DNA from: Acidobacteriota bacterium | Lineage (GTDB): Bacteria; Acidobacteriota; UBA6911; RPQK01; JAJDTT01 | Reading direction: 5' to 3' | NCBI GenBank assembly: GCA_965217775.1 | Contig: CBDCJH010000002.1 | Coordinates: 3,318,686-3,382,685, forward strand | Length of the DNA: 64,000 nucleotides | In this document: positions 1-64,000 of the stretch, one piece after another | How the letters are laid out: each line of letters opens with the position of its first letter | Position numbering within the stretch: position 1 is the stretch's first letter | Made by a program: the position numbers and the translations under genes | Notes under the pieces: generated by a model | What the model saw: the letters and a program-made list of their open reading frames with translations, nothing else | What the model was told of the DNA's origin: nothing | Database searches by the model: none

Positions 1-1
1 G

Positions 2-1042
2 GACGCCCTTTTCTTCACCGGCCAGGGCAGGACCCTGCTGGAAGAGGCTGGCTTGGAGACCCGGGCTGGCCGGCTGCGTGCCAGGGACGTCATGAGACCG
101 GTGGGGCTCGACGGCGATTCCGTACATCTGAAGAATCCCTTCGATCTGGTCCGGCAATATTTTCAGCTGACCCACCGTCGCTACCAGATCAAGAATCCCG
201 AGCTGGAGGAGCTGGTCCGGCTGAAGGTCGCGTACGAAACCCTGCCTTTCAGCCATGGTGTCCACGTCAGTTGGATCTCGGAGGACCTTCACCTCGCTTC
301 GGTGACCCTCTCCATCCCCAACCGGGAACTGGACTTCCAGCCCTTCGGCCAAGATCTGGTCCGGGCCCGCCTTGCTCTCTACGGTCAGGTCGACGACCTA
401 ACGGGACTCACGGTCTTCTCCTTCGAAGACGAGATCACGACCGACATCAGTCGCCAGCGGGCCGCGCGAGAACTGGACCGGCACTCGGTCTACCAGAAAA
501 AGATCCCCCTCAAGTCGGGTCGCTACAAGCTGACCCTGGTGCTGAAGGACACAACCAGTGAGCGCGTCGGCGTGGCCAGCCGCGGACTGGTGGCAGCGGC
601 GAAGAAGGACAAGCTGGGTGCCAGCAGTTTGATTCTGTGTGAGCATCTGCGGTTCACGGGCGAACAGGGCGATCTGACCCAGCCCTTTGTCTACTTTGGA
701 GGGGTCAAGCTCTATCCCAGTACGAACAATGTCTTTCGAGCGGTGGACGCCCTGAACGCCTACCTGGAAATCTATAATCCGGCACTCGACCAGAGCACCG
801 GAAAGCCCAATGTGACTCTGGAGTATGCCGTCGTCGAGGACGGTGCCCCGGCTTCGCAGTTCATCGACATCACGGGCCGGGCGGGCGCCGTCTACGGCAA
901 TCGGATCGTGATCCTGCACCAAGTGCCCCTCGACACCCTGGGTGCGGGCAGATACGCGATGCAGATACGTTACACCGATCGGATCAGCGGTCAGATGCTG
1001 TCTCGCAGTGCACGGTTTCAGCTCCGGGACAAGGCCCTTTGA
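2..1042 (+). CDS. GWxTD-domain protein, C-terminal part (5' end outside window)
   Basis: The frame is open from the window edge. It aligns by eye with the C-terminal two thirds of the full-length GWxTD protein at 44957-46549 (DALFFTGQG vs DALFVAGGG, SGRYKLTLVLKD vs SGRYKLTLILKD, DRISGQ near the C-terminus of both). Confidence 0.7.
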   Translation, partial: DALFFTGQGRTLLEEAGLETRAGRLRARDVMRPVGLDGDSVHLKNPFDLVRQYFQLTHRRYQIKNPELEELVRLKVAYETLPFSHGVHVSWISEDLHLASVTLSIPNRELDFQPFGQDLVRARLALYGQVDDLTGLTVFSFEDEITTDISRQRAARELDRHSVYQKKIPLKSGRYKLTLVLKDTTSERVGVASRGLVAAAKKDKLGASSLILCEHLRFTGEQGDLTQPFVYFGGVKLYPSTNNVFRAVDALNAYLEIYNPALDQSTGKPNVTLEYAVVEDGAPASQFIDITGRAGAVYGNRIVILHQVPLDTLGAGRYAMQIRYTDRISGQMLSRSARFQLRDKAL

Positions 1043-1065
1043 ACGAAGTTGCAAAAGGAAGCGCG

Positions 1066-2541
1066 ATGACGGAGGGATGGGGCCGCTGTCACCACCTGTT
1101 CATTCTCACACTTCTGTTCTGCCAAGCTGGCGCAAAGGATCTCCGGGAGCCTCTTGTCATCGGCTCCCGGCTGGAGCTGTTCGTGGACGACTACCTCATC
1201 GAGTCCACCCACGGAGTCGACCTTCGGCTGCATAGTCCGCGGCTTGCCGAGAAGGCCATCTCGTTCGACCGGCCCTGGGAGGGGGTGACCAGCGGCGTGG
1301 TCACGGTCTTCAAGGATGGCGACCTCTATCGGATGTACTACCGGGGGGACAGTAGCGAGCCCGATCACTATGTGGTCCCGTCTCTTCTGCGGAAGGGGGA
1401 ACAGGTGATTCCGGCCCACGATGAGGTGACCTGCTACGCCGAGAGCAGGGACGGAATCACCTGGACCAAACCGAATCTGGGGTTTTTCGAGTTCCAGGGC
1501 TCCAAGCAGAACAACATCGTCTGGACGGAACATTCTCACGCCTTTGCCCCCTTCAAGGACGCGAACCCGGCAGCACCATCATCCCAGCGCTACAAGGCCT
1601 TCGGAATCGAGCGCCGGGACGGCAAGAGCACCCTGGCCGGGTTCGTCTCCTCCGACGGTATTCACTGGAGCAAGATCCGCGAAGAGCCTCTCCTCACCGA
1701 CGGGGCCTTCGACAGTCTCAACTTGGCGTTCTGGGATCCGGTGAGGGAACACTACGTGGCCATCTACCGCGACTTCTGGTACGGAGTCCGGACCATCAAA
1801 CACGCTACCTCCAACGATTTCATCCACTGGACTCGCGGCGAGTGGGCCAGCTTCGGCGACAGGCCGCCCGAGCACCTCTACACCAACGCGGCCCAGCCCT
1901 ATTTTCGGGCGCCCCACATCTATCTTTCCTTCCCCATGCGCTTTCATCCCTGGCGAACCTTTCATGCCGACGCTCCCACGCCAGGCCTGTCCGACGGCGT
2001 CTTCATGACCAGTCGAGACGGCGTCCATTGGGATCGGCGTTTTTTGGAGGCCTTTATCCGTCCCGGCCGGGATCAGAGGAACTGGATCCAACGGACCAAT
2101 GTGACGGCTCCCAGCGTGGTGCCCACCGGGCCGGACGAGATCTCCCTCTACGCCCATCGCAACTACACCTCACCCAGCCACTACTACCAGCGCCTAGTCC
2201 TGCGTACCGATGGGTTCGTTTCTGCTCACGCCGACTACAACGAGGGAGACATAGTTACCAAACCTCTGGTGTTCGAAGGCGAGAACCTGGTCCTCAACTA
2301 CGCCACTTCGGCCCTGGGAAGCATCCGGATCGAGATCCAGGACCAGGCAGGCCATCCCCTGCCCGGCTTTTCGCTGCAGGAATCACCCGTCATCTTCGGC
2401 GACCAGATCGAGCGGGAAGTCGACTGGAAGCGTCCTGCCAGCCGGACCGATCGAGGACCTTTGAGCCGGCTCGCCGGCCGCCCGGTTCGCCTGCGTTTCG
2501 TCATGAAGGACGCCGACCTTTATTCGTTGCAGTTCCGTTAG
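1066..2541 (+). CDS. putative secreted glycoside hydrolase-like protein, unassigned beta-propeller + beta-sandwich family (type A, LELFVD-type)
   Basis: Signal peptide present. Conserved blocks shared with 5 paralogs: LELFVDDYLIE, PWEG, YRMYYRG, CYAESRDGITWTKP, NNIV, SSDGIHW, AFWD, TNAAQPYFRAPHIY, SRDGVHW, LRTDGFVS, GSIRIEIQD, RLRFVMKDADLYS. ATG 1066 follows AAGGAAG; the ORF-track start at 1039 is a TTG overlapping the upstream stop. Confidence 0.8.
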   Translation: MTEGWGRCHHLFILTLLFCQAGAKDLREPLVIGSRLELFVDDYLIESTHGVDLRLHSPRLAEKAISFDRPWEGVTSGVVTVFKDGDLYRMYYRGDSSEPDHYVVPSLLRKGEQVIPAHDEVTCYAESRDGITWTKPNLGFFEFQGSKQNNIVWTEHSHAFAPFKDANPAAPSSQRYKAFGIERRDGKSTLAGFVSSDGIHWSKIREEPLLTDGAFDSLNLAFWDPVREHYVAIYRDFWYGVRTIKHATSNDFIHWTRGEWASFGDRPPEHLYTNAAQPYFRAPHIYLSFPMRFHPWRTFHADAPTPGLSDGVFMTSRDGVHWDRRFLEAFIRPGRDQRNWIQRTNVTAPSVVPTGPDEISLYAHRNYTSPSHYYQRLVLRTDGFVSAHADYNEGDIVTKPLVFEGENLVLNYATSALGSIRIEIQDQAGHPLPGFSLQESPVIFGDQIEREVDWKRPASRTDRGPLSRLAGRPVRLRFVMKDADLYSLQFR

Positions 2542-2594
2542 TCGGCCGGTATGGCGACGAGCCAAAGGGCAAGCGCGAACCGGAGGAAGACACC

Positions 2595-2860
2595 ATGACA
2601 TTGACCACGGCTCAACTGAAACAGTACGAGCAGGAGGGCTTCGCCGTCGGCGGGTGCATACTGTGTGTGAATGAGCTGACCCGACTCCGTGCGGAGATCG
2701 ACAGTCTGATCGAGACTCTTTCTCCGAGGGAGACATCCCGAGAACATGCCCTCGGTTCACTATGGCCGGCCCTACTTCCTGGATTTGCTTCTGGACCAGC
2801 GGCTGTTGGACGTGGCGGAGAAGATCCTGGGGCCCGACATTACGCACTTTACCTCGGGGA
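2595..2860 (+). pseudogene. phytanoyl-CoA dioxygenase (PhyH)-like gene fragment, frameshifted and 3'-truncated
   Basis: A GGAGGAAG RBS precedes the ATG. The N-terminus MTLTTAQLKQYEQEGF..ELTRLRAEIDSLIE resembles a PhyH N-terminus. Similarity continues in another frame (YFLDLLLDQRLLDVAEKILGPDI, ORF 2746-3009) and is then lost. There are only about 90 codons before the next gene. Confidence 0.45.
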
Positions 2861-3031
2861 TGTCGTCACCCGTGGAGCCCGGACCCGAAGCGGTGACGGA
2901 CATCGAGGTCTTCATCGACCATCACCTCATGGATCGTCTGGTTGGAGTGTCGCTGCGTGGCTACACTTTCTGCTGCGCGACATCGAACTGCACGCTCTGC
3001 AATTCGTGAAGGGCTGAGGAGAACCCGCACC

Positions 3032-4483
3032 ATGCACCTGAGAACCAGTGCCATTTTCGCCGCTCTGGCGACGATCATCGCCGAGGGGGTCGCTCCTGCG
3101 GCCGATCCCGTCGACATCGGAACACGGCGAGAGCTGTTTGTGGATCATTTCCTGATCGACAAGGTCGCCGGCGCCCGTCTTCAACTCCACCATCCCCGCC
3201 GGGAAGGTCCAGCCGTGCATTTCGTGGACAAACCCTGGGAGGGCCACCTCAGCGGCTACGTGACCGTGCTCAAGGACGGTCCCCTGTACCGAATGTACTA
3301 TCGGGGCCGTTCCGAATTGGGACGAGGGGACCGAAACGTCGTCGAGGTGACCTGTGTGGCTGAGTCGGAGGACGGCATTCGCTGGACGAAGCCGGCGCTG
3401 GGCTTTTATGAAATCCATGGGACCAGGGAAAACAACGTGGTACTGGCGGGCAAGCCTCCCTACTCGCACAACTTCTCTCCCTGGATCGACACGCGGCCCG
3501 GGGTGCCCGCCAAGGAACGGTACAAGTCCCTTTCCGGCCTGTATCCGGAGGGGTTGGCCCTCTTCGTCTCGGCCGACGGCCTGCGCTGGACGCTGGATAA
3601 GGAGCCAGCCGTCACCTACCCGGGCAAGGCCTTCGACAGCCAGGCGTGTGCCTTCTGGTCAGACAATGAGGGGCAGTACGTCTGTTATTTCCGGACCTTC
3701 AAGAACGGGATGCGCTGGATCTCTCGGACCACCAGCCGGGACTGCCGGAGTTGGACGACACCAGTCGAGATGCACTATGGAGACACCCCACCCGAGCAGT
3801 TCTACACCAATATGACCCAGCCCTATTACCGCGCCCCGCACATCTACATCGCTCTGGCACAGCGCTTTTTCCCCCGCCGCTCGGCGCTGCCGGAAGCGGA
3901 GTCCGCTCGCTTGGTGTCCGACGCGGCACTGAGGGGCTTCAGCAGCGACGTGGCCCTCATGAGCACCCGGGGGGGCAGGGTCTATCATCGAACTTTTCTC
4001 GAATCCTTCATCCGACCCGGACGCACCGCCCGTGACTGGGCAAGCCGCAACAACACCGCCGCCTGGGGCATCGTTCCGGCCGCAGCCGATCCCCGAACTC
4101 TCTACATTTACCGCCAAGCGGACGTGGCTCAGCCCACGAACCACGCGATTCGGTACTCGCTTCGAGTGGATGGCTTTGCCTCGGTGTGGGCTCCTTTTGC
4201 GGGCGGCGAGCTGATCACAAAACCGCTCATCTTTCGGGGAAGCCGACTGGAGATCAATTTCGATACGTCCGCAGCGGGCTCCATCCGTGTCGAGCTCCAG
4301 GATCCATCAGGCCGCCCACTGCCCGGGTTTGTACTCGAAGACTGCGAAGAGATACTCGGAAATGAGATCAGCAGAGTCGTCCGCTGGCGCAACCGAGAGG
4401 ACCTCGGCGCCTTGGCCGGCAAGCCGATCCGCCTCCGATTCGTCATGAAGGACGCCGACCTCTACTCTCTCCGATTCCAGTAG
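3032..4483 (+). CDS. putative glycoside hydrolase-like protein, type A propeller/sandwich family
   Basis: GAGGAG RBS and signal peptide MHLRTSAIFAALATIIAEG. Same conserved blocks as 1066-2541 (RELFVDHFLID, YRMYYRG, CVAESEDGIRWTKP, PYYRAPHIY, LRVDGFAS, GSIRVELQD, RLRFVMKDADLYS). Confidence 0.85.
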   Translation: MHLRTSAIFAALATIIAEGVAPAADPVDIGTRRELFVDHFLIDKVAGARLQLHHPRREGPAVHFVDKPWEGHLSGYVTVLKDGPLYRMYYRGRSELGRGDRNVVEVTCVAESEDGIRWTKPALGFYEIHGTRENNVVLAGKPPYSHNFSPWIDTRPGVPAKERYKSLSGLYPEGLALFVSADGLRWTLDKEPAVTYPGKAFDSQACAFWSDNEGQYVCYFRTFKNGMRWISRTTSRDCRSWTTPVEMHYGDTPPEQFYTNMTQPYYRAPHIYIALAQRFFPRRSALPEAESARLVSDAALRGFSSDVALMSTRGGRVYHRTFLESFIRPGRTARDWASRNNTAAWGIVPAAADPRTLYIYRQADVAQPTNHAIRYSLRVDGFASVWAPFAGGELITKPLIFRGSRLEINFDTSAAGSIRVELQDPSGRPLPGFVLEDCEEILGNEISRVVRWRNREDLGALAGKPIRLRFVMKDADLYSLRFQ

Positions 4484-4758
4484 GACTTGGCACGCACTTA
4501 TCATCGGAGGGTGCGCAACGGCGTTCGAGGGACCGAAGAATCTGGACAGGATTAAGAGCAACGATACCGGGTTCGCCGTGGCCAAGATGGCGGAAATGAC
4601 TCGTCTTGAGAGTATGCTTGGTGCTTGACCCTGGTCCTTGCCTTCCCGTGACCCCCGGCGCAGAGCCCGACGGCGTGCGTCAAGGTGCCGTCTGGAATTC
4701 AGCCACCACTCCGGTGATCGACTTGACACGATCGCCGAGGATCTGCGAGTTCTTGCGC

Positions 4759-6108
4759 GTGCACGCCAGGCACCTGATCCTCCTTGCCACCATGACCGCC
4801 GCGTCGGTCCCTGCCTGTACGGTGGAAACCGATTCCCGGCGGAACCGCCCCAACATCGTCCTGATCATGGCGGACGATCTGGGCTACGAGGCCCTGGGCG
4901 CCTACGGAGGCAGCTCGTACTCGACACCTATGCTGGACCGATTGGCCCGCCAGGGGATTCGCTTTGACCACGCCTACTCACAGCCGCTTTGCACCAACAC
5001 CCGGGTACAGCTGATGACAGGCCGCTACCAGCACCGCTACTGGCAGGCCTTCGGCATCCTGCCGAACCGGGAGCGAACCATTGGCCATCTGATGCAGGCG
5101 GCGGGCTACCGGACGCTGATTGCCGGGAAATGGCAGTTGCACAGCTATGACCCAGTGGACTATCCCGGCGCGGAGGAGAGACGGGGAACGGGAATGCGGG
5201 GGGCCGAATCGGGATTCGACGAGTATCTACTCTGGCACGCCTGGCATGCCGAGGACAAAGGATCACGGTATGCGGATCCCACCTTCGACCTCAACGGGGA
5301 GCTGATCAAGGAGAAAATGGGAGTTTACGGATCCGACATCTTCGTGGACTACATCAACGATTTCGTAGAACGAAACCGCGGCGTTCCGTTCTTTGTCTAC
5401 TACCCGATGGTGCTTACACACGACCCCTTCGTACCCACTCCGGACAGTCCCCGATGGCACGATGAATCCCGGCGTCACCTGCAGGATCCGGCCTATTTCG
5501 CCGACATGGTCGCCTACATGGACAAGCTGGTTGGAAAGATTGTGGCCATCCTCGACCGGCTGGATCTGCGCCAAAAGACTCTCGTCTTGTTCTACGCCGA
5601 CAACGGCACCCACAGGTCGATTTCATCGCGGCTCGGCAGCCGGATGATCCAGGGTGGAAAGGGAAAGACGACCGATGCCGGTACCCGAGTGCCGATGATC
5701 ATCAGCTGGCCCGGAACCGTGCCGGCCGGCGTGGTGTCAGAGGATCTCATCGACTCGGTCGATATCTACCCGACGCTCGCAGAGCTGGCGGGCACCCGGC
5801 TCCCAGACCAACCCCTGATCGACGGCATCAGTTTTGCGGATCGGCTATTGGGCCGGGACGGCGATCCCCGCAACTGGATCTTCGTAAACTTCGAGCCGAG
5901 ACCGGGATGGGACAAGGACAAGTACTCGGAACTCACCTTCGTCCGCGACCATAAATACAAGCTGTACGATAACGGAGAGCTCTATGACGTCGAATCCGAT
6001 GTGCTCGAAGCCAACCCCATTCAGGCGTCCGTGCGCACCAAGATGCAACGGCGGATCACCGAGAAGTTTCAGAGCGTCATGGAGAGACTCCAGGGCCGCA
6101 AGGAATGA
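4759..6108 (+). CDS. S1 sulfatase (lipoprotein), copy 1 of a duplicated pair, non-canonical C-T-N-T-R active-site motif
   Basis: Sulfatase blocks NIVLIMADDLGYE, PLCTNTRVQLMTGRY, GKWQLH, YADNGTH, GKGKTTDAGTRVP, DIYPTLAEL, ELYD. Lipobox ..SVPAC. The start is set at a GTG conserved in the paralog at 11249; the ORF-track start at 4606 would add an implausible leader. Confidence 0.9.
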   Translation: MHARHLILLATMTAASVPACTVETDSRRNRPNIVLIMADDLGYEALGAYGGSSYSTPMLDRLARQGIRFDHAYSQPLCTNTRVQLMTGRYQHRYWQAFGILPNRERTIGHLMQAAGYRTLIAGKWQLHSYDPVDYPGAEERRGTGMRGAESGFDEYLLWHAWHAEDKGSRYADPTFDLNGELIKEKMGVYGSDIFVDYINDFVERNRGVPFFVYYPMVLTHDPFVPTPDSPRWHDESRRHLQDPAYFADMVAYMDKLVGKIVAILDRLDLRQKTLVLFYADNGTHRSISSRLGSRMIQGGKGKTTDAGTRVPMIISWPGTVPAGVVSEDLIDSVDIYPTLAELAGTRLPDQPLIDGISFADRLLGRDGDPRNWIFVNFEPRPGWDKDKYSELTFVRDHKYKLYDNGELYDVESDVLEANPIQASVRTKMQRRITEKFQSVMERLQGRKE

Positions 6109-6259
6109 CCGGCGGGCGCCGACCCGACTGCGCCTGCGGCCTCCCTCCATCGCCCGCCGTCGATTCGTAGCCAATCCGGGTGCCATTTTCGGGAGGTGAA
6201 ACTGGCGCGAACCCTCATTAGCGACGCTCCATCCGCACCTCATGCAGGAGCCTCCGCTG

Positions 6260-6375
6260 CTACTGCACGGTCGCGGCATGAGAGGGGTCATCGGCAAGAT
6301 TCACCAGTTTCTGAGGATCCTCCCGATGATCGTAGAGTTCCCGGCCCCTCATGCCTTCCTCCCAGTCGCTGAAAC
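6260..6375 (-). pseudogene. sulfatase C-terminal fragment
   Basis: The minus-strand frame reads ..[38 protein letters not shown]. This matches the ELYD-x-x-x-DP-x-x-x-x-NLA signature found near sulfatase C-termini. There is no upstream catalytic part. Confidence 0.45.
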
Positions 6376-7385
6376 GGCAGGGCGCGATCTTCATCTTCAC
6401 GACCGACAACGGCTCGTCGGCCGGAGACCTCGTGTTCAACGCAGGCATGCGGGGCAGGAAGGGGAGCGAATACGATGGGGGCCATCGGGTGCCGTTCTTC
6501 ATCCACTGGCCGGAAGGTGGCCTCATCGGCGGAAGGGACGTCGACCCCATCACAGCTCACGTCGACGTGCTGCCGACTCTGGCTGACCTATGTGGGATCC
6601 GGGCGCCGAAGGGCGTGAAGCTGGATGGGCGGAGCGTCCGCCCCCTGTTGTTCGGTGAGGCGGCCCCGGAGGATGGCAGTTGGCCCGACCGGATCCTGGT
6701 CACGGACTCGCAGCGGGTCAAGGATCCACTCAAGTGGCGCAAGAGTTCGGTCATGACGAGCCGCTGGCGGCTGGTCAATGGAGAAGAGCTCTACGACATC
6801 AAGTCCGACCCTGGCCAACGGCAGGACGTCGCCCCGTCGCATCCGCAGGTGGTGGCACGCCTGAGGGACTTCTACGAATCCTGGTGGGCCGAGTTGGAGC
6901 CGACCTTTCGGCAGGACGCCCGGATCTATCTGGGACACGAAGCGGACAATCCGACGACTCTGACCAGTCACGACTGGATCGCCACGGACTATACCCCCTG
7001 GAACCATTCCCACATCCGCGATGCCCTGACCGGTGCCGGCCACATCGGTCACTGGAACGTCCACGTGGCCCAAAAGGGCGACTATGAGTTCCGCCTGCGT
7101 CGCTGGCCGGCAGCAGCGGACACGCCGATCACGACCGGCCTCGACCCCGGCGAACCGGTCCCGGGCGAGCCGGCCTTCCGGACCACGCCGGGGAAGGCTC
7201 TGGCGATCGTGAAGGCTACCTTGGAGATCGCTGACCGGGAAGTGGAGAAACCCGTCGCCCCCGGTGCCAACGACGTCGTCTTCAACCTGAATCTGAGCCC
7301 CGGCCCCGCCACGCTGACGGCCCGCTTGATCGCCAGGGAAGGCCAAGCCTACGGGGCATACTATGTGTCGGTGAAGAGACGGTGA
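6351..7385 (+). pseudogene. 5'-truncated sulfatase (central and C-terminal part only)
   Basis: It starts inside the conserved block [11 protein letters not shown], followed by [28 protein letters not shown] and ELYDIKSDPGQ, plus a long C-terminal extension. The N-terminal roughly 230 aa carrying the metal ligands and the formylglycine motif are absent. Confidence 0.65.
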
Positions 7386-7481
7386 AGCCGGTCCCACCCC
7401 GACGCGCGCAGTGAGAAGCTCAGTGGAGAACGTCATCGGCACCCGCAACGGATGCCGGGTTCGTGCCAGCCTTCCTATCAA

Positions 7482-7640
7482 CAGTCCGCGGCAAAAGTAC
7501 CGCGTCGCACCGCCCCCGGGGCTACGCTCGACGACAAGGCGCGACGAGGAAGCAGACTCGACCGGATGTGCCCGGGGAGCAACGCATTCCGCCGGAATGC
7601 AGACCCGGTCGAATGCCGTGACGACGTTGGCCCCGGGCTG
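7482..7640 (+). repeat. MITE-like repeat, family A, copy A1
   Basis: About 159 bp, alignable with 9220-9379, 12669-12826 and (reverse) 24594-24750. Imperfect terminal inverted repeats CAGTCCGCGGCAAAAGT.. / ..CCCCGGGCTG. Flanks are TCAA/TCAT. Confidence 0.75.
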
Positions 7641-7691
7641 TCATCCCGCTTACCCGACGAGTTGGAGCGGACGGCAGACTTTCAGTCGAGA

Positions 7692-9167
7692 TCACAACGT
7701 CCAACCGGGACGATATTCCCGCCTGAGCAGCGCGTTGGCCGCCGGAGAGTCGGTGACCTGCAAATTGGCGGCGTCCCAGTCGAGTTTGGCGCCGGTGCGG
7801 TAGGCGAGGCTACCCAGCATGACCGCCTCCGAGATGGGGCCGGAAGCGCCGAAGTTGCAGCTCGTCGCGCTCCCGGTCTTACAGGCGGCAATCCACTCGG
7901 CGCGATGGCCGACTTCAGCCGTACGACGCCAGTCCGGGTGAGCCTTGTAGGCGGCCACCCATGGAGCGCGAAGACCGATTTCCGCACCGATCGACGGCGG
8001 GAGGTTCGGCTCGGGCGGCTTGAAGTCCGCGAACTTTTCGGCGGGCCAGAGCATCCGCTGCCCGTAGCTTGCCAGCAGCATTCCCTCGGTGCCCACGAAG
8101 ACGCCCCAGGGCCAGTCGGGAAACTCGTTCTCCGCAAAAACTGCCGGTGGTTGAGTTCCATGTGTCCAGGTCAGCGTGACCGGCGGCATCTCTCCGCGGG
8201 CCGGGAAACGGTAGCGGACGTGAAGCTGGCCGGGTGTCGTCTCGGGGTGAGGTGGCTGCCCCTCGGCCTCCACTGAGACCGGATAGCGAAGATTCAGAGC
8301 CCGGAAGGCCAACGTCAGGTAGTGGCAGCCCATGTTGCCGAGATTTCCGGAGCCGAAATCCCACCACCGATGCCAGTTGCCGCCGCAACCGCGGGAATAG
8401 GTGGGATGATAGGGGCGGTAAGGCGCCGGCCCCAGGAAAAGATCCCAGTGAAGCCCTTTGGGGATGGGCGGCGTCTCCGTCGGGCGGTCACTTGGGCCGC
8501 GTCCCGAGCGGAGCCAGATATGGCATTCCTCCACCTCGCCGATGGCTCCGGTACGGATCAGTTCGACGACGCGGCGGTGGTTGTCCGAGGCGTGCATCTG
8601 GGTTCCCAATTGTGTCGCCACCTGCTGCTCGGCAGCCACCTTGGCCATCATGCGGGCCTCGAAGACCGAATTGGCTCCCGGCTTCTCGCAGTAAACGTGC
8701 TTGCCGAGCCGCATCGCCGCGACACTCGCCGGAGCGTGGTTGTGGTTTGGAGTACTCACCACCACGGCGTCGATCTGGCGGCCGAATTCGTCGAGCATCC
8801 TCCGGTAATCGTTGAATTTCTTTGCTCCTCCATAGCGGGCGAAGGCGTGGCTCGGAGGATTCCGGCGTCCTGGAGTCAATTCGGCCGCCGCCCGTTCGTC
8901 CACGTCGCAGAGAGCCACGATGTTCTCCCCGGTCATTTCCGGCTGCGAGGACGGCTTGACTCTCATGCCCGACTGGAATTCCACGTTTTCCCCCGCGATG
9001 TGGGCGAGGTTCCATCCCCCCATTCCGCCGGCGCCGACAACGGCGACATCAAGCTTCTCATTGGCCGGGTAGCCCCAAACCGAACCGCTGTTCCGGAGAA
9101 TCACCAACCCCGCCGCTGCACGGCCCGCAGTGCTGAGAAAATGTCGGCGCTTCCACTGGTTCGTCAT
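7692..9167 (-). CDS. Gfo/Idh/MocA-family NAD(P)-dependent oxidoreductase, TAT-exported
   Basis: TAT signal KRRHFLSTAGRAAAG, Rossmann motif VAVVGAGGMGG, and family blocks IVALCDVD, VVVSTPNHNHA, GKHVYCEKP. Confidence 0.85.
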   Translation of the reverse strand: MTNQWKRRHFLSTAGRAAAGLVILRNSGSVWGYPANEKLDVAVVGAGGMGGWNLAHIAGENVEFQSGMRVKPSSQPEMTGENIVALCDVDERAAAELTPGRRNPPSHAFARYGGAKKFNDYRRMLDEFGRQIDAVVVSTPNHNHAPASVAAMRLGKHVYCEKPGANSVFEARMMAKVAAEQQVATQLGTQMHASDNHRRVVELIRTGAIGEVEECHIWLRSGRGPSDRPTETPPIPKGLHWDLFLGPAPYRPYHPTYSRGCGGNWHRWWDFGSGNLGNMGCHYLTLAFRALNLRYPVSVEAEGQPPHPETTPGQLHVRYRFPARGEMPPVTLTWTHGTQPPAVFAENEFPDWPWGVFVGTEGMLLASYGQRMLWPAEKFADFKPPEPNLPPSIGAEIGLRAPWVAAYKAHPDWRRTAEVGHRAEWIAACKTGSATSCNFGASGPISEAVMLGSLAYRTGAKLDWDAANLQVTDSPAANALLRREYRPGWTL

Positions 9168-9219
9168 TGTTACTTCTCCATCATTATCTGGCCATTCCGT
9201 GAGAATTGACTCGGATTAA

Positions 9220-9379
9220 CAGTCCGTGGTGACAGTTCCGCGAGCACCGAGACCGTTCCTGCGCCCGCCGGACAAGGCGCAACGGAGGGAGCATATCGGG
9301 CGTATTTGACCGAATCGCAACGCAGTCCGCGCACGATGCAGGGACGGTCGAATGCCGCGACGACTTTTGCCACGGGCTG
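9220..9379 (+). repeat. MITE-like repeat, family A, copy A2
   Basis: 160 bp. Terminal inverted repeats CAGTCCGTGGTGACAGTTCC / GACTTTTGCCACGGGCTG. Flanked by a perfect 4-bp direct repeat TTAA. Confidence 0.8.
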
Positions 9380-9472
9380 TTAAGGGTGAGTATTGGAAAT
9401 CCGTCATAGAGGTGGCATGGATTTTGGACAACTCAGCAATATTGCTCCAACGCCCGAACCTGGGTCAATCGC

Positions 9473-9499
9473 GGAAGCAAAAGACTGTCCCCTTTTCGG
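9473..9499 (+). promoter_or_regulatory. copy (a) of conserved intergenic motif GGAAG-N-GACTGTCCCCTTTTCGG
   Basis: GGAAGCAAAAGACTGTCCCCTTTTCGG. It lies in the intergenic region upstream of the oxidoreductase start at 9167. Confidence 0.5.
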
Positions 9500-9505
9500 G
9501 TGAGC

Positions 9506-10588
9506 TCACTCAGGTAAACACCTCTCGAAAAAGCGCTGCCAGTTGGCGTACATCACGTTGGCGATGTCCTCGGGTTTCCAGTTGCGCCTTACCAGAGTCT
9601 CGGCGATCTTCGGGTAATCGGCTACGGTGTCGATCCCGCCGGGCGCCCCGGCCAGACCTCCCTGCCCGTCAGTGTCGCCGCCGATAGCGGCGTGGAGGGT
9701 GCTGCCGGCCAATTCGCAGATGTGCTCGATGTGATCGGCGGCGTCCTCCAGCGTCACCTCCTCCCTTGCGAAGGGGCGAGCGCGGCCCATTCCGGGTGTG
9801 GCCCAATCCAGCCTCTGGGTGCGGTGGAGCATCCAGGTGTCCAGCGAGACCCCGATCACTCCTCCCCGCTCGATGACCGCTCGTAGCTGCCGGTCCGAAA
9901 ACTGCCGTTCCCCCGGGACCAGAGCGCGGCAATTCTGGTGGCTGGCCAGGACCGGCCCCTGGAACAGTTCCAGGGACTGCCAGAATCCCTCGTCGGAGAT
10001 GTGGGTCAGGTCCAGGATCATTCCGGTCCGCTCCATTTCCGCCAGCAACGGCCGCGCCGGTGGAAACAACCCTCCGGGACAGCCCGTCCCGTGCGCGTAA
10101 CTGCTGGGGCCGTAGTGGGTCAGGCTCACGACTCGGAGTCCCCAGTCCCACCACAGGGACAACTGCTCGGGCCAGAGAATGGGATCGGCCCCCTCCATCC
10201 CCAGGACCACGCCCACGGCTCGTCCGGCCGTTTCGGCCGCATCTGTCCATTCCTCCATGTGGCGGCTGAATTCGGACCGGGTCTCGAGAATCCGGATTTC
10301 TCCACGGGCCGCCAGGACCTGATAGAAGGCGAGGTGACCGCGGGCGGCGGCATGGGCCAAGTCCCCACTACGGTAGCCCCGGAGGGGACTGCCTTCTCTT
10401 TCGATCCGAGCTACCACCTTGACCAGCGCGCCCGCAATCCCACCCCGTCTCATCTCGGGCAGGGTGGCCAGGACCAGATTGCCCGAGTCCGGGTCGGCCC
10501 GGCGCACCGCCTCGACGGGCAGGGTCAGATCCCGGTTCAACTCCAGGGCACTGTAAGCCATCGGGTAGTCGCCATCGAAAATGAGCAT
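9506..10588 (-). CDS. membrane dipeptidase (peptidase M19)-like protein
   Basis: Family blocks VVSLTHYGPSSYAHG, ILDLTHISDEGFWQSLELFQGPVLASHQNCRAL and GGVIGVS. The usual N-terminal DGHND zinc motif reads FDGDYP, so it may be a divergent member. Confidence 0.7.
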   Translation of the reverse strand: MLIFDGDYPMAYSALELNRDLTLPVEAVRRADPDSGNLVLATLPEMRRGGIAGALVKVVARIEREGSPLRGYRSGDLAHAAARGHLAFYQVLAARGEIRILETRSEFSRHMEEWTDAAETAGRAVGVVLGMEGADPILWPEQLSLWWDWGLRVVSLTHYGPSSYAHGTGCPGGLFPPARPLLAEMERTGMILDLTHISDEGFWQSLELFQGPVLASHQNCRALVPGERQFSDRQLRAVIERGGVIGVSLDTWMLHRTQRLDWATPGMGRARPFAREEVTLEDAADHIEHICELAGSTLHAAIGGDTDGQGGLAGAPGGIDTVADYPKIAETLVRRNWKPEDIANVMYANWQRFFERCLPE

Positions 10589-10593
10589 CCCCT

Positions 10594-10761
10594 TCAGCCT
10601 CCCTTCCCTGGGATCCTGGCTATCCTCAGGGCCGTCGTCTGTCCGGCATCGATCGACTGGTCCTTGTCCAAAACCACTCCGTAGACCTTCCGTGCCGTCG
10701 CCGCCGAGGAGATCCCTTCCCCGAAAACCTCACGGACGCCTTCTCGGGAAAGATCACCAGG
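10594..10761 (-). pseudogene. hydantoinase B/oxoprolinase-family C-terminal fragment
   Basis: ..PGDLSREGVREVFGEGISSAATARKVYGVVLDKDQSIDAGQTTALR.. resembles the extreme C-terminus of the HyuB/oxoprolinase family. Only about 55 codons remain. The stop lies 5 bp before the dipeptidase ATG. Confidence 0.45.
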
Positions 10762-10792
10762 AACGCTCCCATGGCTGCGTCGAGGACCGCCC

Positions 10793-10832
10793 GGAAGAAA
10801 CACGGAAGAAACAGACTGTCCCCTTTTCGGTC
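10793..10832 (+). promoter_or_regulatory. copy (b) of conserved intergenic motif
   Basis: GGAAGAAACACGGAAGAAACAGACTGTCCCCTTTTCGGTC. It is upstream of the dipeptidase (minus strand) and of the sulfatase at 11249 (plus strand). Confidence 0.5.
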
Positions 10833-10935
10833 TCTCTCCAGGTTCGGCGATGATCTCTTGACTTTCAAGCAAACCACGCAGAACCGATGTCGGTTCAAGG
10901 TTCCAGAAACCACAGATCTTTGGGGACGAACGCCG

Positions 10936-11066
10936 ATGATGCTCCGGACGATTGTCCCTCTGCCGGCGCTCCTCGCCGTTATGCCTGCTGTCCCTGGGCA
11001 GGCAAGCCGATCCGTCTCCGGTTCGTCATGAAGGACGCCGACCTCTACCCTCTCCGGTTGCGGTAG
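10936..11066 (+). pseudogene. chimeric scar: sulfatase signal-peptide fragment joined out of frame to the last 21 codons of a type A propeller gene
   Basis: 10936-10998 encodes MMLRTIVPLPALLAVMPAVPGQ, close to the N-terminus of the sulfatase at 27952 (MMLRTIVPLLALLAVMPAVAQ). 11001-11066 encodes GKPIRLRFVMKDADLYPLRLR*, close to 4418-4483. The two parts are offset by 65 nt, which is not a multiple of 3. Confidence 0.7.
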
Positions 11067-11248
11067 GACCTGGCATCCACTTCCCATCCGAGGGAGCGCA
11101 ACGGCACCCGGGAGACGGGAGCATCCGGACAAAGTCGAGAGAAACGACACCGGGCACGCAATGACCAAGATGGCGGAAATGACTCGTCTCCTGACCCCGT
11201 TCGCTGTTTGACTTGACAGGATCGTCGAGGATCTGCCAGTTCTCCTGC

Positions 11249-12598
11249 GTGCCTACCCGGCTCCTGACCCTCCTCGTCATCATGACCGCCGCGTCGGTCG
11301 TTGCCTGCACGGTGGAGACCGGCTCCCGGCGGGACCGCCCCAACATCGTCCTGATCCTGGCGGACGATCTGGGCTACGAAACCCTGGGCGCCTACGGAGG
11401 GCGCTCCTACTCGACGCCGATGCTGGACCGCCTGGCCCGTCAGGGGATTCGTTTCGACCACGCCTATTCCCAGCCGCTCTGCACGAACACCCGCGTGCAG
11501 TTGATGACGGGCCGCTACCAGCACCGCTACTGGCAGGGCTTCGGAATCCTGCCGAAAGGGGAGAGGACCTTCAGCCATCTCATGCAGGAGGCGGGCTACC
11601 GGACGCTGATCTCCGGGAAATGGCAGCTGCACAGCTATGATCCCGCGGACTATCCCGGTGCGGCGGAGAGACGGGGAACGGGTATGCGGGGCGCCGAGTC
11701 GGGATTTGACGAGTATCTGCTCTGGCACGCCTGGCATACCGAGGACAAGGGATCACGGTATGCGGATCCCACCTATGACCTCAATGGAAAGCTGGTTCGG
11801 GCGCAGACGGGGGCTTACGGGCCGGATCTCTTCGTGGACTACATCAACGATTTCGCAGAGCGGAACCGCGACCTTCCGTTCTTTGTCTACTACCCCATGG
11901 CGCTCCCGCACGGCCCCTTCGTACCCACTCCGGACAGCCCCCAATGGCAGCAGGAATCCCGGCGCCACGAATCGGACCCGGCCTACTTTGCCGACATGGT
12001 CGCCTACATGGACAAGCTGGTCGGAAGGATCGTGGCCCACCTGGACCGGCTGGGTCTGCGCCGACAGACTCTGGTCCTGTTCTATGCCGACAACGGCACC
12101 CACAGGATGATTTCTTCGCAGCTTGGAAACCGGACGATCCAGGGCGGAAAGGGAAAGACGACCGATGCCGGAACTCGAGTGCCGATGATCGCCAGTTGGC
12201 CCGGCACGGTTCCGGCCGGCGTGGTCTCACAGGATCTCATCGACTCGGTCGATATCTACCCGACGCTGGCGGAGCTGGCGGGCATCCGGCTCCCAGGCCA
12301 GTCCCTGGTCGACGGCGTCAGTTTTGCGGATCGGCTATGGGGACGGGACGGGGATCGCCGCGACTGGATCTTCATGCACTTCGAACCGAGGCCGGGATGG
12401 GACAAGGACAAGTACGCGCAACTCACGTTCGTCCGCGATCGGAAATACAAGCTGTACGGCAACGGAGAGCTCTACGACATCGAATCCGACGGCCTGGAAG
12501 CCAGCCCCATCCAGGTGTCCCAACGCACCGAGGAGCAACGGCGGATCTCCGAGAGGTTTCGGACCATCCTGGAAAGGCTTGAGGGCCGGAAGAAATGA
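11249..12598 (+). CDS. S1 sulfatase (lipoprotein), copy 2 of duplicated pair, C-T-N-T-R motif
   Basis: Collinear with 4759-6108 and nearly identical over long stretches (NIVLILADDLGYE, PLCTNTRVQLMTGRYQHRYWQ, GKGKTTDAGTRVPMI). Lipobox ..SVVAC. Confidence 0.9.
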   Translation: MPTRLLTLLVIMTAASVVACTVETGSRRDRPNIVLILADDLGYETLGAYGGRSYSTPMLDRLARQGIRFDHAYSQPLCTNTRVQLMTGRYQHRYWQGFGILPKGERTFSHLMQEAGYRTLISGKWQLHSYDPADYPGAAERRGTGMRGAESGFDEYLLWHAWHTEDKGSRYADPTYDLNGKLVRAQTGAYGPDLFVDYINDFAERNRDLPFFVYYPMALPHGPFVPTPDSPQWQQESRRHESDPAYFADMVAYMDKLVGRIVAHLDRLGLRRQTLVLFYADNGTHRMISSQLGNRTIQGGKGKTTDAGTRVPMIASWPGTVPAGVVSQDLIDSVDIYPTLAELAGIRLPGQSLVDGVSFADRLWGRDGDRRDWIFMHFEPRPGWDKDKYAQLTFVRDRKYKLYGNGELYDIESDGLEASPIQVSQRTEEQRRISERFRTILERLEGRKK

Positions 12599-12668
12599 CC
12601 GCGGGACGCCGATCTGGCTGCGCCTGCGGCCTCGATCCATCGGCATTACCCAGCTTCTCCAATACTAT

Positions 12669-12826
12669 CAGTCCGTGGTGAAAGTCCCGCGAGCACCGAG
12701 ACCGTTCCTGCGCCCGCCGGACAAGGCGCGATTCGGGTGCATACCGGGAGTATGTGCCCGAATCGCAACGCAGTCCGCCGGGATGCAGGGACGGTCGAAT
12801 GCCGTGGCGACTTTTGCCACGGGCTG
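12669..12826 (+). repeat. MITE-like repeat, family A, copy A3
   Basis: 158 bp. Terminal inverted repeats CAGTCCGTGGTGAAAGTC / GACTTTTGCCACGGGCTG. Flanked by the 4-bp direct repeat CTAT. Confidence 0.8.
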
Positions 12827-13386
12827 CTATGGGCCTCTCCGCCACCCCGGCGGCCCAGGCTGGCCCTCGCGGGTTCCCGGTTGACGCGTGCCACGCCACC
12901 GGCGGGGCTTCCCGTGTTGCTACCCTCTCCCTCTTGTCCACATGCCACCGCCACTACCCCGGCGGAACCGGCCGGTGCTTACGTCGCTCGCTTCCCGGCC
13001 GCTGCCAGCCTTCGTGCGTATCTCAGGCGGGTCGGCTTCCGCATTGCCCGTTTCGAGGCCTGCGCAGCGTTCGCTCAAGCTACGGCCTGCGGACTCGCTG
13101 AGTCGCCCGAGGCGACCCTTTGGCATCGGAGTGCTTCAGTCCAATTCGTTACCTCCTTGAACCGCTCCGACTGCTACCGGCTGGAGCGACAGTTGCCGGG
13201 CGAGTTTCGCACCCGCTAGGAGAAAGCGCCTTTCCATGGCGTACTGAGAAATGCGGGCCAGGGCCGCTGCCCGTCTTCGCCACCCAGGCTTGACTCCCCG
13301 CAGGGTTCCGATGAAGACTTGTCTTCAAACGCGAGCGGTCCTCTTAACCCGGTCCCTGGCTGGCGCGGCGCTGCAGATAAGGCTCG

Positions 13387-14088
13387 ATGAAGCGGCTCTT
13401 GTCATTTTCTGCGATTGCATTCCACATCTTGGCCGCCTCTTGTCCGTCCGTGAGGATGGCAAGGGCGGCAACTCCGTTCGCCACCGATCTGTTTGTCGGC
13501 GGGCAGGGCGGCTACCACGCTTATCGAATCCCGGCGATGATCGTCTCGCCGCAGGGCTCGCTGATCGTCTTCTGCGAGGCTCGCAAGTCGAGCCTGTCGG
13601 ACCACGGGGATATCGACCTGCTCCTGCGGCGTAGCGAAGACGGCGGCAGGACTTGGCTGGCGCCGCGGCTGGTGATCGAGGAAGGCGGAGACGCCCCGAT
13701 CAAGTACGGCAATCCCACGGCAGTCGTCGATCGGGAAACGGGCTCCATCTGGTTGGCAGTCAATCGCGATTACCTCGACCCACGTGGCCGGCGTCAGGGA
13801 GGAAGACCCCTTCTCCTTCGCAGCGACGACGACGGAAACAGTTGGTTGAACCCGATAGACATATACGGCGCAGACGAAAAAACCGGTTGGAAGCATTACG
13901 CATTCGGCCCCGGCATCCGCATTCAACTGCAGCACGGCCGGCACCAAGGCCGGCTCATCCTGCCGGCCAACTATCGAGAGTCATTCGACAAACGGCAACC
14001 AAGTCGGTCCCACGTCATCTTCAGCGACGATCACGGCAGATCATTGAATGCCGTTGCGGCATTGGGAGAAAGACCGGACAGGTACTGA
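13387..14088 (+). CDS. GH33 sialidase, C-terminally truncated (probably non-functional)
   Basis: Signal peptide, YRIP motif, and Asp-boxes SEDGGRTW and SDDDGNSW. The third Asp-box is broken (SDDHGRS then unrelated residues and a stop). It has 233 aa versus 384 aa for the intact paralog at 32711-33865. Confidence 0.7.
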   Translation: MKRLLSFSAIAFHILAASCPSVRMARAATPFATDLFVGGQGGYHAYRIPAMIVSPQGSLIVFCEARKSSLSDHGDIDLLLRRSEDGGRTWLAPRLVIEEGGDAPIKYGNPTAVVDRETGSIWLAVNRDYLDPRGRRQGGRPLLLRSDDDGNSWLNPIDIYGADEKTGWKHYAFGPGIRIQLQHGRHQGRLILPANYRESFDKRQPSRSHVIFSDDHGRSLNAVAALGERPDRY

Positions 14089-14103
14089 AGAAAGGAGACG
14101 CCC

Positions 14104-16413
14104 ATGTTCAGACACCTGCAACGAGTGTTGGCGGCGGCGGCCGTGGTGCTGCCTGCGCTAGCCTCGACGCCTCTGGACCGTCCGCCCCGGCAGGATGAGC
14201 AGACGTTCCTGCTGCTGCATCTGGACGAGCCGGACGAAGGAATAGCGGTCGCCGACAAGGTGCTGGTGGATCCCGTCTACGTGCGGATGGAGGCCCGGCA
14301 CCAGCAGGGACGTTTCGGTGGAGCTCTGAAGTTCGTAGGTCGGCCAGGTCTCCGCCAGTGTCTGTTGGTTTCTCTGCCCCAGCCGCAATATCTGACCCGT
14401 CACACCCGCAAGCGTCCACCCATCCGCTTCGCGGATGTCGAAGTGCCGGTGGTCCTCATGGACAACCAGAGGGGCTACACCATCGAGTTCTGGATGCTTC
14501 CCCAGGCCCGGCAGGCGCAGGTCATGCTGGCGGGGGTCAACTCGGCGACCTGGGTCCCCACATCCTCCTGGAAGGTGGAAATCACCGGGCAAGGGCGGTT
14601 GCGTTTCGCCAGCGGAGCCGGCCTCCACCGTTTTTACATGGAGAGCGAGAAGCCAGTCGCCATCGGCCGCTGGACCCACGTGGCCGTGGTCTGCGACAGG
14701 GGCAACGTGGGCATTTATCTCAACGGCCGCCGGTCCGGTCCGTTTCGGCGGATGGAACTGGCAGAGCGCCAGGGGGTGGGCGAGCCCGGAAGCGACGGCT
14801 CCATCCTGTGTGTCGGCGGTCCCGGGCCGGACGCCCAAACCGGCTTCTTCGACGGCCTGATCGATGAGGTCCGCCTTTCCACGGCGCCGCGCCGTTTCGA
14901 GCCCGATCCCGCCATCCTGATCGGCAACGGCAAGGAGCTGTTCCTGGATGATTTTCTGCTGGCTCGAATGGAGGGGATCGAACGGGTCGTGAACCAACCT
15001 GAGCGCTACCCGGGCAACCCGCTGCTGACGGCCAAGGGCGACTGGGAAGCCGGCTCCATGCAACAGTTCGGAACCCTCTATGATCCCCGGCTGCAATTGT
15101 TCCGAACCTGGTACCGGGCCAACAACAGCGAGGACAACCAGATGAGCATGTGCTACGCCGTGAGCCGCGACGGCCTTCGGTGGGAGCAGCCGGTGCTGGG
15201 TCTGGCGGAATATCGAGGCTCGACGCGGAACAACATCGTCACGCCGAAGCGGTCCTTCTTCGTGTTCCTGGACCCTCTGGCCCGGCCAGGCGAGGGGAAC
15301 ATCTGCGCCAGCGCGAAGATGCTTTACGGGTCCGACCGGGGGACCTTCAAGCAGATCCTCCTGCGCTCCCCCGACGGACTCCACTGGCCCTGGGGGCCGG
15401 TGCGGAACATGAGCGGCTACCAGGGTTGGCCCTACAGCCGCATCCGCCGCCAGGAAGCCGTCATGGCCACCGACCGGCCGCTCATGCAGAATCCAGTCTA
15501 CTTCGCCCGCCTCGACAAGATGACGGTGATCGCCAACGAGGGCGAGGGGTTGAAGGACCGGGTCTATGCCCGCATCGGGTGGGACCTGACCCACTGGCAG
15601 GACCCGGTCTTGACGGACCTGAAGCGGAGCGAAAAAAACAATCTGGGCTGGTACGGCATCCGGACCAAGGACGAGTCCAGCGTCCTGGTGGGATTCACCG
15701 ACGCCTACCACAATGAGCAGAATCCGGATCCCCGCTGGAGGAGCCTGGGGCCCGAGGCCTACCAGGACAAGCCCAGCGCCTGGCTCGACATTCAGCTCAT
15801 CAGTTCGCGCGACGGCTACCGTTGGCAGCACGTGGCGGACCAGGATGTGTTCCTGCCGGTGGGTCCGGAGGGCGCCTGGGACGAGGGGATGGTGCTGTAC
15901 GCACAGGCCGTCGAGCCTCCGGGATCGGACCGGATCTACCTCTACTACCAGGGCTCGCCCGTCCGCCACGACATGACCGATGCCGGATGGCTCCAGTGGC
16001 ACGCCCGTTCCCAACGACCCTCAAACAACATGGGCGTCGCGTTTCTGAGGAAGGAGGGCTACGTCAGCCTGGAGGTGAAGCCGGATGCGGCCGAAGGCGT
16101 GGTCGAAACCCGGCCGCTCCGATACCGGGGACGGCACCTCTTCGTCAATGCCGACGCCTCGAAGGGCGCGGTCCAGGTGGAACTCTGCGACGAGACGGGG
16201 AATCCCCTGTCCGGGTTCGGACGGAAGCGGGCCCTGCCGTTGACGACGGACGTGACGAACCATCTCATTCGCTGGGGCCAAGAGAGCGACGTCTCGCGGT
16301 TTGCGGGCCAGGCTGTGGTCCTTCGTTTCCACCTGACACCGGGCGCAAAATTGTACGCGTATCGCTTTGGTGGGCCCGACCCCCACCTGGATCTCGAGCG
16401 CCGGGAGCCGTAG
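14104..16413 (+). CDS. LamG/ConA-like lectin domain fused to type B propeller/sandwich glycoside hydrolase-like module
   Basis: The N-terminal roughly 270 aa (RFGGALKF.., FTIEFWM, WTHVAVVCD, IYLNG, FDGLIDEVRLS) has the LamG-type jelly-roll pattern. The remainder aligns with 38086-39717 and 46621-48165 (ELFLDDFLL, GNPLL, YDP..QLFRTWY, AVSRDGLRWEQP, NNIV, SRDGYRW, VVLRFHL..AKLYAYRF). It is a paralog of 35681-38011. Confidence 0.85.
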   Translation: MFRHLQRVLAAAAVVLPALASTPLDRPPRQDEQTFLLLHLDEPDEGIAVADKVLVDPVYVRMEARHQQGRFGGALKFVGRPGLRQCLLVSLPQPQYLTRHTRKRPPIRFADVEVPVVLMDNQRGYTIEFWMLPQARQAQVMLAGVNSATWVPTSSWKVEITGQGRLRFASGAGLHRFYMESEKPVAIGRWTHVAVVCDRGNVGIYLNGRRSGPFRRMELAERQGVGEPGSDGSILCVGGPGPDAQTGFFDGLIDEVRLSTAPRRFEPDPAILIGNGKELFLDDFLLARMEGIERVVNQPERYPGNPLLTAKGDWEAGSMQQFGTLYDPRLQLFRTWYRANNSEDNQMSMCYAVSRDGLRWEQPVLGLAEYRGSTRNNIVTPKRSFFVFLDPLARPGEGNICASAKMLYGSDRGTFKQILLRSPDGLHWPWGPVRNMSGYQGWPYSRIRRQEAVMATDRPLMQNPVYFARLDKMTVIANEGEGLKDRVYARIGWDLTHWQDPVLTDLKRSEKNNLGWYGIRTKDESSVLVGFTDAYHNEQNPDPRWRSLGPEAYQDKPSAWLDIQLISSRDGYRWQHVADQDVFLPVGPEGAWDEGMVLYAQAVEPPGSDRIYLYYQGSPVRHDMTDAGWLQWHARSQRPSNNMGVAFLRKEGYVSLEVKPDAAEGVVETRPLRYRGRHLFVNADASKGAVQVELCDETGNPLSGFGRKRALPLTTDVTNHLIRWGQESDVSRFAGQAVVLRFHLTPGAKLYAYRFGGPDPHLDLERREP

Positions 16414-16414
16414 C

Positions 16415-17908
16415 ATGTTCAGGGTCCCTGGTAACCGCACCAGTGGACGGCTGTATTCCGCGGCTCTACGCCGGGCACGAACGTTTCCTCTTCTCCTGCT
16501 CTCGGCTTTCCTGGCCGGATTCTCCTCCGGATGCACCCGGCAGCTCGAGCGGCCGAACATCGTTTTGATCCTGGCCGATGACCTGGGCTGGAACCAGTTG
16601 GGCTGCTACGGAAGCAGTTTCTACGAGACTCCCAACCTCGACGGCATGGCTCGAGAGGGGATGCGTCTCACCGACGCCTACGCGGCCAGCCCCGTCTGCT
16701 CCCCGACTCGAGCCAGCATCATGACGGGCAAGTACCCGGCGCGACTCCACGTCACCAAGTTCATCTCGCCGCAGGACTACGTCCCCAACCCGAACGCCAA
16801 GCTGTTGGATCCCGACTGGACACCCTATCTGCGCTTGGAGGAGGAGACGATCGCCGAAGCCTTGAAGAAGCTGGGGTACGTGACGGCCGGCTTCGGAAAA
16901 TGGCACCTCAGCCGCGTCAAGACGCCTCCCGAGAGCCTGCCCTTCAATCCGGACAAGCAAGGTTTCGACCAGCACTTCGTAACCTACAAGCCGGTCCCAT
17001 CCATGGCCAGGAAGTGGCAGACGCCGGAGGACGATGCCCACAACGTGGGAATCATCACCGAGAAGTCCCTGGAGTTCATGGAGAAGAACCGTGAGAGGCC
17101 CTTCTTCCTCTTCGTTTCGCACAACAGCATTCACACCCCCCTGGTGGAGAAGAAGGCTCTGATCTCCAAGTACCGGAGGAAGCCGGACGTCGACTCTCCC
17201 ACCAACCACCCGGTTATCGGAGCCATGATCGAGACCCTGGATCGCAGTGTCGGCCGGCTGCTGGCCAAAATCGACGAGATGAAGCTGACCGAGAGGACCC
17301 TCGTGCTTTTCTATTCCGACAACGGAGGATTGGATTGGACCGCGACCGAGGGGCAGATCGCCGCCAACGATCCGTTGCGGGCCGGAAAGGCCGACCTCTA
17401 CGAAGGGGGAATCCGGGTGCCCTTGATCGTCCGCTGGCCGGGCCGAATCCCCCCCGGCCGCGTCTCCGGGGAACCTGTCAACAGCGTGGATCTCTTTCCC
17501 ACGCTGCTGGAGGCAGCCGGAGGCACCGAGACGGGCAAGGACACCGACGGCGTGAGCCTGCTGCCGCTTCTCACGGGGCCCGTGGTCCCCGGCCGGGACG
17601 CGCTCTTCTGGCACTACCCCCACTACCACAAGTTCGGAGCCTTCCCTTCGAGCGCCATCCGGAAGGGTGAGTACAAACTGATCGAGTGGCACGAGGCCGG
17701 GATCTACGGATCGGACAATCGGTACGAACTCTACGACTTGGTGGACGATCTGGGGGAGTCTCGAAATCTGGCCTCCGTCCTGCCGGAGAAGACCCGGGAA
17801 CTGGCAGCCGACCTGGAGAACTGGCGGCGCTCGGTGGGAGCCCAGATGCCGAAGCGCAACCCCGACTATCGGCCGGAAGGCCAGCCGCGGGCGCGTGACC
17901 GGGAGTAG
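16415..17908 (+). CDS. S1 sulfatase (lipoprotein), canonical CSPTR motif
   Basis: Lipobox FSSGC. Blocks NIVLILADDLGWN, SPVCSPTRASIMTGKYP, GKWHL, SDNGG, GKADLYEGGIRVP, DLFPTLLE. The ATG lies 2 nt after the upstream stop. It is a close paralog of 53555-55000. Confidence 0.92.
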   Translation: MFRVPGNRTSGRLYSAALRRARTFPLLLLSAFLAGFSSGCTRQLERPNIVLILADDLGWNQLGCYGSSFYETPNLDGMAREGMRLTDAYAASPVCSPTRASIMTGKYPARLHVTKFISPQDYVPNPNAKLLDPDWTPYLRLEEETIAEALKKLGYVTAGFGKWHLSRVKTPPESLPFNPDKQGFDQHFVTYKPVPSMARKWQTPEDDAHNVGIITEKSLEFMEKNRERPFFLFVSHNSIHTPLVEKKALISKYRRKPDVDSPTNHPVIGAMIETLDRSVGRLLAKIDEMKLTERTLVLFYSDNGGLDWTATEGQIAANDPLRAGKADLYEGGIRVPLIVRWPGRIPPGRVSGEPVNSVDLFPTLLEAAGGTETGKDTDGVSLLPLLTGPVVPGRDALFWHYPHYHKFGAFPSSAIRKGEYKLIEWHEAGIYGSDNRYELYDLVDDLGESRNLASVLPEKTRELAADLENWRRSVGAQMPKRNPDYRPEGQPRARDRE

Positions 17909-19741
17909 ATCGATGCCGGGAACCGGAAGAGACTCGGGGCGGCTCCGATTTCAGCCATGGGCGGGACCGCGAGGAAAGGTGGCTATCCATCTCGCCCTGG
18001 TTCTCGGCGTGGCCTTTTCCGCCGGCTGGCCGGACATCGTGGTGGCCAACTATGGCGAGGAGAGCGGGCATCGCCAAGGTTATCGCCTGCACCGGGAGTC
18101 GTATGTCTACTGGGGGGCTCCCGACGGGTACTCAGCCGAGCGGCGCACGTCCATCCCCACCTTGAGCGCCATCAGCTGTGCCGTCGGGGACTTCGACGGC
18201 GACGGATGGGCAGATCTCGCGTTTGCCAACAACAACCTCGAGCACCAGAGCCTGAGTCTCCATTGGGGCTCGAGCGCGGGATTCGACGGCGCCAGGCAGC
18301 TGGATCTGGAGGCGGGCAACCCGCGGCTGGTCCGAGCCGCCGATCTCGATCTCGACGGGACAGACGAACTGGTCGTGTTCTCGGGGAAGACGAGATCGGC
18401 CTTCTTCGATGCCGATCGAACCGAGAGATCCAACCTGGATTCGGGATCCGCGGGCCTTCTGCTCTTCCAAATCTCTGAAAGGCCCAGCTTGGGCCGGCCC
18501 CGGCGCCTGCCCGCCGAGGAGGTCCGGGAGGTGATCGCCCGGGACCTCAACGGAGACGGTCACGTCGACCTGACTCTGGCCGGCCAAGTCGCCGATCAAG
18601 GGTCGGAAGTCACGGGTTCGGCACTCTACTGGGGATCGGGCGCCGGATTCGATCCCGGGCGGCGGACCGTTCTGCCGACTCTTTCCCCGGGATCGGTGGC
18701 GTCTGCGGATCTCAACCGGGACGGCCATATCGACCTGGTCTTCGCCAACGCGGAAACCTCCAAGACCCACGACCCTCCCTCCCACATCTACTGGGGGTCG
18801 GAGAAGGGCTTCCACCCGGCCCGGCGCTCCCACCTGCAGGGGTTCGGAGCCGTCGGCGTGACGGCCGCGGACCTGAACCGGGACGGCCATCCCGAGATCG
18901 TGCTCATGAACCGGCTCAGCGGCAGGAAAGCGGGCGAAATTCCTTCGCTCATCTTCTGGGGGAACTCGGCCCATCACTACTCGGAGGCGAAAGCGGTAGA
19001 ATCGGTCCATATTTCCCCGATTTGTCGGCGAATAGAACAACTATGCACCTCCAAATCGAGAAAATCTGGCCTCGATTCCCCACTTTCTCGCTACGATCAT
19101 TTCTACCGCGCAGACTCCTGGTTTCCAGCAACTACAAGGCGGAGCAGACCCGGAGCCTTCCCGTCTTCATCTATTGGGGCAGCGCCGGGGCCGGCTACGA
19201 AAACCGCCGCAGGACCGAACTTCCGGCGGAATCATCCTGCGGCATCCAGTTGCTGGACCTGAATCAGGACCGGTACCCGGAGATCGTCGTCAAAAACCAC
19301 ATCAAGGATGGCGACCACAACTTCGGCGCCTACCTCTACTGGGGAGGCGAGGAGGGCTATTCCGTACAGCGCCGGACCCACCTTCCAACGGCGGGAACGC
19401 ATTTCGCTCATGGGATCGCTCCCGGCAACATCTATGACCGGGGTCCTGAGTACGACTATCTGTCGCCGGTGCTCCCGATCCCGGACAAACGGTGCTTCCT
19501 GGTTCCTGAATGGAGGGGTGAGACACCCCACAACACCTCGATCCGCATGCAGCTTCGCTTCGGATCTGACCAGTCACCATTGACTGGCGCCGCCTGGAGG
19601 GAGACCGGCCGCGGGGAGTGCCACTCCCTGAATGAGGATTCCGCGGCCCTGCAATACCGTGCCGTCCTGGTATCGCCGGATGGGGGCAACAGTCCCGTCC
19701 TGGAGGAAGTCATCCTGCGTTTCGTGGACTCATGTCCCTGA
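17895..19741 (+). pseudogene. FG-GAP/VCBS-repeat protein gene interrupted by a MITE-like element (two overlapping ORFs in different frames)
   Basis: Seven repeats of the type DLN-DG-x-D..(I/V)YWG-x-x-x-GF/Y-x-x-x-RR. The repeat series breaks at ..IFWGNSAHHYSEAKA (about 18986). It resumes in another frame at ..SSNYKAEQTRSLPVFIYWGSAGAGY (about 19119), with roughly one third of a repeat missing. Confidence 0.7.
18987..19118 (+). mobile_element. MITE-like repeat, family B, copy B1 (left end truncated), inserted in the FG-GAP gene
   Basis: 132 bp, nearly identical to 21424-21555 with 2 mismatches seen. More AT-rich than its surroundings. Internal inverted repeat GCGGTAGAA..TTCTACCGC. Confidence 0.8.
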
Positions 19742-19894
19742 CAATCCCGGGCTCACAGCCACGTTCAGGAGCGATCCCAAGGCCAGCCGGTACTGGGATG
19801 GCCGCCAAGTGTCGCTGGGCAGGATGACGAGGGGCTCCTTGCCTTGTCGCGCTGTTGCTTCCGCCGTCATATAGTATTGGCCAGGAACCTGCAG

Positions 19895-21361
19895 ATGTTT
19901 TCTTCCTTCCTCCTTCGAACCTTCCGGATCGCAGCCGGTTTCCCGCTGCTGGCGTCGTGTCATCCCACGCCTGAACCAGCGGATGCGTCGGAATCCTTGG
20001 CGATCGGCACGAGACTGGAACTGCTCCTGGACGACTATCTGATCGAGTCCCGCAGGAACCTGGAATTCGATGTCCATCAGCCTCGGCCTGCAGAGAAAGT
20101 GATGACCTTCGAAGCTCTCTGGGAGGGCCCCTTCTGCGATTACTTCACCGTCTTCGAGGACAAGGGTGTCTTCCGAATGTACTACGCGACTCACCCACAA
20201 GCAGGCTTCGCCTCGGACACGGATCAGTTCACCTGCTATGCGGAGAGCACGGACGGAATCCACTGGACGAAACCATGGCTCGGAATCGTCCAGTTCCAGG
20301 GATCCGGGAACAACAACATCATCAATCGAGGCTGGACCGCTCACAATTTCAGCCCCTTCATCGACACCAAACCGGGGACGCCTGCCGACCAACGATACAA
20401 AGCGGTCGGAGGTCATGCCCGGATCGGCGGGCTGAAGGTCTTCGCCTCGCGCGATGGCCTTCACTGGCGCCTTTTGGCCGAAGAGGCCCGGATCACCAAG
20501 GGCAGCTATCCGGAACCCGTGGGTTTCGATTCGCAGAACATCGCCTTCTGGGATCCGCGCCGAGAATCCTACTTCGCCTATTTCCGAGTCAAACACAACG
20601 GCAAGCGGGCCATCGGCATCAGCTCCTCGAAAGACTTTCTCCACTGGTCGGATCCCGAACTGGTACGGGTGGAAGCTCCTTCTCAGGAACACATCTATAC
20701 GAATGCGACGCTCCCCTATTTCCGAGCGCCTCACCTCTACCTGGCCTTTCCCATGCGTTATGCTCCCGGCCACCCCTCTTCGATCCCAGACACCAAGAGC
20801 GCCTGCGACGCTGTCTTGATGTCCAGCCGGGACGGCAGAAACTTCAAGCAGCATTCCAGCGAGCCTTTTCTCTGGCCCGGTCCCGAGAAGGAGAACTGGA
20901 CCAAGCACAGCAACATGCCGGCCTGGGGGTTGCTGGCCACATCGGAAACCGAGTTGTCGGTGTACTACACCCAGCATTTCTATCTCCCCACCGCCCACTT
21001 GAGGCGAGGAACAATGGGTATCGACCGCTTCGTCTCCCTGCACGCTCCCCTCTCAGGAGGGGAGTGGACCAGCAAACCGCTGCAATTCTCCGGCGATGAC
21101 CTGGTCCTGAATTACCGGACGAGCGCCGTCGGCAGCATCCGCGTGTCGATCCTGGACCGCGACGGGCAACCGCTGGACGGCTTCCAACTGGAGCAGTGCC
21201 CCGAGATTTACGGCGACGAGATCGCGCGCACTGTATCCTGGGAAGACGGCGGGGCGAAGCTGGCGAAACTGAAGGGTCAAATCGTCCGTCTGCGTTTCGT
21301 GATGGAGGATGCGGATCTCTTCTCGATCCAGTTCCGGGAGGCTCAGGCGGCCGGCAGCTGA
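19895..21361 (+). CDS. putative glycoside hydrolase-like protein, type A propeller/sandwich family (lipoprotein)
   Basis: Lipobox LLASC. Blocks LELLLDDYLIE, FRMYY, CYAESTDGIHWTKP, NNII, SRDGLHW, AFWD, PYFRAPHLY, SRDGRNF, GSIRVSILD, RLRFVMEDADLFS. Confidence 0.85.
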   Translation: MFSSFLLRTFRIAAGFPLLASCHPTPEPADASESLAIGTRLELLLDDYLIESRRNLEFDVHQPRPAEKVMTFEALWEGPFCDYFTVFEDKGVFRMYYATHPQAGFASDTDQFTCYAESTDGIHWTKPWLGIVQFQGSGNNNIINRGWTAHNFSPFIDTKPGTPADQRYKAVGGHARIGGLKVFASRDGLHWRLLAEEARITKGSYPEPVGFDSQNIAFWDPRRESYFAYFRVKHNGKRAIGISSSKDFLHWSDPELVRVEAPSQEHIYTNATLPYFRAPHLYLAFPMRYAPGHPSSIPDTKSACDAVLMSSRDGRNFKQHSSEPFLWPGPEKENWTKHSNMPAWGLLATSETELSVYYTQHFYLPTAHLRRGTMGIDRFVSLHAPLSGGEWTSKPLQFSGDDLVLNYRTSAVGSIRVSILDRDGQPLDGFQLEQCPEIYGDEIARTVSWEDGGAKLAKLKGQIVRLRFVMEDADLFSIQFREAQAAGS

Positions 21362-21394
21362 CGAGGTCGAACGGGATAGTCGATTCTCGGCCCA

Positions 21395-21555
21395 GGAGCC
21401 TGCGCGGCAGAAATTGATCTACTGCGAAAGCGGTAGAATCGGTCCATATTCCCCCGATTTCTCGGCGAATAGAACAACTATGCACCTCCAAATCGAGAAA
21501 ATCTGGCCTCGATTCCCCACTTTCTCGCTACGATCATTTCTACCGCGCAGACTCC
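21395..21555 (+). repeat. MITE-like repeat, family B, copy B2 (full length)
   Basis: 161 bp with about 38-bp imperfect terminal inverted repeats: GGAGCCTGCGCGGCAGAAATTGATCTACTGCGAAAGCGG versus the reverse complement of the right end GGAGTCTGCGCGGTAGAAATGATCGTAGCGAGAAAGTGG. The termini resemble family A termini. Confidence 0.75.
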
Positions 21556-21583
21556 CCGGTCCCTTCAACCTGGAGGACGGACG

Positions 21584-23107
21584 ATGAGAATGAGACTTTC
21601 GGCTCTCACGGCGGCCTTCCTGGCGCTCCCTCTGGGTGCGGCGCCCCCTGCAGAGCAGGCCGAATCCGGGAAGCCTATCGACATCGGCTCCCGACTGGAA
21701 CTTTTCGTCGATCACCACCTGATCGATCGGCTGGACGGAGCGCGCCTGATGATGGGACACCCCCGGCCGGCGGGAACAGTCCTGAAGGCGGATCGGCCGT
21801 GGGAGGGTCCCCACAACTGGGGTTTCCAGGTGATCCACGACGGCGGCGTCTATCGCATGTTCTACCGGGGATGGTCCGAAGACGGATCCGTCGTCCTCTG
21901 CTACGCCGAGAGCCGCGACGGTGTCCGCTGGGAGAAACCCAGTCTGGGGCTGCTGGAGGTGAATGGCACCCGGGAGAACAACGCGGTGGCCGTGGTCGAC
22001 GAGACCGGTCGCCGCCCGGTCCACTACCTTTTCCCTTTCATCGACGCCCGTCCCGGCGTGCCGGCCGCCGAGCGTGTGAAGGGAATCCGCGCCATCCTCC
22101 AGTCCAAGGAACCATTCCTCATGCACGTCTACCTGTACGGTTCCAAAGACTGGTTCCAGTGGCGGCGGCTACGCGAGGAACCCATCATCGCAACCGGAAT
22201 CCGCAACGCCTTCGATGCCTCCAACTACGTCTTCTGGTCGCAGACGGAGGGACTCTACGTCTGCTATTTCCGCTACATGGTAAAGCGCCCAAACAGCTCT
22301 TCTCCGTCAGGACTCCGATCCATTCAGCGTGCCACCTCCCGGGATCTGATTCACTGGTCCGAGCCGAAGGGGATGACCTACAGCGATACCGGGACCGTCG
22401 TACCCTCCGACCACTTGTACACCAACAACACGGAGCCCTATTTTCGAGCCCCCCATCTCTACGTGGCTCTGGCTGCCCGTTTCATGAAGGGCCGACGCGT
22501 CGTCACCGACGCCCAACTGGACCGGATGCGAGTGGCTTCACAAGGAGGCCACGCCTACTACGAGGACTGCTCCGACGGGGTGCTTCTGACGACCCGGCCC
22601 GGGACCACCCGGATCGACCGGACCTTCCTGGAGGCCCTGGTGCGGCCGGGGCGGGGACCGGAGAACTGGGTCTCCCGGACCAACTATCCCCTGAGGGGAG
22701 TGGTGCAGACCGGACCCGCGGAGATGTCGTTCTTCGTGAGCCGGCACTACGCCCAACCTTCCTGGCACATCGAGCGCATGACCCTGCGCCTGGATGGATT
22801 CAGCTCCGTTCGGGCTCCCTACCAGGGAGGCGAGATGCTCACCAGACCCCTGATCTTCTCGGGAAACCGGCTGGTGATCAACTACGCCACCAGCGCGGCC
22901 GGAAGTCTTCGAGTGGAGGTCCAGGACATGGGAGGCCAGCCTTTCCCCGGATTCTCTCTCTCCGATTGCCGGGAGATCATCGGGGACGAGATCGAACGTC
23001 TGGTCACGTGGGAAGGTCGCCAGGATCTGAGTCGTCTCTCAGGGAAGCCGGTTCGGCTGCGCTTCGTCATGAAGGATGCGGATCTCTACTCCATGAGATT
23101 CCGATAG
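21584..23107 (+). CDS. putative glycoside hydrolase-like protein, type A propeller/sandwich family
   Basis: Signal peptide. Blocks LELFVDHHLID, YRMFYRG, CYAESRDGVRWEKP, NNAV, PYFRAPHLY, LRLDGFSS, GSLRVEVQD, RLRFVMKDADLYS. Confidence 0.85.
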   Translation: MRMRLSALTAAFLALPLGAAPPAEQAESGKPIDIGSRLELFVDHHLIDRLDGARLMMGHPRPAGTVLKADRPWEGPHNWGFQVIHDGGVYRMFYRGWSEDGSVVLCYAESRDGVRWEKPSLGLLEVNGTRENNAVAVVDETGRRPVHYLFPFIDARPGVPAAERVKGIRAILQSKEPFLMHVYLYGSKDWFQWRRLREEPIIATGIRNAFDASNYVFWSQTEGLYVCYFRYMVKRPNSSSPSGLRSIQRATSRDLIHWSEPKGMTYSDTGTVVPSDHLYTNNTEPYFRAPHLYVALAARFMKGRRVVTDAQLDRMRVASQGGHAYYEDCSDGVLLTTRPGTTRIDRTFLEALVRPGRGPENWVSRTNYPLRGVVQTGPAEMSFFVSRHYAQPSWHIERMTLRLDGFSSVRAPYQGGEMLTRPLIFSGNRLVINYATSAAGSLRVEVQDMGGQPFPGFSLSDCREIIGDEIERLVTWEGRQDLSRLSGKPVRLRFVMKDADLYSMRFR

Positions 23108-23173
23108 AAGCAGAATCCACGGAACCTCCGGGAGGTGCGTCCTGCCGGGATCGGGCGCGCCGCTGCTTCCGGC

Positions 23174-24544
23174 TCAGTACGCTTCCGTAACCCCGAACAA
23201 AGGCGGGTTGCTCATCCACTTGCCCTGGGTGAAATCCGGGAAGTCCACCGGTGCGCTCGAGCGCCGGATCGATTGTTCGGAGAGGGGTGAGATCGCCATC
23301 CAGGCCGCCATGTCGTAGACGTCGATGGGAGGGTCGATCTTCCGCTTGATGCACTCCTTGAAGGCCCGGAGTTCCAGAAAGTCGGTTCCGCCATGTCCTT
23401 TGCGGATTCCCTCGGCCAAGTATCTCTTCCACAGCGGATGCTCGAACCGTTCCTGAAATCGATCGAAGGACTGCCACCGGTGCCGTGGCTCCATGCCGTC
23501 CAGGTAGATCATGGACTTGTCCTTCGAACGGCTGTCCGCATCCTGCATCCAGATGCCTTTCGTACCCTGGACCACGTACAGGAAGGAGTTGGGTCGGGGC
23601 AGGCGGGTGTCGAACTTGATGACCACCGTTTCCTCATTCGAACACTTGATGGTCGTGGTGACGAGATCACCCTGCTTCCAGGCGATGTTTCGACGCGGGT
23701 GACCGGCCGGAAGATTCTCCTCGGACCATTTGCCCAAGCCTCGTGACTTGGTGGCCATCGAGGTCAGGTATTCGAAACGGTTCCCTCGTTGAATGTTCAG
23801 GCAGTGGGCTACGGGACCGATGCTGTGGGTCGGATAGAGCTCTCCGTTGCGGTACTGGTTGTGCATGGAGCGGTAGTCCCCTTCCCCCTTGGGAGTGGGA
23901 CCCGTGCCCTTTCCCAGGACCAGGCGTTCGCGCAGATCATGGGCATAACCGCACTGGCAGTGGATCAGTTCCCCGAATACGCTCTCGCGGACCATTCTGA
24001 GGATCGCCATGTTGTATCGGGCATAGCAGTTATTCTCCAGGAGCATGCAGGGAACCCGGGTTTCCTCGTAGGTCTCCACCAGTTCCCAGCACTCTTCGAT
24101 GGAGTTGGCCGGGCCGACTTCGACTCCCGCATAGATTCCGGCCTTCATGGAATCGACGGCCATGGGGATGTGCAGCTCCCAGGGAGTGGCGATGACGACA
24201 CCGTCGAGGTCATCGCGTTGCAGCAATTCGAGGTAGGAGCGCTCATCCTTGCCGTACCCCTCGGGACGTGAGCGGCCCGACTCCTCGACCGCGTCCTGAG
24301 CTCGACGCAGGTTGTCGGGGGCGATGTCGCAAACCGCTGGTATGCTCACGTCGGAAAACCCCAGACACAACCTCAGGAGCTTCGATCCCCGGCCTCCTAT
24401 GCCAATCAAGCCGAGGCTGACCTTCTGGTCATCGGCGCCCTTCAGGATGGCGGGCGTCAGACCGAGTCCAAGGCCGGCAGCGGACACCTGCTTGAGGAAA
24501 CCTCGGCGGTCGGATTGCGAAACGCTCATGTTCTGTCGGTTCAT
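23174..24544 (-). CDS. GH109-like NAD-dependent glycosidase (Gfo/Idh/MocA fold), TAT-exported
   Basis: TAT signal DRRGFLKQVSAAGLG and Rossmann motif LGLIGIGGRGS. Blocks typical of the GH109 alpha-N-acetylgalactosaminidase family: ATPWELH, EVGPANSIEECWELVETYEETRVPCMLLENNCY, GELIHCQCGYAHDLR, NGELYPTHSIGP. The ORF-track start at 24625 lies inside repeat A4, so ATG 24544 was chosen. Confidence 0.8.
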   Translation of the reverse strand: MNRQNMSVSQSDRRGFLKQVSAAGLGLGLTPAILKGADDQKVSLGLIGIGGRGSKLLRLCLGFSDVSIPAVCDIAPDNLRRAQDAVEESGRSRPEGYGKDERSYLELLQRDDLDGVVIATPWELHIPMAVDSMKAGIYAGVEVGPANSIEECWELVETYEETRVPCMLLENNCYARYNMAILRMVRESVFGELIHCQCGYAHDLRERLVLGKGTGPTPKGEGDYRSMHNQYRNGELYPTHSIGPVAHCLNIQRGNRFEYLTSMATKSRGLGKWSEENLPAGHPRRNIAWKQGDLVTTTIKCSNEETVVIKFDTRLPRPNSFLYVVQGTKGIWMQDADSRSKDKSMIYLDGMEPRHRWQSFDRFQERFEHPLWKRYLAEGIRKGHGGTDFLELRAFKECIKRKIDPPIDVYDMAAWMAISPLSEQSIRRSSAPVDFPDFTQGKWMSNPPLFGVTEAY

Positions 24545-24593
24545 CCTGTTCCTCCTGGCCCGACCGAGCCGTCTTCCCGGCGGCAGGTTCGGT

Positions 24594-24750
24594 AGTCTGT
24601 GGCGAAAGTCGTCACGCCATTCCACTGGGTCTGCATTCCGGCAGACCGGGTTGCTTCTCGATCACATAGGGTCGAATAGGTTCCCTCGTCGCGCCTTGTC
24701 CGGCGGACGCAGCCCCCGTCTCGGCGCTACGCAGGATTTCTACCACGGGA
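24594..24750 (-). repeat. MITE-like repeat, family A, copy A4 (inverted orientation)
   Basis: The reverse complement aligns with A1-A3 (..CCGCCGGACAAGGCGCGACGAGG.., ..GCCGGAATGCAGACCC..). It sits 50 bp upstream of the GH109-like start and directly abuts motif copy (c). Confidence 0.7.
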
Positions 24751-24804
24751 GGGAGAAATAGACTGTCCCCTTTTCGCCCTTTCCCCTTTTCGCCCTTTTC
24801 GGTC
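24751..24804 (+). promoter_or_regulatory. copy (c) of conserved intergenic motif, with internally triplicated CCCCTTTTCGCC tail
   Basis: GGGAGAAATAGACTGTCCCCTTTTCGCCCTTTCCCCTTTTCGCCCTTTTCGGTC. It lies in the divergent region between the GH109-like gene and the sulfatase at 24884. Confidence 0.5.
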
Positions 24805-24883
24805 GTCCCGTGCCAAGGCGGCTCAACGCGCCTGAACTGTTTCATTGACCGGACGTTGTCGACATACTACTCGTCAAGGACCG

Positions 24884-26413
24884 ATGTCGCGTCATCGTAT
24901 CTTCCAACAGCTCATCATCCTCGGCTGTAGTCTTCTTGCGGCCTTCAGCCCAGGCTGCTCCCTGCAGCGCAAGCCCAACATCGTCTTCATCCTCGCCGAC
25001 GACCTGGGCTACCGCGAGCTGGGCTGCTTCGGCCAGGAGCTGATCCGCACCCCCAACCTGGACCGCCTGGCCCGGCAGGGGATGCGGCTGACGCAGCACT
25101 ACTCGGGCAGCCCGGTCTGTGCTCCCTCCCGTTGCGTCCTGATGACCGGGAAGCACCCGGGCCATGCCTACATCCGCAGCAACAAGGCCACGCCACCCGA
25201 GGGTCAGGAGCCCATCCCCTCCGCGGAAATCACCCTGGCGGAATTGCTGCGGACACAGGGGTACGTCACCGGGGCCTTCGGCAAGTGGGGACTGGGTGGA
25301 CCCGGATCCAGCGGAGAGCCGCTGCGGCAGGGAATGGACCGATTCTTCGGATACAATTGCCAGAGCCACGCCCACAGCTACTATCCCTCGTACCTTTGGA
25401 GCGACCATCAACGCATCCCGCTGCGGAACGATCCACCGGTTCCCGGGCACGCCGGCCTCGCCCCGGGAGACGATCCTTTCGATCCACGCAGCTACGATCG
25501 CTTCAAGGGGCCGGGCTATGCTCCCGATCGGATCAACGGCCAGGCGTTGGAGTTCATCCGGGCCAACCGGAACCGGCCGTTCTTCCTCGACTACCCGACC
25601 ATCATTCCGCACCTGGCGCTTCACGTACCCGACGAGGAGCTCGAGCCCTATCTCGACCTGGGGTGGGAGGACCCACCCTTCACGCGGTCCGAGGGCCGTG
25701 GCTACACGCCGCATTTCACGCCGCGAGCCGCCTACGCGGCCATGATTACGCGGATGGATCGCTTTGTGGGCAGGGTCTTGAGGCTGCTGGACGAGCTCGG
25801 CCTGGCGGAAGACACCATCGTCGTGTTCAGCTCCGACAACGGGACCACGCACCTGGATCAGGAAGTGGACCACGAGTTCTTCAAGAGTGTGGGCGAGCTG
25901 AGGGGATTGAAGGGCTCGCTGTACGAGGGAGGGATCCGGGTGCCGGCGTTGGTCCGCTGGCCGGGCCGCGTGGAGTCGGGCTCCGAGAGCGGCCGGATCA
26001 GCGGCTTCGAGGACTGGATGCCCACCCTTCTGGAACTGGTCGGCGCCCCCCAGGCCAAGCCGAAGAAGATCGATGGAATCAGCCTGGCACCCACACTGCT
26101 CGGGCAAAGACAGGATCCGCGACCATTCCTGTACCGTGAGTTCCCCAGCTACGGAGGGCAGCAGGCGGTGCGCGTAGGAGACTGGAAGGCCGTCCGGCAG
26201 AACATGAACGATGGAAATCTCGAGGTCGAGTTGTACCATCTCGCTCAGGACATCGGTGAGCGGAACAACATCGCCGACCGGTATCCGGAGGTGGTGTCGG
26301 AGTTCACCGCACTGATGGAGAGAGAGCACACGCCATCCAGGTTGTTCCCACTGAAACCGCTGGACTCGCCACATAGAAACTCGGAGGCAGCGAAAGGAGT
26401 CCACCTTCGATGA
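24884..26413 (+). CDS. S1 sulfatase (lipoprotein), canonical CAPSR motif
   Basis: Lipobox FSPGC. Blocks NIVFILADDLGYRELG, SPVCAPSRCVLMTGKHP, GKWGLG, SSDNGT, GSLYEGGIRVP. Confidence 0.92.
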   Translation: MSRHRIFQQLIILGCSLLAAFSPGCSLQRKPNIVFILADDLGYRELGCFGQELIRTPNLDRLARQGMRLTQHYSGSPVCAPSRCVLMTGKHPGHAYIRSNKATPPEGQEPIPSAEITLAELLRTQGYVTGAFGKWGLGGPGSSGEPLRQGMDRFFGYNCQSHAHSYYPSYLWSDHQRIPLRNDPPVPGHAGLAPGDDPFDPRSYDRFKGPGYAPDRINGQALEFIRANRNRPFFLDYPTIIPHLALHVPDEELEPYLDLGWEDPPFTRSEGRGYTPHFTPRAAYAAMITRMDRFVGRVLRLLDELGLAEDTIVVFSSDNGTTHLDQEVDHEFFKSVGELRGLKGSLYEGGIRVPALVRWPGRVESGSESGRISGFEDWMPTLLELVGAPQAKPKKIDGISLAPTLLGQRQDPRPFLYREFPSYGGQQAVRVGDWKAVRQNMNDGNLEVELYHLAQDIGERNNIADRYPEVVSEFTALMEREHTPSRLFPLKPLDSPHRNSEAAKGVHLR

Positions 26414-27873
26414 GCCTCCTGCGAATTCTGATCCCTCGTCTGGTGCTTCTCTTCCTTCTGACGGACCCTGGCGCAGCCGCGGCCCGGCCCAACGTCGTCT
26501 TCATCCTGACCGACAACCACGGCGCCTGGACCCTCGGCTGCTACGGCAACCAGGACATCCGGACTCCGAATATCGATCGGTTGGCTTCCGAGGGAATGCG
26601 CTTCACCCGGGCAATGAGCAGCAATCCCGTCTGCTCCCCGACCCGCGCCACCTTCCTCACCGGCCTGATCCCGTCGCAGCACGGACTCCATTCCTTCCTC
26701 GACAACAAGTACATGGTCGGCCCCGAGGCCTACTACACCCTGAAGGAGTTCGAGACGCTGCCCCGGATCCTGAACTCGGAAGGGTACGTCTGCGGTCTCA
26801 GTGGCAAGTGGCACCTGGGGGCCAACATGACGCCGCAGGACGGGTTCTCCTACTGGATCACGATGGCGCGGGGAAGTACGAGAAGCTTCTACGAAGACCT
26901 CATCATCCAGGACGGCAAGGTCAGGAAGACCCCCAAGTACATGACCGATCTCTGGACAGAGCATGCGATCCGCTTCATCGAGCAGAACCAGGGTGGTGAG
27001 AAGCCGTTCTTCCTCTACCTAGCCTACAACGGACCCTACGGCCTCGGGCCGCTGCTGCTGGAGCCGGCTCGCAATCGACACGCGGCGTATTACGCGGACA
27101 AGTATCTGCCGTCCTTTCCCAGAGACGCGGTTCACCCCTGGCAGTACAACAACAAGGCCTACCACAACAACATCGTGAGCATCCGGCGGGTCGCCGCCGA
27201 GGTGAGCGCCGTCGATGACGGCGTGGGCGAGATCATGGCAGCTCTGAAGCAGCTGGGGCTGGAGGAGAACACGATCGTGATCTTTGCCGGCGACCAGGGC
27301 TGGATGGGCGGTCAAAACGGATTCTGGGGAATGGGGGATCACACCCGCCCCATCGCGGCGCATGATCTGATGATGCAGATCCCCCTGATCTTCCGCCATC
27401 CACGAGGAATCAAGCCGGGGAAGACCGACATCATGGTCAGCAACTACGACTTCCTTCCCAGTCTTCTGGAGTATCTGGGCCTGAAGCATCGGATTCCCCG
27501 GAAGCCGAAGCTCCCGGGACGCAGCTTCGCCGCCGCCCTGCGAGGCCGGAAGATCGATTGGGAGACGCGGATGTTCTACGAGATGGAGGGCTGCCGCTCG
27601 GTGCGCACCGAGGACTGGAAGTACGTGGCGCGCCGGCAGCCGGACGGGCCGGCCGAGCTCTACGACATGGTCAACGATCCGCAGGAGAGGTTCAATCTCT
27701 ACGGCCAGCCGCAGCACGCGAGCATTCAGCAGGAGATGGCCGAGGAGCTCCGCCGCTTCTTCGAGGAATACGCCGACCCTCAATACGACATCTGGAAGGG
27801 AGGCCGTTCCAAGGCGCGAAGGCTCCTGGCCCCGGTCGGCCACCCGGACTACCGTCCGCTCCGGAAACAATAG
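26410..27873 (+). CDS. S1 sulfatase, canonical CSPTR motif
   Basis: Its ATG overlaps the upstream TGA (ATGA). Blocks NVVFILTDNHGAW, NPVCSPTRATFLTGLIP, GKWHLG, GDQGW, ELYDMVNDPQE. Confidence 0.92.
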   Translation: MSLLRILIPRLVLLFLLTDPGAAAARPNVVFILTDNHGAWTLGCYGNQDIRTPNIDRLASEGMRFTRAMSSNPVCSPTRATFLTGLIPSQHGLHSFLDNKYMVGPEAYYTLKEFETLPRILNSEGYVCGLSGKWHLGANMTPQDGFSYWITMARGSTRSFYEDLIIQDGKVRKTPKYMTDLWTEHAIRFIEQNQGGEKPFFLYLAYNGPYGLGPLLLEPARNRHAAYYADKYLPSFPRDAVHPWQYNNKAYHNNIVSIRRVAAEVSAVDDGVGEIMAALKQLGLEENTIVIFAGDQGWMGGQNGFWGMGDHTRPIAAHDLMMQIPLIFRHPRGIKPGKTDIMVSNYDFLPSLLEYLGLKHRIPRKPKLPGRSFAAALRGRKIDWETRMFYEMEGCRSVRTEDWKYVARRQPDGPAELYDMVNDPQERFNLYGQPQHASIQQEMAEELRRFFEEYADPQYDIWKGGRSKARRLLAPVGHPDYRPLRKQ

Positions 27874-27951
27874 AGGGGAAGAGAGGTGATCCCGATGAGA
27901 GGTCGTCCACGGGGGACCCGTTCCACGGTGCCGGGGATCTTCCTGCTGCGG

Positions 27952-29418
27952 ATGATGCTCCGCACGATTGTTCCTTTGCTGGCGCTCCTCGCCGTTATGC
28001 CTGCTGTTGCGCAAGAGAACGCGCGGCCGAACTTCCTGGTCGTGCTGGCGGACGATCTGGGCTATGGCGACCTGGCTGGTTACGGTCATCCCAGAATCAA
28101 GACACCGAACCTGGATCAGTTGGCGCGCGAAGGACTGCGGTTAACGAGCTGTTACGCGGCGGCGCCGAATTGCTCCCCGGCGCGGACTGGCTTCATGACG
28201 GGGCGGACACCCTATCGGGCCGGCGTGCACAACTGGATTCCCATGTTCTCGCCGGTGCACCTCCGGAGGGAAGAGATCACGGTCGCGACGCTGCTGCGGG
28301 ACGCTGGATACGACACGTGTCACGTCGGCAAATGGCATCTCAACGGTGACTTCAATCTGCCGACTCAGCCGCAACCCCGGGACCATGGCTTCAACTACTG
28401 GTTTTCCACGCAGAACAATGCCCTGCCGAACCACCGCAATCCCGACAACTTCGTCCGCAACGGCAGACCGGCTGGCCAACTCAGGGGCTATGCCGCCCCA
28501 CTGGTGACCGACGAGGCCATTCACTGGCTGAAGCACGTCCGGGACAAGACGAAGCCGTTCTTCATCTACGTCTGCTACCACGAGCCACACGAGCCGATCG
28601 CGAGCGACGAGCGTTTCACCGATCTCTATGCTTCCGACGACCCCAGTTATCGAGCTCATCACGGCAACATCACGCAACTCGACGATTCCTTTGGAAGGCT
28701 GGCCCAGACCATCGACGAGCTTGGTTTGCGCGACAACACCTTCGTCTTCTTCACCAGCGACAACGGGCCGGCGATCACGGGAATTCACCCGCATGGATCG
28801 GCGGGCCCCTTGCGCGACAAGAAGGGATATCTCTACGAGGGCGGCATCCGCGTCCCGGGCATCATCCGGTGGCCGGGGCAGGTAGAGGCGGGATCCGAGT
28901 CGGACGTTGCCGTCAGCGGCGTCGATCTACTGCCGACGCTCTGCGATCTCGCCGGCGTGGCCGTTCCCGGCAACCGTGCCTTCGACGGCATCAGCATTCG
29001 ACCTCTGCTGGCGGGAGAATCGCTGGAGCGGACGACACCACTCTATTGGCACTTCCTGCGCGCCCGCGGAAAGCCCAAAGTCGCCATGCGCTCAGGGGAC
29101 TGGAAGATCCTCGCGCATCTGGACCAGCCCGACCTGCGGGTCACTGCCGACATCGTGCCCGATGAGATGCGGATGCTGAAGACTGCGAGCCTGGCGCGGT
29201 TCGAACTGTACAATCTTCGCGACGACCTTGGTGAAACCAGGGACTTGGCGGAACGAGAGCCGCAGCAGCTTGCCAGACTTGCTGATCAGTTGCGGTCGAT
29301 GTATGCGGAGGTCCAGGCGGAGAGCCCGGTGTGGCCCGCCTGGAAGTGGCCCCGATACGAGGCGCAACGGATCGAGTGGCCACCGTACCGCAATCGGCCC
29401 AAGCCCGGGAACAAGTGA
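27952..29418 (+). CDS. S1 sulfatase, canonical CSPAR motif
   Basis: Signal peptide MMLRTIVPLLALLAVMPAVAQ. Blocks NFLVVLADDLGYGD, APNCSPARTGFMTGRTP, GKWHL, TSDNGP, KGYLYEGGIRVP. An upstream ATG at 27886 is also possible. Confidence 0.9.
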   Translation: MMLRTIVPLLALLAVMPAVAQENARPNFLVVLADDLGYGDLAGYGHPRIKTPNLDQLAREGLRLTSCYAAAPNCSPARTGFMTGRTPYRAGVHNWIPMFSPVHLRREEITVATLLRDAGYDTCHVGKWHLNGDFNLPTQPQPRDHGFNYWFSTQNNALPNHRNPDNFVRNGRPAGQLRGYAAPLVTDEAIHWLKHVRDKTKPFFIYVCYHEPHEPIASDERFTDLYASDDPSYRAHHGNITQLDDSFGRLAQTIDELGLRDNTFVFFTSDNGPAITGIHPHGSAGPLRDKKGYLYEGGIRVPGIIRWPGQVEAGSESDVAVSGVDLLPTLCDLAGVAVPGNRAFDGISIRPLLAGESLERTTPLYWHFLRARGKPKVAMRSGDWKILAHLDQPDLRVTADIVPDEMRMLKTASLARFELYNLRDDLGETRDLAEREPQQLARLADQLRSMYAEVQAESPVWPAWKWPRYEAQRIEWPPYRNRPKPGNK

Positions 29419-29501
29419 GGCCTTCCGGTCGCCACCTGGTTCCACATAGTGGTCTCGGGTTCGGATCCGTACCAAACTTGCGCATCGAGAGCTCGACCGG
29501 A

Positions 29502-31007
29502 CTACCACTCCAGGCGGGTGTCGTCAGGACCGAGCTCCCCGGGGCCCCGAATTTCTCGACCTTCCCGTTCGGTGAGTTTGTCCCCCAGCTCGTCCCGGAC
29601 CTGGGCCGCGAATCGCTCCAGCCGCTCCACCACCTCGGGATGCTGAGAAGCGAGATCGGAGGTCTCTCTCAGGTCCTGCTTCAGGTCGAAGAGCTCCAGT
29701 CCGGTCGCGGCCTGATCGTAGGGGACCGGGTGGCCGCCGGTCCCTCCGGCTCGACCCGACAGGGTTCGGTATTCGTGGGGAAAGTGAAGCTTCCAGCGGC
29801 GGTCCCGCACGGCCTGCAATTGACCGTTCCGATAATAGGAATAGAAGACCTCGTGAGGCGAGCGAGCCCCAGGTTCCGCGAACATCAGGGATCGGATGTC
29901 CCTGCCATCGATCTTGTGTCCGGGCAGCACCGCACCGATCAGAGCGGCGACCGTGGGAAAGACATCGATCGTCGCGGCCAGTTCGTTGCACTCCGCACCC
30001 GCCGGGATCCGTCCCGGCCAGCGCATCAGGGTGGGGACCCGGATTCCCCCTTCGAACGACGTGCCCTTGCCCTCCCGCAGGGGAGCCGCGGACCCGGCGT
30101 GATCCCCGTAGCTGAGCCAGGGCCCGTTGTCGGAAGTGAAGATCATCAGAGTGTGCCGGTCCAGATCGGTGCGTTTCAGGGCATCGAGAATCTGTCCCAC
30201 GGACCAGTCGATCTCCATTACGACGTCGCCAAACAGACCTCGCTCGCTACGTCCCTTGAACTTGTCGGATACGTAGAGTGGGACATGGACCATGCTGTGA
30301 GGCAGGTACAGCAGGAAGGGCCGATCCCGGTTCCGCTCGATGAAATCCAGGGCACGCTCGGTGTACTGGGTCGTGAGCAGTCTCTGGTCTTCCCCCGTGA
30401 CCTTGGGATTGACGACCTGGTTGCCCTCGATCAGGGGCAGATCGGGAAACCGATCCCCGGAGGTGGGGTGTTCGGGCCACATGTCATTGGAATAGGGGAG
30501 GCCGTAATACTCGTCGAAGCCATTCTGCAGCGGCAGGAACTTGGGATGGTGGCCCAGGTGCCATTTCCCGAAGCACGCCGTGGCATAACCCTGGCTTCGA
30601 CACAGTTCACCGAGGGTAACTTCCTGCTCGTGGATGCCGATGTCGGCGCTGGGCCCCAGAGCACCCGACAAGCCAAGTCGGCGATGATAGCAGCCGGTCA
30701 TCAAGGCCGCCCGGGATGCCGTGCACACCGCAGACGAAACCTGGAAGTCCGTGAATCGGATGCCCTCCGCCGCCATGCGGTCCAGATTGGGTGTCGGGTA
30801 ACCCTGGGCGCCGAAGGGGCCGATGTCGGCGTAGCCCATGTCGTCGATGAATACCAGAACGATGTTGGGCGGGCGGGCTTCCAAAGTGTCGGGTGGGCGG
30901 GTTTGCGAACACCCGGAGAATAAGAGAACAGCTACCATCAACAAACCCCAAAGCACACTGGAATGAGATCTCAACGCGATTCCTCCTTTGCCCTTCAAGG
31001 CGAGCAT
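29502..31007 (-). CDS. S1 sulfatase (lipoprotein), C-T-A-S-R motif variant
   Basis: Lipobox LFSGC. Blocks [56 protein letters not shown]. The ORF-track start at 31133 runs through motif copies (d), so ATG 31007 was chosen. Confidence 0.9.
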
Positions 31008-31059
31008 AATCCGTCCCAAGAGATTGAAGCACGGAGACCCGGCACTGCCCCCCCTGCCC

Positions 31060-31116
31060 GGAAGAAACAGACCGTCCCCTTTTCGGTCGGAAAAACAGAC
31101 TGTCCCCTTTTCGGTC
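31060..31116 (+). promoter_or_regulatory. copies (d1, d2) of conserved intergenic motif, direct tandem
   Basis: GGAAGAAACAGACCGTCCCCTTTTCGGTC followed directly by GGAAAAACAGACTGTCCCCTTTTCGGTC. They lie in the divergent region between the sulfatase (minus strand) and the MFS gene (plus strand). Confidence 0.55.
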
Positions 31117-31170
31117 CTTTCGAGTCCAGACATCGGATTGAAGGGTTTTTAGCGGCGACCCCGGGCCGCC

Positions 31171-32463
31171 GTGAGAGCCGAAATTCAAAAGAAAGCATAC
31201 TTTGGTCTAAAGTCCAGGGCGACGACTGATACCATTCGAGCAGTTGTGAACTTTCTCCTTCCAACTACCGTTGCCTGTTTACTGGTCACCGGCATGGGTC
31301 TTGCCCTGCTGGGCAGCGTGAAACTGGCGCTCGCGCAGAAGCTCCGGATCGACGAGGCCCAGGTCGGCGGGTTGGTGTCGCTTTTCGGGTTCACCATGAT
31401 TCCGGTGATCCTCACAACCGGCTTTCTGACCGATCTGATGGGGCGGCAGGTGATCCTGATCGGCGGGACCATCCTGATGGCTCTCGGCCTGCTGGTGCTG
31501 GCAGCCTCGCGCCGCTACGCCACAGCCCTGGTTTCGGTGCTCCTGCTCAGTGCCGCCTGGGCGGCGCAGATCAACGTGATCAATGTGCTGGTGCCTCACG
31601 TGCTGCAGCCTCCCGCCTTTCTCTCCGGGGATATTCCGGCGATCTCGTTTGCCACGAACCTGGGGAACGTGTTCTTCGGCCTGGGTGCATTCCTGACTCC
31701 GCTGACGGTTTCCTGGGCGTCTAGCCGCCTCGGACTCGCTTCGGGCCTGCGGCTGCTGGCCGGACTGCTGGTCCTCCAGGCGGTGATGGCAGGGTTGTCC
31801 GAGTTTCCCGCGGCGATGTCGGCGGGAGAGGGAGGCAGCGTCATGAGCTCGGAGACCTGGTCGCTGCTGGGCGATCCGATCATGTGGCTCTGCGCCATGG
31901 CGTTGTTCTTTCATGGTCCGCTGGAGGCGGCGATGGGTGCCTGGACCACCACCTTCCTGGGCAACAGAGGGGTTCCCGAGGCCAGGGCGGCGACCCTGCT
32001 GTCGGCCTTCTGGCTGGCCTTCATGGCGTCGCGCCTGTTCACCGCATTCGTGCTGGGTCCGTCTACCGCGCGAGTCGTCTCCGGACTGGGACTGGAAACC
32101 CGGAGCGAAGCGGTGCTGATCCTGGTCCTGGCATTGGGCTGTGTGGGGGTCACCTCGGGCGTGGTCTGGTGTCGGACCCAGCGGACGGCGATCGCTCTCG
32201 TCATCGCGGCGGGCCTGGTCTTCGGTCCGATCTTTCCCTCGATCATGGCGATTCTGCTAGGTCATTTCCCGGGGCCGGTGCAGGGACGCGCGGTCGGATT
32301 GTTGTTCGCCATCGGCGGCCTGGGCTGGACCTTTATTCCCATGTCGATCGGTACCTATGCACAGCGGACGAACGTGCAGAGGGGTTTCCTGATCGCGGTC
32401 GGGTCGGCGGTCGCCCTGTTCCTGGTGGCTGGGCTCCTGACCCTGACGGCCACCACGGGCTGA
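31171..32463 (+). CDS. MFS transporter
   Basis: About 12 hydrophobic segments and the typical MFS loop TGFLTDLMGRQ after TM2. The start is uncertain (GTG 31171 or GTG 31246). Confidence 0.8.
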   Translation: MRAEIQKKAYFGLKSRATTDTIRAVVNFLLPTTVACLLVTGMGLALLGSVKLALAQKLRIDEAQVGGLVSLFGFTMIPVILTTGFLTDLMGRQVILIGGTILMALGLLVLAASRRYATALVSVLLLSAAWAAQINVINVLVPHVLQPPAFLSGDIPAISFATNLGNVFFGLGAFLTPLTVSWASSRLGLASGLRLLAGLLVLQAVMAGLSEFPAAMSAGEGGSVMSSETWSLLGDPIMWLCAMALFFHGPLEAAMGAWTTTFLGNRGVPEARAATLLSAFWLAFMASRLFTAFVLGPSTARVVSGLGLETRSEAVLILVLALGCVGVTSGVVWCRTQRTAIALVIAAGLVFGPIFPSIMAILLGHFPGPVQGRAVGLLFAIGGLGWTFIPMSIGTYAQRTNVQRGFLIAVGSAVALFLVAGLLTLTATTG

Positions 32464-32710
32464 GTACGAAGCTCGATCCCGCCCGATCTGATCCCAGCTT
32501 TACCTATGAAGGATCGCAAGCGATTGACGGGCGTCCGTTACGGTGCGAAGCTGCGGAATAGGCGAGGGCTCTCGGATGCCTACCCTCCGAGGCGGAGAGG
32601 ATTGTGCGGTTGTCCGACTCCATCCAGCACGCACGGATTCAATAACGGTCCGACTCTCTTGCCGGAACCTACGGACCGGATCACTTCGGGGTGAAGTGGA
32701 GAATTCCACT

Positions 32711-33865
32711 ATGAGACCCACAACCCATTTTTTCTGGACCGCCGCGGTGCTTCTAGCCTCTCTTTCGGCGTCGAGCGCCCAACCCTTGATCGACCATGTC
32801 GATGTCTTCGCCTCCGGGAGCGAGGGCTATCACACCTTCCGGATTCCAGCGATCGTGCGAGCGCCGGACGGTTCGCTACTGGCCTTCGCGGAGGGTCGCA
32901 AGGAGAATCGCCGCGACCCCGGAGGAGGCGACATCGATCTGGTCTACAAGCGAAGCAAGGATCGCGGCGCCAGTTGGTCCCCGCTAAAGATCGTGGACGA
33001 CCCCGGCGTGGGGTGGAGCGCTTCCAACCCGACCCCCGTCATCGAGCGGAACAGCAGCCGTATTCTGATTGTCTACAACCGTTGGGAGCCGGGCTTCGGA
33101 ACCGCCCTTTCCCGGCCCGGGACCGACAACAACCAGGCGTGGTTCCGGTACAGCGACGACCACGGCGGCAACTGGTCGGAACCTCGGGAGATCACCCGGG
33201 AGGCGAGGGATCATGAGGACTGGGGAGCCATGTTCCTGGGTCCCGGAGGGGCGATCCAGACGCGCAGCGGTCGGCTGCTGGTTCCCGCCGCGGCCAAGAT
33301 CGGAACGGCCTTCTCGATCCTGGTGTCCGCCGACCAGGAACCTCGGACCGCCACCTACATGCGCGCCTACGTCCTGTTCAGCGACGACCGGGGCGAAACC
33401 TGGAGCCGAGGAGAATTGGTCGACGCTCTCACGGACGAGAATCAATTGGTCGAACTGGCCGACGGGACCATCTTGATGGACGCCCGGCAGAGCCGCGGCG
33501 GCCGGCGCTGGGTTGCGATCAGCGGCGACGGAGGAAGCACCTGGTCCCGGCCGCGACCTGGACAAGAAGTCACCAGGGTCGCCACGGCCATCGAACGCTA
33601 CAGCCTGCACTCCGCGGGCGCCGGACGGAATCGAATCCTGTGGACGGGCCCCAAGGGACCCGGCCGCCTCAACCTCGTTCTACGGGTCAGCGACGATGAA
33701 GGGCAGACCTTCGGCCGGGAGAAACTCCTCTACGGAGGATTCTCAGCCTACTCCGACCTGGAGATGTTGGATGACGGGTCGGTCGGGGTATTGTGGGAGA
33801 GAGGGCTCAGTGCGAGCTACCAATTCATCACCTTCACCCGATTCCGCCTGGAAGCCCTGGAGTGA
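32711..33865 (+). CDS. GH33 exo-alpha-sialidase
   Basis: Signal peptide, FRIP motif, and Asp-boxes SKDRGASW, SDDHGGNW, SDDRGETW, SGDGGSTW, SDDEGQTF. Confidence 0.88.
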   Translation: MRPTTHFFWTAAVLLASLSASSAQPLIDHVDVFASGSEGYHTFRIPAIVRAPDGSLLAFAEGRKENRRDPGGGDIDLVYKRSKDRGASWSPLKIVDDPGVGWSASNPTPVIERNSSRILIVYNRWEPGFGTALSRPGTDNNQAWFRYSDDHGGNWSEPREITREARDHEDWGAMFLGPGGAIQTRSGRLLVPAAAKIGTAFSILVSADQEPRTATYMRAYVLFSDDRGETWSRGELVDALTDENQLVELADGTILMDARQSRGGRRWVAISGDGGSTWSRPRPGQEVTRVATAIERYSLHSAGAGRNRILWTGPKGPGRLNLVLRVSDDEGQTFGREKLLYGGFSAYSDLEMLDDGSVGVLWERGLSASYQFITFTRFRLEALE

Positions 33866-33886
33866 GGACGGACCTCACGGGGCCAC

Positions 33887-35533
33887 ATGACTCTCCCCCT
33901 CCGTGAGGACGCCGCCCCGGCGGCGCGGGCCGTAAAAACCGCTGCCCCGAGTTGGCATGCCATGAAGCCGATGGATCTGAAAGGCTCTATGGAACTGGCC
34001 GGCCGAAACTTGGTGGCGAACCTCTGTCCTACGCGCAACTACCTCCCCTATTGGGCGATCGAAATCGACTCCGGTTATGGAGCCTGGGCGCGCTTCACCT
34101 GGCCCCAGCACAACGTCGGCCGATGGTGGGATGCGATGCTGCGGCTGGAGGCCGCGACCGGATTCCGGATTCCGCCCGATCGGGAAGCCGCCATGTTGGG
34201 CAATCTGCACTCCTTTTTCGACAACCCCGATCACTTCTGCCTCGCTCCTCGCCATTTCGAGGGGCCCGGACTGGAGCTCCACTCCCTGAGAGAGGGTCTG
34301 CAGGCCCTGGTCGCGCTGGCGCGCCACCGGAACAGCCGTTGGGCGGAGCGGAAGGGCCGGCTGATGATCGAATCCCTCCTGCGGGTATCCGACGGGAAGG
34401 GAGGTTGGAAGCTCCAGGAGATCGACTCTGCCCGGCATTTCGACAAAGGGTATTACCAGAAGGTCAAGCCGGTGAGCAGTAGCACGGACGGACGGTTGAT
34501 CGAGGCCCTGGTCTGGTTCTATCAGTCCACGCACGATCCCCTGGCGCTGGCTGCGGCCCGGCGCTTTGCCAAGTACCACCTTCCGCACACGACCCATCCT
34601 GACGGCCGCCTGAACCTCGCTTCGGGATCGAATCACACCCATTCGTATTTCGGGACGCTCCGGGGTTTGCTTCTCTACGGCGAACTCACGGATCAGCACG
34701 GGTACGTCGATGCGGTAGAGTCGACATATCGGAGGACGGTTCGCACGATGGTCAAGAGATCGGGATTCATCTCCCACGACCTGGGAATGGACAACCGGGG
34801 AGAGACGGCTTCCCCTGGCGACGCCGCTCAACTGGCTCTGTGGCTGGCAACCCGGCACGGCTTCACGGAGTACCTCGACGATGTGGAGCGGATCGTCCGA
34901 GCACGGATCCTCCCTTCACAGGTCACAGAGACGCCGCCACTCCATCCCTCATCGGACGGGGACGGGGACGGGGACGGCGACGAATACCGGAATCTCCGGG
35001 CCCGTGTCCTGGGAGCCTACGGGGGCATGCACCTGGAACCCCATTCCGGCACCAAACCCACCACCGATGTCACGGCAGCCTGCCTCCACACTCTTGCGGA
35101 CATCTATCACCACGTCCTCTTGAGGGGCGATTCCGGACTGAAGATCCTGCTGCACCTGGACTACGAAGATTCGAGAGCCCGAATCCGATCCCGGAGAGGA
35201 GAGAGAACGGGCCGCCTGACGGTGCTGCCCCGAATCCGGGAGAATGTCCTGATCCGTATCCCTCGATGGACGCCCCTGAGTTCGGTCCGTCTCAGGGTAC
35301 GCGGCGCTCCGCTCGACCCGAAAATCTATGGAGACTTCGTCCTCATCGCCGGGAATCTCATGCCGGCGGAAATCACCCTCGAATACGGCCTGCCCGTGAC
35401 CCGGGAGGTCGAACGGACGACCGGTGTGGATTACCATTTGATGTGGCGGGGCGACGAAGTCATCGGGATCACGCCCAACAACCGCTTCTATCCCTTCTAC
35501 CCGGACTATCCTGGTGAGACGGAAACAGAATGA
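33887..35533 (+). CDS. hypothetical protein, possibly an alpha/alpha-toroid glycoside hydrolase/lyase-like fold
   Basis: Long ORF with codon usage like its neighbours and no motif I can assign. The helix-rich repeats (..WWDAMLRLEAATG.., ..LIEALVWFYQSTHDPLALAAARRFAKY.., ..AAQLALWLATRHG..) suggest an (alpha/alpha)6-type fold. Contains a DGDGDGDGDE stretch. Confidence 0.5.
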   Translation: MTLPLREDAAPAARAVKTAAPSWHAMKPMDLKGSMELAGRNLVANLCPTRNYLPYWAIEIDSGYGAWARFTWPQHNVGRWWDAMLRLEAATGFRIPPDREAAMLGNLHSFFDNPDHFCLAPRHFEGPGLELHSLREGLQALVALARHRNSRWAERKGRLMIESLLRVSDGKGGWKLQEIDSARHFDKGYYQKVKPVSSSTDGRLIEALVWFYQSTHDPLALAAARRFAKYHLPHTTHPDGRLNLASGSNHTHSYFGTLRGLLLYGELTDQHGYVDAVESTYRRTVRTMVKRSGFISHDLGMDNRGETASPGDAAQLALWLATRHGFTEYLDDVERIVRARILPSQVTETPPLHPSSDGDGDGDGDEYRNLRARVLGAYGGMHLEPHSGTKPTTDVTAACLHTLADIYHHVLLRGDSGLKILLHLDYEDSRARIRSRRGERTGRLTVLPRIRENVLIRIPRWTPLSSVRLRVRGAPLDPKIYGDFVLIAGNLMPAEITLEYGLPVTREVERTTGVDYHLMWRGDEVIGITPNNRFYPFYPDYPGETETE

Positions 35534-35680
35534 ATCGATCCGCGGTGCCCTAAGCCGACGGGGCTCACCCGCGGCTCCGTCTGGAACCGGAAAGACCCCG
35601 CTCCGCTTGCTGAGCGAAGCTGGCCGTCCGGTTTCCATGAGGCGACCTGGATCCAACCTGCCTGGAAAGGAGGAGTAGCC

Positions 35681-38011
35681 GTGCGACTCTGGACCTGTTT
35701 CGTTATTGCCCTGATGGGAGTGAGTCATCCGGCCGTCGCGGCGGTCTCGCTGGAGCGAGCGCCGCAGCGCGACGAGGAAACCTTGCTGTACCTACCTTTG
35801 GACGAGCCGGACGAAGCGATCCTCATCGGCGACCGGCTCGCCATCGATCCCGTGTACCTGAGGATGGAGGCCAAGTACAAACGGGGCCGTTTCGGCGGGG
35901 CTCTGAAGTTCACGGGCCGGCCGGGGCTGCGCCAGTGCATGCTGGTATCGCTGCCCCAACGGTTCCACAGTGAGCGCCACGGCAGCCGTAAGCCCACGGT
36001 CATCGCCCGGATGGGCGACCGGGCTCAGGTGGTGGTCGACGTGCCCGAAGTGCTCACGGACATGGAACGAAGTTTCACCATCGAGTTTTGGGTGTTCCCG
36101 CAAGTGCTTCAGAATCAGACCATCGTTTCAGGGGTGAACACCGCCACCTGGGTTCCGGAGGCCTCCTGGCAGGTGGACCTGGCCGCCGACGGGAGGCTGC
36201 GCTATGCCTGCGGCTCGGGACTGCATCGCTTCGAGATGTTCAGCGACCGCCCGGTCCACATCGGCCAGTGGACGCACGTCGCGGTGGTCTGCGACACGGG
36301 CGTCTTCAGGATCTATCTCAACGGAAGCCCGGAGAGTGGCATGCAACGGATGAAGACGGCCAGAACCCAGGGCGTCACGCAACCGGGCAGTGACGGGACG
36401 ATCCTCTGCGTGGGCGGACCGGGTCCCGATGCCCTGGCCGGTTTCTTCGACGGTCTGGTCGACGAGCTGCGTTTCTCCACGGTTCCCCGGTCCTTCGATC
36501 CGGATCCGGCCGTTCTGATCCGAAACCGAAAGGAACTCTTCCTGGACGACGATCTGATCGCGGGCATGAGGGGCGTCCGTCGAGTCGTCAACCAGCCGGA
36601 ACGATACGAGGGCAATCCGCTGCTGGAGCCGAGAGGGGAATGGGAGGGGCGTTCCCTTCAGGAGCTGGGGCTCATCTACGACCATCGGCTGGGGCTGTTT
36701 CGCACCTGGTATCGCGCCATGGACAGCGCGGATACCGAGGCCAGCATGTGCTATGCCTTCAGCCGCGACGGCCTGCACTGGGAACAGCCGGAACTGGGTC
36801 TGGAAGAATATGGCGGCTCCACCCGTAACAACATCGTGGCTCGGAAGCGGTTTTTCTTCGTGTTCCTCGACCCGCTGGCCCGTCCTGGCGAGGGCAGAAT
36901 CTGCGCCACGCACAAATTGAAATACGGGGGGAACCGAGGTCCCTTCAAACAGATACTGATGCGCTCCCCCGACGGTTTGCAGTGGCCCAGTGACGAGGTG
37001 ACCAACATGAGCGGCTACTACAGTTGGGGCGCCAGGCGCTACCGCCGGATGGAAACGATCATGGGGGTGGACAGACCGATTCCCTACGCTCCCGTCTATT
37101 TCGGCAAGATCGACAAGTTGACCATCATTGAAAAGGAGGGGGAGGGGCTGAAGTCCCTGCAGTTCGCGCGCATCGGCTGGGATCTGACCCATTGGCAGAA
37201 CCCGTATCTGACCGACTTGGCGCAGACCGAAAAGAACAATCGAGGCTGGTACGGGATCAAGACCCGCGATGAGGAGAGCGTCCTGGTGGGAATTGCCGAC
37301 GCCTACCATGCCGAGGACTTGGGCCCCGAGGGCAGGAAACGCTGGCGAACCATGGGACCCGACTGCTACAAGCGGGAGGAGAGCCGATGGGTGGATTTTC
37401 AACTGATCAGCTCGCGTGACGGCTACCACTGGCGGCACGTTGCCGATCAGGCCACCTTTATGCCGGTGGGAACCGAGGGAACCTGGGACGAAGGGTCGCT
37501 CTACTACGCGCAGGTGGTGGAACCGCCCGGCTCCGACAAGCTCTACATCTATTACGAGGGCTACAAGGTCCGCCACGACTTCTCCGATCAGGGTGGCCAG
37601 GAATGGTTCGCGGAGCACAGGCATCCCGTCTGCAATCTCGGCGTCGCCTTCCTGCGCAAAGACGGCTACGTCAGTCTGGAAGCCGACGGTTCCGGAACCG
37701 TGGGGATCGTCGAAACCAAGCCGATCCGATTTTCCGGCCGGCACCTGTTCGTGAACGCGGATGCCTCGGGAGGCGCAATCCAGGTGGAGCTGTGTAATGC
37801 GGCGGGCGAGCCCCTGCGCGGCTTCAGCCGCGAAGAGGTCACGCCGCTGACCACGGACGATCTGCGGCATCGGGTCGAATGGGGCGCAACCGCGGACCTG
37901 TCGGGCCTGGCCGGCAAGGCGGTGGTGTTGAGGTTCCACCTGGAGGGGAATGCCCGCCTCTACTCCTATCGTTTCGGAGATCCCGACCCCCATTCTCGCG
38001 GGTCCGACTGA
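35681..38011 (+). CDS. LamG/ConA-like lectin domain fused to type B propeller/sandwich glycoside hydrolase-like module (paralog of 14104-16413)
   Basis: GGAGGAG RBS with a GTG start, and a signal peptide. Collinear with 14104-16413 over its full length (RFGGALKFTGRPGLRQC, FTIEFWVFPQ, WTHVAVVCD, FDGLVDELRFS, ELFLDDDLI, AFSRDGLHWEQP, SRDGYHW, VVLRFHLEGNARLYSYRF). Confidence 0.85.
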   Translation: MRLWTCFVIALMGVSHPAVAAVSLERAPQRDEETLLYLPLDEPDEAILIGDRLAIDPVYLRMEAKYKRGRFGGALKFTGRPGLRQCMLVSLPQRFHSERHGSRKPTVIARMGDRAQVVVDVPEVLTDMERSFTIEFWVFPQVLQNQTIVSGVNTATWVPEASWQVDLAADGRLRYACGSGLHRFEMFSDRPVHIGQWTHVAVVCDTGVFRIYLNGSPESGMQRMKTARTQGVTQPGSDGTILCVGGPGPDALAGFFDGLVDELRFSTVPRSFDPDPAVLIRNRKELFLDDDLIAGMRGVRRVVNQPERYEGNPLLEPRGEWEGRSLQELGLIYDHRLGLFRTWYRAMDSADTEASMCYAFSRDGLHWEQPELGLEEYGGSTRNNIVARKRFFFVFLDPLARPGEGRICATHKLKYGGNRGPFKQILMRSPDGLQWPSDEVTNMSGYYSWGARRYRRMETIMGVDRPIPYAPVYFGKIDKLTIIEKEGEGLKSLQFARIGWDLTHWQNPYLTDLAQTEKNNRGWYGIKTRDEESVLVGIADAYHAEDLGPEGRKRWRTMGPDCYKREESRWVDFQLISSRDGYHWRHVADQATFMPVGTEGTWDEGSLYYAQVVEPPGSDKLYIYYEGYKVRHDFSDQGGQEWFAEHRHPVCNLGVAFLRKDGYVSLEADGSGTVGIVETKPIRFSGRHLFVNADASGGAIQVELCNAAGEPLRGFSREEVTPLTTDDLRHRVEWGATADLSGLAGKAVVLRFHLEGNARLYSYRFGDPDPHSRGSD

Positions 38012-38085
38012 GAGGGGGGAGGGGCCTGAGTCGCGCCAGACGGGAGGCCAGGAGGCGGGCCACCGCCCACAATGGGGGATCGGCG

Positions 38086-39717
38086 CTACTCCTCCAGGAA
38101 TCGGAAGGCGAAAAGACGGGAGTTCTTCAGGTAGAACTTGAGCTTGATGACTTGACCCTCCAATCCGCTCAGTTCGCTACGGCCGTTCCAAGCGGCGATC
38201 CCGGTTCGCGTCAGGGGATCCGAGTCCTGAAACGTGTGTCCCCGGACCCGGAAGTAATCTCCAGCCAGGATCTCCACCCGGACCTCCCCGGAGCCGGTCT
38301 TCGGCCCCTTCGCCAGGTTGACCTCGAGACGCTTGCCGGAGAAGGAAAAGGCCCGCGTGATCACCTGCGCGTAGCCCTCGGCGCCATCCGTCCGGGCGGC
38401 GTCTTCGATCGAGCCCAACGCCTTGGCGTTGAAGCCGGCTCCCGCTTCGGTCGCTCCCGGCTCCAGGGAGACGAAACCGTCCATCGGAATCGTGGCCACT
38501 CCCATGGCGCCCATGGGTCCGGGGCCGCCGACCTCGCGAAAGAGACGATCCCGGAAGTTGGTGCCGTGGTAGAAGATGAAGAAACGATCCCCATGGAGAA
38601 TGGGTTGCTGGGCGTAGATGGTCACGGAATCCCAGGCCGGCTCCTCTCCCAGCCGAATGAAGGGCTCCCGGTAGCGCCTGTCCCAGTGAATCCCGTCACG
38701 GCTGAAGACGAACTGGGGCCATATGTAGAGCGGGTCCTCGGGAGTCCTCCGGCCGGGACGATAGTTCCAGAGCATCCCCAGGTAGAGGCCTTCATGGGTG
38801 GTGGCCCACATGCTGTAGAAATGCAGCCCTGCCGGGTCCCGGTCGTCGGGGACGATAATGGTCTGGGGATCGGACCAGTGAATCAGGTCCCGGCTTTCGG
38901 CTCTCCCGATCAGCCGCATCCGCAGCCCGCAGCGCTTATGCTGGCAGTTCTCCATGTGCATGGCATAGACCTGACGGATCGGATCCCAACCGACGGTGGC
39001 CGTCGGTCCCCACAGATAGCTCTGGTACCCTCTCCGCCTGGCCCAGGGTTCGCCTTCGGGATTAACCTTGGCAGGTCCCGAGGGACGAATTACGGGGTTG
39101 CCCGGGTGGGGCACCCAGTTGAAGGCGTCGGCCGAGTAGTAGAGGTTCCAAACCCGGGTCCTCTTGACCTCCAACTGTCCGGGGACGGTCCCTTCGGCTG
39201 CCACCTGGGCCAGCGCCTTGTAGCGGCGTGAGGGGTCCTGCTCGCGGGGATCGACGAAGATGCCGCCTTTGATGGAAGGCCAGTTCGCGGGCGCCAGGAT
39301 GTTGTTGTCCCGGGAACCCCGGAACTCCACGAAACCCAGCGAGGGCTTTTCCCACCGGTAACCGTCCCGGGATTCGGCGTACAGGAATTTCCGGTCCTTG
39401 CCGTTGGGTTTTCCATCTTCGTCGGCGTACAGGACACTCGAGGTGTACCACATGCGAAACCGTTGGCGGGCGTCATCGTAGAAAACGGTCCCGTAGTGCA
39501 GAGACTGCCCCTCCCAGGGACGGTCCTGGCGGATGACCGGGTTTCCTTCATGCTTCCGGGCGGTATGGAATACGCGACGGGCGCCCACCAGAGCCTCGAC
39601 CAGGTATTCGTCCAGAAACATCTGCTTCTGGGAACCGATGTGGATGAGCCCGGGAGGACCGGCCTGCACCGCACCGCCCAGCCAGACGTAGAGCGCCAAT
39701 AAGAATCGACCCTGCAT
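38086..39717 (-). CDS. putative glycoside hydrolase-like protein, type B propeller/sandwich family
   Basis: Signal peptide. Blocks QMFLDEYLVE, GNPVI, PWEG, FRMWY, YAESRDGYRWEKP, NNIL, SADAFNW, SRDGIHW, VIKLKFYLKNSRLFAFRF. It is a paralog of 46621-48165. Confidence 0.85.
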   Translation of the reverse strand: MQGRFLLALYVWLGGAVQAGPPGLIHIGSQKQMFLDEYLVEALVGARRVFHTARKHEGNPVIRQDRPWEGQSLHYGTVFYDDARQRFRMWYTSSVLYADEDGKPNGKDRKFLYAESRDGYRWEKPSLGFVEFRGSRDNNILAPANWPSIKGGIFVDPREQDPSRRYKALAQVAAEGTVPGQLEVKRTRVWNLYYSADAFNWVPHPGNPVIRPSGPAKVNPEGEPWARRRGYQSYLWGPTATVGWDPIRQVYAMHMENCQHKRCGLRMRLIGRAESRDLIHWSDPQTIIVPDDRDPAGLHFYSMWATTHEGLYLGMLWNYRPGRRTPEDPLYIWPQFVFSRDGIHWDRRYREPFIRLGEEPAWDSVTIYAQQPILHGDRFFIFYHGTNFRDRLFREVGGPGPMGAMGVATIPMDGFVSLEPGATEAGAGFNAKALGSIEDAARTDGAEGYAQVITRAFSFSGKRLEVNLAKGPKTGSGEVRVEILAGDYFRVRGHTFQDSDPLTRTGIAAWNGRSELSGLEGQVIKLKFYLKNSRLFAFRFLEE

Positions 39718-39904
39718 TGTTGGCTCCTTTCGAGTCTGGTTGCAGTGTCCGGATGCGGACTTCAGGAGGTTGGTGTTCCCACCCGTAATGGTAGGATAGC
39801 AGGAACCAGAGCCTCTGACACCCGGGATGAAGGACCCTCTACTGCCGCTCTCGCCTTGACGCCGAACGCGTCAGGACTGGGGTATGGACAGCCCCGGCAA
39901 GACG

Positions 39905-40020
39905 GACGAGCCCATCGTCATAGCCGATAACCGGACCATTGACCCGGCTTACGTCCGTATGGAGGCCAAGTACAAGCAGGGGAGATTCGGCGGAGCGCTG
40001 AAACACGTTGTTCGTCCGGG
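39905..40020 (+). pseudogene. fragment of a LamG-fusion gene N-terminus
   Basis: It encodes DEPIVIADNRTIDPAYVRMEAKYKQGRFGGALKHVVRPG, matching residues about 43-80 of 35681-38011 (DEPDEAILIGDRLAIDPVYLRMEAKYKRGRFGGALKFTGRPG). No homologous sequence lies on either side. Confidence 0.65.
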
Positions 40021-40036
40021 TAGGAGAGGAGGCATT

Positions 40037-40867
40037 ATGAAGCCCGCAAGTGTGGTTCTGATCGCGGTTCTGGTCGTCCTTCCTGCGCCGGCGTGGGGCG
40101 AGGGCGGCGATATGAGGATCGAAGACCTGCTCGAGAAACATCTGGGCTTTCTCACCGATGGCAAGGCCCCGTCGTCCGTCAACAATCGGCTGTTGTTGGG
40201 AACCTGTTCCTTCCGGGTGTTGATCGGCCGAAGTGCAAGCCTCTCGGGACCGGTCAACTTCCTCTCCCAAGGGAACAAGGTCAGACTGCTGGTCCGATTC
40301 AATGATTCCGGCTACCGCGGCGAGAACATCATCCATGACGGCAAGAGTGTCCGTGTCGACCAGATCAGTCCCGGTGCCCGATCCCAGCTCGGCGATTTCT
40401 TCTATCGCTTCGAGGAGGTGGTCCGGGAAGGACTGGTTGGAGGGGTGCTCTCCACCGCTTGGCCTCTACTCGACCTCAAGCGGCGCCAGGCGAAGCTGGA
40501 GTACGAAGGACTCAAGAAGATCGAGGGCCAGGAGCTGCATGGGGTAACGTACCACGCGAAACGGCCGGGGGAGGCTCGGGTCCATCTCTATTTCGACCCC
40601 GAGTCGTACGGTCACATGTTGACGATCTACCGGGTGATGGTGTCGCGGTCCGGGAGCGTGGCCATCCGCACCACGCGAGACCGGTTCACTTTGGAGGAGC
40701 GGTTCGGGGACTTCCGCGCTCTGGATGGGTGGGCTCTGCCCAGCCAATGGAGCCTGAAGCTCACCCTTCAAACCGATCGCGGCAACTCGGTTTCGGAGTG
40801 GAGCATGGCGATTGACAATGCCTCCCACAACCAACAGATGAACCCCCAGTATTTCAAGCTGAAATGA
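40037..40867 (+). CDS. hypothetical secreted protein
   Basis: GGAGG RBS and signal peptide MKPASVVLIAVLVVLPAPAWG. No recognisable motif. The ORF-track start at 39884 merely fuses it to the upstream LamG fragment. Confidence 0.6.
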   Translation: MKPASVVLIAVLVVLPAPAWGEGGDMRIEDLLEKHLGFLTDGKAPSSVNNRLLLGTCSFRVLIGRSASLSGPVNFLSQGNKVRLLVRFNDSGYRGENIIHDGKSVRVDQISPGARSQLGDFFYRFEEVVREGLVGGVLSTAWPLLDLKRRQAKLEYEGLKKIEGQELHGVTYHAKRPGEARVHLYFDPESYGHMLTIYRVMVSRSGSVAIRTTRDRFTLEERFGDFRALDGWALPSQWSLKLTLQTDRGNSVSEWSMAIDNASHNQQMNPQYFKLK

Positions 40868-40983
40868 GGGATGCCGGCCGGCCGGGAGGTTCGAGCCGCC
40901 GGCCGCAGCGGGACCTGACGGCCCTCGACAGCCGAAGGTATCCCGTCCTGAAATCCGGTCTACGGCCGGGATGCAGCAAGACA

Positions 40984-41027
40984 GAAAGGGGTGGCGCCGA
41001 ACCAGGTCGTTCAGCGCCACCCCTTTC
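40984..41027. terminator. bidirectional hairpin between convergent genes
   Basis: Perfect 14-bp stem GAAAGGGGTGGCGC / GCGCCACCCCTTTC with a 16-nt loop. It lies between the stop at 40867 (plus strand) and the stop at 41059 (minus strand). There is no clear U-tract. Confidence 0.55.
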
Positions 41028-41058
41028 TAATCGTCTCCCTCTGTTGAGGCCAGGAGAT

Positions 41059-44000
41059 CTAGAAATCGATTCGCAAGGCGAACTGGATCTGACGGGCCAT
41101 CCCTGCGGTCGTGACGACGCCGAAGCTTCCGGACGAAACGTTGCCACGGGGCGGGCCGAAATTCACGTTGTTGAAGACGTTGAAGAATTCCGTGCGAAAC
41201 TCGACGAAGCGCGTTTCTCCCAAGGCGAAGCGCTTCATCAATCCGATGTCGAAATTGATGATGCCGTCGGTGCGAATGGGAAACGCGACCGAGTTGCCAT
41301 AGGTGGTCGGGTTGACGGAGAAGCACCTGGTGTCAAAGAACTTGGTGACCGATCGGTTACCTTCGGATATGTTCCCGTCACAGGTGCGATCCGGAAGTAC
41401 GACTCGACGCCTTCCGATGTTCAGGACATCGCTCCCCGCATCGATTTCCATCTGCGGCTGCCCGCTCTGGAGGGTCACCAGAGTGGTCAGCTCCCAGCCA
41501 TAGAGGAGCTGCCGCCCCAGTCCCTGAAGACCTCGTCCAAAAGGCAACTCATAGATTCCCGTCGTATAGAAGGCGCTGGCGGCATGCCAGGGAGCTATGG
41601 TCCGAGACGCCGAGCGATCGTATTCGTTCTGGGCCGTGCGCTGGTGATTGGTCAGCAGATTCTTCGACCAGGTATAACCGGCTACCAGACTCAGGCCGTC
41701 GCTGAAGCGCCTTTCGAAGCGGGTCTGAAACGAGTTGTAGGAGGTGTTCATGTCGGAAATGATGTAGCGGTTGGGGCGAATCGGAGGATAGGGCCGGCGG
41801 TCGAGCTGGGCGCCCGTCGCCGTCAGCGTAGCGCCGTCGTTGGGAAGCTGAAACCGCACCCCCTCCGGCAGCGCCACGTTGAAGTTGCGGGCTCCGAACT
41901 GATGGCTCCCCTTGTTCCCCACGTAGGCCACCTCCACGCGTGTCTCCGGCATCAGTTCGTGTTGGAGCGAAAGACTCCAATTCTGCACGTCGCCGGGTGT
42001 CCAGTGGGGATCCGCCATATAGTTCGACGGCCACTCCGAAAGTGACGAACCGGCGACGATGGATGGGGCGACCCCGTACATGACGGTCGGCACCTGGCCC
42101 CGCGGATTTCTTCCGTCCGACGCCCCGGTCAACTGGGGAAGATTCCCGGCGCTCCGGAAGTAAACGAAGGTGGAATCGTCGAACGATCTGCCGTAACCGA
42201 CTCTCAGCGCCGTGCGATTCCCTCCGAAGGGTCTCCAGGCGATCCCGATTCGGGGAGCGAAGTCCCGATAGTCCGGCTCGGTCACCCGCCGGGTATCGAG
42301 CAGGACGGCCGGAATAGGCGAACGATTGGGGCCCTCCAGCGGTCCGCCCAGGATCGGCTGGACGGGGGCGTCCTTGAGGAGGCGGGCCACCGGATTGTAG
42401 CGGTCGGAGCCCAGTTCGAAGAAGGCCAGACCTCGTCCGTCGGACATGAGGACAGGCAGGCTGATTTCGTGCCGGATCCCCAGCGTCAAGGTCAGATTGG
42501 GGGTCACCCTCCAACTGTCCCCAAGGAACCAGTTGTAGAAGCTCTTGGTCGGATAATTGTTGATGAAGTCATGCTGCAACGTGTAGCTGACGGAGGAGGG
42601 GTATCCCAGCAGAAAATCGGCGATGACCTGCCCCTGGGAGCCGCCGATCTGGGCGGTGGCGTAGCCGTCGAAGCCCATGCCGCCGCCCCCGGTGCGCGCT
42701 CCTCCCGCGATGAGCTTGTAGCGTTGGGTGGAGATGCCGAACTTGATGATGTGGTCGCCCGTGTTCCAACTGATCACTTCCTTAGCTCCACCGTCGGTGC
42801 CGAAATCGTATTCATTGTCCATGCTCCGAATATCGGGATAGGGCCGAATCCGTGTCCTGGGAACTCCCCACCCCGCCTCCGGGACGGTATCTGCGTGGTC
42901 GAACCCGAAGACCTCGGCCCAATTCTGGTGCAGCTCATCGGGAGGGGAGTTCTTGGAGTGCTTGCGGCCCAGGTAGAGGCTCAATTCATTGTTGACGTTC
43001 GGTCCGAAGTTCTTGATGTAGCCGGCGGCGACCTGAAAGCCCCGCTGCCGATCCTGGATGAAGGTCACGTTCGGCGTGTAGTGGAAACCCGTCGTCTTGG
43101 GAGATCTCTGCCAGGTCCAGCGGCCCCAGAGCTGGTCTCCCCCCTCGAAGTTCTGGTCGATCCGGATGTTCCACTTGTCCACATCCGTGTTGTCGACGGC
43201 GTTCCAGAAATAATTGGGGTTGGAGCCGGGGGGTTGGTTGGGAGGCGGAGGCAGGAAGGTTCCGTCCTGAACGATGGCCCGCGCCACCGGATTCATCCGG
43301 TCCGACGGGACCCGGTTGCCGGGAAACGGCATCCGTTGGCCGTCGACCACGTTCATCGGATCGTAGATGATCCGACCGGGCCAGTGGCCATCGAGACCGA
43401 AGACTCCGTTACGTTCGTTTTCCGTTGGTGAGATCTGCGAGCGCACGAAATTGCTGCGCTGTCTCAGCCCCTCGTAGGAGAAGAAGAAGAAGGTGCTGTC
43501 CTTGAAGATGGGTCCGCCCAACGTCGCCCCAAACTGGTGCCGCTTGTAGGGGACCGTACCGGTCCCCACCCGGTTGGCCATGAAGTTGTTGGCGTCCAAG
43601 GCGTCGTTTCGCGCATAGTCCCAAATGGAACCGTGAAACTCGTTGGTTCCCGACTTCGAGACCATGGTGATCACGGCGCCCGAGACTCGTCCGTATTCGG
43701 CCGAGTAGTTGTTCGTGACCACCTTGAATTCCTGGATGGCGTCCGGCGAGGGCCGTGTGGTCGGCATGTTCTGATACAGATCCTGGTTCGGGGTCCCGTC
43801 CAGCAGCAGTAGATTCTGGCTGTACTGCTGACCATTGAACCCGGGCAGCCGGGGCTGCGCCGCCGGTATGTCCCTCAGCGGCGCCACCACCGCTCCCGTC
43901 ATGTAACGCGCCAACTGAAAGATATCCCGTTCATTCAAGGGGAGATCCTTGATCTGGCGTTCGGTCGTGACCGCGCCCAGATCGGCCGTCTCCGTCTCCA

Positions 44001-44385
44001 CCACCGGTGATCCTCCTATGACGGTGATCGTCTCGGCGATTTCGCCGACGGTCATGGAGAAGTCAAGGCGCGCCCGCTGCCGAACTTCGAGCCGCACTCC
44101 TTCTCTCACCTGCGTCTTGAATGCCGGGAGTGAAACGCGAACGGTGTAGATGCCCGGAGGCAGGTTCTCGACGACGTAGTCCCCACGCTCGTTTGTGATC
44201 CCACCTCGGGTCACGTTCGTGGCGACGTTGGTGATGTCGACGCTCACACCCGGAAGCGCCCCTTCGCTGATGTCGCTGACCGTCCCCACCAGGGCAGCGT
44301 CTTCGCCTTGAGCCATTCCCGGAATACTCAAGAGCAGAACGGCCAGCCCAAACACACTCAAACGGATAGCGGTTGTAGTCCTCAT
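41059..44385 (-). CDS. TonB-dependent outer-membrane receptor with N-terminal carboxypeptidase-regulatory-like domain
   Basis: Signal peptide, then the CarboxypepD_reg pattern GTVSD..GALPGVSVDITNV..T..GGITNERGDYVVENLPPGIYTVRVSLPAFKT. Plug-like region follows. The long beta-barrel ends in ..RQIQFALRIDF with a terminal aromatic residue. Confidence 0.88.
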   Translation of the reverse strand: MRTTTAIRLSVFGLAVLLLSIPGMAQGEDAALVGTVSDISEGALPGVSVDITNVATNVTRGGITNERGDYVVENLPPGIYTVRVSLPAFKTQVREGVRLEVRQRARLDFSMTVGEIAETITVIGGSPVVETETADLGAVTTERQIKDLPLNERDIFQLARYMTGAVVAPLRDIPAAQPRLPGFNGQQYSQNLLLLDGTPNQDLYQNMPTTRPSPDAIQEFKVVTNNYSAEYGRVSGAVITMVSKSGTNEFHGSIWDYARNDALDANNFMANRVGTGTVPYKRHQFGATLGGPIFKDSTFFFFSYEGLRQRSNFVRSQISPTENERNGVFGLDGHWPGRIIYDPMNVVDGQRMPFPGNRVPSDRMNPVARAIVQDGTFLPPPPNQPPGSNPNYFWNAVDNTDVDKWNIRIDQNFEGGDQLWGRWTWQRSPKTTGFHYTPNVTFIQDRQRGFQVAAGYIKNFGPNVNNELSLYLGRKHSKNSPPDELHQNWAEVFGFDHADTVPEAGWGVPRTRIRPYPDIRSMDNEYDFGTDGGAKEVISWNTGDHIIKFGISTQRYKLIAGGARTGGGGMGFDGYATAQIGGSQGQVIADFLLGYPSSVSYTLQHDFINNYPTKSFYNWFLGDSWRVTPNLTLTLGIRHEISLPVLMSDGRGLAFFELGSDRYNPVARLLKDAPVQPILGGPLEGPNRSPIPAVLLDTRRVTEPDYRDFAPRIGIAWRPFGGNRTALRVGYGRSFDDSTFVYFRSAGNLPQLTGASDGRNPRGQVPTVMYGVAPSIVAGSSLSEWPSNYMADPHWTPGDVQNWSLSLQHELMPETRVEVAYVGNKGSHQFGARNFNVALPEGVRFQLPNDGATLTATGAQLDRRPYPPIRPNRYIISDMNTSYNSFQTRFERRFSDGLSLVAGYTWSKNLLTNHQRTAQNEYDRSASRTIAPWHAASAFYTTGIYELPFGRGLQGLGRQLLYGWELTTLVTLQSGQPQMEIDAGSDVLNIGRRRVVLPDRTCDGNISEGNRSVTKFFDTRCFSVNPTTYGNSVAFPIRTDGIINFDIGLMKRFALGETRFVEFRTEFFNVFNNVNFGPPRGNVSSGSFGVVTTAGMARQIQFALRIDF

Positions 44386-44500
44386 GTCACCTCCATCGGC
44401 GAGAACCGTTGCGTTATGCCAGGCCAGGATCAGGTTCGGCTCGCGCGCCGGAAGAAGCGCTCAGTGGATAGCCAGTGGGAACTCACCCGACAGGGCGGGC

Positions 44501-44515
44501 GATGTCCTGGACATC
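44501..44515. promoter_or_regulatory. perfect 15-bp palindrome GATGTCC-T-GGACATC upstream of the TonB-dependent receptor gene
   Basis: Seen directly. It lies 116-130 nt upstream of the receptor ATG, inside a 570-bp divergent intergenic region that is more AT-rich than the rest of the window. Confidence 0.35.
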
Positions 44516-44956
44516 CGGAGCAGGTACGATGTGCCGGCGGTGGAGCCTTCCTGGGCTACCAGCATGACGAATAACCCAACGGACGGTCTAAATAGCAAAG
44601 TTGTATGATCTGGAGCTAGCTTGGCACTTAAGGCAAGATCATCCAGCCTCATTGCGTTCACAGGCAGCAATTCCAGTGCCAGGGCGCATCGCACCTCTCT
44701 AATAACTGCTTTAAATTGAATACGTTAGCCCATTAACTGCCCATCAAGCCAATTGGCTGACGCTCTCGGACCGGGAGCGGATTCAAAAAATTGGACAATT
44801 CCCGGCGACATGGTTCAAGAATGTGGATCGCAAGGGTGGCAAAGGGCCCGTATGGCGATGGAATTGGACAGATGTTACCATCGGAGAATCGAGTTGGGAC
44901 AGGCCGGAAAGGCAGGTCCATTCCATGTTATCCACAGTGACCGCGGAGAAGCTTTC

Positions 44957-46549
44957 ATGAAGACGCTTTTCGCGGTTATTCTGTTTCTGACCCACCTCCC
45001 ATCTCTTCCCGGTCTTCCCCAGAACCAGAAGCCTCCGGAGGAAGAGATCGATTACTACAAGAAATGGCTGCAGGAAGACGTCCGCTACATCATTGTCGAT
45101 GAAGAACGGGCTGTCTTCGAGAAACTCAACACGGACGACGAGCGAGACGCCTTCATAGAACAGTTCTGGCGCCGGCGAGATACCGACCCGGCGACGGCCA
45201 TCAATGAGTTCCAGGAGGAACATTATCGTAGGATCGCCTACGCCAACGACCGATTCCGGTCCGGCGTCGAGGGCTGGGCCACCGACCGCGGCCGGATCTA
45301 CATCACTTTCGGTCCTCCCGACAATATCGACGACCATCCCGGCGGATACTACGCCCGCCGGCCGGAAGAGGGGGGCGGCATGACCAGCACCTATGCGTTT
45401 CAGCGCTGGTTCTACCGGTTCATCCCTGGAATAGGACCCGGTGTCGAGATCGAGTTCGTCGACCCCACCAATACGGGGGAATACCGGATCGCGCTGCGGC
45501 CGACCGAGAAGGATGCCCTCTTTGTGGCCGGGGGAGGAATGACGGACGGGGAATTCCGCGGTGAGGTGGATCGGGCCGGGCGCGTGCGCTCCGCCCTCTT
45601 GATGAGGAACCTGGGTCTGGAGGGCGATCCCTACTACATGACGGGGGCTCAGCCGCTGCAGCGCGTGCGCAACTATTTCTACGCCAAGCGCCCTCCCAAG
45701 CTCCAGTTTGGAGAACTGCAGAATCTGGTGGACACCCAGCTCTACTACGATTCCATACCGGTTCAGATCGGAGTCAATCAATTCCGGGTGGGACCGGACC
45801 AGGTGCTGGCTCCCGTCACCCTCAGGATTGGACGGGAGCAGCTGACCTATGGGGAAACGGAAGGGGGCCGGCGGGCCGTCCTGAACATCTATGGCAGGGT
45901 GACCGACCTGGGAAATCGGATCGCGTACGAGTTCGAGGATACCGTTCTGGCGGATCAGCCCGCCGACCTGCAGCCGGAGGAAATCGGGGGCGTGGCCACC
46001 TACCAGAGGAGCATTCCCCTGCGATCCGGCCGATACAAACTGACTCTGATCCTGAAGGACGGGAACAGTGGGAAGGTCTCGGTCACCGCGACTCCGATCC
46101 GCGTCGTCCCCTTCGAGTCCAAGACCCTGACGACGAGCAGCATCATCCTTGCCGACAAGGTCCTGTCTTCGGAACCCGGAACCCTTCTGAGCGAGCCCTT
46201 CGTGGTCCCCGGCGGTTTCAAGATCTTCCCCAACGTGACTCAGGAGTTCACGAACCGGGACCGCTGTTTCTTCTATGTGGAGGCCTATGAGGTGGCCATC
46301 GATCAGTCGACGCTTCAACCCCTGCTGGGAGCCGAGATCTATCTGGTCCACGATGGCCGTATCGTGCAGCAGGAACAGCCCAAGGCCGTGACCCTGGGCG
46401 ATCGGGTCGCCCTTTTCCACGACGTGGATCTGAGCCGGCTCCTTTCAGGAAAGCATCGCATCGAGTTGCACGTGGACGACCGCATCAGCGGTCAGCGAGT
46501 CATCCGCCGCGCAGAGATCACGATTCTGGACGACTCCCGCGGTTCCTGA
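44957..46549 (+). CDS. GWxTD-domain protein
   Basis: Signal peptide MKTLFAVILFL.. N-terminal block FIEQFWRRRD..EHYRRIAYANDRF....GWATDRGRIYITFGPPD carries the GWxTD signature. The C-terminal part is paralogous to 2-1042. Confidence 0.85.
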   Translation: MKTLFAVILFLTHLPSLPGLPQNQKPPEEEIDYYKKWLQEDVRYIIVDEERAVFEKLNTDDERDAFIEQFWRRRDTDPATAINEFQEEHYRRIAYANDRFRSGVEGWATDRGRIYITFGPPDNIDDHPGGYYARRPEEGGGMTSTYAFQRWFYRFIPGIGPGVEIEFVDPTNTGEYRIALRPTEKDALFVAGGGMTDGEFRGEVDRAGRVRSALLMRNLGLEGDPYYMTGAQPLQRVRNYFYAKRPPKLQFGELQNLVDTQLYYDSIPVQIGVNQFRVGPDQVLAPVTLRIGREQLTYGETEGGRRAVLNIYGRVTDLGNRIAYEFEDTVLADQPADLQPEEIGGVATYQRSIPLRSGRYKLTLILKDGNSGKVSVTATPIRVVPFESKTLTTSSIILADKVLSSEPGTLLSEPFVVPGGFKIFPNVTQEFTNRDRCFFYVEAYEVAIDQSTLQPLLGAEIYLVHDGRIVQQEQPKAVTLGDRVALFHDVDLSRLLSGKHRIELHVDDRISGQRVIRRAEITILDDSRGS

Positions 46550-46620
46550 CCGGATCGAGACGGGCGAGCAGGCGCTGAAGACGAAAATCCCCCGCGATCA
46601 TCACGCCGCCCGGGTCAGGA

Positions 46621-48165
46621 TTATTTCTGGGCGGTGACCGGGTTTCCCGGTACGAACTGGAAAGCGAACAGCTTCGCGTTCTTGAAGTGGAATCGGAGCT
46701 TGACCGGCTTTCCGGCAAGTCCCGCCACGTCGGAACTTCCCCTCCAGGTGACCAGCCGTCCCATGCCGGTCTCACTGAGAGGATCACAGTCGTCGAAACC
46801 GTAACCGGAAATCGGTTTGTAGTCGGTTCCCAGAATCTCGACCCGGACCTCTGCGGGATGAGCTCCCCAACGCTGGAAGGCCGCCCGCAGATTGAGCCGC
46901 AGCTCGCTGCCGGAAAAGGTGAAGGTCCGGGTAACGGCCTTGCTGAAGGCCAGTTTTGAACCGTCCAGAGAAACGAAGCCATCCAAGGGCAGAATCGCCA
47001 ATCCGATGGCTCCGTAGGCCCGCTCTTCCCCCAGCATCTCCAGTTGTTCCGGGGACCTCCAGTTCACCCCGCCGTAGTAGAAGAAGATCTTCTCCCCTTG
47101 GATGGCCGGTCTGAGGCCGTAGATCGCCACCGAGTCGAAGGCGTCCCCCGCTCCGGCCGGTATGAACGGACTGCGGTAGCGGCGGTCATAGTGGATGCCA
47201 TCCCGGCTGAAGACGAATTGGGGCAGGATCGTGGTGTTCGTGGTCCTGAAGTTCCAGAGCATTCCGATGGTGAATCCTTCGTAGGCAGTGGCGTGAAGCG
47301 AGTAGAACTCGGTGTCGGGATAATCATGGCCGTCGGGAAGGATGACCGGGACGGCTTCGCTCCAACGGATCATGTCGGGGCTCTCCGCTCGCCCGATGAA
47401 ACGTTTGCCCAGGGGGCATCTCTGATGACCGCAGATCTCCATGTGGGCGACGTAGACTTGGTGCACGGGATCCCAACCCATCACCGATGTCGGTCCCCAG
47501 CGGCCCTTGCGCTCTCCCCAGTCGATGACCGGATTGCCGGGATGGGCCGACCAGTTGAAGGCGTCTCCGGAATGGTAGAGATGGAACTGCATCCCGGTCC
47601 TTCCCGTCTCGTTGGAAAGCTTTCCCCCCACGGTCTGCACCATGGCTTTGTAGCGTTTCGACGGATCCGGCTCCCGGGCATCGAAGACGATGCCACCCTT
47701 GAATCCGAGCCAGTTGTCCTCACCGACGATGTTGTTGTCCCGGGAGCCGGCGAACTCCACCAGCCCCAGTGAAGGTTTATCCCAACGGTAGCCGTCGGAG
47801 GAAGTGGCGTAGCAGATTCGACGGCCCGCGCTTTCGGGTTCTCCTCCGGCAACGGGAGTCCAATTGCTGGTCGAGTACCACATCCGGAATTTCCGTTGAT
47901 CCGGGTCATAGAAAACCGTTCCGTAGTGGATGTAGTTGCCTTCCCAGGGGCGGTCCCGAGGGATGACGGGATTGTCGACCGCCTTGCGGGGATGATTCAG
48001 GACCAGCGCCGTGTCCTCCAGGGACTCCAGCAGAAACTCGTCCAGGAAAAGTTGTTTGCTGCTCCCAATGGGGATGATGCTGCCGTTGCGAGGGGCAGCG
48101 GCCGTCTGGATCTGCATCAGCACCAGACTCGATACCAGCAACGTCAGGACTCTTACCATCCGCAT
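46621..48165 (-). CDS. putative glycoside hydrolase-like protein, type B propeller/sandwich family
   Basis: Signal peptide. Blocks QLFLDEFLLE, DNPVI, PWEG, FRMWY, YATSSDGYRWDKP, NNIV, SGDAFNW, SRDGIHY, VKLRFHFKNAKLFAFQF. Confidence 0.85.
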   Translation of the reverse strand: MRMVRVLTLLVSSLVLMQIQTAAAPRNGSIIPIGSSKQLFLDEFLLESLEDTALVLNHPRKAVDNPVIPRDRPWEGNYIHYGTVFYDPDQRKFRMWYSTSNWTPVAGGEPESAGRRICYATSSDGYRWDKPSLGLVEFAGSRDNNIVGEDNWLGFKGGIVFDAREPDPSKRYKAMVQTVGGKLSNETGRTGMQFHLYHSGDAFNWSAHPGNPVIDWGERKGRWGPTSVMGWDPVHQVYVAHMEICGHQRCPLGKRFIGRAESPDMIRWSEAVPVILPDGHDYPDTEFYSLHATAYEGFTIGMLWNFRTTNTTILPQFVFSRDGIHYDRRYRSPFIPAGAGDAFDSVAIYGLRPAIQGEKIFFYYGGVNWRSPEQLEMLGEERAYGAIGLAILPLDGFVSLDGSKLAFSKAVTRTFTFSGSELRLNLRAAFQRWGAHPAEVRVEILGTDYKPISGYGFDDCDPLSETGMGRLVTWRGSSDVAGLAGKPVKLRFHFKNAKLFAFQFVPGNPVTAQK

Positions 48166-48189
48166 CTCAAACCTCCTTTGTGGCCCCGA

Positions 48190-49836
48190 TCAAGACTCGG
48201 GCCGGGCAAACCGAATCGAGAAGAGGTCCGCATCCTTCATCACGATACGGAGCCGAACGACCCGGCCTTCCAGGCGGCTCAAGTCGGAGCCCTCCGCCCA
48301 GCGTACGACCTGCTCGATCTTGTCTCCGATGATCTCGGGACAATCGGCCAGCCGGAACCCCGGGATCGGTTCGCCTTCCGCGTCCTGGATTTCCACGCGG
48401 AGGCTGCCGGCCGCCGAGGTCGAGAAGTTCAGGACGAGTTTCGTCCCCTGGAATTTCAAGGGACGGGTCACCATCTCGCCGCCATCGTAATTCGCGTGCA
48501 GGGAGGCAAAGCCGTCGCTGCGCAGAATGTAGCGCCTCACGTGACCCGAAGGCAGCTCGTAGTGACGCGTCACGTAGAAGGACACCTCATCCCCGGCGGT
48601 GGGGACGATCCCGATTCCGGGAAAGTTGGTCCGAGTGCCCCAGTTCTCGAGTCCGGGACCCGGCCGCAGAAAGGCCTCGGGGAAGGTCCGCTCATAACTG
48701 TCCCCTCCGCGGCTGGTCAGGAGGATGGCGTCCGAGCAGTTCTTCCAGGTCCACCAGGGCATCCCATCCGGCTGGAGGGACCGGCCCTCCTCTTCGCTCA
48801 AGGCCTGCTGGCCGGGCAGGAAGCGTGCGGCCAGACCGATGTAGAGATGGGGCGCTCGAAAGTAGGGTTGGGTCGCGCTGGTATAGAGCTGTTCGTTCAC
48901 GGTGGGAGGGTACTGGCTGAATTTCATCGTCTGCCAGTCACTCCAGTGGACCAGATCCTGAGAGACGGCCCGCTGGATGGTCCGGATCACCCCGGTTCTC
49001 TTCCAGGTCCGGCCGCCGTCCGCAGAGTAGCGGAAAGCGTCGTCGCCGGCCCGGTCCCCGCCGAGAATGGAGAACTCCCCCTTTCTGGTGAGCAAGGATC
49101 GGAACGAGGCGGGATCGTCACCCAAACGCCTGATTTTCAATCCCAGTTCGACGTTGGAACGGCCGAACGCCACATAACAATTTTCCGTTTCACTCCAGAA
49201 AAGACTCGCGCCTTCGATGGAAGGCCGGTCGTGGAGCTTCCTCCAATGGATGCCGTCAGCCGAGACCAGGATCCGGGAGCCAGTCTCGGGTGTCGATCTC
49301 GGCGGGGCCTTCACCGCCTTGAAGCGCTCTGAGGGAGGCACCCCGGGACGGGTATCCAGGAAGGGAGTGAATCCGCTGGAATCGAACAGAACGTTGTTGT
49401 TCCGCGTTCCCCTGATCTCCACCAGACCGAGGTTCGGCTTGGACCACTGGATCCCGTCGGAACTCGACGCGTAGCAGGTGGACTCGGTCAGTGCCTCCGT
49501 CTGGGGGTTCCAGACCATGCCCCGGTAGTACATGTGGTAGCTCTCCCCGTCCTTCACGACGTTGGGAAAGGCGGAGCCCAGACCTTCCCAGGGCCGGTCG
49601 AATTGGATGGCCACCTCCGCCGGCCGGGGATGATGCAACTGGAGACGGACCCCCTCCATCCGCTGGATCAGGTAATGGTCCACGAACAGCTCCAGTCGAG
49701 ATCCGATGTCTGGAATCGGCTCGCTTCCTGCCGCGGCGAAACCATTCCCCAAAAGGAGAGCTACACCCGTGGCCAATGCCAGCACTCGTCCAGGCCTCCA
49801 GTTGAAGCACCGTTTCGCGGGTGGATTCTTGCTCAT
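48190..49836 (-). CDS. putative glycoside hydrolase-like protein, type A propeller/sandwich family
   Basis: Signal peptide. Blocks LELFVDHYLIQ, PWEG, YHMYYRG, CYASSSDGIQWSKP, NNVL, SADGIHW, PYFRAPHLY, LRSDGFAS, GSLRVEIQD, RLRIVMKDADLFS. It carries an extra insert relative to its paralogs. Confidence 0.85.
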   Translation of the reverse strand: MSKNPPAKRCFNWRPGRVLALATGVALLLGNGFAAAGSEPIPDIGSRLELFVDHYLIQRMEGVRLQLHHPRPAEVAIQFDRPWEGLGSAFPNVVKDGESYHMYYRGMVWNPQTEALTESTCYASSSDGIQWSKPNLGLVEIRGTRNNNVLFDSSGFTPFLDTRPGVPPSERFKAVKAPPRSTPETGSRILVSADGIHWRKLHDRPSIEGASLFWSETENCYVAFGRSNVELGLKIRRLGDDPASFRSLLTRKGEFSILGGDRAGDDAFRYSADGGRTWKRTGVIRTIQRAVSQDLVHWSDWQTMKFSQYPPTVNEQLYTSATQPYFRAPHLYIGLAARFLPGQQALSEEEGRSLQPDGMPWWTWKNCSDAILLTSRGGDSYERTFPEAFLRPGPGLENWGTRTNFPGIGIVPTAGDEVSFYVTRHYELPSGHVRRYILRSDGFASLHANYDGGEMVTRPLKFQGTKLVLNFSTSAAGSLRVEIQDAEGEPIPGFRLADCPEIIGDKIEQVVRWAEGSDLSRLEGRVVRLRIVMKDADLFSIRFARPES

Positions 49837-50397
49837 TTCGACCTCCTTGCAGTCCCTGACAAAAGCCTGATATCACGCCTTCAGGCTCGATTCGCAAGTT
49901 GACGTTCATCTCGCGTCATGCCGGATTGGGGGCGCGCCTACCAGCGGATCGGGCCAAAGAGCCTCCTGAGGCTTAGAACGGGCTCACGGGGAGAACGCCG
50001 AACATCGGACGAAATTGCTCTCGATCGTGTTTCCATCCTGGACCAGTGGTGGCAGGTAAAAAAAGCGATCGGGTTCCGCTGCGTCAAACCGGATATGGTT
50101 TCATTGTCAACGGCTCTCCCCTTAATTCTCACAACAACCGATGCAGAGGCATTCAGTACGGTTGGTCCCTACCCCGGGCGATCGGGCCACCAAACGAGAG
50201 GAGTCTCTATGAATCGATCCCTGATTGTGACCTCTCTGTTGTCCGCCAGTCAATCATGGGCGGTCTCGGGCCGGGGAGGGAACGAGCATTATTTGTCGGG
50301 CCATCTGCTACGACGATCGGCTCCAGGAGTTTCGATTGTGATGCTGCACCGCCGCCCCAAACGACGACACCGGCAGGGAGCCGGATGAAGTCTCGGT

Positions 50398-51417
50398 TCA
50401 GCCTTCGTACGAGGGCCGTCCCGCGTCCCGATGCCAGGTTCTCACCAAGTGCCGTTTGTTGAGCGCGTCGGGAGGATCCCGAAACGCACTGCGGTAGTGC
50501 GCGATGTCGTTATTGTTGACGTACTGCTGCTGTCCCCGTTCGATAGGCAGCTCGAACCAGAACTCCGGGTCTGCCGCCAGTTGTTGAAACGCTCCCAGCG
50601 CCGCGCCCAGCGTGTCGTCCATTTCCCGCTCCGCGACCTCGTATCCCTTGCGGACCAGGCTGGGATTGGCCCGTGCGGTCAGGCACCCATCCTCCCAGCG
50701 GAACATGGGAGCGACGGCGACCTTGGGAGCGACGGCGGCGTGCTCGGCCTGCCGGTCCCAGAGCATGGGACGGTAGAGCCGTGAGAGGAGGCGCGGCCGC
50801 GTTTCCAGCAGTTGATCGTGAACGGCTGCCAGGCTGCAAAACCGGCTGACGCCACCCTCCAGGGCCGGATGGATGCACAGCAGGCCGACATACGTTGGCG
50901 GAGCAATGCCGAAAGCGTTGTCGGTGTGAAAGACCAGCTCGACCCGGGTATAGGATGCACGCACGCCGTACCCGTACTCCAGGCCCTTGTCGGTGACATC
51001 GTAGAGCATGGTCCCGTCCCATTTCTGGGCGACGTTGCGGCCGATGAGAGTTCCCAGACTCCAGGACACGGAGAGGGCCGTCTCGTGATCGATGTCATCC
51101 AGGGGAAATCGGTCCAGCACCACGACGCCGATGCCGTCCTCCAGTGCACGCTTGACCTTCGCCATCAGGCGCCGCAACCGCGGAATGTCGAAGTGGTCTG
51201 CGTGCCTCAACAGGACCGGCAGGGGCGTCATTCGAATCTGTTCGCACATGGCCGCCAGTTCGTTGCGCTCTCTTGCGTCGAACTCGAAGACGCAGCCTGC
51301 CGGGTCGATCTGGTGCGACCGCCAGCTCCGGACCCGCGCACCGAGCGGACTCGCCGGAGCTGCGGTGGGTTCCCCACCCACCGGAATGCATCCTGGTACG
51401 GCCATGTCATTCCCCAT
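50398..51417 (-). CDS. TauD/TfdA-family Fe(II)/2-oxoglutarate dioxygenase
   Basis: HxD iron motif in VFHTDNAF, distal His in NNNDIAHYRSAF, and an overall TauD-like pattern. Confidence 0.7.
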   Translation of the reverse strand: MGNDMAVPGCIPVGGEPTAAPASPLGARVRSWRSHQIDPAGCVFEFDARERNELAAMCEQIRMTPLPVLLRHADHFDIPRLRRLMAKVKRALEDGIGVVVLDRFPLDDIDHETALSVSWSLGTLIGRNVAQKWDGTMLYDVTDKGLEYGYGVRASYTRVELVFHTDNAFGIAPPTYVGLLCIHPALEGGVSRFCSLAAVHDQLLETRPRLLSRLYRPMLWDRQAEHAAVAPKVAVAPMFRWEDGCLTARANPSLVRKGYEVAEREMDDTLGAALGAFQQLAADPEFWFELPIERGQQQYVNNNDIAHYRSAFRDPPDALNKRHLVRTWHRDAGRPSYEG

Positions 51418-51563
51418 AGGTCCTCACTCACTGCCGCAGCCGACCGGCGCCGTCATATCCAGGGTAGGTGTCAACGGTCGGAATGTGAACTCCGGACGGT
51501 TTCGCGAGAACCTGGCAAGACGGAAGAAGGCGGTTACCATAAGTCAAGGAGAAGGAGGTCCAA

Positions 51564-52433
51564 ATGAGAATCATCGCTATCGTATCCCTGGCCCTGGCCG
51601 TCCTGGCTCCTCTTCCCGGCCAGAACCGAACGGAGGTGGAGAGGCCCGGGAGAGTCAAGATATTGGAGTCCCCTTCCGGGGTCCGTTTCGCTCTGCTGGG
51701 GGAGGCGGGTGAGCGGCCGGCTCCGACAGTTCTTGTCTTCGGAGGGGGGATGCGTGCGGGCCTGGAGGGCAGGTCCGGCACCCTATGTTGGATCCTGGCT
51801 CGGCACGGCTTCCTTTCGGTCGCGCTGGACAGTCCCAGCCACGGAGATGATCAGAGGTCCGGCGAGCCGTTCGGCCTCGCAGGGTGGCGGGACCGTCTGG
51901 AGAAGGGCGAGGACTTCCTCGCTGACTTCCTGAAAAGAACCTCCTCCGTGCTGAATTACCTGATCCGGCAGCGAGTCACGGATCCGGAGTGGATCGTCGC
52001 TTACGGCTCGTCCCGGGGCGGTTTCCTGGCCCTGCATTTCGCCGCGGTCGAGCCTCGAATCGGCTCCGCGGTCGCGTTCGCTCCTGTCACGGATCTGCTG
52101 GCCTTGCAGGAATTCCAGGGAATAAGAGACAAAGCTGCGGCCCGTTCTTTGGACGTCATGGAGCTGGCGCCGAAGCTGGCCGGGCGTCGCCTCTTCATCC
52201 AGATGGGACACAACGACGAGCGGGTGGGCGGCCGCCACGCCATCGACTTCGCTCTGAGGGTCATGGAGCTGTCGCCCTTCCACATGAAGCCCTTGCGGGG
52301 CATCTGGTCAGGGGACGTGTTGAAGCTGGTGATCACCCCGTCGGAAAGTCAAAACGGCCACACGACCTACGACAGAGCCCACCACGATGCCGCGGAATGG
52401 ATCCTTCGAGGAACCGGAGAGGGAGGGAGCTGA
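51564..52433 (+). CDS. alpha/beta hydrolase (dienelactone hydrolase / S9 / carbohydrate-esterase-like)
   Basis: Signal peptide, nucleophile elbow YGSSRGG, and later HNDERV and NGHT as candidate Asp and His of the triad. Confidence 0.7.
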   Translation: MRIIAIVSLALAVLAPLPGQNRTEVERPGRVKILESPSGVRFALLGEAGERPAPTVLVFGGGMRAGLEGRSGTLCWILARHGFLSVALDSPSHGDDQRSGEPFGLAGWRDRLEKGEDFLADFLKRTSSVLNYLIRQRVTDPEWIVAYGSSRGGFLALHFAAVEPRIGSAVAFAPVTDLLALQEFQGIRDKAAARSLDVMELAPKLAGRRLFIQMGHNDERVGGRHAIDFALRVMELSPFHMKPLRGIWSGDVLKLVITPSESQNGHTTYDRAHHDAAEWILRGTGEGGS

Positions 52434-52482
52434 GCCACGTCACCGGAGGGACCAGGAGCCCGGGGGAAACAACCCGGAGAAT

Positions 52483-52515
52483 CAGACTGTCCCTATCTCT
52501 GAGAAGGGGACAGTC
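52483..52515 (+). promoter_or_regulatory. copy (e) of conserved motif, here as a complete hairpin
   Basis: CAGACTGTCCC-TATCTCTGAGAAG-GGGACAGTC: a 9-bp stem with a 13-nt loop. It lies 115 nt upstream of the racemase GTG. Confidence 0.45.
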
Positions 52516-52629
52516 ACTGATGGCAACTGTACTCCGGGCGTTTCGGCAGGACTTGGCTCGCATGTATCATCGAGGCGTACCCAGGAGACCCTGGTGGGAC
52601 ACCTGCACGGACCTGAAAGAGGAGGAGTC

Positions 52630-53400
52630 GTGCGAATCAGAGTGATCAATCCCTTCGGCGGAACCGAGTTCAGGGGACGGGAGAACCTGGAGCGCATCAG
52701 GCGAAGCGGCACCGAGTTCGACATGGTCAACATCGCCGACGCCTATCCGCTGAAGAACAACCAGTTCCTGTACTTCCGGCACAAGTGCACCGATGCGACG
52801 CTGGAACAGGTGACACAGGCCGAGAAGGACGGATGCGACGCCGCCTTCATTTCCTGCAACCTGGACATTGGACTCTACGAAGCCCGTTCTCTGGTGGACA
52901 TCCCGGTTACGGCCACGCTGGAGTCGGCGGCACTGATAGCGTACGCCATGTGTGAACGTTTCTCCCTGATCTCCGTGGACGACCAGAATGGACGCATCCA
53001 ACGCATGATCCTGAGGCAGTACGGCCTGGACGGCAAAGTGGCGTCACACCGATCCATCGGCATCGATGCCAATGACCTCTACCCGGAGAAGACGCCGGAA
53101 GACGAGGTCTACCGGCGCGCAGTCGAGGTGTCCCGGCAGTGTGTCCGGGAGGACGGTGCTGAAATGCTGATCTCGGGATGCACCCTCATGGGTTCCGTTC
53201 TCACCCACCGCGGCGCCCAGGCCATCGACGAAATCGGCGCCCCGGTGATCGACGGCATGGTCACCGGCTTCAAGATGGCGGAAATGATGTACGACATCTG
53301 CCGTCTGACGGGCCTGCCTCCCGTGAGCCGAACGGGCTTCTTCCAGTTCCCTCCCGCCGACGACGTGAAACGGCTGAGGGACTTCTACGGGCGGAGATGA
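52630..53400 (+). CDS. Asp/Glu/hydantoin racemase-family protein
   Basis: GGAGGAG RBS with a GTG start. Two catalytic-cysteine contexts typical of the family (AAFISCNLD and MLISGCTLMG). Overall pattern resembles HyuE-like racemases. Confidence 0.7.
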   Translation: MRIRVINPFGGTEFRGRENLERIRRSGTEFDMVNIADAYPLKNNQFLYFRHKCTDATLEQVTQAEKDGCDAAFISCNLDIGLYEARSLVDIPVTATLESAALIAYAMCERFSLISVDDQNGRIQRMILRQYGLDGKVASHRSIGIDANDLYPEKTPEDEVYRRAVEVSRQCVREDGAEMLISGCTLMGSVLTHRGAQAIDEIGAPVIDGMVTGFKMAEMMYDICRLTGLPPVSRTGFFQFPPADDVKRLRDFYGRR

Positions 53401-53554
53401 AGATCAGGTCATACCTGGGGGCTTGAGGGAGATCGTGCCGGTAACCGAGACCTGGCTGTCGCGGCGGCGCCAAGGCAAAAATCCCGGTCGACCTCCGCGT
53501 CCTTCGCGGAAGCATTGCCGGCCGATTGCCCCGCGTTGGGGAGGATTACCACCT

Positions 53555-55000
53555 ATGAGCCGACCTGGACTACGGACCGTGCCATGGCTGATTCTTTCGA
53601 TCGCCTTGGGGGGACTCTCTTCCGCCTGCACCCGAATCCCTGAGGGGCCGAACATCGTCCTGATCCTGGCCGACGATCTGGCCTGGAACCAGTTGGGTTG
53701 CTACGGAAGCAGCTTCTACGAGACTCCTCATCTCGACGCTCTGGCCCGCCAGGGGATGCGTTTCACCGACGCCTACGCCGCCAGTCCGATCTGTTCCCCG
53801 ACCCGTGCCAGCATCATGACGGGAACGTACCCGGCACGACTCCGCGTCACCCAGTTCATCTCTCCTGGAGACTACGCCGGGGATGCCATCAGGCTGCTGG
53901 AGCCGGACTGTACCCGCCGGCTACCCCTGGAGGAGGAGACGATCGCCGAGGCCCTGAAGGATATGGGCTACGTCACGGCTGCATTCGGCAAGTGGCACCT
54001 CAGCCAAGCCAAGACCCCTCCCGGGAGCCTGCCCTTCAATCCGGACAAGCAGGGTTTCGACCAGCACTTCGTGACCTACAAGCCGGTCCCCCGCATGGCC
54101 AGGGAGTGGCAGACGCCGGAGAACGATGCCCACAACGTCCGCATCATCACCGAGAAATCCCTGGAGTTCATGGAGAAGAACCGGGAAAGGCCCTTCTTCC
54201 TCTTCGTTTCTCACAACAGCGTTCACACCCCCCTGGTGGAGAAGGAGGCGCTGATCTCCAAGTACCGGGCCAAGCCGGACGTCGACGCCCCCACCAACCA
54301 CCCGGTCATCGGAGCCATGATCGAGACCCTGGACCTCAGCGTCGGCCGACTGCTGGCCAAGCTGGACGAGCTGGGCATGTCGGAGAGGACCCTGGTGCTC
54401 TTCTTCTCCGACAATGGAGGCTTGGAATGGAGCGGAGATGACGGACCGGTCCCGGCCAATCATCCGCTTCGCGCCGGCAAGGGGGACCTCTACGAAGGAG
54501 GGATCCGAGTACCCTTGATCGCCCGCTGGCCGAACGTGATCGCCTCCGGCAGCATAGTTGAGGAGCTAGTCAGCAGCATCGATCTCTTCCCTACCCTGGT
54601 GCAAGTCGCGGGAGGAGTCGAGAAGCGGGGCGAAATCGACGGCGTGAGCCTGCTGCCGCTCCTGCGAGGGGCCGCCACACTGGACCGCGACGCCCTCTTC
54701 TGGCACTACCCCCACTACCACGGCTCCGGCGCCCTGCCCTCGAGCGCCGTTCGCAAAGGGCGTTACAAGCTGCTGGAGTGGCACGAAGAAAGGATCTACG
54801 GGCTGGAGAATCGGTACGAGCTCTACGACCTGACGCGCGACCTGGGAGAATCCAACGATTTGGCATCCAGCAGGCCCGAAAAGACCCGCGAGCTGGCCAC
54901 GGATCTGGAGAACTGGAGAACTTCGGTGGGAGCCCAGATGCCGCAGCGTAATCCGGCTTACCGGTCCGCCGGAGGTCCCGGCGCGCCTCGAAAGGATTGA
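53555..55000 (+). CDS. S1 sulfatase (lipoprotein), canonical CSPTR motif, close paralog of 16415-17908
   Basis: Lipobox LSSAC. Blocks NIVLILADDLAWN, SPICSPTRASIMTGTYP, GKWHL, SDNGG, GKGDLYEGGIRVP. Long stretches are identical to 16415-17908. Confidence 0.92.
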   Translation: MSRPGLRTVPWLILSIALGGLSSACTRIPEGPNIVLILADDLAWNQLGCYGSSFYETPHLDALARQGMRFTDAYAASPICSPTRASIMTGTYPARLRVTQFISPGDYAGDAIRLLEPDCTRRLPLEEETIAEALKDMGYVTAAFGKWHLSQAKTPPGSLPFNPDKQGFDQHFVTYKPVPRMAREWQTPENDAHNVRIITEKSLEFMEKNRERPFFLFVSHNSVHTPLVEKEALISKYRAKPDVDAPTNHPVIGAMIETLDLSVGRLLAKLDELGMSERTLVLFFSDNGGLEWSGDDGPVPANHPLRAGKGDLYEGGIRVPLIARWPNVIASGSIVEELVSSIDLFPTLVQVAGGVEKRGEIDGVSLLPLLRGAATLDRDALFWHYPHYHGSGALPSSAVRKGRYKLLEWHEERIYGLENRYELYDLTRDLGESNDLASSRPEKTRELATDLENWRTSVGAQMPQRNPAYRSAGGPGAPRKD

Positions 55001-55090
55001 TACCGTTCGACGGAGCAGACGGGACCGGGTTGGCGGAATGCGCCGGAACTCAGCCCGTTCGGCTCGACCGACTCGCTATGGCGTCGTCGC

Positions 55091-55813
55091 CTAAGGCGCC
55101 CCGCCGTCCAACTCGCGAACGTAGATGTTACGAAACCAGAGCCGGTTGCCATGGTTCTGCAGCTCGATCTGGCCCCCAGGATAGATCCGTTGGGACCGGT
55201 CCCAAATATTTTCCATCACCACCTGGTCGGTCACCAACTTGCCGTTGAGCTTCACCGTGACCCGCTCGCCGACCATCTTGATGTAGAAGGTATTCCACTG
55301 ACCCACAGGCAGGTCCGCCTTCACCAGGGGAAAACGGGGATGGACCTTGTTGTTCCACAGGGCCCCCGAGCCCTTGTCGTTACCGTGCCTGCGATACTTC
55401 TCGGACTCCGTGTCCCAGATCTGAACCTGGGGGCTGCCGCGCAGATAGATGCCGCTGTCTCCGTCTTCCAGGATCTTCCAGTCGACATACAGTTCGAAAT
55501 CACCGTAGTCCCTGGCGGTGCACAGGCTGTCGCCCTTGCCGTCGAACTCCAGAACACCGTCGACCACTCTCCAGTGGGCCCGCATGCGCTCGTCGGCCTT
55601 CTTCTGAGCCTCCGCCAGTTCCGCCGGCGACATCGCGGCACGCTTGATCGGGTGTTCCACCAACCCCTTCCAACCAGCCAGGGTCTTGCCGTCGAAGAGT
55701 GCGGTAAAGCCTTCGGGTGGCTGCGGACCGGGTGCTGCCGAAAGCGGAGCCAGCATCGTGACCAGGCAGGCGACGAATCCGGGGATCCAGGTGTTGCGGC
55801 GGTGGTCTCGCAT
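55091..55813 (-). CDS. DUF1080 (3-keto-disaccharide hydrolase-like, ConA-fold) protein
   Basis: Signal peptide. Blocks FDGKTLAGWKG, WRVVDGVLEF, DFELYVDWKI..GDSGIYLRG, EVQIWD-like segment, GQIELQNHGNRLWFRNIYVREL. Confidence 0.8.
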   Translation of the reverse strand: MRDHRRNTWIPGFVACLVTMLAPLSAAPGPQPPEGFTALFDGKTLAGWKGLVEHPIKRAAMSPAELAEAQKKADERMRAHWRVVDGVLEFDGKGDSLCTARDYGDFELYVDWKILEDGDSGIYLRGSPQVQIWDTESEKYRRHGNDKGSGALWNNKVHPRFPLVKADLPVGQWNTFYIKMVGERVTVKLNGKLVTDQVVMENIWDRSQRIYPGGQIELQNHGNRLWFRNIYVRELDGGAP

Positions 55814-55970
55814 CGGTTTCAACTCCTGCAGGATGGGTGCCACACGAAGCGACACAATTGTCTGGTGGCCGAAGTATAGCACCCGTCCCCCCGGCGATCA
55901 TGCTCCGGGAGCCTCACTGGAGCCGGCAAATCGCGGTGGAGGGATTGGAACGATCCGGCCTGTAGATCGT

Positions 55971-55993
55971 GAAAAATGGACTGTCCCCTTTTT
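55971..55993 (+). promoter_or_regulatory. copy (f) of conserved intergenic motif (degenerate 5' part)
   Basis: GAAAAATGGACTGTCCCCTTTTT. It lies 158-180 nt upstream of the DUF1080 start at 55813. Confidence 0.4.
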
Positions 55994-55997
55994 ACAT

Positions 55998-57086
55998 CTA
56001 TTCCAGCCCGAACAGTCGTGCTGCATTCCCGCCGAAGAAGAGTGACCTGTCTTCCCCGGACATGAACTCGGCGTGCAGCCGAACATAGTCCATTGCCTGC
56101 CGGTAGGTAACACTGCGTTCGGCCGCCGGCATGTCCGAACCCCAGATCAGCTTTTCCGGTCCCAGCTCGTCGTACAACCGTTTGAGGATGTCTTGCGCCC
56201 ACGAAAATGGATACTCGGTGTCCGGCGCCATCAGATGCAGCATGACTTCCAGGCTCAGGTTCGGGTTCTTGAGGCAGGTCAGGACTTCAACCGGGATTTC
56301 GAATCGCTCTTCGGGGGGACGCATGACGATGGTCTCGATGCCGTGGGTGTAGACGCAGGGAATATCCGGGTGCGACTTGGCCCAGCGGTCCAGACGGACG
56401 ACCTGCTCCAGGTAGCTGCCGAGCCGATCCCGGTGACTCGTGTAGAGGTACCAGAACACCGGAATCTCCAGCCGGCGGACCGTTTCCCACAGGGGTTCGA
56501 ACTTGGCGTCGTCCAGGTGATCGACCCAGCCGGTGAAGGCCAACGATTCAACCGAAAAATAGAGTCCCCTCAACCCCAGGGTTTCGACGGCGTACTCCAA
56601 TCGGGACCATTGGAGTTCCTGATCCGCCTCCCACTCCCGGATCTGAGCCAGCGGAAGGAACCGTCCCGGATACCGGCTCATGCAGTCGCTCAGGATCTCG
56701 TTGAGGCTGCCGTAGATATGGTCGTGTTGCAGGACCGCCATATCCACACCCAGATAGTCCATGTAGGCGATCATGAGTTCGGGAGGAGCCGCCATGTCCT
56801 GAAACCAACAGGGATACCACTGCAGATAGTAGTCTTCGCCATCCACGGTGCATTCCAACTGGCCATGCCCCGCAACGCGGAAATTGACGTCCGGCATATC
56901 CGCTATGCCATCGCCGGCCGGCATCAGCAGTGAGATATCGGCAGGCAAACCGTCGCGGCGCCGGCGCCAGCCTTGGGAGTGGAACTGCACGTGATGCTGG
57001 ATGATTTGCAACTGGGTCTCCGCCGCCTGATCGCCCGAGTCGGTGCCCAAGCGCGGAAACACATGAGCATGGGCATCGATAATCAT
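55998..57086 (-). CDS. amidohydrolase_2-family metal-dependent hydrolase (TIM barrel)
   Basis: N-terminal MIIDAHAHVFP (HxH metal motif), C-terminal LIWGSDMP and FFGGNAARLF. An alternative GTG start exists at 57116. Confidence 0.75.
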   Translation of the reverse strand: MIIDAHAHVFPRLGTDSGDQAAETQLQIIQHHVQFHSQGWRRRRDGLPADISLLMPAGDGIADMPDVNFRVAGHGQLECTVDGEDYYLQWYPCWFQDMAAPPELMIAYMDYLGVDMAVLQHDHIYGSLNEILSDCMSRYPGRFLPLAQIREWEADQELQWSRLEYAVETLGLRGLYFSVESLAFTGWVDHLDDAKFEPLWETVRRLEIPVFWYLYTSHRDRLGSYLEQVVRLDRWAKSHPDIPCVYTHGIETIVMRPPEERFEIPVEVLTCLKNPNLSLEVMLHLMAPDTEYPFSWAQDILKRLYDELGPEKLIWGSDMPAAERSVTYRQAMDYVRLHAEFMSGEDRSLFFGGNAARLFGLE

Positions 57087-57119
57087 CTGATGGAGATTAT
57101 AAAGAGTGGTTGACACGCT

Positions 57120-57740
57120 CTACAGTTCTGGTGACACGCTCGGCCTATCGGCCCACGTTCCGCCACCGGCGGCAGAAACCCCAGCCGCCAAGATGTTGAT
57201 CGCAGCGTTATGGTCCCTGTCCATCCGGAGTCCGCAGGTGCGGCACCTGTAGGTCTCACTGCGTCCCGGATCGTGACGACTGCCGCACCTGTGACAGTCC
57301 TGCGACGTGTATTTCGGGTCCACTTCTACGAACTCCCGACCGGCCCACTCTGCCTTGTACTGGAGTTGATTGCGTAGAAGTCCCCAGGATTGGGTGAGGA
57401 TCTCCCGATTCAGGCCCTTCTTGTGCAGGCCCTTGGTGGACATCCCCGTGATGTTCAGCTTCTCGACGGCGATGAGTCCGTGAGAACGCACGATCCGAGT
57501 CGTGGCCCGGTGGCACGTATTCCGGTTCCTGACCTTCTCGCGGTAGCGTAGCCGTGCCAATTGCCGGACCCGCTTCTTGCGGCGGTTCGATCCCCGCTTG
57601 CAACGGGCAACTCTTCTCTGCTGACGCTTGATCTCCGCCCAATTGCGGCGGTGGCGTTCGATCCGTTCTCCGGTGGACAAGACGGCCCGTTTACGGACTC
57701 CAAGGTCGATCCCCACCGCAGCGTCACAACGGGGGAAATC
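57120..57740 (-). mobile_element. tnpB: IS200/IS605-family tnpB (RNA-guided nuclease) remnant, 5'-truncated
   Basis: RuvC-I AVGIDLGV, RuvC-II IAVEKLN, zinc finger CHRCG..CRTCG and RuvC-III DRDHNAAINI are all present. Homology starts only about 3 residues before RuvC-I, so the N-terminal WED/REC half is missing. No tnpA was seen. The residual ORF overlaps the sulfatase start at 57745 in antisense. Confidence 0.8.
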
Positions 57741-57744
57741 CGAG

Positions 57745-59175
57745 ATGTTCCGATCTTTCGCCGCAGTGAACTCAGTGCTGTTCTCCGGACTTCTTGCGAT
57801 TCCGGGAATGGCGTCCGAGAGGGTGAACCTGATCTCCATCGTCACCGACGACCAGGCTCAATGGGCGGTCGGAGCCTACGGCAACCGGGACATTCTCACC
57901 CCGAACATGGATCGGTTGGCGGAGGAGGGGGCCCTCTTCCACAACGCCTTCGTGGCCACTCCGGTGTGCTCTCCCGGCCGGGCGTCGTTTCTGACCGGGC
58001 TCTACCCCACCCAGGTGGGGATCTCCGATTGGATAGCGCCGGTGGGTTCCGACGTGGGAGTGGGGATCGCCTCGAAGTGGACCACTTGGCCCGAGACATT
58101 GCAGGCCAACGGCTACGAGACGGCTCTGGTGGGGAAATGGCATCTCGGCCTCGAACCCCAATTTCACCCGACGCGGCACGGCTTCGATACTTTCTACGGT
58201 TTTCGAGCCGGAGCGGCGCGGCCTCAGAATCCGGAGCTGGAGGTCGAGGGCAAGACCCAGGAGGTGGAGGGATACATTGCCGACCTCCTGGTCGATCGCG
58301 CGATCCGTTTCCTGGAAGACAACCGGAGTCGACCCTTCGCCCTGCTCCTCCATTTCCGGGCTCCCCACCGCCCCTATCTTCCGGTTCCTGAGGAGGACTG
58401 GACTCCCTTCCGACTGATGGATCCCGAAGTGCCGGATGTGCCCGGCCTGTCCGCCGGCCACATCAAGCAGCTGACCCGGGAATACTACGCCAGTGTCCAC
58501 TCCGTGGACCGGAATCTGGGGCGTCTGATGTGGAAAATGCGGCAGTTGGGCCTGGACTCGAACACCATCGTCCTGTTCACCAGTGACCACGGTTACATGA
58601 TTGGGCATCATGGGCTTCACTCCAAAGGAAACGCATATTGGGTCGCCGCCGGCGTTCGGAATACCGGCAGGACCTACGGCTGGTATCCCATGATCCCCAA
58701 CATGTACGAGGAATCCATCCGGGTCCCGCTGCTGATTCGGTGGCCGGGTCGGATCCGGCCCGGGACGAGGATCGATGAACCTGTCTCCAACGTCGACATC
58801 TTCCCCACCCTCCTTAAGCTGCTGGGAATACCCGCCCCGTCTCGAGTCAAACTGGAGGGACGGGATTTCTCGCCTCTGCTGCGGGGCGAGAAGATCCCGT
58901 GGCGAGAGGAGATCTTCGGTCAGTACGACGTGCACAACAACGGACTGGCGTTCATGCGGATGATCCGGACCGATCGTTGGAAGCTGGTCCGGTACCATCT
59001 GAGCAACTACCTCGACCGTCTCTACGATCTGAAGCAGGACCCTGGAGAGATGAGGAACCTGTACCGGGATCCCGGGCACCAGGAGGTTCGCCAGGATCTG
59101 ACCAGACGGCTGGAGTCCTGGCAGCGTTCCATCGACGATCCGGTCCTGCGTTGGGAGAAAGCCATGGGGCGCTGA
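57745..59175 (+). CDS. S1 sulfatase, canonical CSPGR motif
   Basis: Signal peptide MFRSFAAVNSVLFSGLLAIPGMA. Blocks NLISIVTDDQAQW, TPVCSPGRASFLTGLYP, GKWHLG, TSDHGY. It resembles 26410-27873. Confidence 0.9.
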   Translation: MFRSFAAVNSVLFSGLLAIPGMASERVNLISIVTDDQAQWAVGAYGNRDILTPNMDRLAEEGALFHNAFVATPVCSPGRASFLTGLYPTQVGISDWIAPVGSDVGVGIASKWTTWPETLQANGYETALVGKWHLGLEPQFHPTRHGFDTFYGFRAGAARPQNPELEVEGKTQEVEGYIADLLVDRAIRFLEDNRSRPFALLLHFRAPHRPYLPVPEEDWTPFRLMDPEVPDVPGLSAGHIKQLTREYYASVHSVDRNLGRLMWKMRQLGLDSNTIVLFTSDHGYMIGHHGLHSKGNAYWVAAGVRNTGRTYGWYPMIPNMYEESIRVPLLIRWPGRIRPGTRIDEPVSNVDIFPTLLKLLGIPAPSRVKLEGRDFSPLLRGEKIPWREEIFGQYDVHNNGLAFMRMIRTDRWKLVRYHLSNYLDRLYDLKQDPGEMRNLYRDPGHQEVRQDLTRRLESWQRSIDDPVLRWEKAMGR

Positions 59176-59236
59176 TCCGTCCGGGCCGGGCACTTCCCCG
59201 CCCCCGCGGCGCGGAGGAGGACGCGGGGAAGTCGAA

Positions 59237-59605
59237 GTGGAATCGCTGCTGGAGGGGACCCGTGTGGAGCCGGGACCGATCCGTCCCCTCCGGCCGGTCG
59301 GGTACTACCACCGTGAGCCGGAAGTGGGGGCTCCGGAACGGGAGTCGCGGCACGTGCTGCCGGCGCAGGAACACGGACGGTGGTCCTATCCTTCGGTTTT
59401 TGTCATGGCAGACCGCGTGTTCATCGCCCACACCTACAGCATTTACGAAGACCACCCCACCAAGGCCCGACTCGTGCTTTCCAGCCGCCGGGAAGACGGG
59501 TTCAACCAGAAGCTCAAGGTCTTTCCCCTGACTTGGTTCTACGGGGAAAAGGAGCCGGCCGACAACCCCTTCCTGCCGCGAGTCCGGAGGCCGGCGCGTC
59601 CCTGA
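59237..59605 (+). pseudogene. probable C-terminal fragment of a BNR/sialidase-like propeller protein
   Basis: ..WSYPSVFVMADRVFIAHTYSIYED....QKLKVFPLTWFYG resembles the last blade and closing strand of sialidase-like propellers. It has 122 codons, a GTG start, and no N-terminal domain or signal peptide. Confidence 0.35.
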
Positions 59606-59613
59606 GGCGAAGC

Positions 59614-59868
59614 AATGGAAAACTGAACTTGGAGACGGGCGCCGGGGGATCGGTCCAAGTGGAAATTCAGGACGAGAAAGGCGTTCCCATCCCCGGTTTC
59701 ACGGCGGCGGAAGCGGACGAGATCAACGGCAACCACGTGCGGATCATAGCCTCCTGGCAGGGCTCCCGGGACCTGCGCTCCCTGGAGGGCCGGACCGTCC
59801 GGTTGCGTTTCGTGATGCGGGACGCGAACCTCTACTCATTCCAGTCCGTCGCCCGGAAAGAGCCCTGA
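59614..59868 (+). pseudogene. isolated C-terminal beta-sandwich fragment of the propeller/sandwich family
   Basis: NGKLNLETGAGGSVQVEIQDEKGVPIPGFTAAEADEINGNHVRIIASWQGSRDLRSLEGRTVRLRFVMRDANLYSFQ aligns with the last roughly 85 aa of type A proteins. There is no propeller part and no in-frame start nearby. Confidence 0.6.
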
Positions 59869-59894
59869 ACCCAGGGCCCCGCGGCCGCCCCGGC

Positions 59895-62774
59895 TCAGGG
59901 GCGGTAGTCGACCCAGACCGGCGACCCCCAGGCCATCTCTCCGTCTTCCTGGATCACGCGAAGATAGTAGTAGCTCTCCCCCGGCTCGGAGGCTCCGTCC
60001 GCGTACTGGAATTCGACTTCCCTCTTGTCCGGCGCCGCAGAGTAGACGATCCGGTTGTCCTTGATGACGTCCACGCGGCGGATGGGCTTTGTGCCCAGCA
60101 GATTGGCCTGGATTCGGATCGGCGTCGCGCTCTTGAATGCCTCCCCCATCAGGTGCTCTCCGTCCGATCCGAGGAATCGGACATCCAGGATGATGTTGTC
60201 GGTGGCGGCGTAGGCCCGCCGGGCTCGGATAGCCTCCAGGAGCCCCTCCGGCGTCAGCTCCTCGGCCAGGAGGCAGGCGTAGCTGATGTGGGTGGAGAGG
60301 TGATCCGAGGAGGCGATGAAGCCCAGCTTGTAGCCCTTCTCCAGCGCGCTCCAGGCCGTGCCCAGCCGCCGAAAGGGTCGATTGTCCTGCTCCAGAGTGG
60401 AACTGGGCTGAACCGTCATGGGCTGGGGGGCACCCGGATACTCGTAGGTCTCCCGCATTCCCTGGAAGATCTCCAGCAGGTGCTCGACCTTGGGATCGTT
60501 GTCGCGCCAGTCGGTACCGGACCCGGTCGCCATGGTGTGGGGGATGGAGGTCCCGTTCTTCCGGCGGAGGTGCCAAAAGAGCCGCTCAGCCCCCTCCAGC
60601 CCCAGGTGCTCGGCGGTCTCGATGGGGAGGATCGAGGTTCCGCGGCGAATGAAGAAGACGTTGCGGTGGCCGTTGGGGAATTCGAGGCTCCGCTCGTAAC
60701 CGTAGAAAGCGGCGAAGTTCTCCAGTTGGAAGAGGTCGGCGACCTTCTGGTTCCGCCACCAGTTGTAAGGTTCAACGATCTCGTGGTTGTGGTCCGTGAC
60801 CCCCAGGAAGTCCATCCCCGCCGCATCCCGGGCGTATCGATAGGCGTCGACGAGGGAGCCGTCCCCCCCGCCGTCCAGGGAGATGTCCGTATGGCGGTGC
60901 AGGTCTCCCCTGTAGATGGCGTAGGTCCGCCCTCGGGAATGGATGCGGTAGGACCGGATTCGCTCCAGATCCCCGGGCTCGTCCGGATGGGCCGGTTCGA
61001 AGGGTTCGACCGCTGGAAGCTGGAGGGGAGACAACTCGATCGGGGCGGATTCTCCCTGGCCCAACACCCCCACCATGACCTGACCATGGTTTGCCAGATA
61101 AGACTTGGTGGTCCGATTGTCGGTGGGCCATGCGGCCCAGACGCGCCCGTCGGGGTCCAGGGCGGACACCGGCATCATGTCGTTCCGGCCAGCGCTTTTG
61201 AAGAGTGTGGCAGGACGAGTCCACCGGGACCCGTCGTATCGCAGGCAGGCGATCACCCAGGCGGCGAAGTAGCGCCCCCGGCCCTCGGCCTGGCGCATCG
61301 TCAGGCGCCGGACCAGCAGCCAGGGATGACCCGACGCATCCAACTGGAGATGGGGCATCTCCCATTTCCCCTCCCCCAGGTGAACGGCGGGATCCTGAAG
61401 GGTGGTCATCCACTTGCCGTCGGCCAGACACGCGATCCGCAGCGTCCGGGTCTCATAGAGCTCCGTTCCCTTGGACTGGCCGCTTTGATCGACGAGCCGC
61501 CCCGTATCCTTGCCCCACTGAGGACCCGACTCGTGCCAGGCGATCCAGACCCGCCCCCGGCCGTCCATGGCCACCGTGGCGCCGGCCTCGAAGCGAGGCG
61601 TTGCGGCCACCCTCCGGACTTCCTGCCACCGGCCCGACCGCCGCAGCCTGAGATAGACGTCGTAGTTGCCGGAAGCGTAGCCATCCCAGGCCACGGCCAA
61701 ATCACCACCGGGACCCGCGGCCACCGAAGGCCACCAGTTGTTTCCCCCAGCGGCCGGACCCTCACTGATGCGGACCTCCCGGCCCCAGCGTCGGCCGTCG
61801 AAGTCCTGGGCCACGATCTGGGTCACGCCGTCAATGGTCCTCTGCCAGACCAGCCAGAGCCTGCCCTCCGAATCCGTGACGGCGCGGTGGTAAACGTCGG
61901 GACTCGGATGATCGGTGAGCCGCTGGCGGGCCGACCATCGCCGCCCATCGAAATTCTTCGCGTACAGGTCCCAATTCCCCTCCACCTGTACGGACCAGAC
62001 GACCCAAACCCGGCCTCTCGAATCTTCGGCCAGCGCCGTTCGGAAGGCGTCAACGCCGGCATCCAAGAGATGGACCGGGCCCCAGCCCGACTCGCCCCGG
62101 GACCGGGCCAGCACCAGGTCCGCCTCCCCCTCGACGTATTCCTGCCACGCGGCCCAGAGCGTGCCTGATCGGGTCGCCGTCAATGACGGGTAGTCCTGGA
62201 TGTCGAAGCGCTCTGAGGCCAGAGGGGACGAAGGCGGGACCGCTTCCACCAGGACGGCTCCCTCCAAAAACGTCTCGGATTGAAATAGCCGGATGCCCCC
62301 CGGCCGAAAACTGAACGCTCCCTTCTCCGTCTCGATCCGGATGGGCGGGTCTCCCGGATTCTGCAGGACGTTGACGATGACGCTGGGATGGCGCAGCGTG
62401 CTTTCGCCTCTTCGCATCCAGCTCATGCGGGTGGCCGCCACCCAGCCCAGCTTCCCCTTGATCTGATCGTTGGGGAGTTGCGGATCGGCGTCGACCGAGT
62501 GGATGCTGTCGAGGAAGCTGTGGCGGTAGATGTTGGCCCGGAACTCGTCCGATTTCAGCTCGAGCTTCTGTCCCGGGACCGGGACCAGCCTGCCGCTCCA
62601 GATTCCGGGTTCTTCGTCGAGGAGCCCCAGCCGGACCCGGAAGGAGGATTCGGGGAGCAGAACCTCAGTCGACTGGGGCGGCGGAGTGCCGGCGGGCCGG
62701 CATTGGGACAACCCGATGGCCAATACCAGCACTCCGAGGCCCGATAACGAGAACGACACGCGTCCGACTGCCAT
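59895..62774 (-). CDS. large lipoprotein: repeated beta-propeller-like blades + C-terminal PHP-type (CehA/McbA-like) metallohydrolase domain
   Basis: Lipobox IGLSQC. The central region has about 8 repeats of the type G-R/T-(L/V)W(V/A/L)(V/A)W....W(D/G)(L/I)Y. The C-terminal part has GDLHRHTDISLDGG, FLGVTDHNH, SIPHT and FIASSDHLS, consistent with a PHP-fold His/Asp metal centre. Confidence 0.7.
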   Translation of the reverse strand: MAVGRVSFSLSGLGVLVLAIGLSQCRPAGTPPPQSTEVLLPESSFRVRLGLLDEEPGIWSGRLVPVPGQKLELKSDEFRANIYRHSFLDSIHSVDADPQLPNDQIKGKLGWVAATRMSWMRRGESTLRHPSVIVNVLQNPGDPPIRIETEKGAFSFRPGGIRLFQSETFLEGAVLVEAVPPSSPLASERFDIQDYPSLTATRSGTLWAAWQEYVEGEADLVLARSRGESGWGPVHLLDAGVDAFRTALAEDSRGRVWVVWSVQVEGNWDLYAKNFDGRRWSARQRLTDHPSPDVYHRAVTDSEGRLWLVWQRTIDGVTQIVAQDFDGRRWGREVRISEGPAAGGNNWWPSVAAGPGGDLAVAWDGYASGNYDVYLRLRRSGRWQEVRRVAATPRFEAGATVAMDGRGRVWIAWHESGPQWGKDTGRLVDQSGQSKGTELYETRTLRIACLADGKWMTTLQDPAVHLGEGKWEMPHLQLDASGHPWLLVRRLTMRQAEGRGRYFAAWVIACLRYDGSRWTRPATLFKSAGRNDMMPVSALDPDGRVWAAWPTDNRTTKSYLANHGQVMVGVLGQGESAPIELSPLQLPAVEPFEPAHPDEPGDLERIRSYRIHSRGRTYAIYRGDLHRHTDISLDGGGDGSLVDAYRYARDAAGMDFLGVTDHNHEIVEPYNWWRNQKVADLFQLENFAAFYGYERSLEFPNGHRNVFFIRRGTSILPIETAEHLGLEGAERLFWHLRRKNGTSIPHTMATGSGTDWRDNDPKVEHLLEIFQGMRETYEYPGAPQPMTVQPSSTLEQDNRPFRRLGTAWSALEKGYKLGFIASSDHLSTHISYACLLAEELTPEGLLEAIRARRAYAATDNIILDVRFLGSDGEHLMGEAFKSATPIRIQANLLGTKPIRRVDVIKDNRIVYSAAPDKREVEFQYADGASEPGESYYYLRVIQEDGEMAWGSPVWVDYRP

Positions 62775-62904
62775 GCAGGATCCTCCGAAAAAGGTGGTGA
62801 TCTGGCCAGTCTCAACAATAACAGCCGAGTGGGACTGTCCAGTGGATCGGAGATCGAGCGGATGTTCGGCAGGCTTTCTTGTGCCGGCACCCGGTACGCC
62901 GGAA

Positions 62905-64000
62905 TCAATGAAACCGGAATGCGTACAGATGAGCGTCGCGGAGGCGCACTCGCAAACGAACCGGACGGACGGCCCAAGGGGACAGGTCGGCCTGGGGGTC
63001 CCAGCGGACGTCCCCTCCGGTTCGATCCCCGACGATTCTGGGACAGTCGTTCATGCCCGCGCCTGGTAGCGGGGCTCGGGTTTCGTCCTGGAGCTCGACC
63101 CGCAGGCCGCCACCGCCACTCGTGCGGTAGTTCAACTCCAACCGGCTGCCCGTGAAGACGATGGGCCGGGTCGTGAACTCACCCCATCCTTCATAGGGGC
63201 CTTCCACCGAAACGAAGCCGTCGCTCCGCAGCGAGCACCGCCGGAGCCGGCATTCCGGCGAGCGGTACAGCTCCGTGTAGTACATGGAGATCTCGTTCCG
63301 CCCGGTGGGCACGACCCCCTGCCCCATGATGGGATTCCGGTCCACCCAATTGCGTTCGTCGAGACCGGGGCTCAGGAAAGACTTCCGGAGCGGCCGCCGC
63401 CAATGCACTCCGTCCCGGCTGGTGGCCAATTGAACGTCGGAGAGTCCGGTCTGATAAGGCAGGCTCTTGTCGTCCCTGACGTAGAACACCATGGGGAACA
63501 TGAGAAAACTGCGGGCCGCCCGGAAATAATTGACGGCGGCGTTGGTGTAGTGATGGAGGTTGGCGGGATCCTTCAGGTCCCGGGCCAACACCAACTCCGG
63601 CTCTGACCAGTGGAGGAAATCCCGGGACTCGCAGCGCCGAATCGCCCGGCGGCCACCTTTGAAACGGGACTTGTCCACTTCGGGCCGGTTGTGGACATAG
63701 CGCCGTCCTGCGGGATCCCACATTACGGGACCTCCAGTCGAGGTGTCGACGCCGCGCATATGGATCACGTAGCGCCCGTGCTCATCGTCCCACAACAGGG
63801 TGTTGTGGCTGTCGAAGGGTCCCGAGGTGACCAGGGGAGTCTCCCGCACCGGCTTCCAGCGGATACCGTCCGAAGAGACATAACCGGGAAGCCCGCCGGA
63901 AGAGGCGATCATCTTGTAGCGTTCGGGACTTCCCGGCGGCTCGTTGGGGTCCAGGATCTGGCTGGCGTTGTGCAGCTCGGCGCCGCCCAGGATGTTGTTG
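62905..64000 (-). CDS. putative glycoside hydrolase-like protein, type A propeller/sandwich family (5' end outside window)
   Basis: The frame stays open to the window edge (..NNILGGAELHNASQILDPNEPPGSPERYKMIAS..). Blocks SSDGIRW, LLWDD, TNAAVNYFRAARSF, SRDGVHW, LRSDGFVS, GGLRVELQD, RLRVRLRDAHLYAFRF. Confidence 0.8.
   Translation of the reverse strand, partial: NNILGGAELHNASQILDPNEPPGSPERYKMIASSGGLPGYVSSDGIRWKPVRETPLVTSGPFDSHNTLLWDDEHGRYVIHMRGVDTSTGGPVMWDPAGRRYVHNRPEVDKSRFKGGRRAIRRCESRDFLHWSEPELVLARDLKDPANLHHYTNAAVNYFRAARSFLMFPMVFYVRDDKSLPYQTGLSDVQLATSRDGVHWRRPLRKSFLSPGLDERNWVDRNPIMGQGVVPTGRNEISMYYTELYRSPECRLRRCSLRSDGFVSVEGPYEGWGEFTTRPIVFTGSRLELNYRTSGGGGLRVELQDETRAPLPGAGMNDCPRIVGDRTGGDVRWDPQADLSPWAVRPVRLRVRLRDAHLYAFRFH

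Follow-up and report, generated by a model that had tools for sequence, protein, structure and literature searches.

The question raised by this locus is what function is served by a group of proteins that is repeated ten times in one bacterial island, and whether these proteins constitute a new family of glycoside hydrolases. All ten ORFs named in the original prediction are present, at the coordinates listed below, in the 64-kb window (the whole stretch of DNA that was analyzed), together with one 5' relic. The ten paralogs and the relic account for ~26% of its bases, and the proposed tenfold expansion is real, since these ORFs are homologous by alignment and common motifs. The span 19895-23107, flagged initially, consists of two type A genes in tandem (19895-21361 and 21584-23107).

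The Paralogs and Their Subfamilies

1066-2541, plus strand: type A, 491 aa, with signal peptide (alignment; PWEG, YFRAPH, and four blade motifs; no Pfam or NCBIfam match)
3032-4483, plus strand: type A, 483 aa, with signal peptide (alignment, motifs)
14104-16413, plus strand: type C, 769 aa; signal peptide, Laminin_G_3 (PF13385, E 9e-17), propeller, sandwich (alignment, identity matrix)
19895-21361, plus strand: type A, 488 aa (alignment, motifs)
21584-23107, plus strand: type A, 507 aa; the type A protein modeled with AlphaFold2
35681-38011, plus strand: type C, 776 aa; signal peptide, Laminin_G_3 (PF13385, E 4e-17), propeller, sandwich (alignment, identity matrix)
38086-39717, minus strand: type B, 543 aa (alignment, profile comparison, motifs)
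39884-40040, plus strand: relic of a third LamG-type (type C) gene, comprising its 5' end and opening the ORF 39884-40867 (BLASTP)
46621-48165, minus strand: type B, 514 aa; the type B protein modeled with AlphaFold2, 742 homologs found
48190-49836, minus strand: type A, 548 aa, blade 3 enlarged by an insertion of ~50 residues (alignment, motifs)
62905-64000, minus strand: type A, 5' end cut by the window edge, YFRAAR instead of YFRAPH (translation, motifs)

The gene at 62905, the most divergent of the type A genes, leaves the window at its end and is therefore window-cut, not short. The relic at 39884 is 58% identical to the 35681 protein over 52 residues (BLASTP, E 4e-14).

The MAFFT alignment of the ten paralogs contains 18 invariant columns. 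Pairwise identity is 38-50% within type A, 50% within type B, and 61% in the LamG-fused pair; across groups, types A and B share 27-31%, and the LamG-fused pair shares 24-28% with either of them. Judged by these identities, there are three subfamilies, A (six genes), B (two), and the LamG-fused C (two). The original prediction distinguished two types, and its type A set and two type B genes stand, whereas the modules of 14104 and 35681, which it had assigned to type B, form the third subfamily because of their low identity to both others. Types A and B align over the full length in profile-profile comparison (probability 100%, E 7e-74), which excludes a chance relationship.

The shared motifs described earlier were also found. 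Each protein contains three or four S-x-D-G-x-x-W blade motifs, (P/L/D/E)WE(G/A) occurs in all nine members with the N-terminus inside the window, and the C-terminal RLRF..DADL(Y/F)S..F block is present. Y(F/Y)RAPH is found in five of the six type A genes, the exception being the 62905 gene, and a motif scan of the paralogs did not find the YFRAPH block in types B and C.

Predicted Fold and Relatives in Sequence Libraries

The AlphaFold2 models of the 21584 protein (type A; pLDDT 92.9, pTM 0.89) and the 46621 protein (type B; pLDDT 92.9) both show a five-bladed β-propeller followed by a C-terminal β-sandwich, the architecture that had been expected from the sequence. According to DSSP, the sandwich spans residues 407-506 in the type A model and 398-505 in the type B model. 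The nearest PDB structures of both models in Foldseek searches are GH130, GH137, GH32, and GH43, with 9-18% identity. The top matches are glycoside hydrolases and phosphorylases of the five-bladed superfamily (1vkd, 5mt2 of GH137, 6r3r of GH32, GH43, and GH183), among them the GH130 structures 1vkd (E 2e-11, target-normalised TM 0.62) and 9fj8 (E 1.4e-11); one neighbor, the deacetylase 6n1b, is not a glycosidase. Structurally, GH130 comes nearest to the propeller of the models, and the overall architecture is that of GH32 and two-domain GH43. The suggested resemblance to GH32/43/130-like enzymes lacking the signatures of these families is in agreement with both the fold matches and the absence of the signature motifs.

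Searches with all members against Pfam-A, NCBIfam release 20 (June 2026), and PDB sequences gave no match above noise, the LamG domain of type C aside, and the family is without an assignment in these libraries, as had been proposed. For the ten members, NCBIfam release 20, which is rich in equivalog models of characterized glycosidases, yields nothing >15 bits, and relatives among PDB sequences and folds to April 2026 all have <=18% identity. Profile searches against PDB gave weak, local, blade-level matches (GH130 4onz, E 3e-6; GH32; GH117 4u6d, E 1e-5). PF22847, PF13088, and PF00251 had been precomputed on a few relatives; a rescan left PF00251 alone, at the single-blade level. Two "novel β-galactosidases", Lac161_ORF10 and AGW45552 (PMC5342196), were also rejected as relatives: one belongs to DUF377 and the other to TIGR02604, and neither model matches the family proteins.

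At E<=1e-10, the family comprises 12,070 representative clusters from Acidobacteriota, Planctomycetota, Poribacteria, Chloroflexota, Bacteroidota, and Verrucomicrobiota. The nearest relative of the 21584 protein is an ortholog in an Acidobacteriota MAG (92% identity); a search for an identical copy of a window protein gave no match, and the source genome is therefore absent from the collection searched. Fusion partners in the family are LamG, BNR_2, α/β-hydrolase or esterase, and fn3 domains. The source names of the relatives are all "hypothetical protein", and we found no paper on the family and no characterized member in the literature.

There is a small but real chance that the family has already been numbered in CAZy as a recent family that has neither a Pfam model nor a close PDB entry, in which case the locus would hold an ordinary expansion of a classified glycoside hydrolase. 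Many CAZy families founded since about 2019 lack a Pfam model, and a family with this number of clusters is a likely target of screening campaigns, PMC6442616 being an example. This explanation is opposed by the silence of NCBIfam, by the lack of any PDB relative above 18% identity in sequences or folds, and by the uniform naming of the relatives and the literature search; in addition, GH159, the recent GH43-like five-bladed family that was checked, is propeller-only, and the matches do not include its PDB entry 7ZEI.

Candidate Catalytic Residues and Export

Conserved Asp and Glu residues, predicted to exist in the family, are revealed by alignment of the paralogs: D70 and E74, both located in the DxPWEG loop that precedes blade 1, and D154 are common to types A and B. 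Other acids differ between the two types, and D211, before blade 3, is conserved in type A alone. From these alignments we infer D70, E74, and D154, plus D211 in type A, as candidate catalytic residues. Strand order puts D154 where an inner strand ends, possibly facing away from the active site. The "WE" of DxPWEG is found at the equivalent place in GH130 sequences, where to our knowledge it is not catalytic, so E74 may be structural. The family alignments also contain many invariant Arg, Tyr, and Trp residues, which are typical of sugar-binding pockets. Little or no variation is seen at Y279, R288, H291, and R299, and E74, D154, Y279, and several Arg are invariant across phyla, the polar residues being placed in loops before inner strands.

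In all nine members starting inside the window, the first 20-40 residues read, by eye, as signal peptides, and the proteins read as located outside the cytoplasm. The N-terminus of the 19895 protein, ending in ...PLLASC, looks like a lipoprotein-type signal.

Improbably, the proteins could be glycan enzymes other than hydrolases, namely GH130-like phosphorylases, lyases that attack sulfated glycans containing uronic acid by means of Tyr, His, and Arg, or metal-dependent deacetylases of the kind represented by the FpGalNAcDeAc propeller. GH130 phosphorylases are among the closest folds, and in the HMMER alignment to 9fj8 the invariant R230 of type A is paired with the Arg of "..LHRR" in GH130, which we take to be phosphate-binding; however, the EDPR of GH130 is absent, the comparison with GH130 profiles is weak and shifted in register, and the N-termini indicate extracytoplasmic proteins, whereas we know of no phosphorylases outside the cytoplasm. 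The near-invariance of Y279, R288, H291, and R299 and the presumed anionic nature of the island substrates would also fit a non-hydrolytic enzyme, but we know of no five-bladed polysaccharide lyase, and YFRAPH, missing from types B and C, is not the family-wide catalytic centre. The GalNAc deacetylase (6n1a/6n1b) does occur among the Foldseek and HMM matches.

Genomic Neighborhoods

Three genes of the island are relevant as potential partners of the family.

7692-9167, minus strand: GFO/IDH/MocA oxidoreductase, related to the BT_2158 glycoside 3-dehydrogenase family (NF058561, E 7e-93, under the curated cut-off; Pfam)
23174-24625, minus strand: GH109-like NAD-dependent enzyme (PF21252, E 2e-65)
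32543-33865, plus strand: GH33-type exo-sialidase with a FRIP motif (phmmer against PDB 1eur, E 4e-37; Pfam BNR_2)

The island also holds ~ten sulfatases, a TonB-type outer-membrane protein, an MFS transporter, and a DUF1080 3-keto-disaccharide hydrolase. Each family member in this window lies within ~5 kb of a sulfatase gene; for instance, one begins 123 bp downstream of the 3032-4483 gene. The strict co-location with sulfatases that had been claimed thus holds in this island and its close relatives, but not family-wide: a sulfatase is found within 10 kb in 10 of the 85 related loci, and sulfatase density near the family genes is at most 2-3 times that further away. By these neighborhood statistics, an obligate partnership with sulfatases across the family is ruled out.

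A truncated GH33 sialidase gene is directly upstream of the 14104 gene, and the 35681 gene is preceded by the sialidase gene listed above and an unassigned 548-aa gene. The GH109-like gene is a conserved neighbor of the 21584 gene, their adjacency being repeated in two related loci (L001 and L002); in L001, the 21584 ortholog is flanked by a GFO/IDH/MocA gene on one side and the GH109-like gene on the other. Family-wide, the neighbors are BNR/Asp-box six-bladed propellers and Tat-exported GFO/IDH/MocA dehydrogenases; the propellers also occur fused to members, and BNR_2 proteins are the commonest neighbors and fusion partners. Some members reside inside Bacteroidota SusC/SusD loci, beside BNR_2 proteins and GH92 and GH123-like genes. 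A locus of Mariniphaga sediminis SY21 combines SusC/D with two family genes, two BNR_2 genes, a symporter, and an HpcH aldolase. Since a DUF1080 3-keto-disaccharide hydrolase is encoded in the island itself, the idea that the family performs the cleavage step of the 3-keto-glycoside pathway loses weight.

A bolder reading, which we regard as quite doubtful, is that the family is half of a widespread but so far unrecognised glycan-cleavage system. Its members would be obligate partners of non-sialidase BNR/Asp-box six-bladed propellers (fused in either order), often beside Tat-exported glycoside 3-dehydrogenase-like GFO/IDH/MocA enzymes, and their Arg/Tyr-rich pocket would handle anionic sugars (sulfate, phosphate, or ulosonic acid carboxylate) by a chemistry other than that of the Asp/Glu pair used classically by GH32, GH43, and GH130. 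It is very unlikely that the proteins are non-catalytic, serving as surface lectins or in substrate capture on a glycosidase fold that has lost its activity, a role that the LamG fusion and the one lipoprotein-like signal would suit and that would agree with acids differing between subfamilies and catalytic residues that are only candidates, given the invariance across phyla of the residues in loops before inner strands, the repeated fusion to enzyme domains, and the presence of ten diverged paralogs in a locus otherwise composed of enzymes.

Proposed Function

The best reading of these data is a new glycoside-hydrolase-like family, new as against Pfam-A, NCBIfam, and PDB. The ten genes are anciently diverged paralogs of a very large uncharacterized family of exported proteins, most likely glycoside hydrolases. 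The proteins would hydrolyze glycosides in the periplasm or at the cell surface, each paralog being dedicated to the removal of its own sugar or linkage from a complex anionic glycan. Their partners in this genome would be the ~ten sulfatases, the GH33 sialidases, the GH109-like enzyme, and the 3-keto-glycoside pathway, and the products could enter the cell by way of the island's TonB-type outer-membrane protein and MFS transporter. We infer both catalysis and an exo-acting mode; our guess for the substrate is host- or animal-type sulfated and sialylated glycoconjugates. The original description of these proteins as core depolymerases is not borne out; the closest folds are mostly exo-acting enzymes.

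If confirmed, this would be a new glycoside hydrolase family with >10,000 diverged representative clusters, concentrated in phyla with poorly understood glycan metabolism (Acidobacteriota, Planctomycetota, Poribacteria, Chloroflexota, and Verrucomicrobiota), and present CAZyme counts for those phyla would miss a major enzyme class. The ten diverged paralogs beside sulfatases and sialidases are a ready panel for substrate finding, and the recurrent BNR propeller fusion leads to a testable partner-enzyme hypothesis.

Comparison with Known Families

The GH130 family (PF04041/DUF377; TM1225, 1vkd; Teth514_1788/1789, 9fj8/7fip; BACOVA_02161, 4onz) consists of β-mannoside phosphorylases and β-1,2-mannosidases. 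It has the five-bladed propeller in common with the new family and provides the best Foldseek matches of the models (E 2e-11 to 1e-11, target-normalised TM 0.6-0.69). The blade motif "..YR...S.DG..W" and the N-terminal lead-in "NP(I/V)(I/L)...WE" are also shared. However, identity is only 10-18%, and unlike GH130 the family has an extra C-terminal β-sandwich and N-terminal strands, as well as N-termini that read as signal peptides in all members starting in the window. None of the ten members matches PF04041 at E<=1, and no paralog contains the EDPR of the GH130 catalytic motif (V/I/C)EDPR(I/V) at the start of blade 2. A single HMMER alignment covers the GH130 catalytic Asp, and there it is paired with an unconserved family position. 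Comparison by hhalign with three GH130-like plasmid-gene sequences gave a probability of 8.8% for type A and 52.9% for type B, the latter over 47 columns and in the wrong blade register; transfer of the GH130 catalytic residues onto the family was rejected, since these alignments are too weak and shifted in register.

The GH32 fructofuranosidases and levanases (clan GH-J; BT1760 endo-levanase 6r3r, 7vco) share the two-domain layout of propeller and C-terminal sandwich, with full-length Foldseek alignments to 6r3r, 7vco, and 8a9y (~550 columns) at 8-14% identity. The paralogs lack the GH32 motifs WMNDPNG, RDP, and EC, except that the 38086 protein has one RDP by chance. With PF00251, no window member scores higher than 16 bits, under the cut-off of 22.1, and a few relatives elsewhere pass this threshold over one blade only; as the match pairs blade 1 of GH32 with blade 3 of the family, it is a mere blade-level resemblance.

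GH43, GH117, and GH159 of clan GH-F, and GH137 (BT0996, 5mt2), have the propeller fold in common with the family, and two-domain GH43 β-xylosidases also carry a C-terminal sandwich. GH137 takes 4th place in one of the two Foldseek searches and 9th in the other, and GH117 4u6d matches the type B profile locally, over 36 residues (E 1e-5), whereas the Pfam models of clan GH-F families match none of the members. The catalytic triad of this clan is formed by Asp in blade 1, Asp in blade 3, and Glu in blade 4 (PMC9278983). By strand order, the family has D70/E74 before blade 1, D211 before blade 3 in type A only, and no conserved acid in blade 4; the blade 1 acid E74 is the only plausible equivalent of the triad residues.

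Finally, the S-x-D-G-x-x-W motif resembles the Asp-box of GH33 sialidases and BNR six-bladed propellers, but the family has five blades, not six. Pfam searches with the ten members gave no PF13088/BNR_2 match and one 12-bit BNR repeat in one member, and the RIP motif was not seen by eye in the ten translations. The 50 Foldseek matches listed per model are all five-bladed-fold enzymes, with no sialidase among them. The conserved Tyr and several Arg of the family are, we assume, reminiscent of sialidase active sites.

Paralogs and Subfamilies

Listing and translation of open reading frames confirmed ten related genes in the window, located as originally predicted: six of type A (1066, 3032, 19895, 21584, and, on the minus strand, 48190 and 62905), two of type B (38086 and 46621, minus strand), and two fused to LamG (14104 and 35681). 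The 62905 gene runs beyond the window edge. Two type A genes lie in tandem:

19895-21361 and 21584-23107: tandem family genes

The motifs named in the original prediction were all found in the paralogs, whose alignment has 18 invariant columns, and the family DNA totals about 16.5 kb, that is, 26% of the window. In the identity matrix, the type A genes are 38-50% identical pairwise and the two type B genes 50%. The LamG-fused genes, taken initially for type B modules, are 61% identical to one another but only 24-28% to A or B, and thus constitute a separate subfamily, C. Profile-profile comparison aligns types A and B over the full length (probability 100%, E 7e-74). Since identity among the window paralogs does not exceed 50% but reaches 92% for an ortholog from another genome, the expansion is old rather than a recent tandem burst. 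A further type C sequence opens the ORF 39884-40867:

39884-40040, plus strand: type C relic of 52 residues (first ~50 codons), 58% identical to the LamG-type N-terminal region

It is followed by a fresh signal-peptide-like stretch (MKPASVVLIAVLVVL...) and, judging from the sequence, is probably what remains of a third, lost type C gene, 5' of an unrelated gene.

Predicted Fold and Active Site

None of the ten proteins matched a model in Pfam-A or NCBIfam, save for Laminin_G_3 on the two long proteins, and single-sequence searches of PDB sequences with the paralogs gave no match. The family profiles produced only weak, local, blade-level PDB matches, to GH130 (4onz, E 3e-6), GH32, and GH117 (4u6d, E 1e-5).

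AlphaFold2 models of the 21584 (type A) and 46621 (type B) proteins, built from 53- and 60-sequence alignments, both have a mean pLDDT of 92.9 and a pTM of 0.89, and consist almost wholly of beta-strands. We read the strand order in the models as five four-stranded blades with an S-x-D-G-x-x-W turn at the end of each; a beta-sandwich of roughly 100 residues comes after them. The 50 PDB matches listed by Foldseek for each model are all five-bladed-superfamily enzymes (GH130, GH137, GH32, GH43, GH183, and the deacetylase FpGalNAcDeAc), at 9-18% identity and target-normalised TM-scores of at most 0.69. The predicted propeller and sandwich architecture is therefore correct, and the family has no close solved relative.

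Mapping of conserved acids by alignment identified D70, E74, and D154 as common to A and B; D70 and E74 lie in a DxPWEG loop just ahead of the first inner strand. D211, E222, D331, and E350 are specific for type A, and D232, E243, E261, and D344 for type B, while Y279 and several arginines are invariant. The 'WE' of the loop is found in GH130 sequences too, where it is not known to be catalytic, so E74 may be structural. Because residues were placed on the active-site face from strand order, not coordinates, and because of this possible role of E74, we can only infer catalysis by the family proteins. For each of the nine members starting in the window, we read the N-terminus as a signal peptide, in one case a lipoprotein-like one. 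This suggests that they work extracytoplasmically, a location that speaks against a GH130-type phosphorylase.

Size and Spread

In a word-indexed search, type A reached more than 7,800 clusters at 90% identity, all unnamed or 'hypothetical protein' in their sources, and type B 742. When 1.84 billion representatives were searched exhaustively with HMMER, 21,731 proteins matched at E<=1e-3, of which 12,070 reached E<=1e-10 and 3,088 reached E<=1e-30. This size, combined with the complete lack of annotation, gives the family its weight. By genome scan, it is present in Acidobacteriota, Poribacteria, Planctomycetota, Dehalococcoidia, Verrucomicrobiota, Hydrogenedentota, and Bacteroidota, the latter including the cultured Mariniphaga sediminis. 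Closest to the window is a MAG from Acidobacteriota, and Poribacteria supply several of the relatives, presumably pointing to a sponge-associated source.

Gene Content of the Island

The window contains ten sulfatase genes, one a fragment, along with genes for a GH109-like enzyme, an esterase and other hydrolases, a TonB-type outer-membrane barrel, and an MFS transporter. Other features are:

53-1042, plus strand: ORF without Pfam/NCBIfam match
6351-7385, plus strand: probable truncated sulfatase, C-terminal quarter of the domain (profile positions 233-301) and SGSH_C
7692-9167, minus strand: BT_2158-like glycoside 3-dehydrogenase (NCBIfam NF058561, E 7e-93, under the cut-off)
13387-14088, plus strand: N-terminal half of a GH33-type sialidase, 233 aa, YRIP motif, 33% identical to the 32543-33865 sialidase
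32543-33865, plus strand: GH33 sialidase (1eur, E 4e-37)
33887-35533, plus strand: ORF of 548 aa flanked by the GH33 sialidase and a type C gene, without Pfam/NCBIfam match
39884-40867, plus strand: ORF starting with the type C relic, without Pfam/NCBIfam match
55091-55882, minus strand: DUF1080 '3-keto-disaccharide hydrolase' (PF06439, E 6e-44)
57120-57845, minus strand: TnpB-type transposon-associated nuclease, 241 aa, OrfB_IS605 and Cas12f1-like TNB domains
59895-62774, minus strand: exported protein, 959 aa, N-terminal repeats (faint Reg_prop) and C-terminal CehA/McbA-type metallohydrolase domain (NF038032, E 2e-19; faint DUF3604)

The three unmatched ORFs (327-548 aa) all adjoin family genes. 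A complete sulfatase gene lies directly 5' of the probable truncated one. The shorter sialidase looks like a truncated copy, as it ends 15 bp short of the type C gene 14104, and the same order of sialidase and type C gene recurs at 32543-38011. The TnpB-type ORF is short and may be a fragment; the sulfatase ORF at 57628 overlaps it at its listed start.

Separately, the dehydrogenase and the DUF1080 protein make two oxidative 3-keto-glycoside cleavage enzymes among the sulfatases. BT2158 has been proposed, from mutant phenotypes, to be the Tat-exported dehydrogenase making 3-keto-disaccharides, in work that also reports assaying the DUF1080 protein BT2157 enzymatically with 3-keto-trehalose (PMC8121099).

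Neighbors and Fusions in Other Genomes

The family had been proposed to comprise strictly sulfatase-linked core depolymerases. Among 85 related loci, only ten have a sulfatase within 10 kb, and sulfatases are no more than 2-3 times as dense close to family genes as at 6-10 kb; this proposal is thus not supported. BNR/Asp-box proteins are enriched 12-fold within 1 kb (20 loci and three fusions) and GFO/IDH/MocA genes 6-fold (14 loci), and 24 loci carry at least two family members. Free-standing BNR proteins, most lacking the sialidase RIP motif, are the commonest immediate neighbors. Natural fusions of BNR_2 and type A domains occur in both orders (proteins P0249, P0253, and P0266), and fusions with alpha/beta-hydrolase and fn3 domains are also present. 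In Bacteroidota, family genes are placed in SusC/SusD loci.

L043 1512-4202, L044 9437-11461, and L062 6216-9356: six-bladed BNR/Asp-box domain without RIP motif fused to a type A domain
L039 (Mariniphaga sediminis SY21) 1425-18848: ECF sigma, FecR, SusC, SusD, two family genes, two BNR_2 genes, then SSF symporter, HpcH/HpaI aldolase, and aldo/keto reductase
L055 (Draconibacterium) 362-13230: family gene with two GH92, GH123-like, three GDPD phosphodiesterases, metallophosphoesterase, and an Exo_endo_phos gene

The Mariniphaga locus, compact and in a cultured strain, is suited to experimental substrate discovery. The gene content of the Draconibacterium locus suggests a phosphorylated glycan, not a sulfated one, as the substrate. 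Taken together, the neighborhoods indicate a general glycan-processing module whose sulfatase link is lineage-specific.

Comparison with Named Families

Two candidate assignments were rejected: the recent five-bladed family GH159 is propeller-only and GH43-like, and the proteins described as 'novel beta-galactosidases' in PMC5342196 fall into DUF377 and TIGR02604. A motif check of the ten paralogs found no GH130, GH32, or GH33 signatures, and NCBIfam (June 2026) and PDB (April 2026) gave no sign of a characterised member. The hhalign matches to three GH130-like sequences from plasmids are weak and out of register. Window members score under the PF00251 cut-off for GH32, and relatives above it align GH32 blade 1 to blade 3 of the family. 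By strand order, the DxPWEG loop sits where GH32 has the Asp of WMNDPNG and GH43 its catalytic base. As far as can be judged against Pfam-A, NCBIfam, and PDB, these comparisons support the prediction of an unassigned propeller and sandwich family, a candidate new glycoside hydrolase family among the five-bladed glycosidases.

What the first reader, a model, noticed from the sequence alone, without database searches (positions are those of the whole stretch)
31060..31116. Strand-oriented 25-30-nt motif GGAAGAAACAGACTGTCCCCTTTTCGGTC, six loci, all in 5' intergenic regions
The loci are 9473-9499, 10793-10832, 24751-24804, 31060-31116 (tandem pair), 52483-52515 (where it forms a hairpin with its own complement) and 55971-55993. 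Every copy is on the plus strand and none lies in a coding region. Each locus lies upstream of at least one gene start. It could be an operator or a promoter element; GAAAC-N15-CGGTC loosely resembles ECF-sigma promoters. That would fit an island with no regulator gene in the window. Alternatively it is the end of a mobile or recombinogenic element, because copy (b) abuts the hydantoinase-fragment breakpoint and copy (c) abuts MITE A4.
Basis: partly seen in the sequence, partly recalled or inferred. Interest (0 to 1): 0.7.

Follow-up and report, generated by a model that had tools for sequence, protein, structure and literature searches.

The report
Co-oriented junction repeat in sulfatase island
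A real 30-base DNA motif, found only in one group of Acidobacteriota and only inside their sulfatase-rich sugar-degradation island, sits between gene modules always pointing the same way and marks where the island has been cut, duplicated and re-ordered; it is not an ECF-type promoter.

Summary
The motif is real. Its consensus is CCGGAAGAAAYAGACTGTCCCCTTTTCGGTC. The window holds 7 strong copies at 5 loci, plus one doubtful hairpin locus (e). All copies are on the + strand and all are intergenic, with 0 expected by chance.

It is not a genome-wide repeat. Related 5-6 Mb chromosomes hold the exact 18-mer once. Every family member found lies in the same sulfatase/glycan-degradation island (~70 kb by my estimate) of one genus-level Acidobacteriota clade.

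Relatives add 8 more loci, for 13 in all, and every one is co-oriented. They occur in divergent, tandem and convergent (3'-3') gaps alike. In one relative, six consecutive gene junctions each carry a copy.

The invariant part is GACTGTCCC, which is the supposed "spacer". The supposed -35 AAC and -10 CGGTC are poorly conserved, so the ECF-promoter reading fails.

Copies share nothing beyond about 32 nt. Several inter-strain breakpoints and truncated genes fall within about 12 nt of a motif edge or inside the motif.

Best reading (about 0.35): an att-like recombination or junction site bound by an unknown protein. Main rival (about 0.25): an operator for an island-specific regulator. No recombinase or regulator gene was found nearby.

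The parts
9473..9501 (+). Copy a: GGAAGCAAAAGACTGTCCCCTTTTCGGGT. It ends 4 nt before the stop codon (9506-9508) of the minus-strand M19 dipeptidase gene. It lies 316 nt upstream of the GFO/IDH/MocA oxidoreductase start (9167), and that gap contains a 170-nt MITE.
   Evidence: (D18); orthologous copies in L010, L042-L044 and L050
10790..10832 (+). Copy b: CCC GGAAGAAACAC GGAAGAAACAGACTGTCCCCTTTTCGGTC. It is a full unit preceded by an 11-nt partial duplication that is absent in L042. It lies in the divergent gap between the M19 gene (start 10588) and a mosaic of pseudogene fragments plus the sulfatase gene at 11213.
   Evidence: orthologues in L049 and L050
24751..24804 (+). Copy c: GGGAGAAATAGACTGTCCCCTTTTCG, followed by reiterated right halves (CCCTTTCCCCTTTTCG CCCTTTTCGGTC). 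Its left edge abuts the 4-nt-truncated end of MITE A4 (24599-24748). It is absent from L004/L013, whose homology stops at 24742/24748.
31057..31088 (+). Copy d1: CCCGGAAGAAACAGACCGTCCCCTTTTCGGTC. It lies in the divergent gap between a lipoprotein sulfatase (true TTG start about 30977) and an MFS permease (start about 31246).
31088..31116 (+). Copy d2: CGGAAAAACAGACTGTCCCCTTTTCGGTC, abutted head-to-tail to d1 with a 28-nt period. The copy number differs in L007 (one unit plus a 16-nt partial) and in L004/L013 (one unit).
   Evidence: alignment A1
55969..55993 (+). Copy f: GTGAAAAATGGACTGTCCCCTTTTT, with A-tract and core only. It ends 4 nt before the stop codon of the minus-strand amidohydrolase gene and lies 97 nt upstream of the 3-keto-disaccharide hydrolase start. 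It is conserved in L052, where homology to the window ends inside its T-run.
52485..52515 (.). Locus e, a doubtful member: GACTGTCCCTATCTC TGA GAGAAGGGGACAGTC. This is an inverted pair of a diverged core that forms a hairpin. It lies inside a 209-nt segment (52409-52617) absent from L050 and L052.
   Evidence: z = -2.3; weight-matrix score below 14

Best explanation
The motif is a discrete, asymmetric repeat of about 32 bp. Its invariant core is GACTGTCCC(C)T, preceded by an A-tract and followed by a T-tract. It is private to the sulfatase/glycan-degradation island of one genus-level Acidobacteriota clade.

I read it as an att-like recombination or junction site. Copies sit between gene modules, all in one orientation regardless of how the flanking genes point. 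Modules bounded by copies are gained, lost, duplicated and re-ordered between strains without inversion, and many of these breakpoints lie at or very near a motif edge.

Shown:
- the anatomy of the motif
- its restriction to the island
- co-orientation of all copies
- independence from gene direction
- core conservation at orthologous sites
- coincidence of breakpoints with motif edges

Inferred:
- that a sequence-specific protein (a recombinase acting in trans, encoded elsewhere) binds the core
- that serial conservative recombination at the site generated the gene-site-gene-site arrays

Short-homology (RecA-type) exchange between the direct repeats may contribute.
For: 1. Discrete unit. Non-orthologous copies share no flanking similarity, while b and d1 are 28/29 identical.

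2. Island-private.
- The exact 18-mer occurs once in each related 5.2-6.2 Mb chromosome record.
- A weight-matrix scan of 436 kb of held sequence separates family members (score at least 41.9) from chance 18-mer hits (score at most 31).
- There are no copies in the held sequence flanking the island.
- There are none in more distant relatives or in viral contigs.

3. Thirteen loci (a, b, c, d, f; g, h, i; j, k, l, b'; m) are all co-oriented in a common frame, with no inverted segment. Taking 10 as independent gives p of about 2^-9.

4. In L050, six consecutive junctions carry a copy: dsulf|j|DUF507|k|sulf488|b|M19|l|sulf449|b'|M19'|a|G1.
- The modules are single genes of 1.2-2.0 kb on either strand.
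- Junctions j and l are in convergent gaps.

5. Breakpoints at or near motif edges:
- c left edge against L004/L013
- b right edge in L042, next to a truncated sulfatase fragment
- f right edge in L052, next to a truncated amidohydrolase
- k1 left edge, 4 nt from a truncated sulfatase fragment
- j right edge
- l, which joins the 3' flank of sulf449 (shared with i) to the M19 3' flank of a
- about 6 of 9 window-versus-L050 junctions coincide with a motif (my count)

6. Complete sites occur at both ends of the array (g and m), and there are no solo half-sites.
Against: - No integrase, resolvase or transposase with matching ends was found in the window or in about 30 kb of flanking sequence from relatives.
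- The site lacks the inverted-arm architecture of classical tyrosine or serine recombinase core sites. Its palindromicity is not significant (p about 0.1).
- Junction l is not a clean crossover. It is a full unit, then 35 nt, then a half unit.
- Some indels are not bounded by the motif. Examples are the G1/G1' collapse, the 19-kb block absent from L050, and the TnpB-plus-sulfatase insertion.
- A- and T-tracts in a 63% G+C genome attract IS and MITE insertions. That alone could create some edge breakpoints.
- Strong core conservation is equally expected for a regulatory protein site.
Confidence: 0.35

Rival explanations
1. The motif is the operator or activator site of an island-specific transcription factor encoded elsewhere. 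In this reading it marks a regulon of sulfatase and glycan-degradation operons. Co-orientation and edge breakpoints would be secondary effects: spread by non-inverting duplication, ectopic exchange between repeats, and fork stalling at a tightly bound protein.
For: - The motif is strictly intergenic.
- The core is the best-conserved block of the d intergenic region at about 88% relatives.
- b is retained upstream of M19 in L049 and L050. f and a are also retained in relatives.
- Full-length copies g, b, c and d lie about 120-155 nt upstream of the first start codon of + strand operons, and a TTGAC-like hexamer follows (my counts from the sequences).
- No canonical sigma-70 promoter is present at these loci.
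- The motif is confined to one functional island.
Against: - Two copies lie in convergent gaps.
- Orientation relative to neighbouring genes takes all four possible combinations, while absolute orientation is constant.
- Distance to the M19 start varies from 45 nt (L049) to 216-237 nt.
- The distance to the TTGAC-like hexamer varies from 37 to 131 nt.
- d is lost in L050 although both flanking genes are intact. c is absent from L004/L013.
- Near-identity over 29 nt between unrelated loci is more than regulon sites usually show.
- No regulator gene lies in the island (about 70 kb by my estimate).
Confidence: 0.25
2. The motif is a repeat with little or no present function. In this reading, its copies were spread by old segmental duplications. 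Its AT-rich tracts make it a target for IS and MITE insertion and for slippage, which would produce the local instability.
For: - h and a are paralogous copies carried by the G1'/G1 tandem duplication.
- b' is a duplicate of b.
- An IS sits in the T-run of f in L052, with target duplication AATAAA.
- MITE A4 abuts c.
- Small tandem duplications also occur outside the motif, for example in L007.
- g is degenerate in L042.
Against: - The core shows 4 changes in 220 aligned positions across 22 copies, while the arms and flanks diverge.
- It is intact in h and a although their surrounding intergenic DNA no longer aligns.
- Most copies share no flanking homology, so segmental duplication does not explain their dispersal.
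Confidence: 0.15
3. The motif is a polar, protein-bound replication-fork barrier, working like Ter. In this reading, a cluster of co-oriented asymmetric sites arrests forks from one direction. Arrested forks would make the sites hot spots for deletion and duplication.
For: - The core is asymmetric and invariant.
- There are few copies per genome.
- The sites are co-oriented and independent of gene direction.
- Deletion endpoints lie at site edges, and small tandem duplications occur at the sites.
- The island lies at 2.42-2.44 Mb of a 5.17 Mb chromosome record. That would be near mid-chromosome if the record starts at the origin, which is unknown.
Against: - The density is far above that of known fork traps: 13 loci in an island of about 70 kb, and one copy per gene junction in L050.
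- No dif-like site was found in the held sequence.
- GC skew is uninformative.
- ATP synthase genes lie about 8 kb away. From general knowledge, these are often closer to the origin than to the terminus.
- No oppositely oriented set of sites is known.
Confidence: 0.08
4. The motif is an ECF-sigma (or other alternative sigma) promoter, GAAAC-N15-CGGTC, driving + strand transcription.
For: - b and d literally contain GAAAC-N15-CGGTC.
- There are no sigma-70-like promoters at the loci.
- Full-length copies lie upstream of + strand operons.
Against: - The conservation profile is the inverse of a bipartite promoter. The 'spacer' is invariant, the -35 C is present in 9/22 copies, and the -10 bases are present in 11-15/22.
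- The spacing is broken by 9-32-nt reiterations in c.
- Five of 13 loci face the 3' end of a minus-strand gene (a, h, f, j, l).
- No ECF sigma or anti-sigma gene is in the window.
Confidence: 0.03
5. The motif is a structured RNA element or an intrinsic terminator half.
For: - e and f can fold into hairpins (z about -2.3 to -2.4).
- Unrelated Acidobacteriota carry the same 18-mer as the 3' arm plus T-run of terminator-like hairpins (L014, L015, L041).
Against: - Copies a-d show no structure on either strand (z from -1.5 to +1.2).
- There are no terminator-like hits at the loci.
- There is no Rfam family match.
- Orientation relative to transcription is not constant.
- The distant hits lack the family's flanks and score at chance level.
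Confidence: 0.03

Closest known systems
Integron cassette arrays (attC sites), especially sedentary chromosomal integrons
   Same: Both have co-oriented, mutually similar sites at successive junctions between mostly single-gene modules. In both, module content and order vary between strains. A toxin-antitoxin module sits at one end of the array.
   Different: - The site is about 32 nt and unstructured. It has no R''/R' core sites and no bottom-strand hairpin.
- Genes lie on either strand.
- The modules are 1.2-2 kb catabolic genes.
- No intI gene is nearby.
Tandem accretion of integrated elements at one att site (ICE/CIME accretion, composite SCC elements with direct repeats)
   Same: An identical short core is repeated in direct orientation at each junction. 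Some copies lie immediately past the stop codon of a gene (a, f, h). Modules without their own integrase could be mobilised in trans.
   Different: - No integrase, excisionase or conjugation genes were seen.
- The modules are single metabolic genes.
- No tRNA or conserved target gene defines the site.
- The comparison rests on general knowledge and was not tested.
Tus-Ter / RTP-Ter replication fork traps
   Same: Both have an asymmetric conserved core and a handful of co-oriented, mostly intergenic copies at unrelated loci. From general knowledge, Ter sites are known deletion hot spots.
   Different: - The density is much higher and the sites are confined to one catabolic island.
- The terminus position is unknown.
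- No Tus/RTP candidate was found.
- No opposing set of sites is known.
REP/BIME and other intergenic repeat families
   Same: Both are short intergenic repeats. Both occur singly or in small tandem clusters that vary between strains, and both are associated with IS insertion and rearrangement.
   Different: - The motif is not palindromic.
- It is not genome-wide.
- All copies share one orientation.
ECF-sigma promoters (AAC-N16/17-CGT type)
   Same: There is a superficial GAAAC-N15-CGGTC match in two loci.
   Different: The conservation pattern, spacing and gene context are all wrong.

Membership tests
ECF-sigma promoter | Conserved -35 (AAC) and -10 (CGT) blocks separated by a spacer that is variable in sequence but fixed in length (16-17 nt) | tested here: not met
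   the spacer bases are invariant, the -35 C is present in 9/22 copies, and CGGTC is present in 11-15/22. The spacer is 15 nt in b and d. It is lengthened by 9-32 nt in c.
ECF-sigma promoter | Fixed orientation upstream of the transcribed gene | tested here: not met
   Five of 13 loci face the 3' end of a minus-strand gene. Two lie in convergent gaps.
ECF-sigma promoter | Cognate sigma/anti-sigma genes, usually autoregulated nearby | tested here: not met
   Pfam found none among about 39 window genes. Elsewhere in the genome was not testable.
Integron attC | R'' (RYYYAAC) and R' (GTTRRRY) core sites flanking an imperfect palindrome | tested here: not met
   no such pair lies within about 100 nt of any of 13 junctions, on either strand.
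Integron attC | Single-strand hairpin fold | tested here: not met
   z-scores for a-d range from -1.5 to +1.2.
Integron attC | Adjacent intI integrase and attI | tested here: not met
   No integrase Pfam hit was found in the window or in the held flanks.
Integron attC | Co-oriented sites between successive cassettes | tested here: met
   six consecutive junctions in L050 each carry a copy.
att core of site-specific integration / accretion arrays | The same core in direct orientation at every junction, complete at both array ends | tested here: met
att core of site-specific integration / accretion arrays | Presence/absence polymorphism of modules with breakpoints in or at the core | tested here: inconclusive
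   At least six breakpoints lie within about 12 nt of a motif edge or inside the motif. No clean empty-site/occupied-site pair was found, and some indels are not motif-bounded.
att core of site-specific integration / accretion arrays | Cognate recombinase and excised circular form | not testable with these tools
   None was found in held sequence. Testing needs the whole genomes and long reads.
REP/BIME (RAYT-associated) | Imperfect palindrome; hundreds of copies genome-wide | tested here: not met
   Searches show no palindrome. One search shows one exact copy per related chromosome.
Intrinsic terminator | G+C-rich hairpin followed by a T-run, downstream of a gene in its sense orientation | tested here: not met
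   Only unrelated distant hits (L015, L014, L041) have this form.
Terminus of MITE A or another longer repeat | The motif is always contiguous with the same longer element | tested here: not met
   MITE A has its own inverted ends and a 4-bp target duplication, and it inserts or is absent independently of the motif. Flanks of the copies are unrelated.
Transcription-factor operator | Conserved at orthologous promoters; fixed geometry to the promoter; regulator identified | tested here: inconclusive
   It is conserved at d, b, a and f. The geometry is variable, two copies are in convergent gaps, and the regulator is unknown.
Known RNA families (Rfam 15) | Match at the gathering score | tested here: not met
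   only a group II intron fragment matched, and it lies elsewhere.

The most novel reading that the evidence does not exclude
The sites would be polar binding sites for an unknown protein that arrests replication forks. That would make them a Ter-like fork trap in Acidobacteriota, a phylum where I know of none described. Fork arrest would drive the deletions, duplications and module shuffling seen at their edges.

A second, less exotic novel reading is my best explanation taken literally. That reading is an integron-independent gene-cassette system that shuffles single catabolic genes through a 32-bp site (probability about 0.3, interest about 0.75).
Probability: 0.08. Interest if true: 0.85.

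Novelty: new variant of a known kind. Interest (0 to 1): 0.55.

Why it matters
Large sulfatase and glycoside-hydrolase islands let bacteria degrade sulfated polysaccharides. How such islands expand and re-assort their many paralogous genes is poorly understood outside the Bacteroidota.

A short, oriented site at module boundaries that coincides with rearrangement breakpoints would give a concrete and testable mechanism for that plasticity. The candidate mechanisms are a cassette-like exchange system, a recombination hot spot created by a bound protein, or a fork barrier.

If the site instead proves to be an operator, it would define the regulon of an Acidobacteriota glycan-degradation island that has no regulator gene of its own. 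Either way the 32-mer is a ready bait for identifying the protein.

Tried and rejected
- **Rfam.** Scans at gathering and E-value thresholds found only a group II intron D1-D4 fragment at 13075-13218.
- **tRNA scan.** None found, so there is no tRNA-type att target.
- **My early idea of a group II intron link.** I thought the motif might relate to the 3' end or homing site of the intron. This was rejected because the 'intron-like' repeat is an independent 162-nt MITE, precisely present or absent between strains.
- **RNA folding of both strands.** No structure for a-d.
- **Promoter and terminator scans.** Nothing at the loci.
- **Exact 18-mer scans.**
  - The genome and metagenome scans gave 15 and 26 stretches, about what I estimate chance would give; the viral scan gave 1.
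  - Apart from the close relatives, the hits are coding-sequence or terminator-hairpin coincidences that lack the family flanks.
  - I first took L014, L015 and L001 as distant family members and then withdrew that.
- **Link to the MFS gene.** An 81%-identical orthologue in another context has no motif.
- **More distant relative.** A relative whose 959-aa protein is 79% identical has no motif in 23 kb.
- **Cassettes bounded by inverted ends.** I considered TGT...ACA ends with a GAC target duplication. This was rejected because no solo half-sites exist and the array ends carry complete units.
- **attC core sites and palindromicity.** Both negative.
- **dif-like sites and GC skew.** Uninformative.
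- **Literature.** A string search for the core returned only unrelated primers.
- **Failed look-ups.** Three exact-protein look-ups failed, probably because of my start-codon choices. One Pfam call failed on a stop codon.

Full report
- The 29-mer GGAAGAAACAGACTGTCCCCTTTTCGGTC matches at 10804, 31060 and 31088 at up to 3 mismatches, against 0.00 expected.
- The 22-mer adds 9480 and 24758.
- The 11-mer core adds the reiteration at 24781, a weaker copy at 55983, and the minus-strand arm of the hairpin at 52501.
- Direct reading confirms the tandem pair at d, the reiterated right half at c, and an 11-nt partial duplication at b.
- All strong copies are on the + strand.
- Using gene models inferred from ORFs, codon-position G+C and Pfam, all copies are intergenic. 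Intergenic DNA is only 11.6% of the window.
- Locus e is a 15-nt inverted repeat of a diverged core. It scores below threshold with a matrix built from the other copies, so I treat it as doubtful.

**2. Context.**
- The window is 62.6% G+C.
- It encodes about ten sulfatases and at least eight paralogues of a roughly 500-aa family without Pfam hits.
- It also encodes BNR/sialidase-like, LamG, GH109, GFO/IDH/MocA, an M19 dipeptidase, an MFS permease and a TonB-type outer-membrane barrel.
- It contains no regulator, sigma factor or recombinase.
- Close relatives are Acidobacteriota MAGs at 97-99% identity (L007, L010, L042-L044) and 88-95% identity (L004, L013/L052, L049, L050, L051).

**3. Anatomy.** Twenty-two copies from the window and relatives align without gaps.
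- GAC(T)GTCCC is invariant apart from one T>C.
- The next C is 19/22, and T at +10 is 22/22.
- The A-tract at positions -7 to -3 is about 20/22.
- The outer arms (CCGGAAG on the left, CGGTC on the right) are present in 11-16 of 22 copies.
- Copies a, f and h lack the outer arms.
- Beyond about 32 nt, non-orthologous copies share nothing.
- The unit is not significantly palindromic and does not fold.
- Whole or partial units are tandemly reiterated, and the reiteration differs between strains:

| Locus | Source | Reiteration |
|---|---|---|
| d | window | two units |
| d | L007 | about 1.5 units |
| d | L004/L013 | one unit |
| c | window | three right halves |
| c | L007 | two right halves |
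| b | L042 | lacks the left partial duplication seen in the window |
| m | L052 | a second 28-nt tandem pair |

**4. Distribution.**
- The exact 18-mer AGACTGTCCCCTTTTCGG occurs in 15 stretches in 185,579 species genomes. I estimated about 17 by chance.
- Four of those stretches are close relatives of the window. Each of the three complete-chromosome records (5.2, 5.5 and 6.2 Mb) has it once, at the orthologue of d.
- The metagenome scan gave 26 stretches, almost all in coding sequence of unrelated organisms.
- In a weight-matrix scan of all 436 kb held at that point, family members score at least 41.9 and the chance 18-mer hits at most 31.
- The family is therefore private to this clade and to this island.
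- It is absent from held sequence outside the island, from a context-shifted MFS orthologue, from a more distant relative and from viral contigs.

**5. Relation to genes.** Relatives add these loci:

| Locus | Where |
|---|---|
| g | between an antitoxin gene and a 599-aa sulfatase gene (L043, L044) |
| h | between the tandem paralogues G1' and G1 |
| i | downstream of the orthologue of sulfatase 11213-12598 (L042) |
| j, k, l, b' | L050 and L051 |
| m | just beyond the right end of the window (L052) |

- In a common frame, all 13 loci are co-oriented, and no segment is inverted between genomes.
- The neighbours on the two sides take all four possible combinations (my classification):

| Gap type | Loci |
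|---|---|
| divergent | b, b', c, d, m |
| tandem + | g, i, k |
| tandem - | a, h, f |
| convergent | j, l |

- The motif therefore tracks junctions between genes rather than the direction of transcription.
- In L050, six consecutive junctions each carry a copy, separating single-gene modules of 1.2-2.0 kb.

**6. Comparative evidence for recombination at the site.**
- *c.* Homology of L004/L013 to the window stops at 24742/24748, at the 4-nt-truncated end of MITE A4 and the left edge of c. A different gene follows.
- *b.*
  - The left flank is shared by the window, L042 and L050.
  - To the right, L042 has no detectable similarity to the window. Its sequence departs about a dozen bases past the core into a truncated sulfatase fragment interrupted by a TnpB element.
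  - In L050 the homologous flank is displaced by 34 nt of reiterated right half.
  - In L049 the motif lies 19 nt from the M19 ribosome-binding site, instead of 216 nt from the start codon.
- *f.* Homology between the window and L052 ends inside the T-run. A truncated amidohydrolase and an IS with the target duplication AATAAA follow.
- *k1.* It lies 4 nt from the truncated end of a 290-nt sulfatase 3' fragment.
- *j.* Homology to window position 29460 resumes directly after the reiterated right half.
- *l.* It joins the 3' flank of sulf449 (the flank that carries i in L042) to the 3' flank of M19 (the flank that carries a). This is the novel junction of an apparent tandem duplication of M19-b-sulf449. 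The join is not clean: a full unit, then 35 nt, then a half unit.
- *a.* Relative to L049, the window lineage carries about 6 kb inserted between the M19 stop codon and DUF2911. Divergence begins directly after the stop codon, and copy a ends 4 nt from that stop.
- Not every indel is motif-bounded. Examples are the G1/G1' collapse, the 19-kb block missing from L050, and the TnpB-plus-sulfatase insertion right of the amidohydrolase.

**7. Conservation.**
- At d, the block AAAACAGACTGTCCCCTTTTCGGT is the only long run of invariant columns in the intergenic region among four genomes. Mean column identity across the alignment is 72%.
- The cores of b, a and f are intact in relatives at 88-95% identity.
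- Sites can also be lost:
  - d is replaced in L050 although both neighbouring genes persist.
  - g is degenerate in L042.
  - c is absent from L004/L013.

**8.
- The ECF-promoter reading fails on conservation profile, spacing and context (section 3).
- The 'terminus of a longer repeat' reading fails.
  - MITE A is a separate 162-nt element. It has inverted ends CAGYCCGTGG and a 4-bp target duplication, and it is precisely present or absent at 12669-12830.
  - It abuts the motif only at c.
- The 'recombinogenic element' reading is supported in the sense of sections 5 and 6.

**9. Best explanation and rivals.**
- I favour an att-like junction site (0.35).
  - Serial conservative recombination between a site on an incoming or looped-out module and a chromosomal site is the simplest process that yields gene-site-gene-site arrays. 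It explains co-oriented complete sites, arbitrary gene orientation, near-identical units with sharp edges, and order changes without inversion.
  - Recombination with secondary sites would give the truncated neighbours.
  - Missing pieces: no recombinase was found, and the site lacks classical inverted arms.
- The main rival is an operator for a regulator encoded outside the island (0.25). It explains the conservation and the restriction to the island. It does not explain the co-orientation, the convergent copies or the breakpoints.
- A largely functionless repeat whose AT-rich tracts attract insertions and slippage (0.15) explains some of the instability but not the invariant core.
- A Ter-like polar fork barrier (0.08) explains the polarity and the deletion hot spots but not the one-per-junction density.
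- ECF promoter and RNA or terminator readings are about 0.03 each.

**10. Novelty and interest.**
- No library or literature match exists for the sequence.
- It resembles several known kinds of element (attC arrays, att accretion arrays, Ter sites, REP). It fails every defining test I could apply for membership of any of them.
- I rate it a new variant of a known kind (an oriented inter-module repeat or recombination site), of moderate interest.
- It is real, lineage-specific and mechanistically unexplained. It is directly testable with the complete genomes and long reads that already exist.

Noticed in passing
window 7477-7641, 9217-9386, 12669-12830 (one orientation) and 24599-24748 (opposite orientation): A true MITE of about 162 nt. 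It has inverted ends CAGYCCGTGG... and a 4-bp target duplication (CTAT, TTAA, TCAW), plus an internal long hairpin. The copy at 12669-12830 is precisely absent from L043 and L044.
   Followed up: yes
window 13075-13218 (-), extending to about 13243: A group II intron D1-D4 fragment (Rfam RF02003, 85 bits). It has no ORF and no domain V/VI. It is also present in L043. In L042 the same intergenic region instead carries motif copy i.
   Followed up: partly
window 57120-57845 (-); L042 about 8405-9665: A truncated TnpB (OrfB_IS605 plus Cas12f1-like TNB). It is 98.6% identical to a full 382-aa TnpB element in L042. That element is bounded by perfect 23-bp inverted repeats GGATTATAAAGAGTGGTTGACAC, which is unusual for an IS605-type element, and it is inserted in a sulfatase fragment next to motif b.
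   Followed up: partly
window 10833-11212 and 6351-7385: Pseudogene debris. It includes a 60-nt sulfatase signal-peptide fragment (92% identical to 27948-28007) and a C-terminal fragment of the 500-aa family (82% identical to 4410-4606). There is also a sulfatase gene lacking its N-terminal half; the full 599-aa gene is present in L042-L044.
   Followed up: partly
window 18987-19132 and 21424-21569; L043 9436-9592: A 146-nt direct repeat (95% identical) sits upstream of two paralogous 500-aa genes. A third copy sits next to motif b in L043 and L044. It may be another small mobile or duplicated element.
   Followed up: no
window 1039-2541, 2942-4483, 19844-21361, 21584-23107, 33887-35533, 38086-39717, 46621-48165, 48190-49836: At least eight paralogues of a protein of about 500-550 aa with no Pfam family. 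Most share the C-terminal sequence RFVMKDADLYS. One has a weak GH32-like hit. This is probably an undescribed glycoside hydrolase family expanded in this island.
   Followed up: no
window 52409-52617: A 209-nt segment between the alpha/beta hydrolase and racemase genes that L050 and L052 lack; in L050 the two gene calls overlap, in L052 they are 2 nt apart. It contains hairpin e.
   Followed up: partly
L043 18573-20509 (also in L042 and L044): A pair of adjacent HTH_PafC/WYL/WCX genes (PafBC-like) lies 2-4 kb beyond the left end of the island, after a Phd/PIN toxin-antitoxin module, DUF2911 and a Cu/Zn superoxide dismutase. These are the only DNA-binding proteins seen near the island.
   Followed up: no
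L007 about 7050-7085 (orthologue of window about 30985): A 16-nt tandem duplication (TGCCCTTCCAGGCGAG, two copies) in the d intergenic region, outside the motif. It shows that small tandem duplications are common in this lineage's intergenic DNA.
   Followed up: no
L052 13046-15005: An IS with a 584-aa DDE_Tnp_1 transposase, inverted ends CTGAAGTTCCA and target duplication AATAAA. It is inserted in the T-run of motif f in the L013 chromosome.
   Followed up: partly
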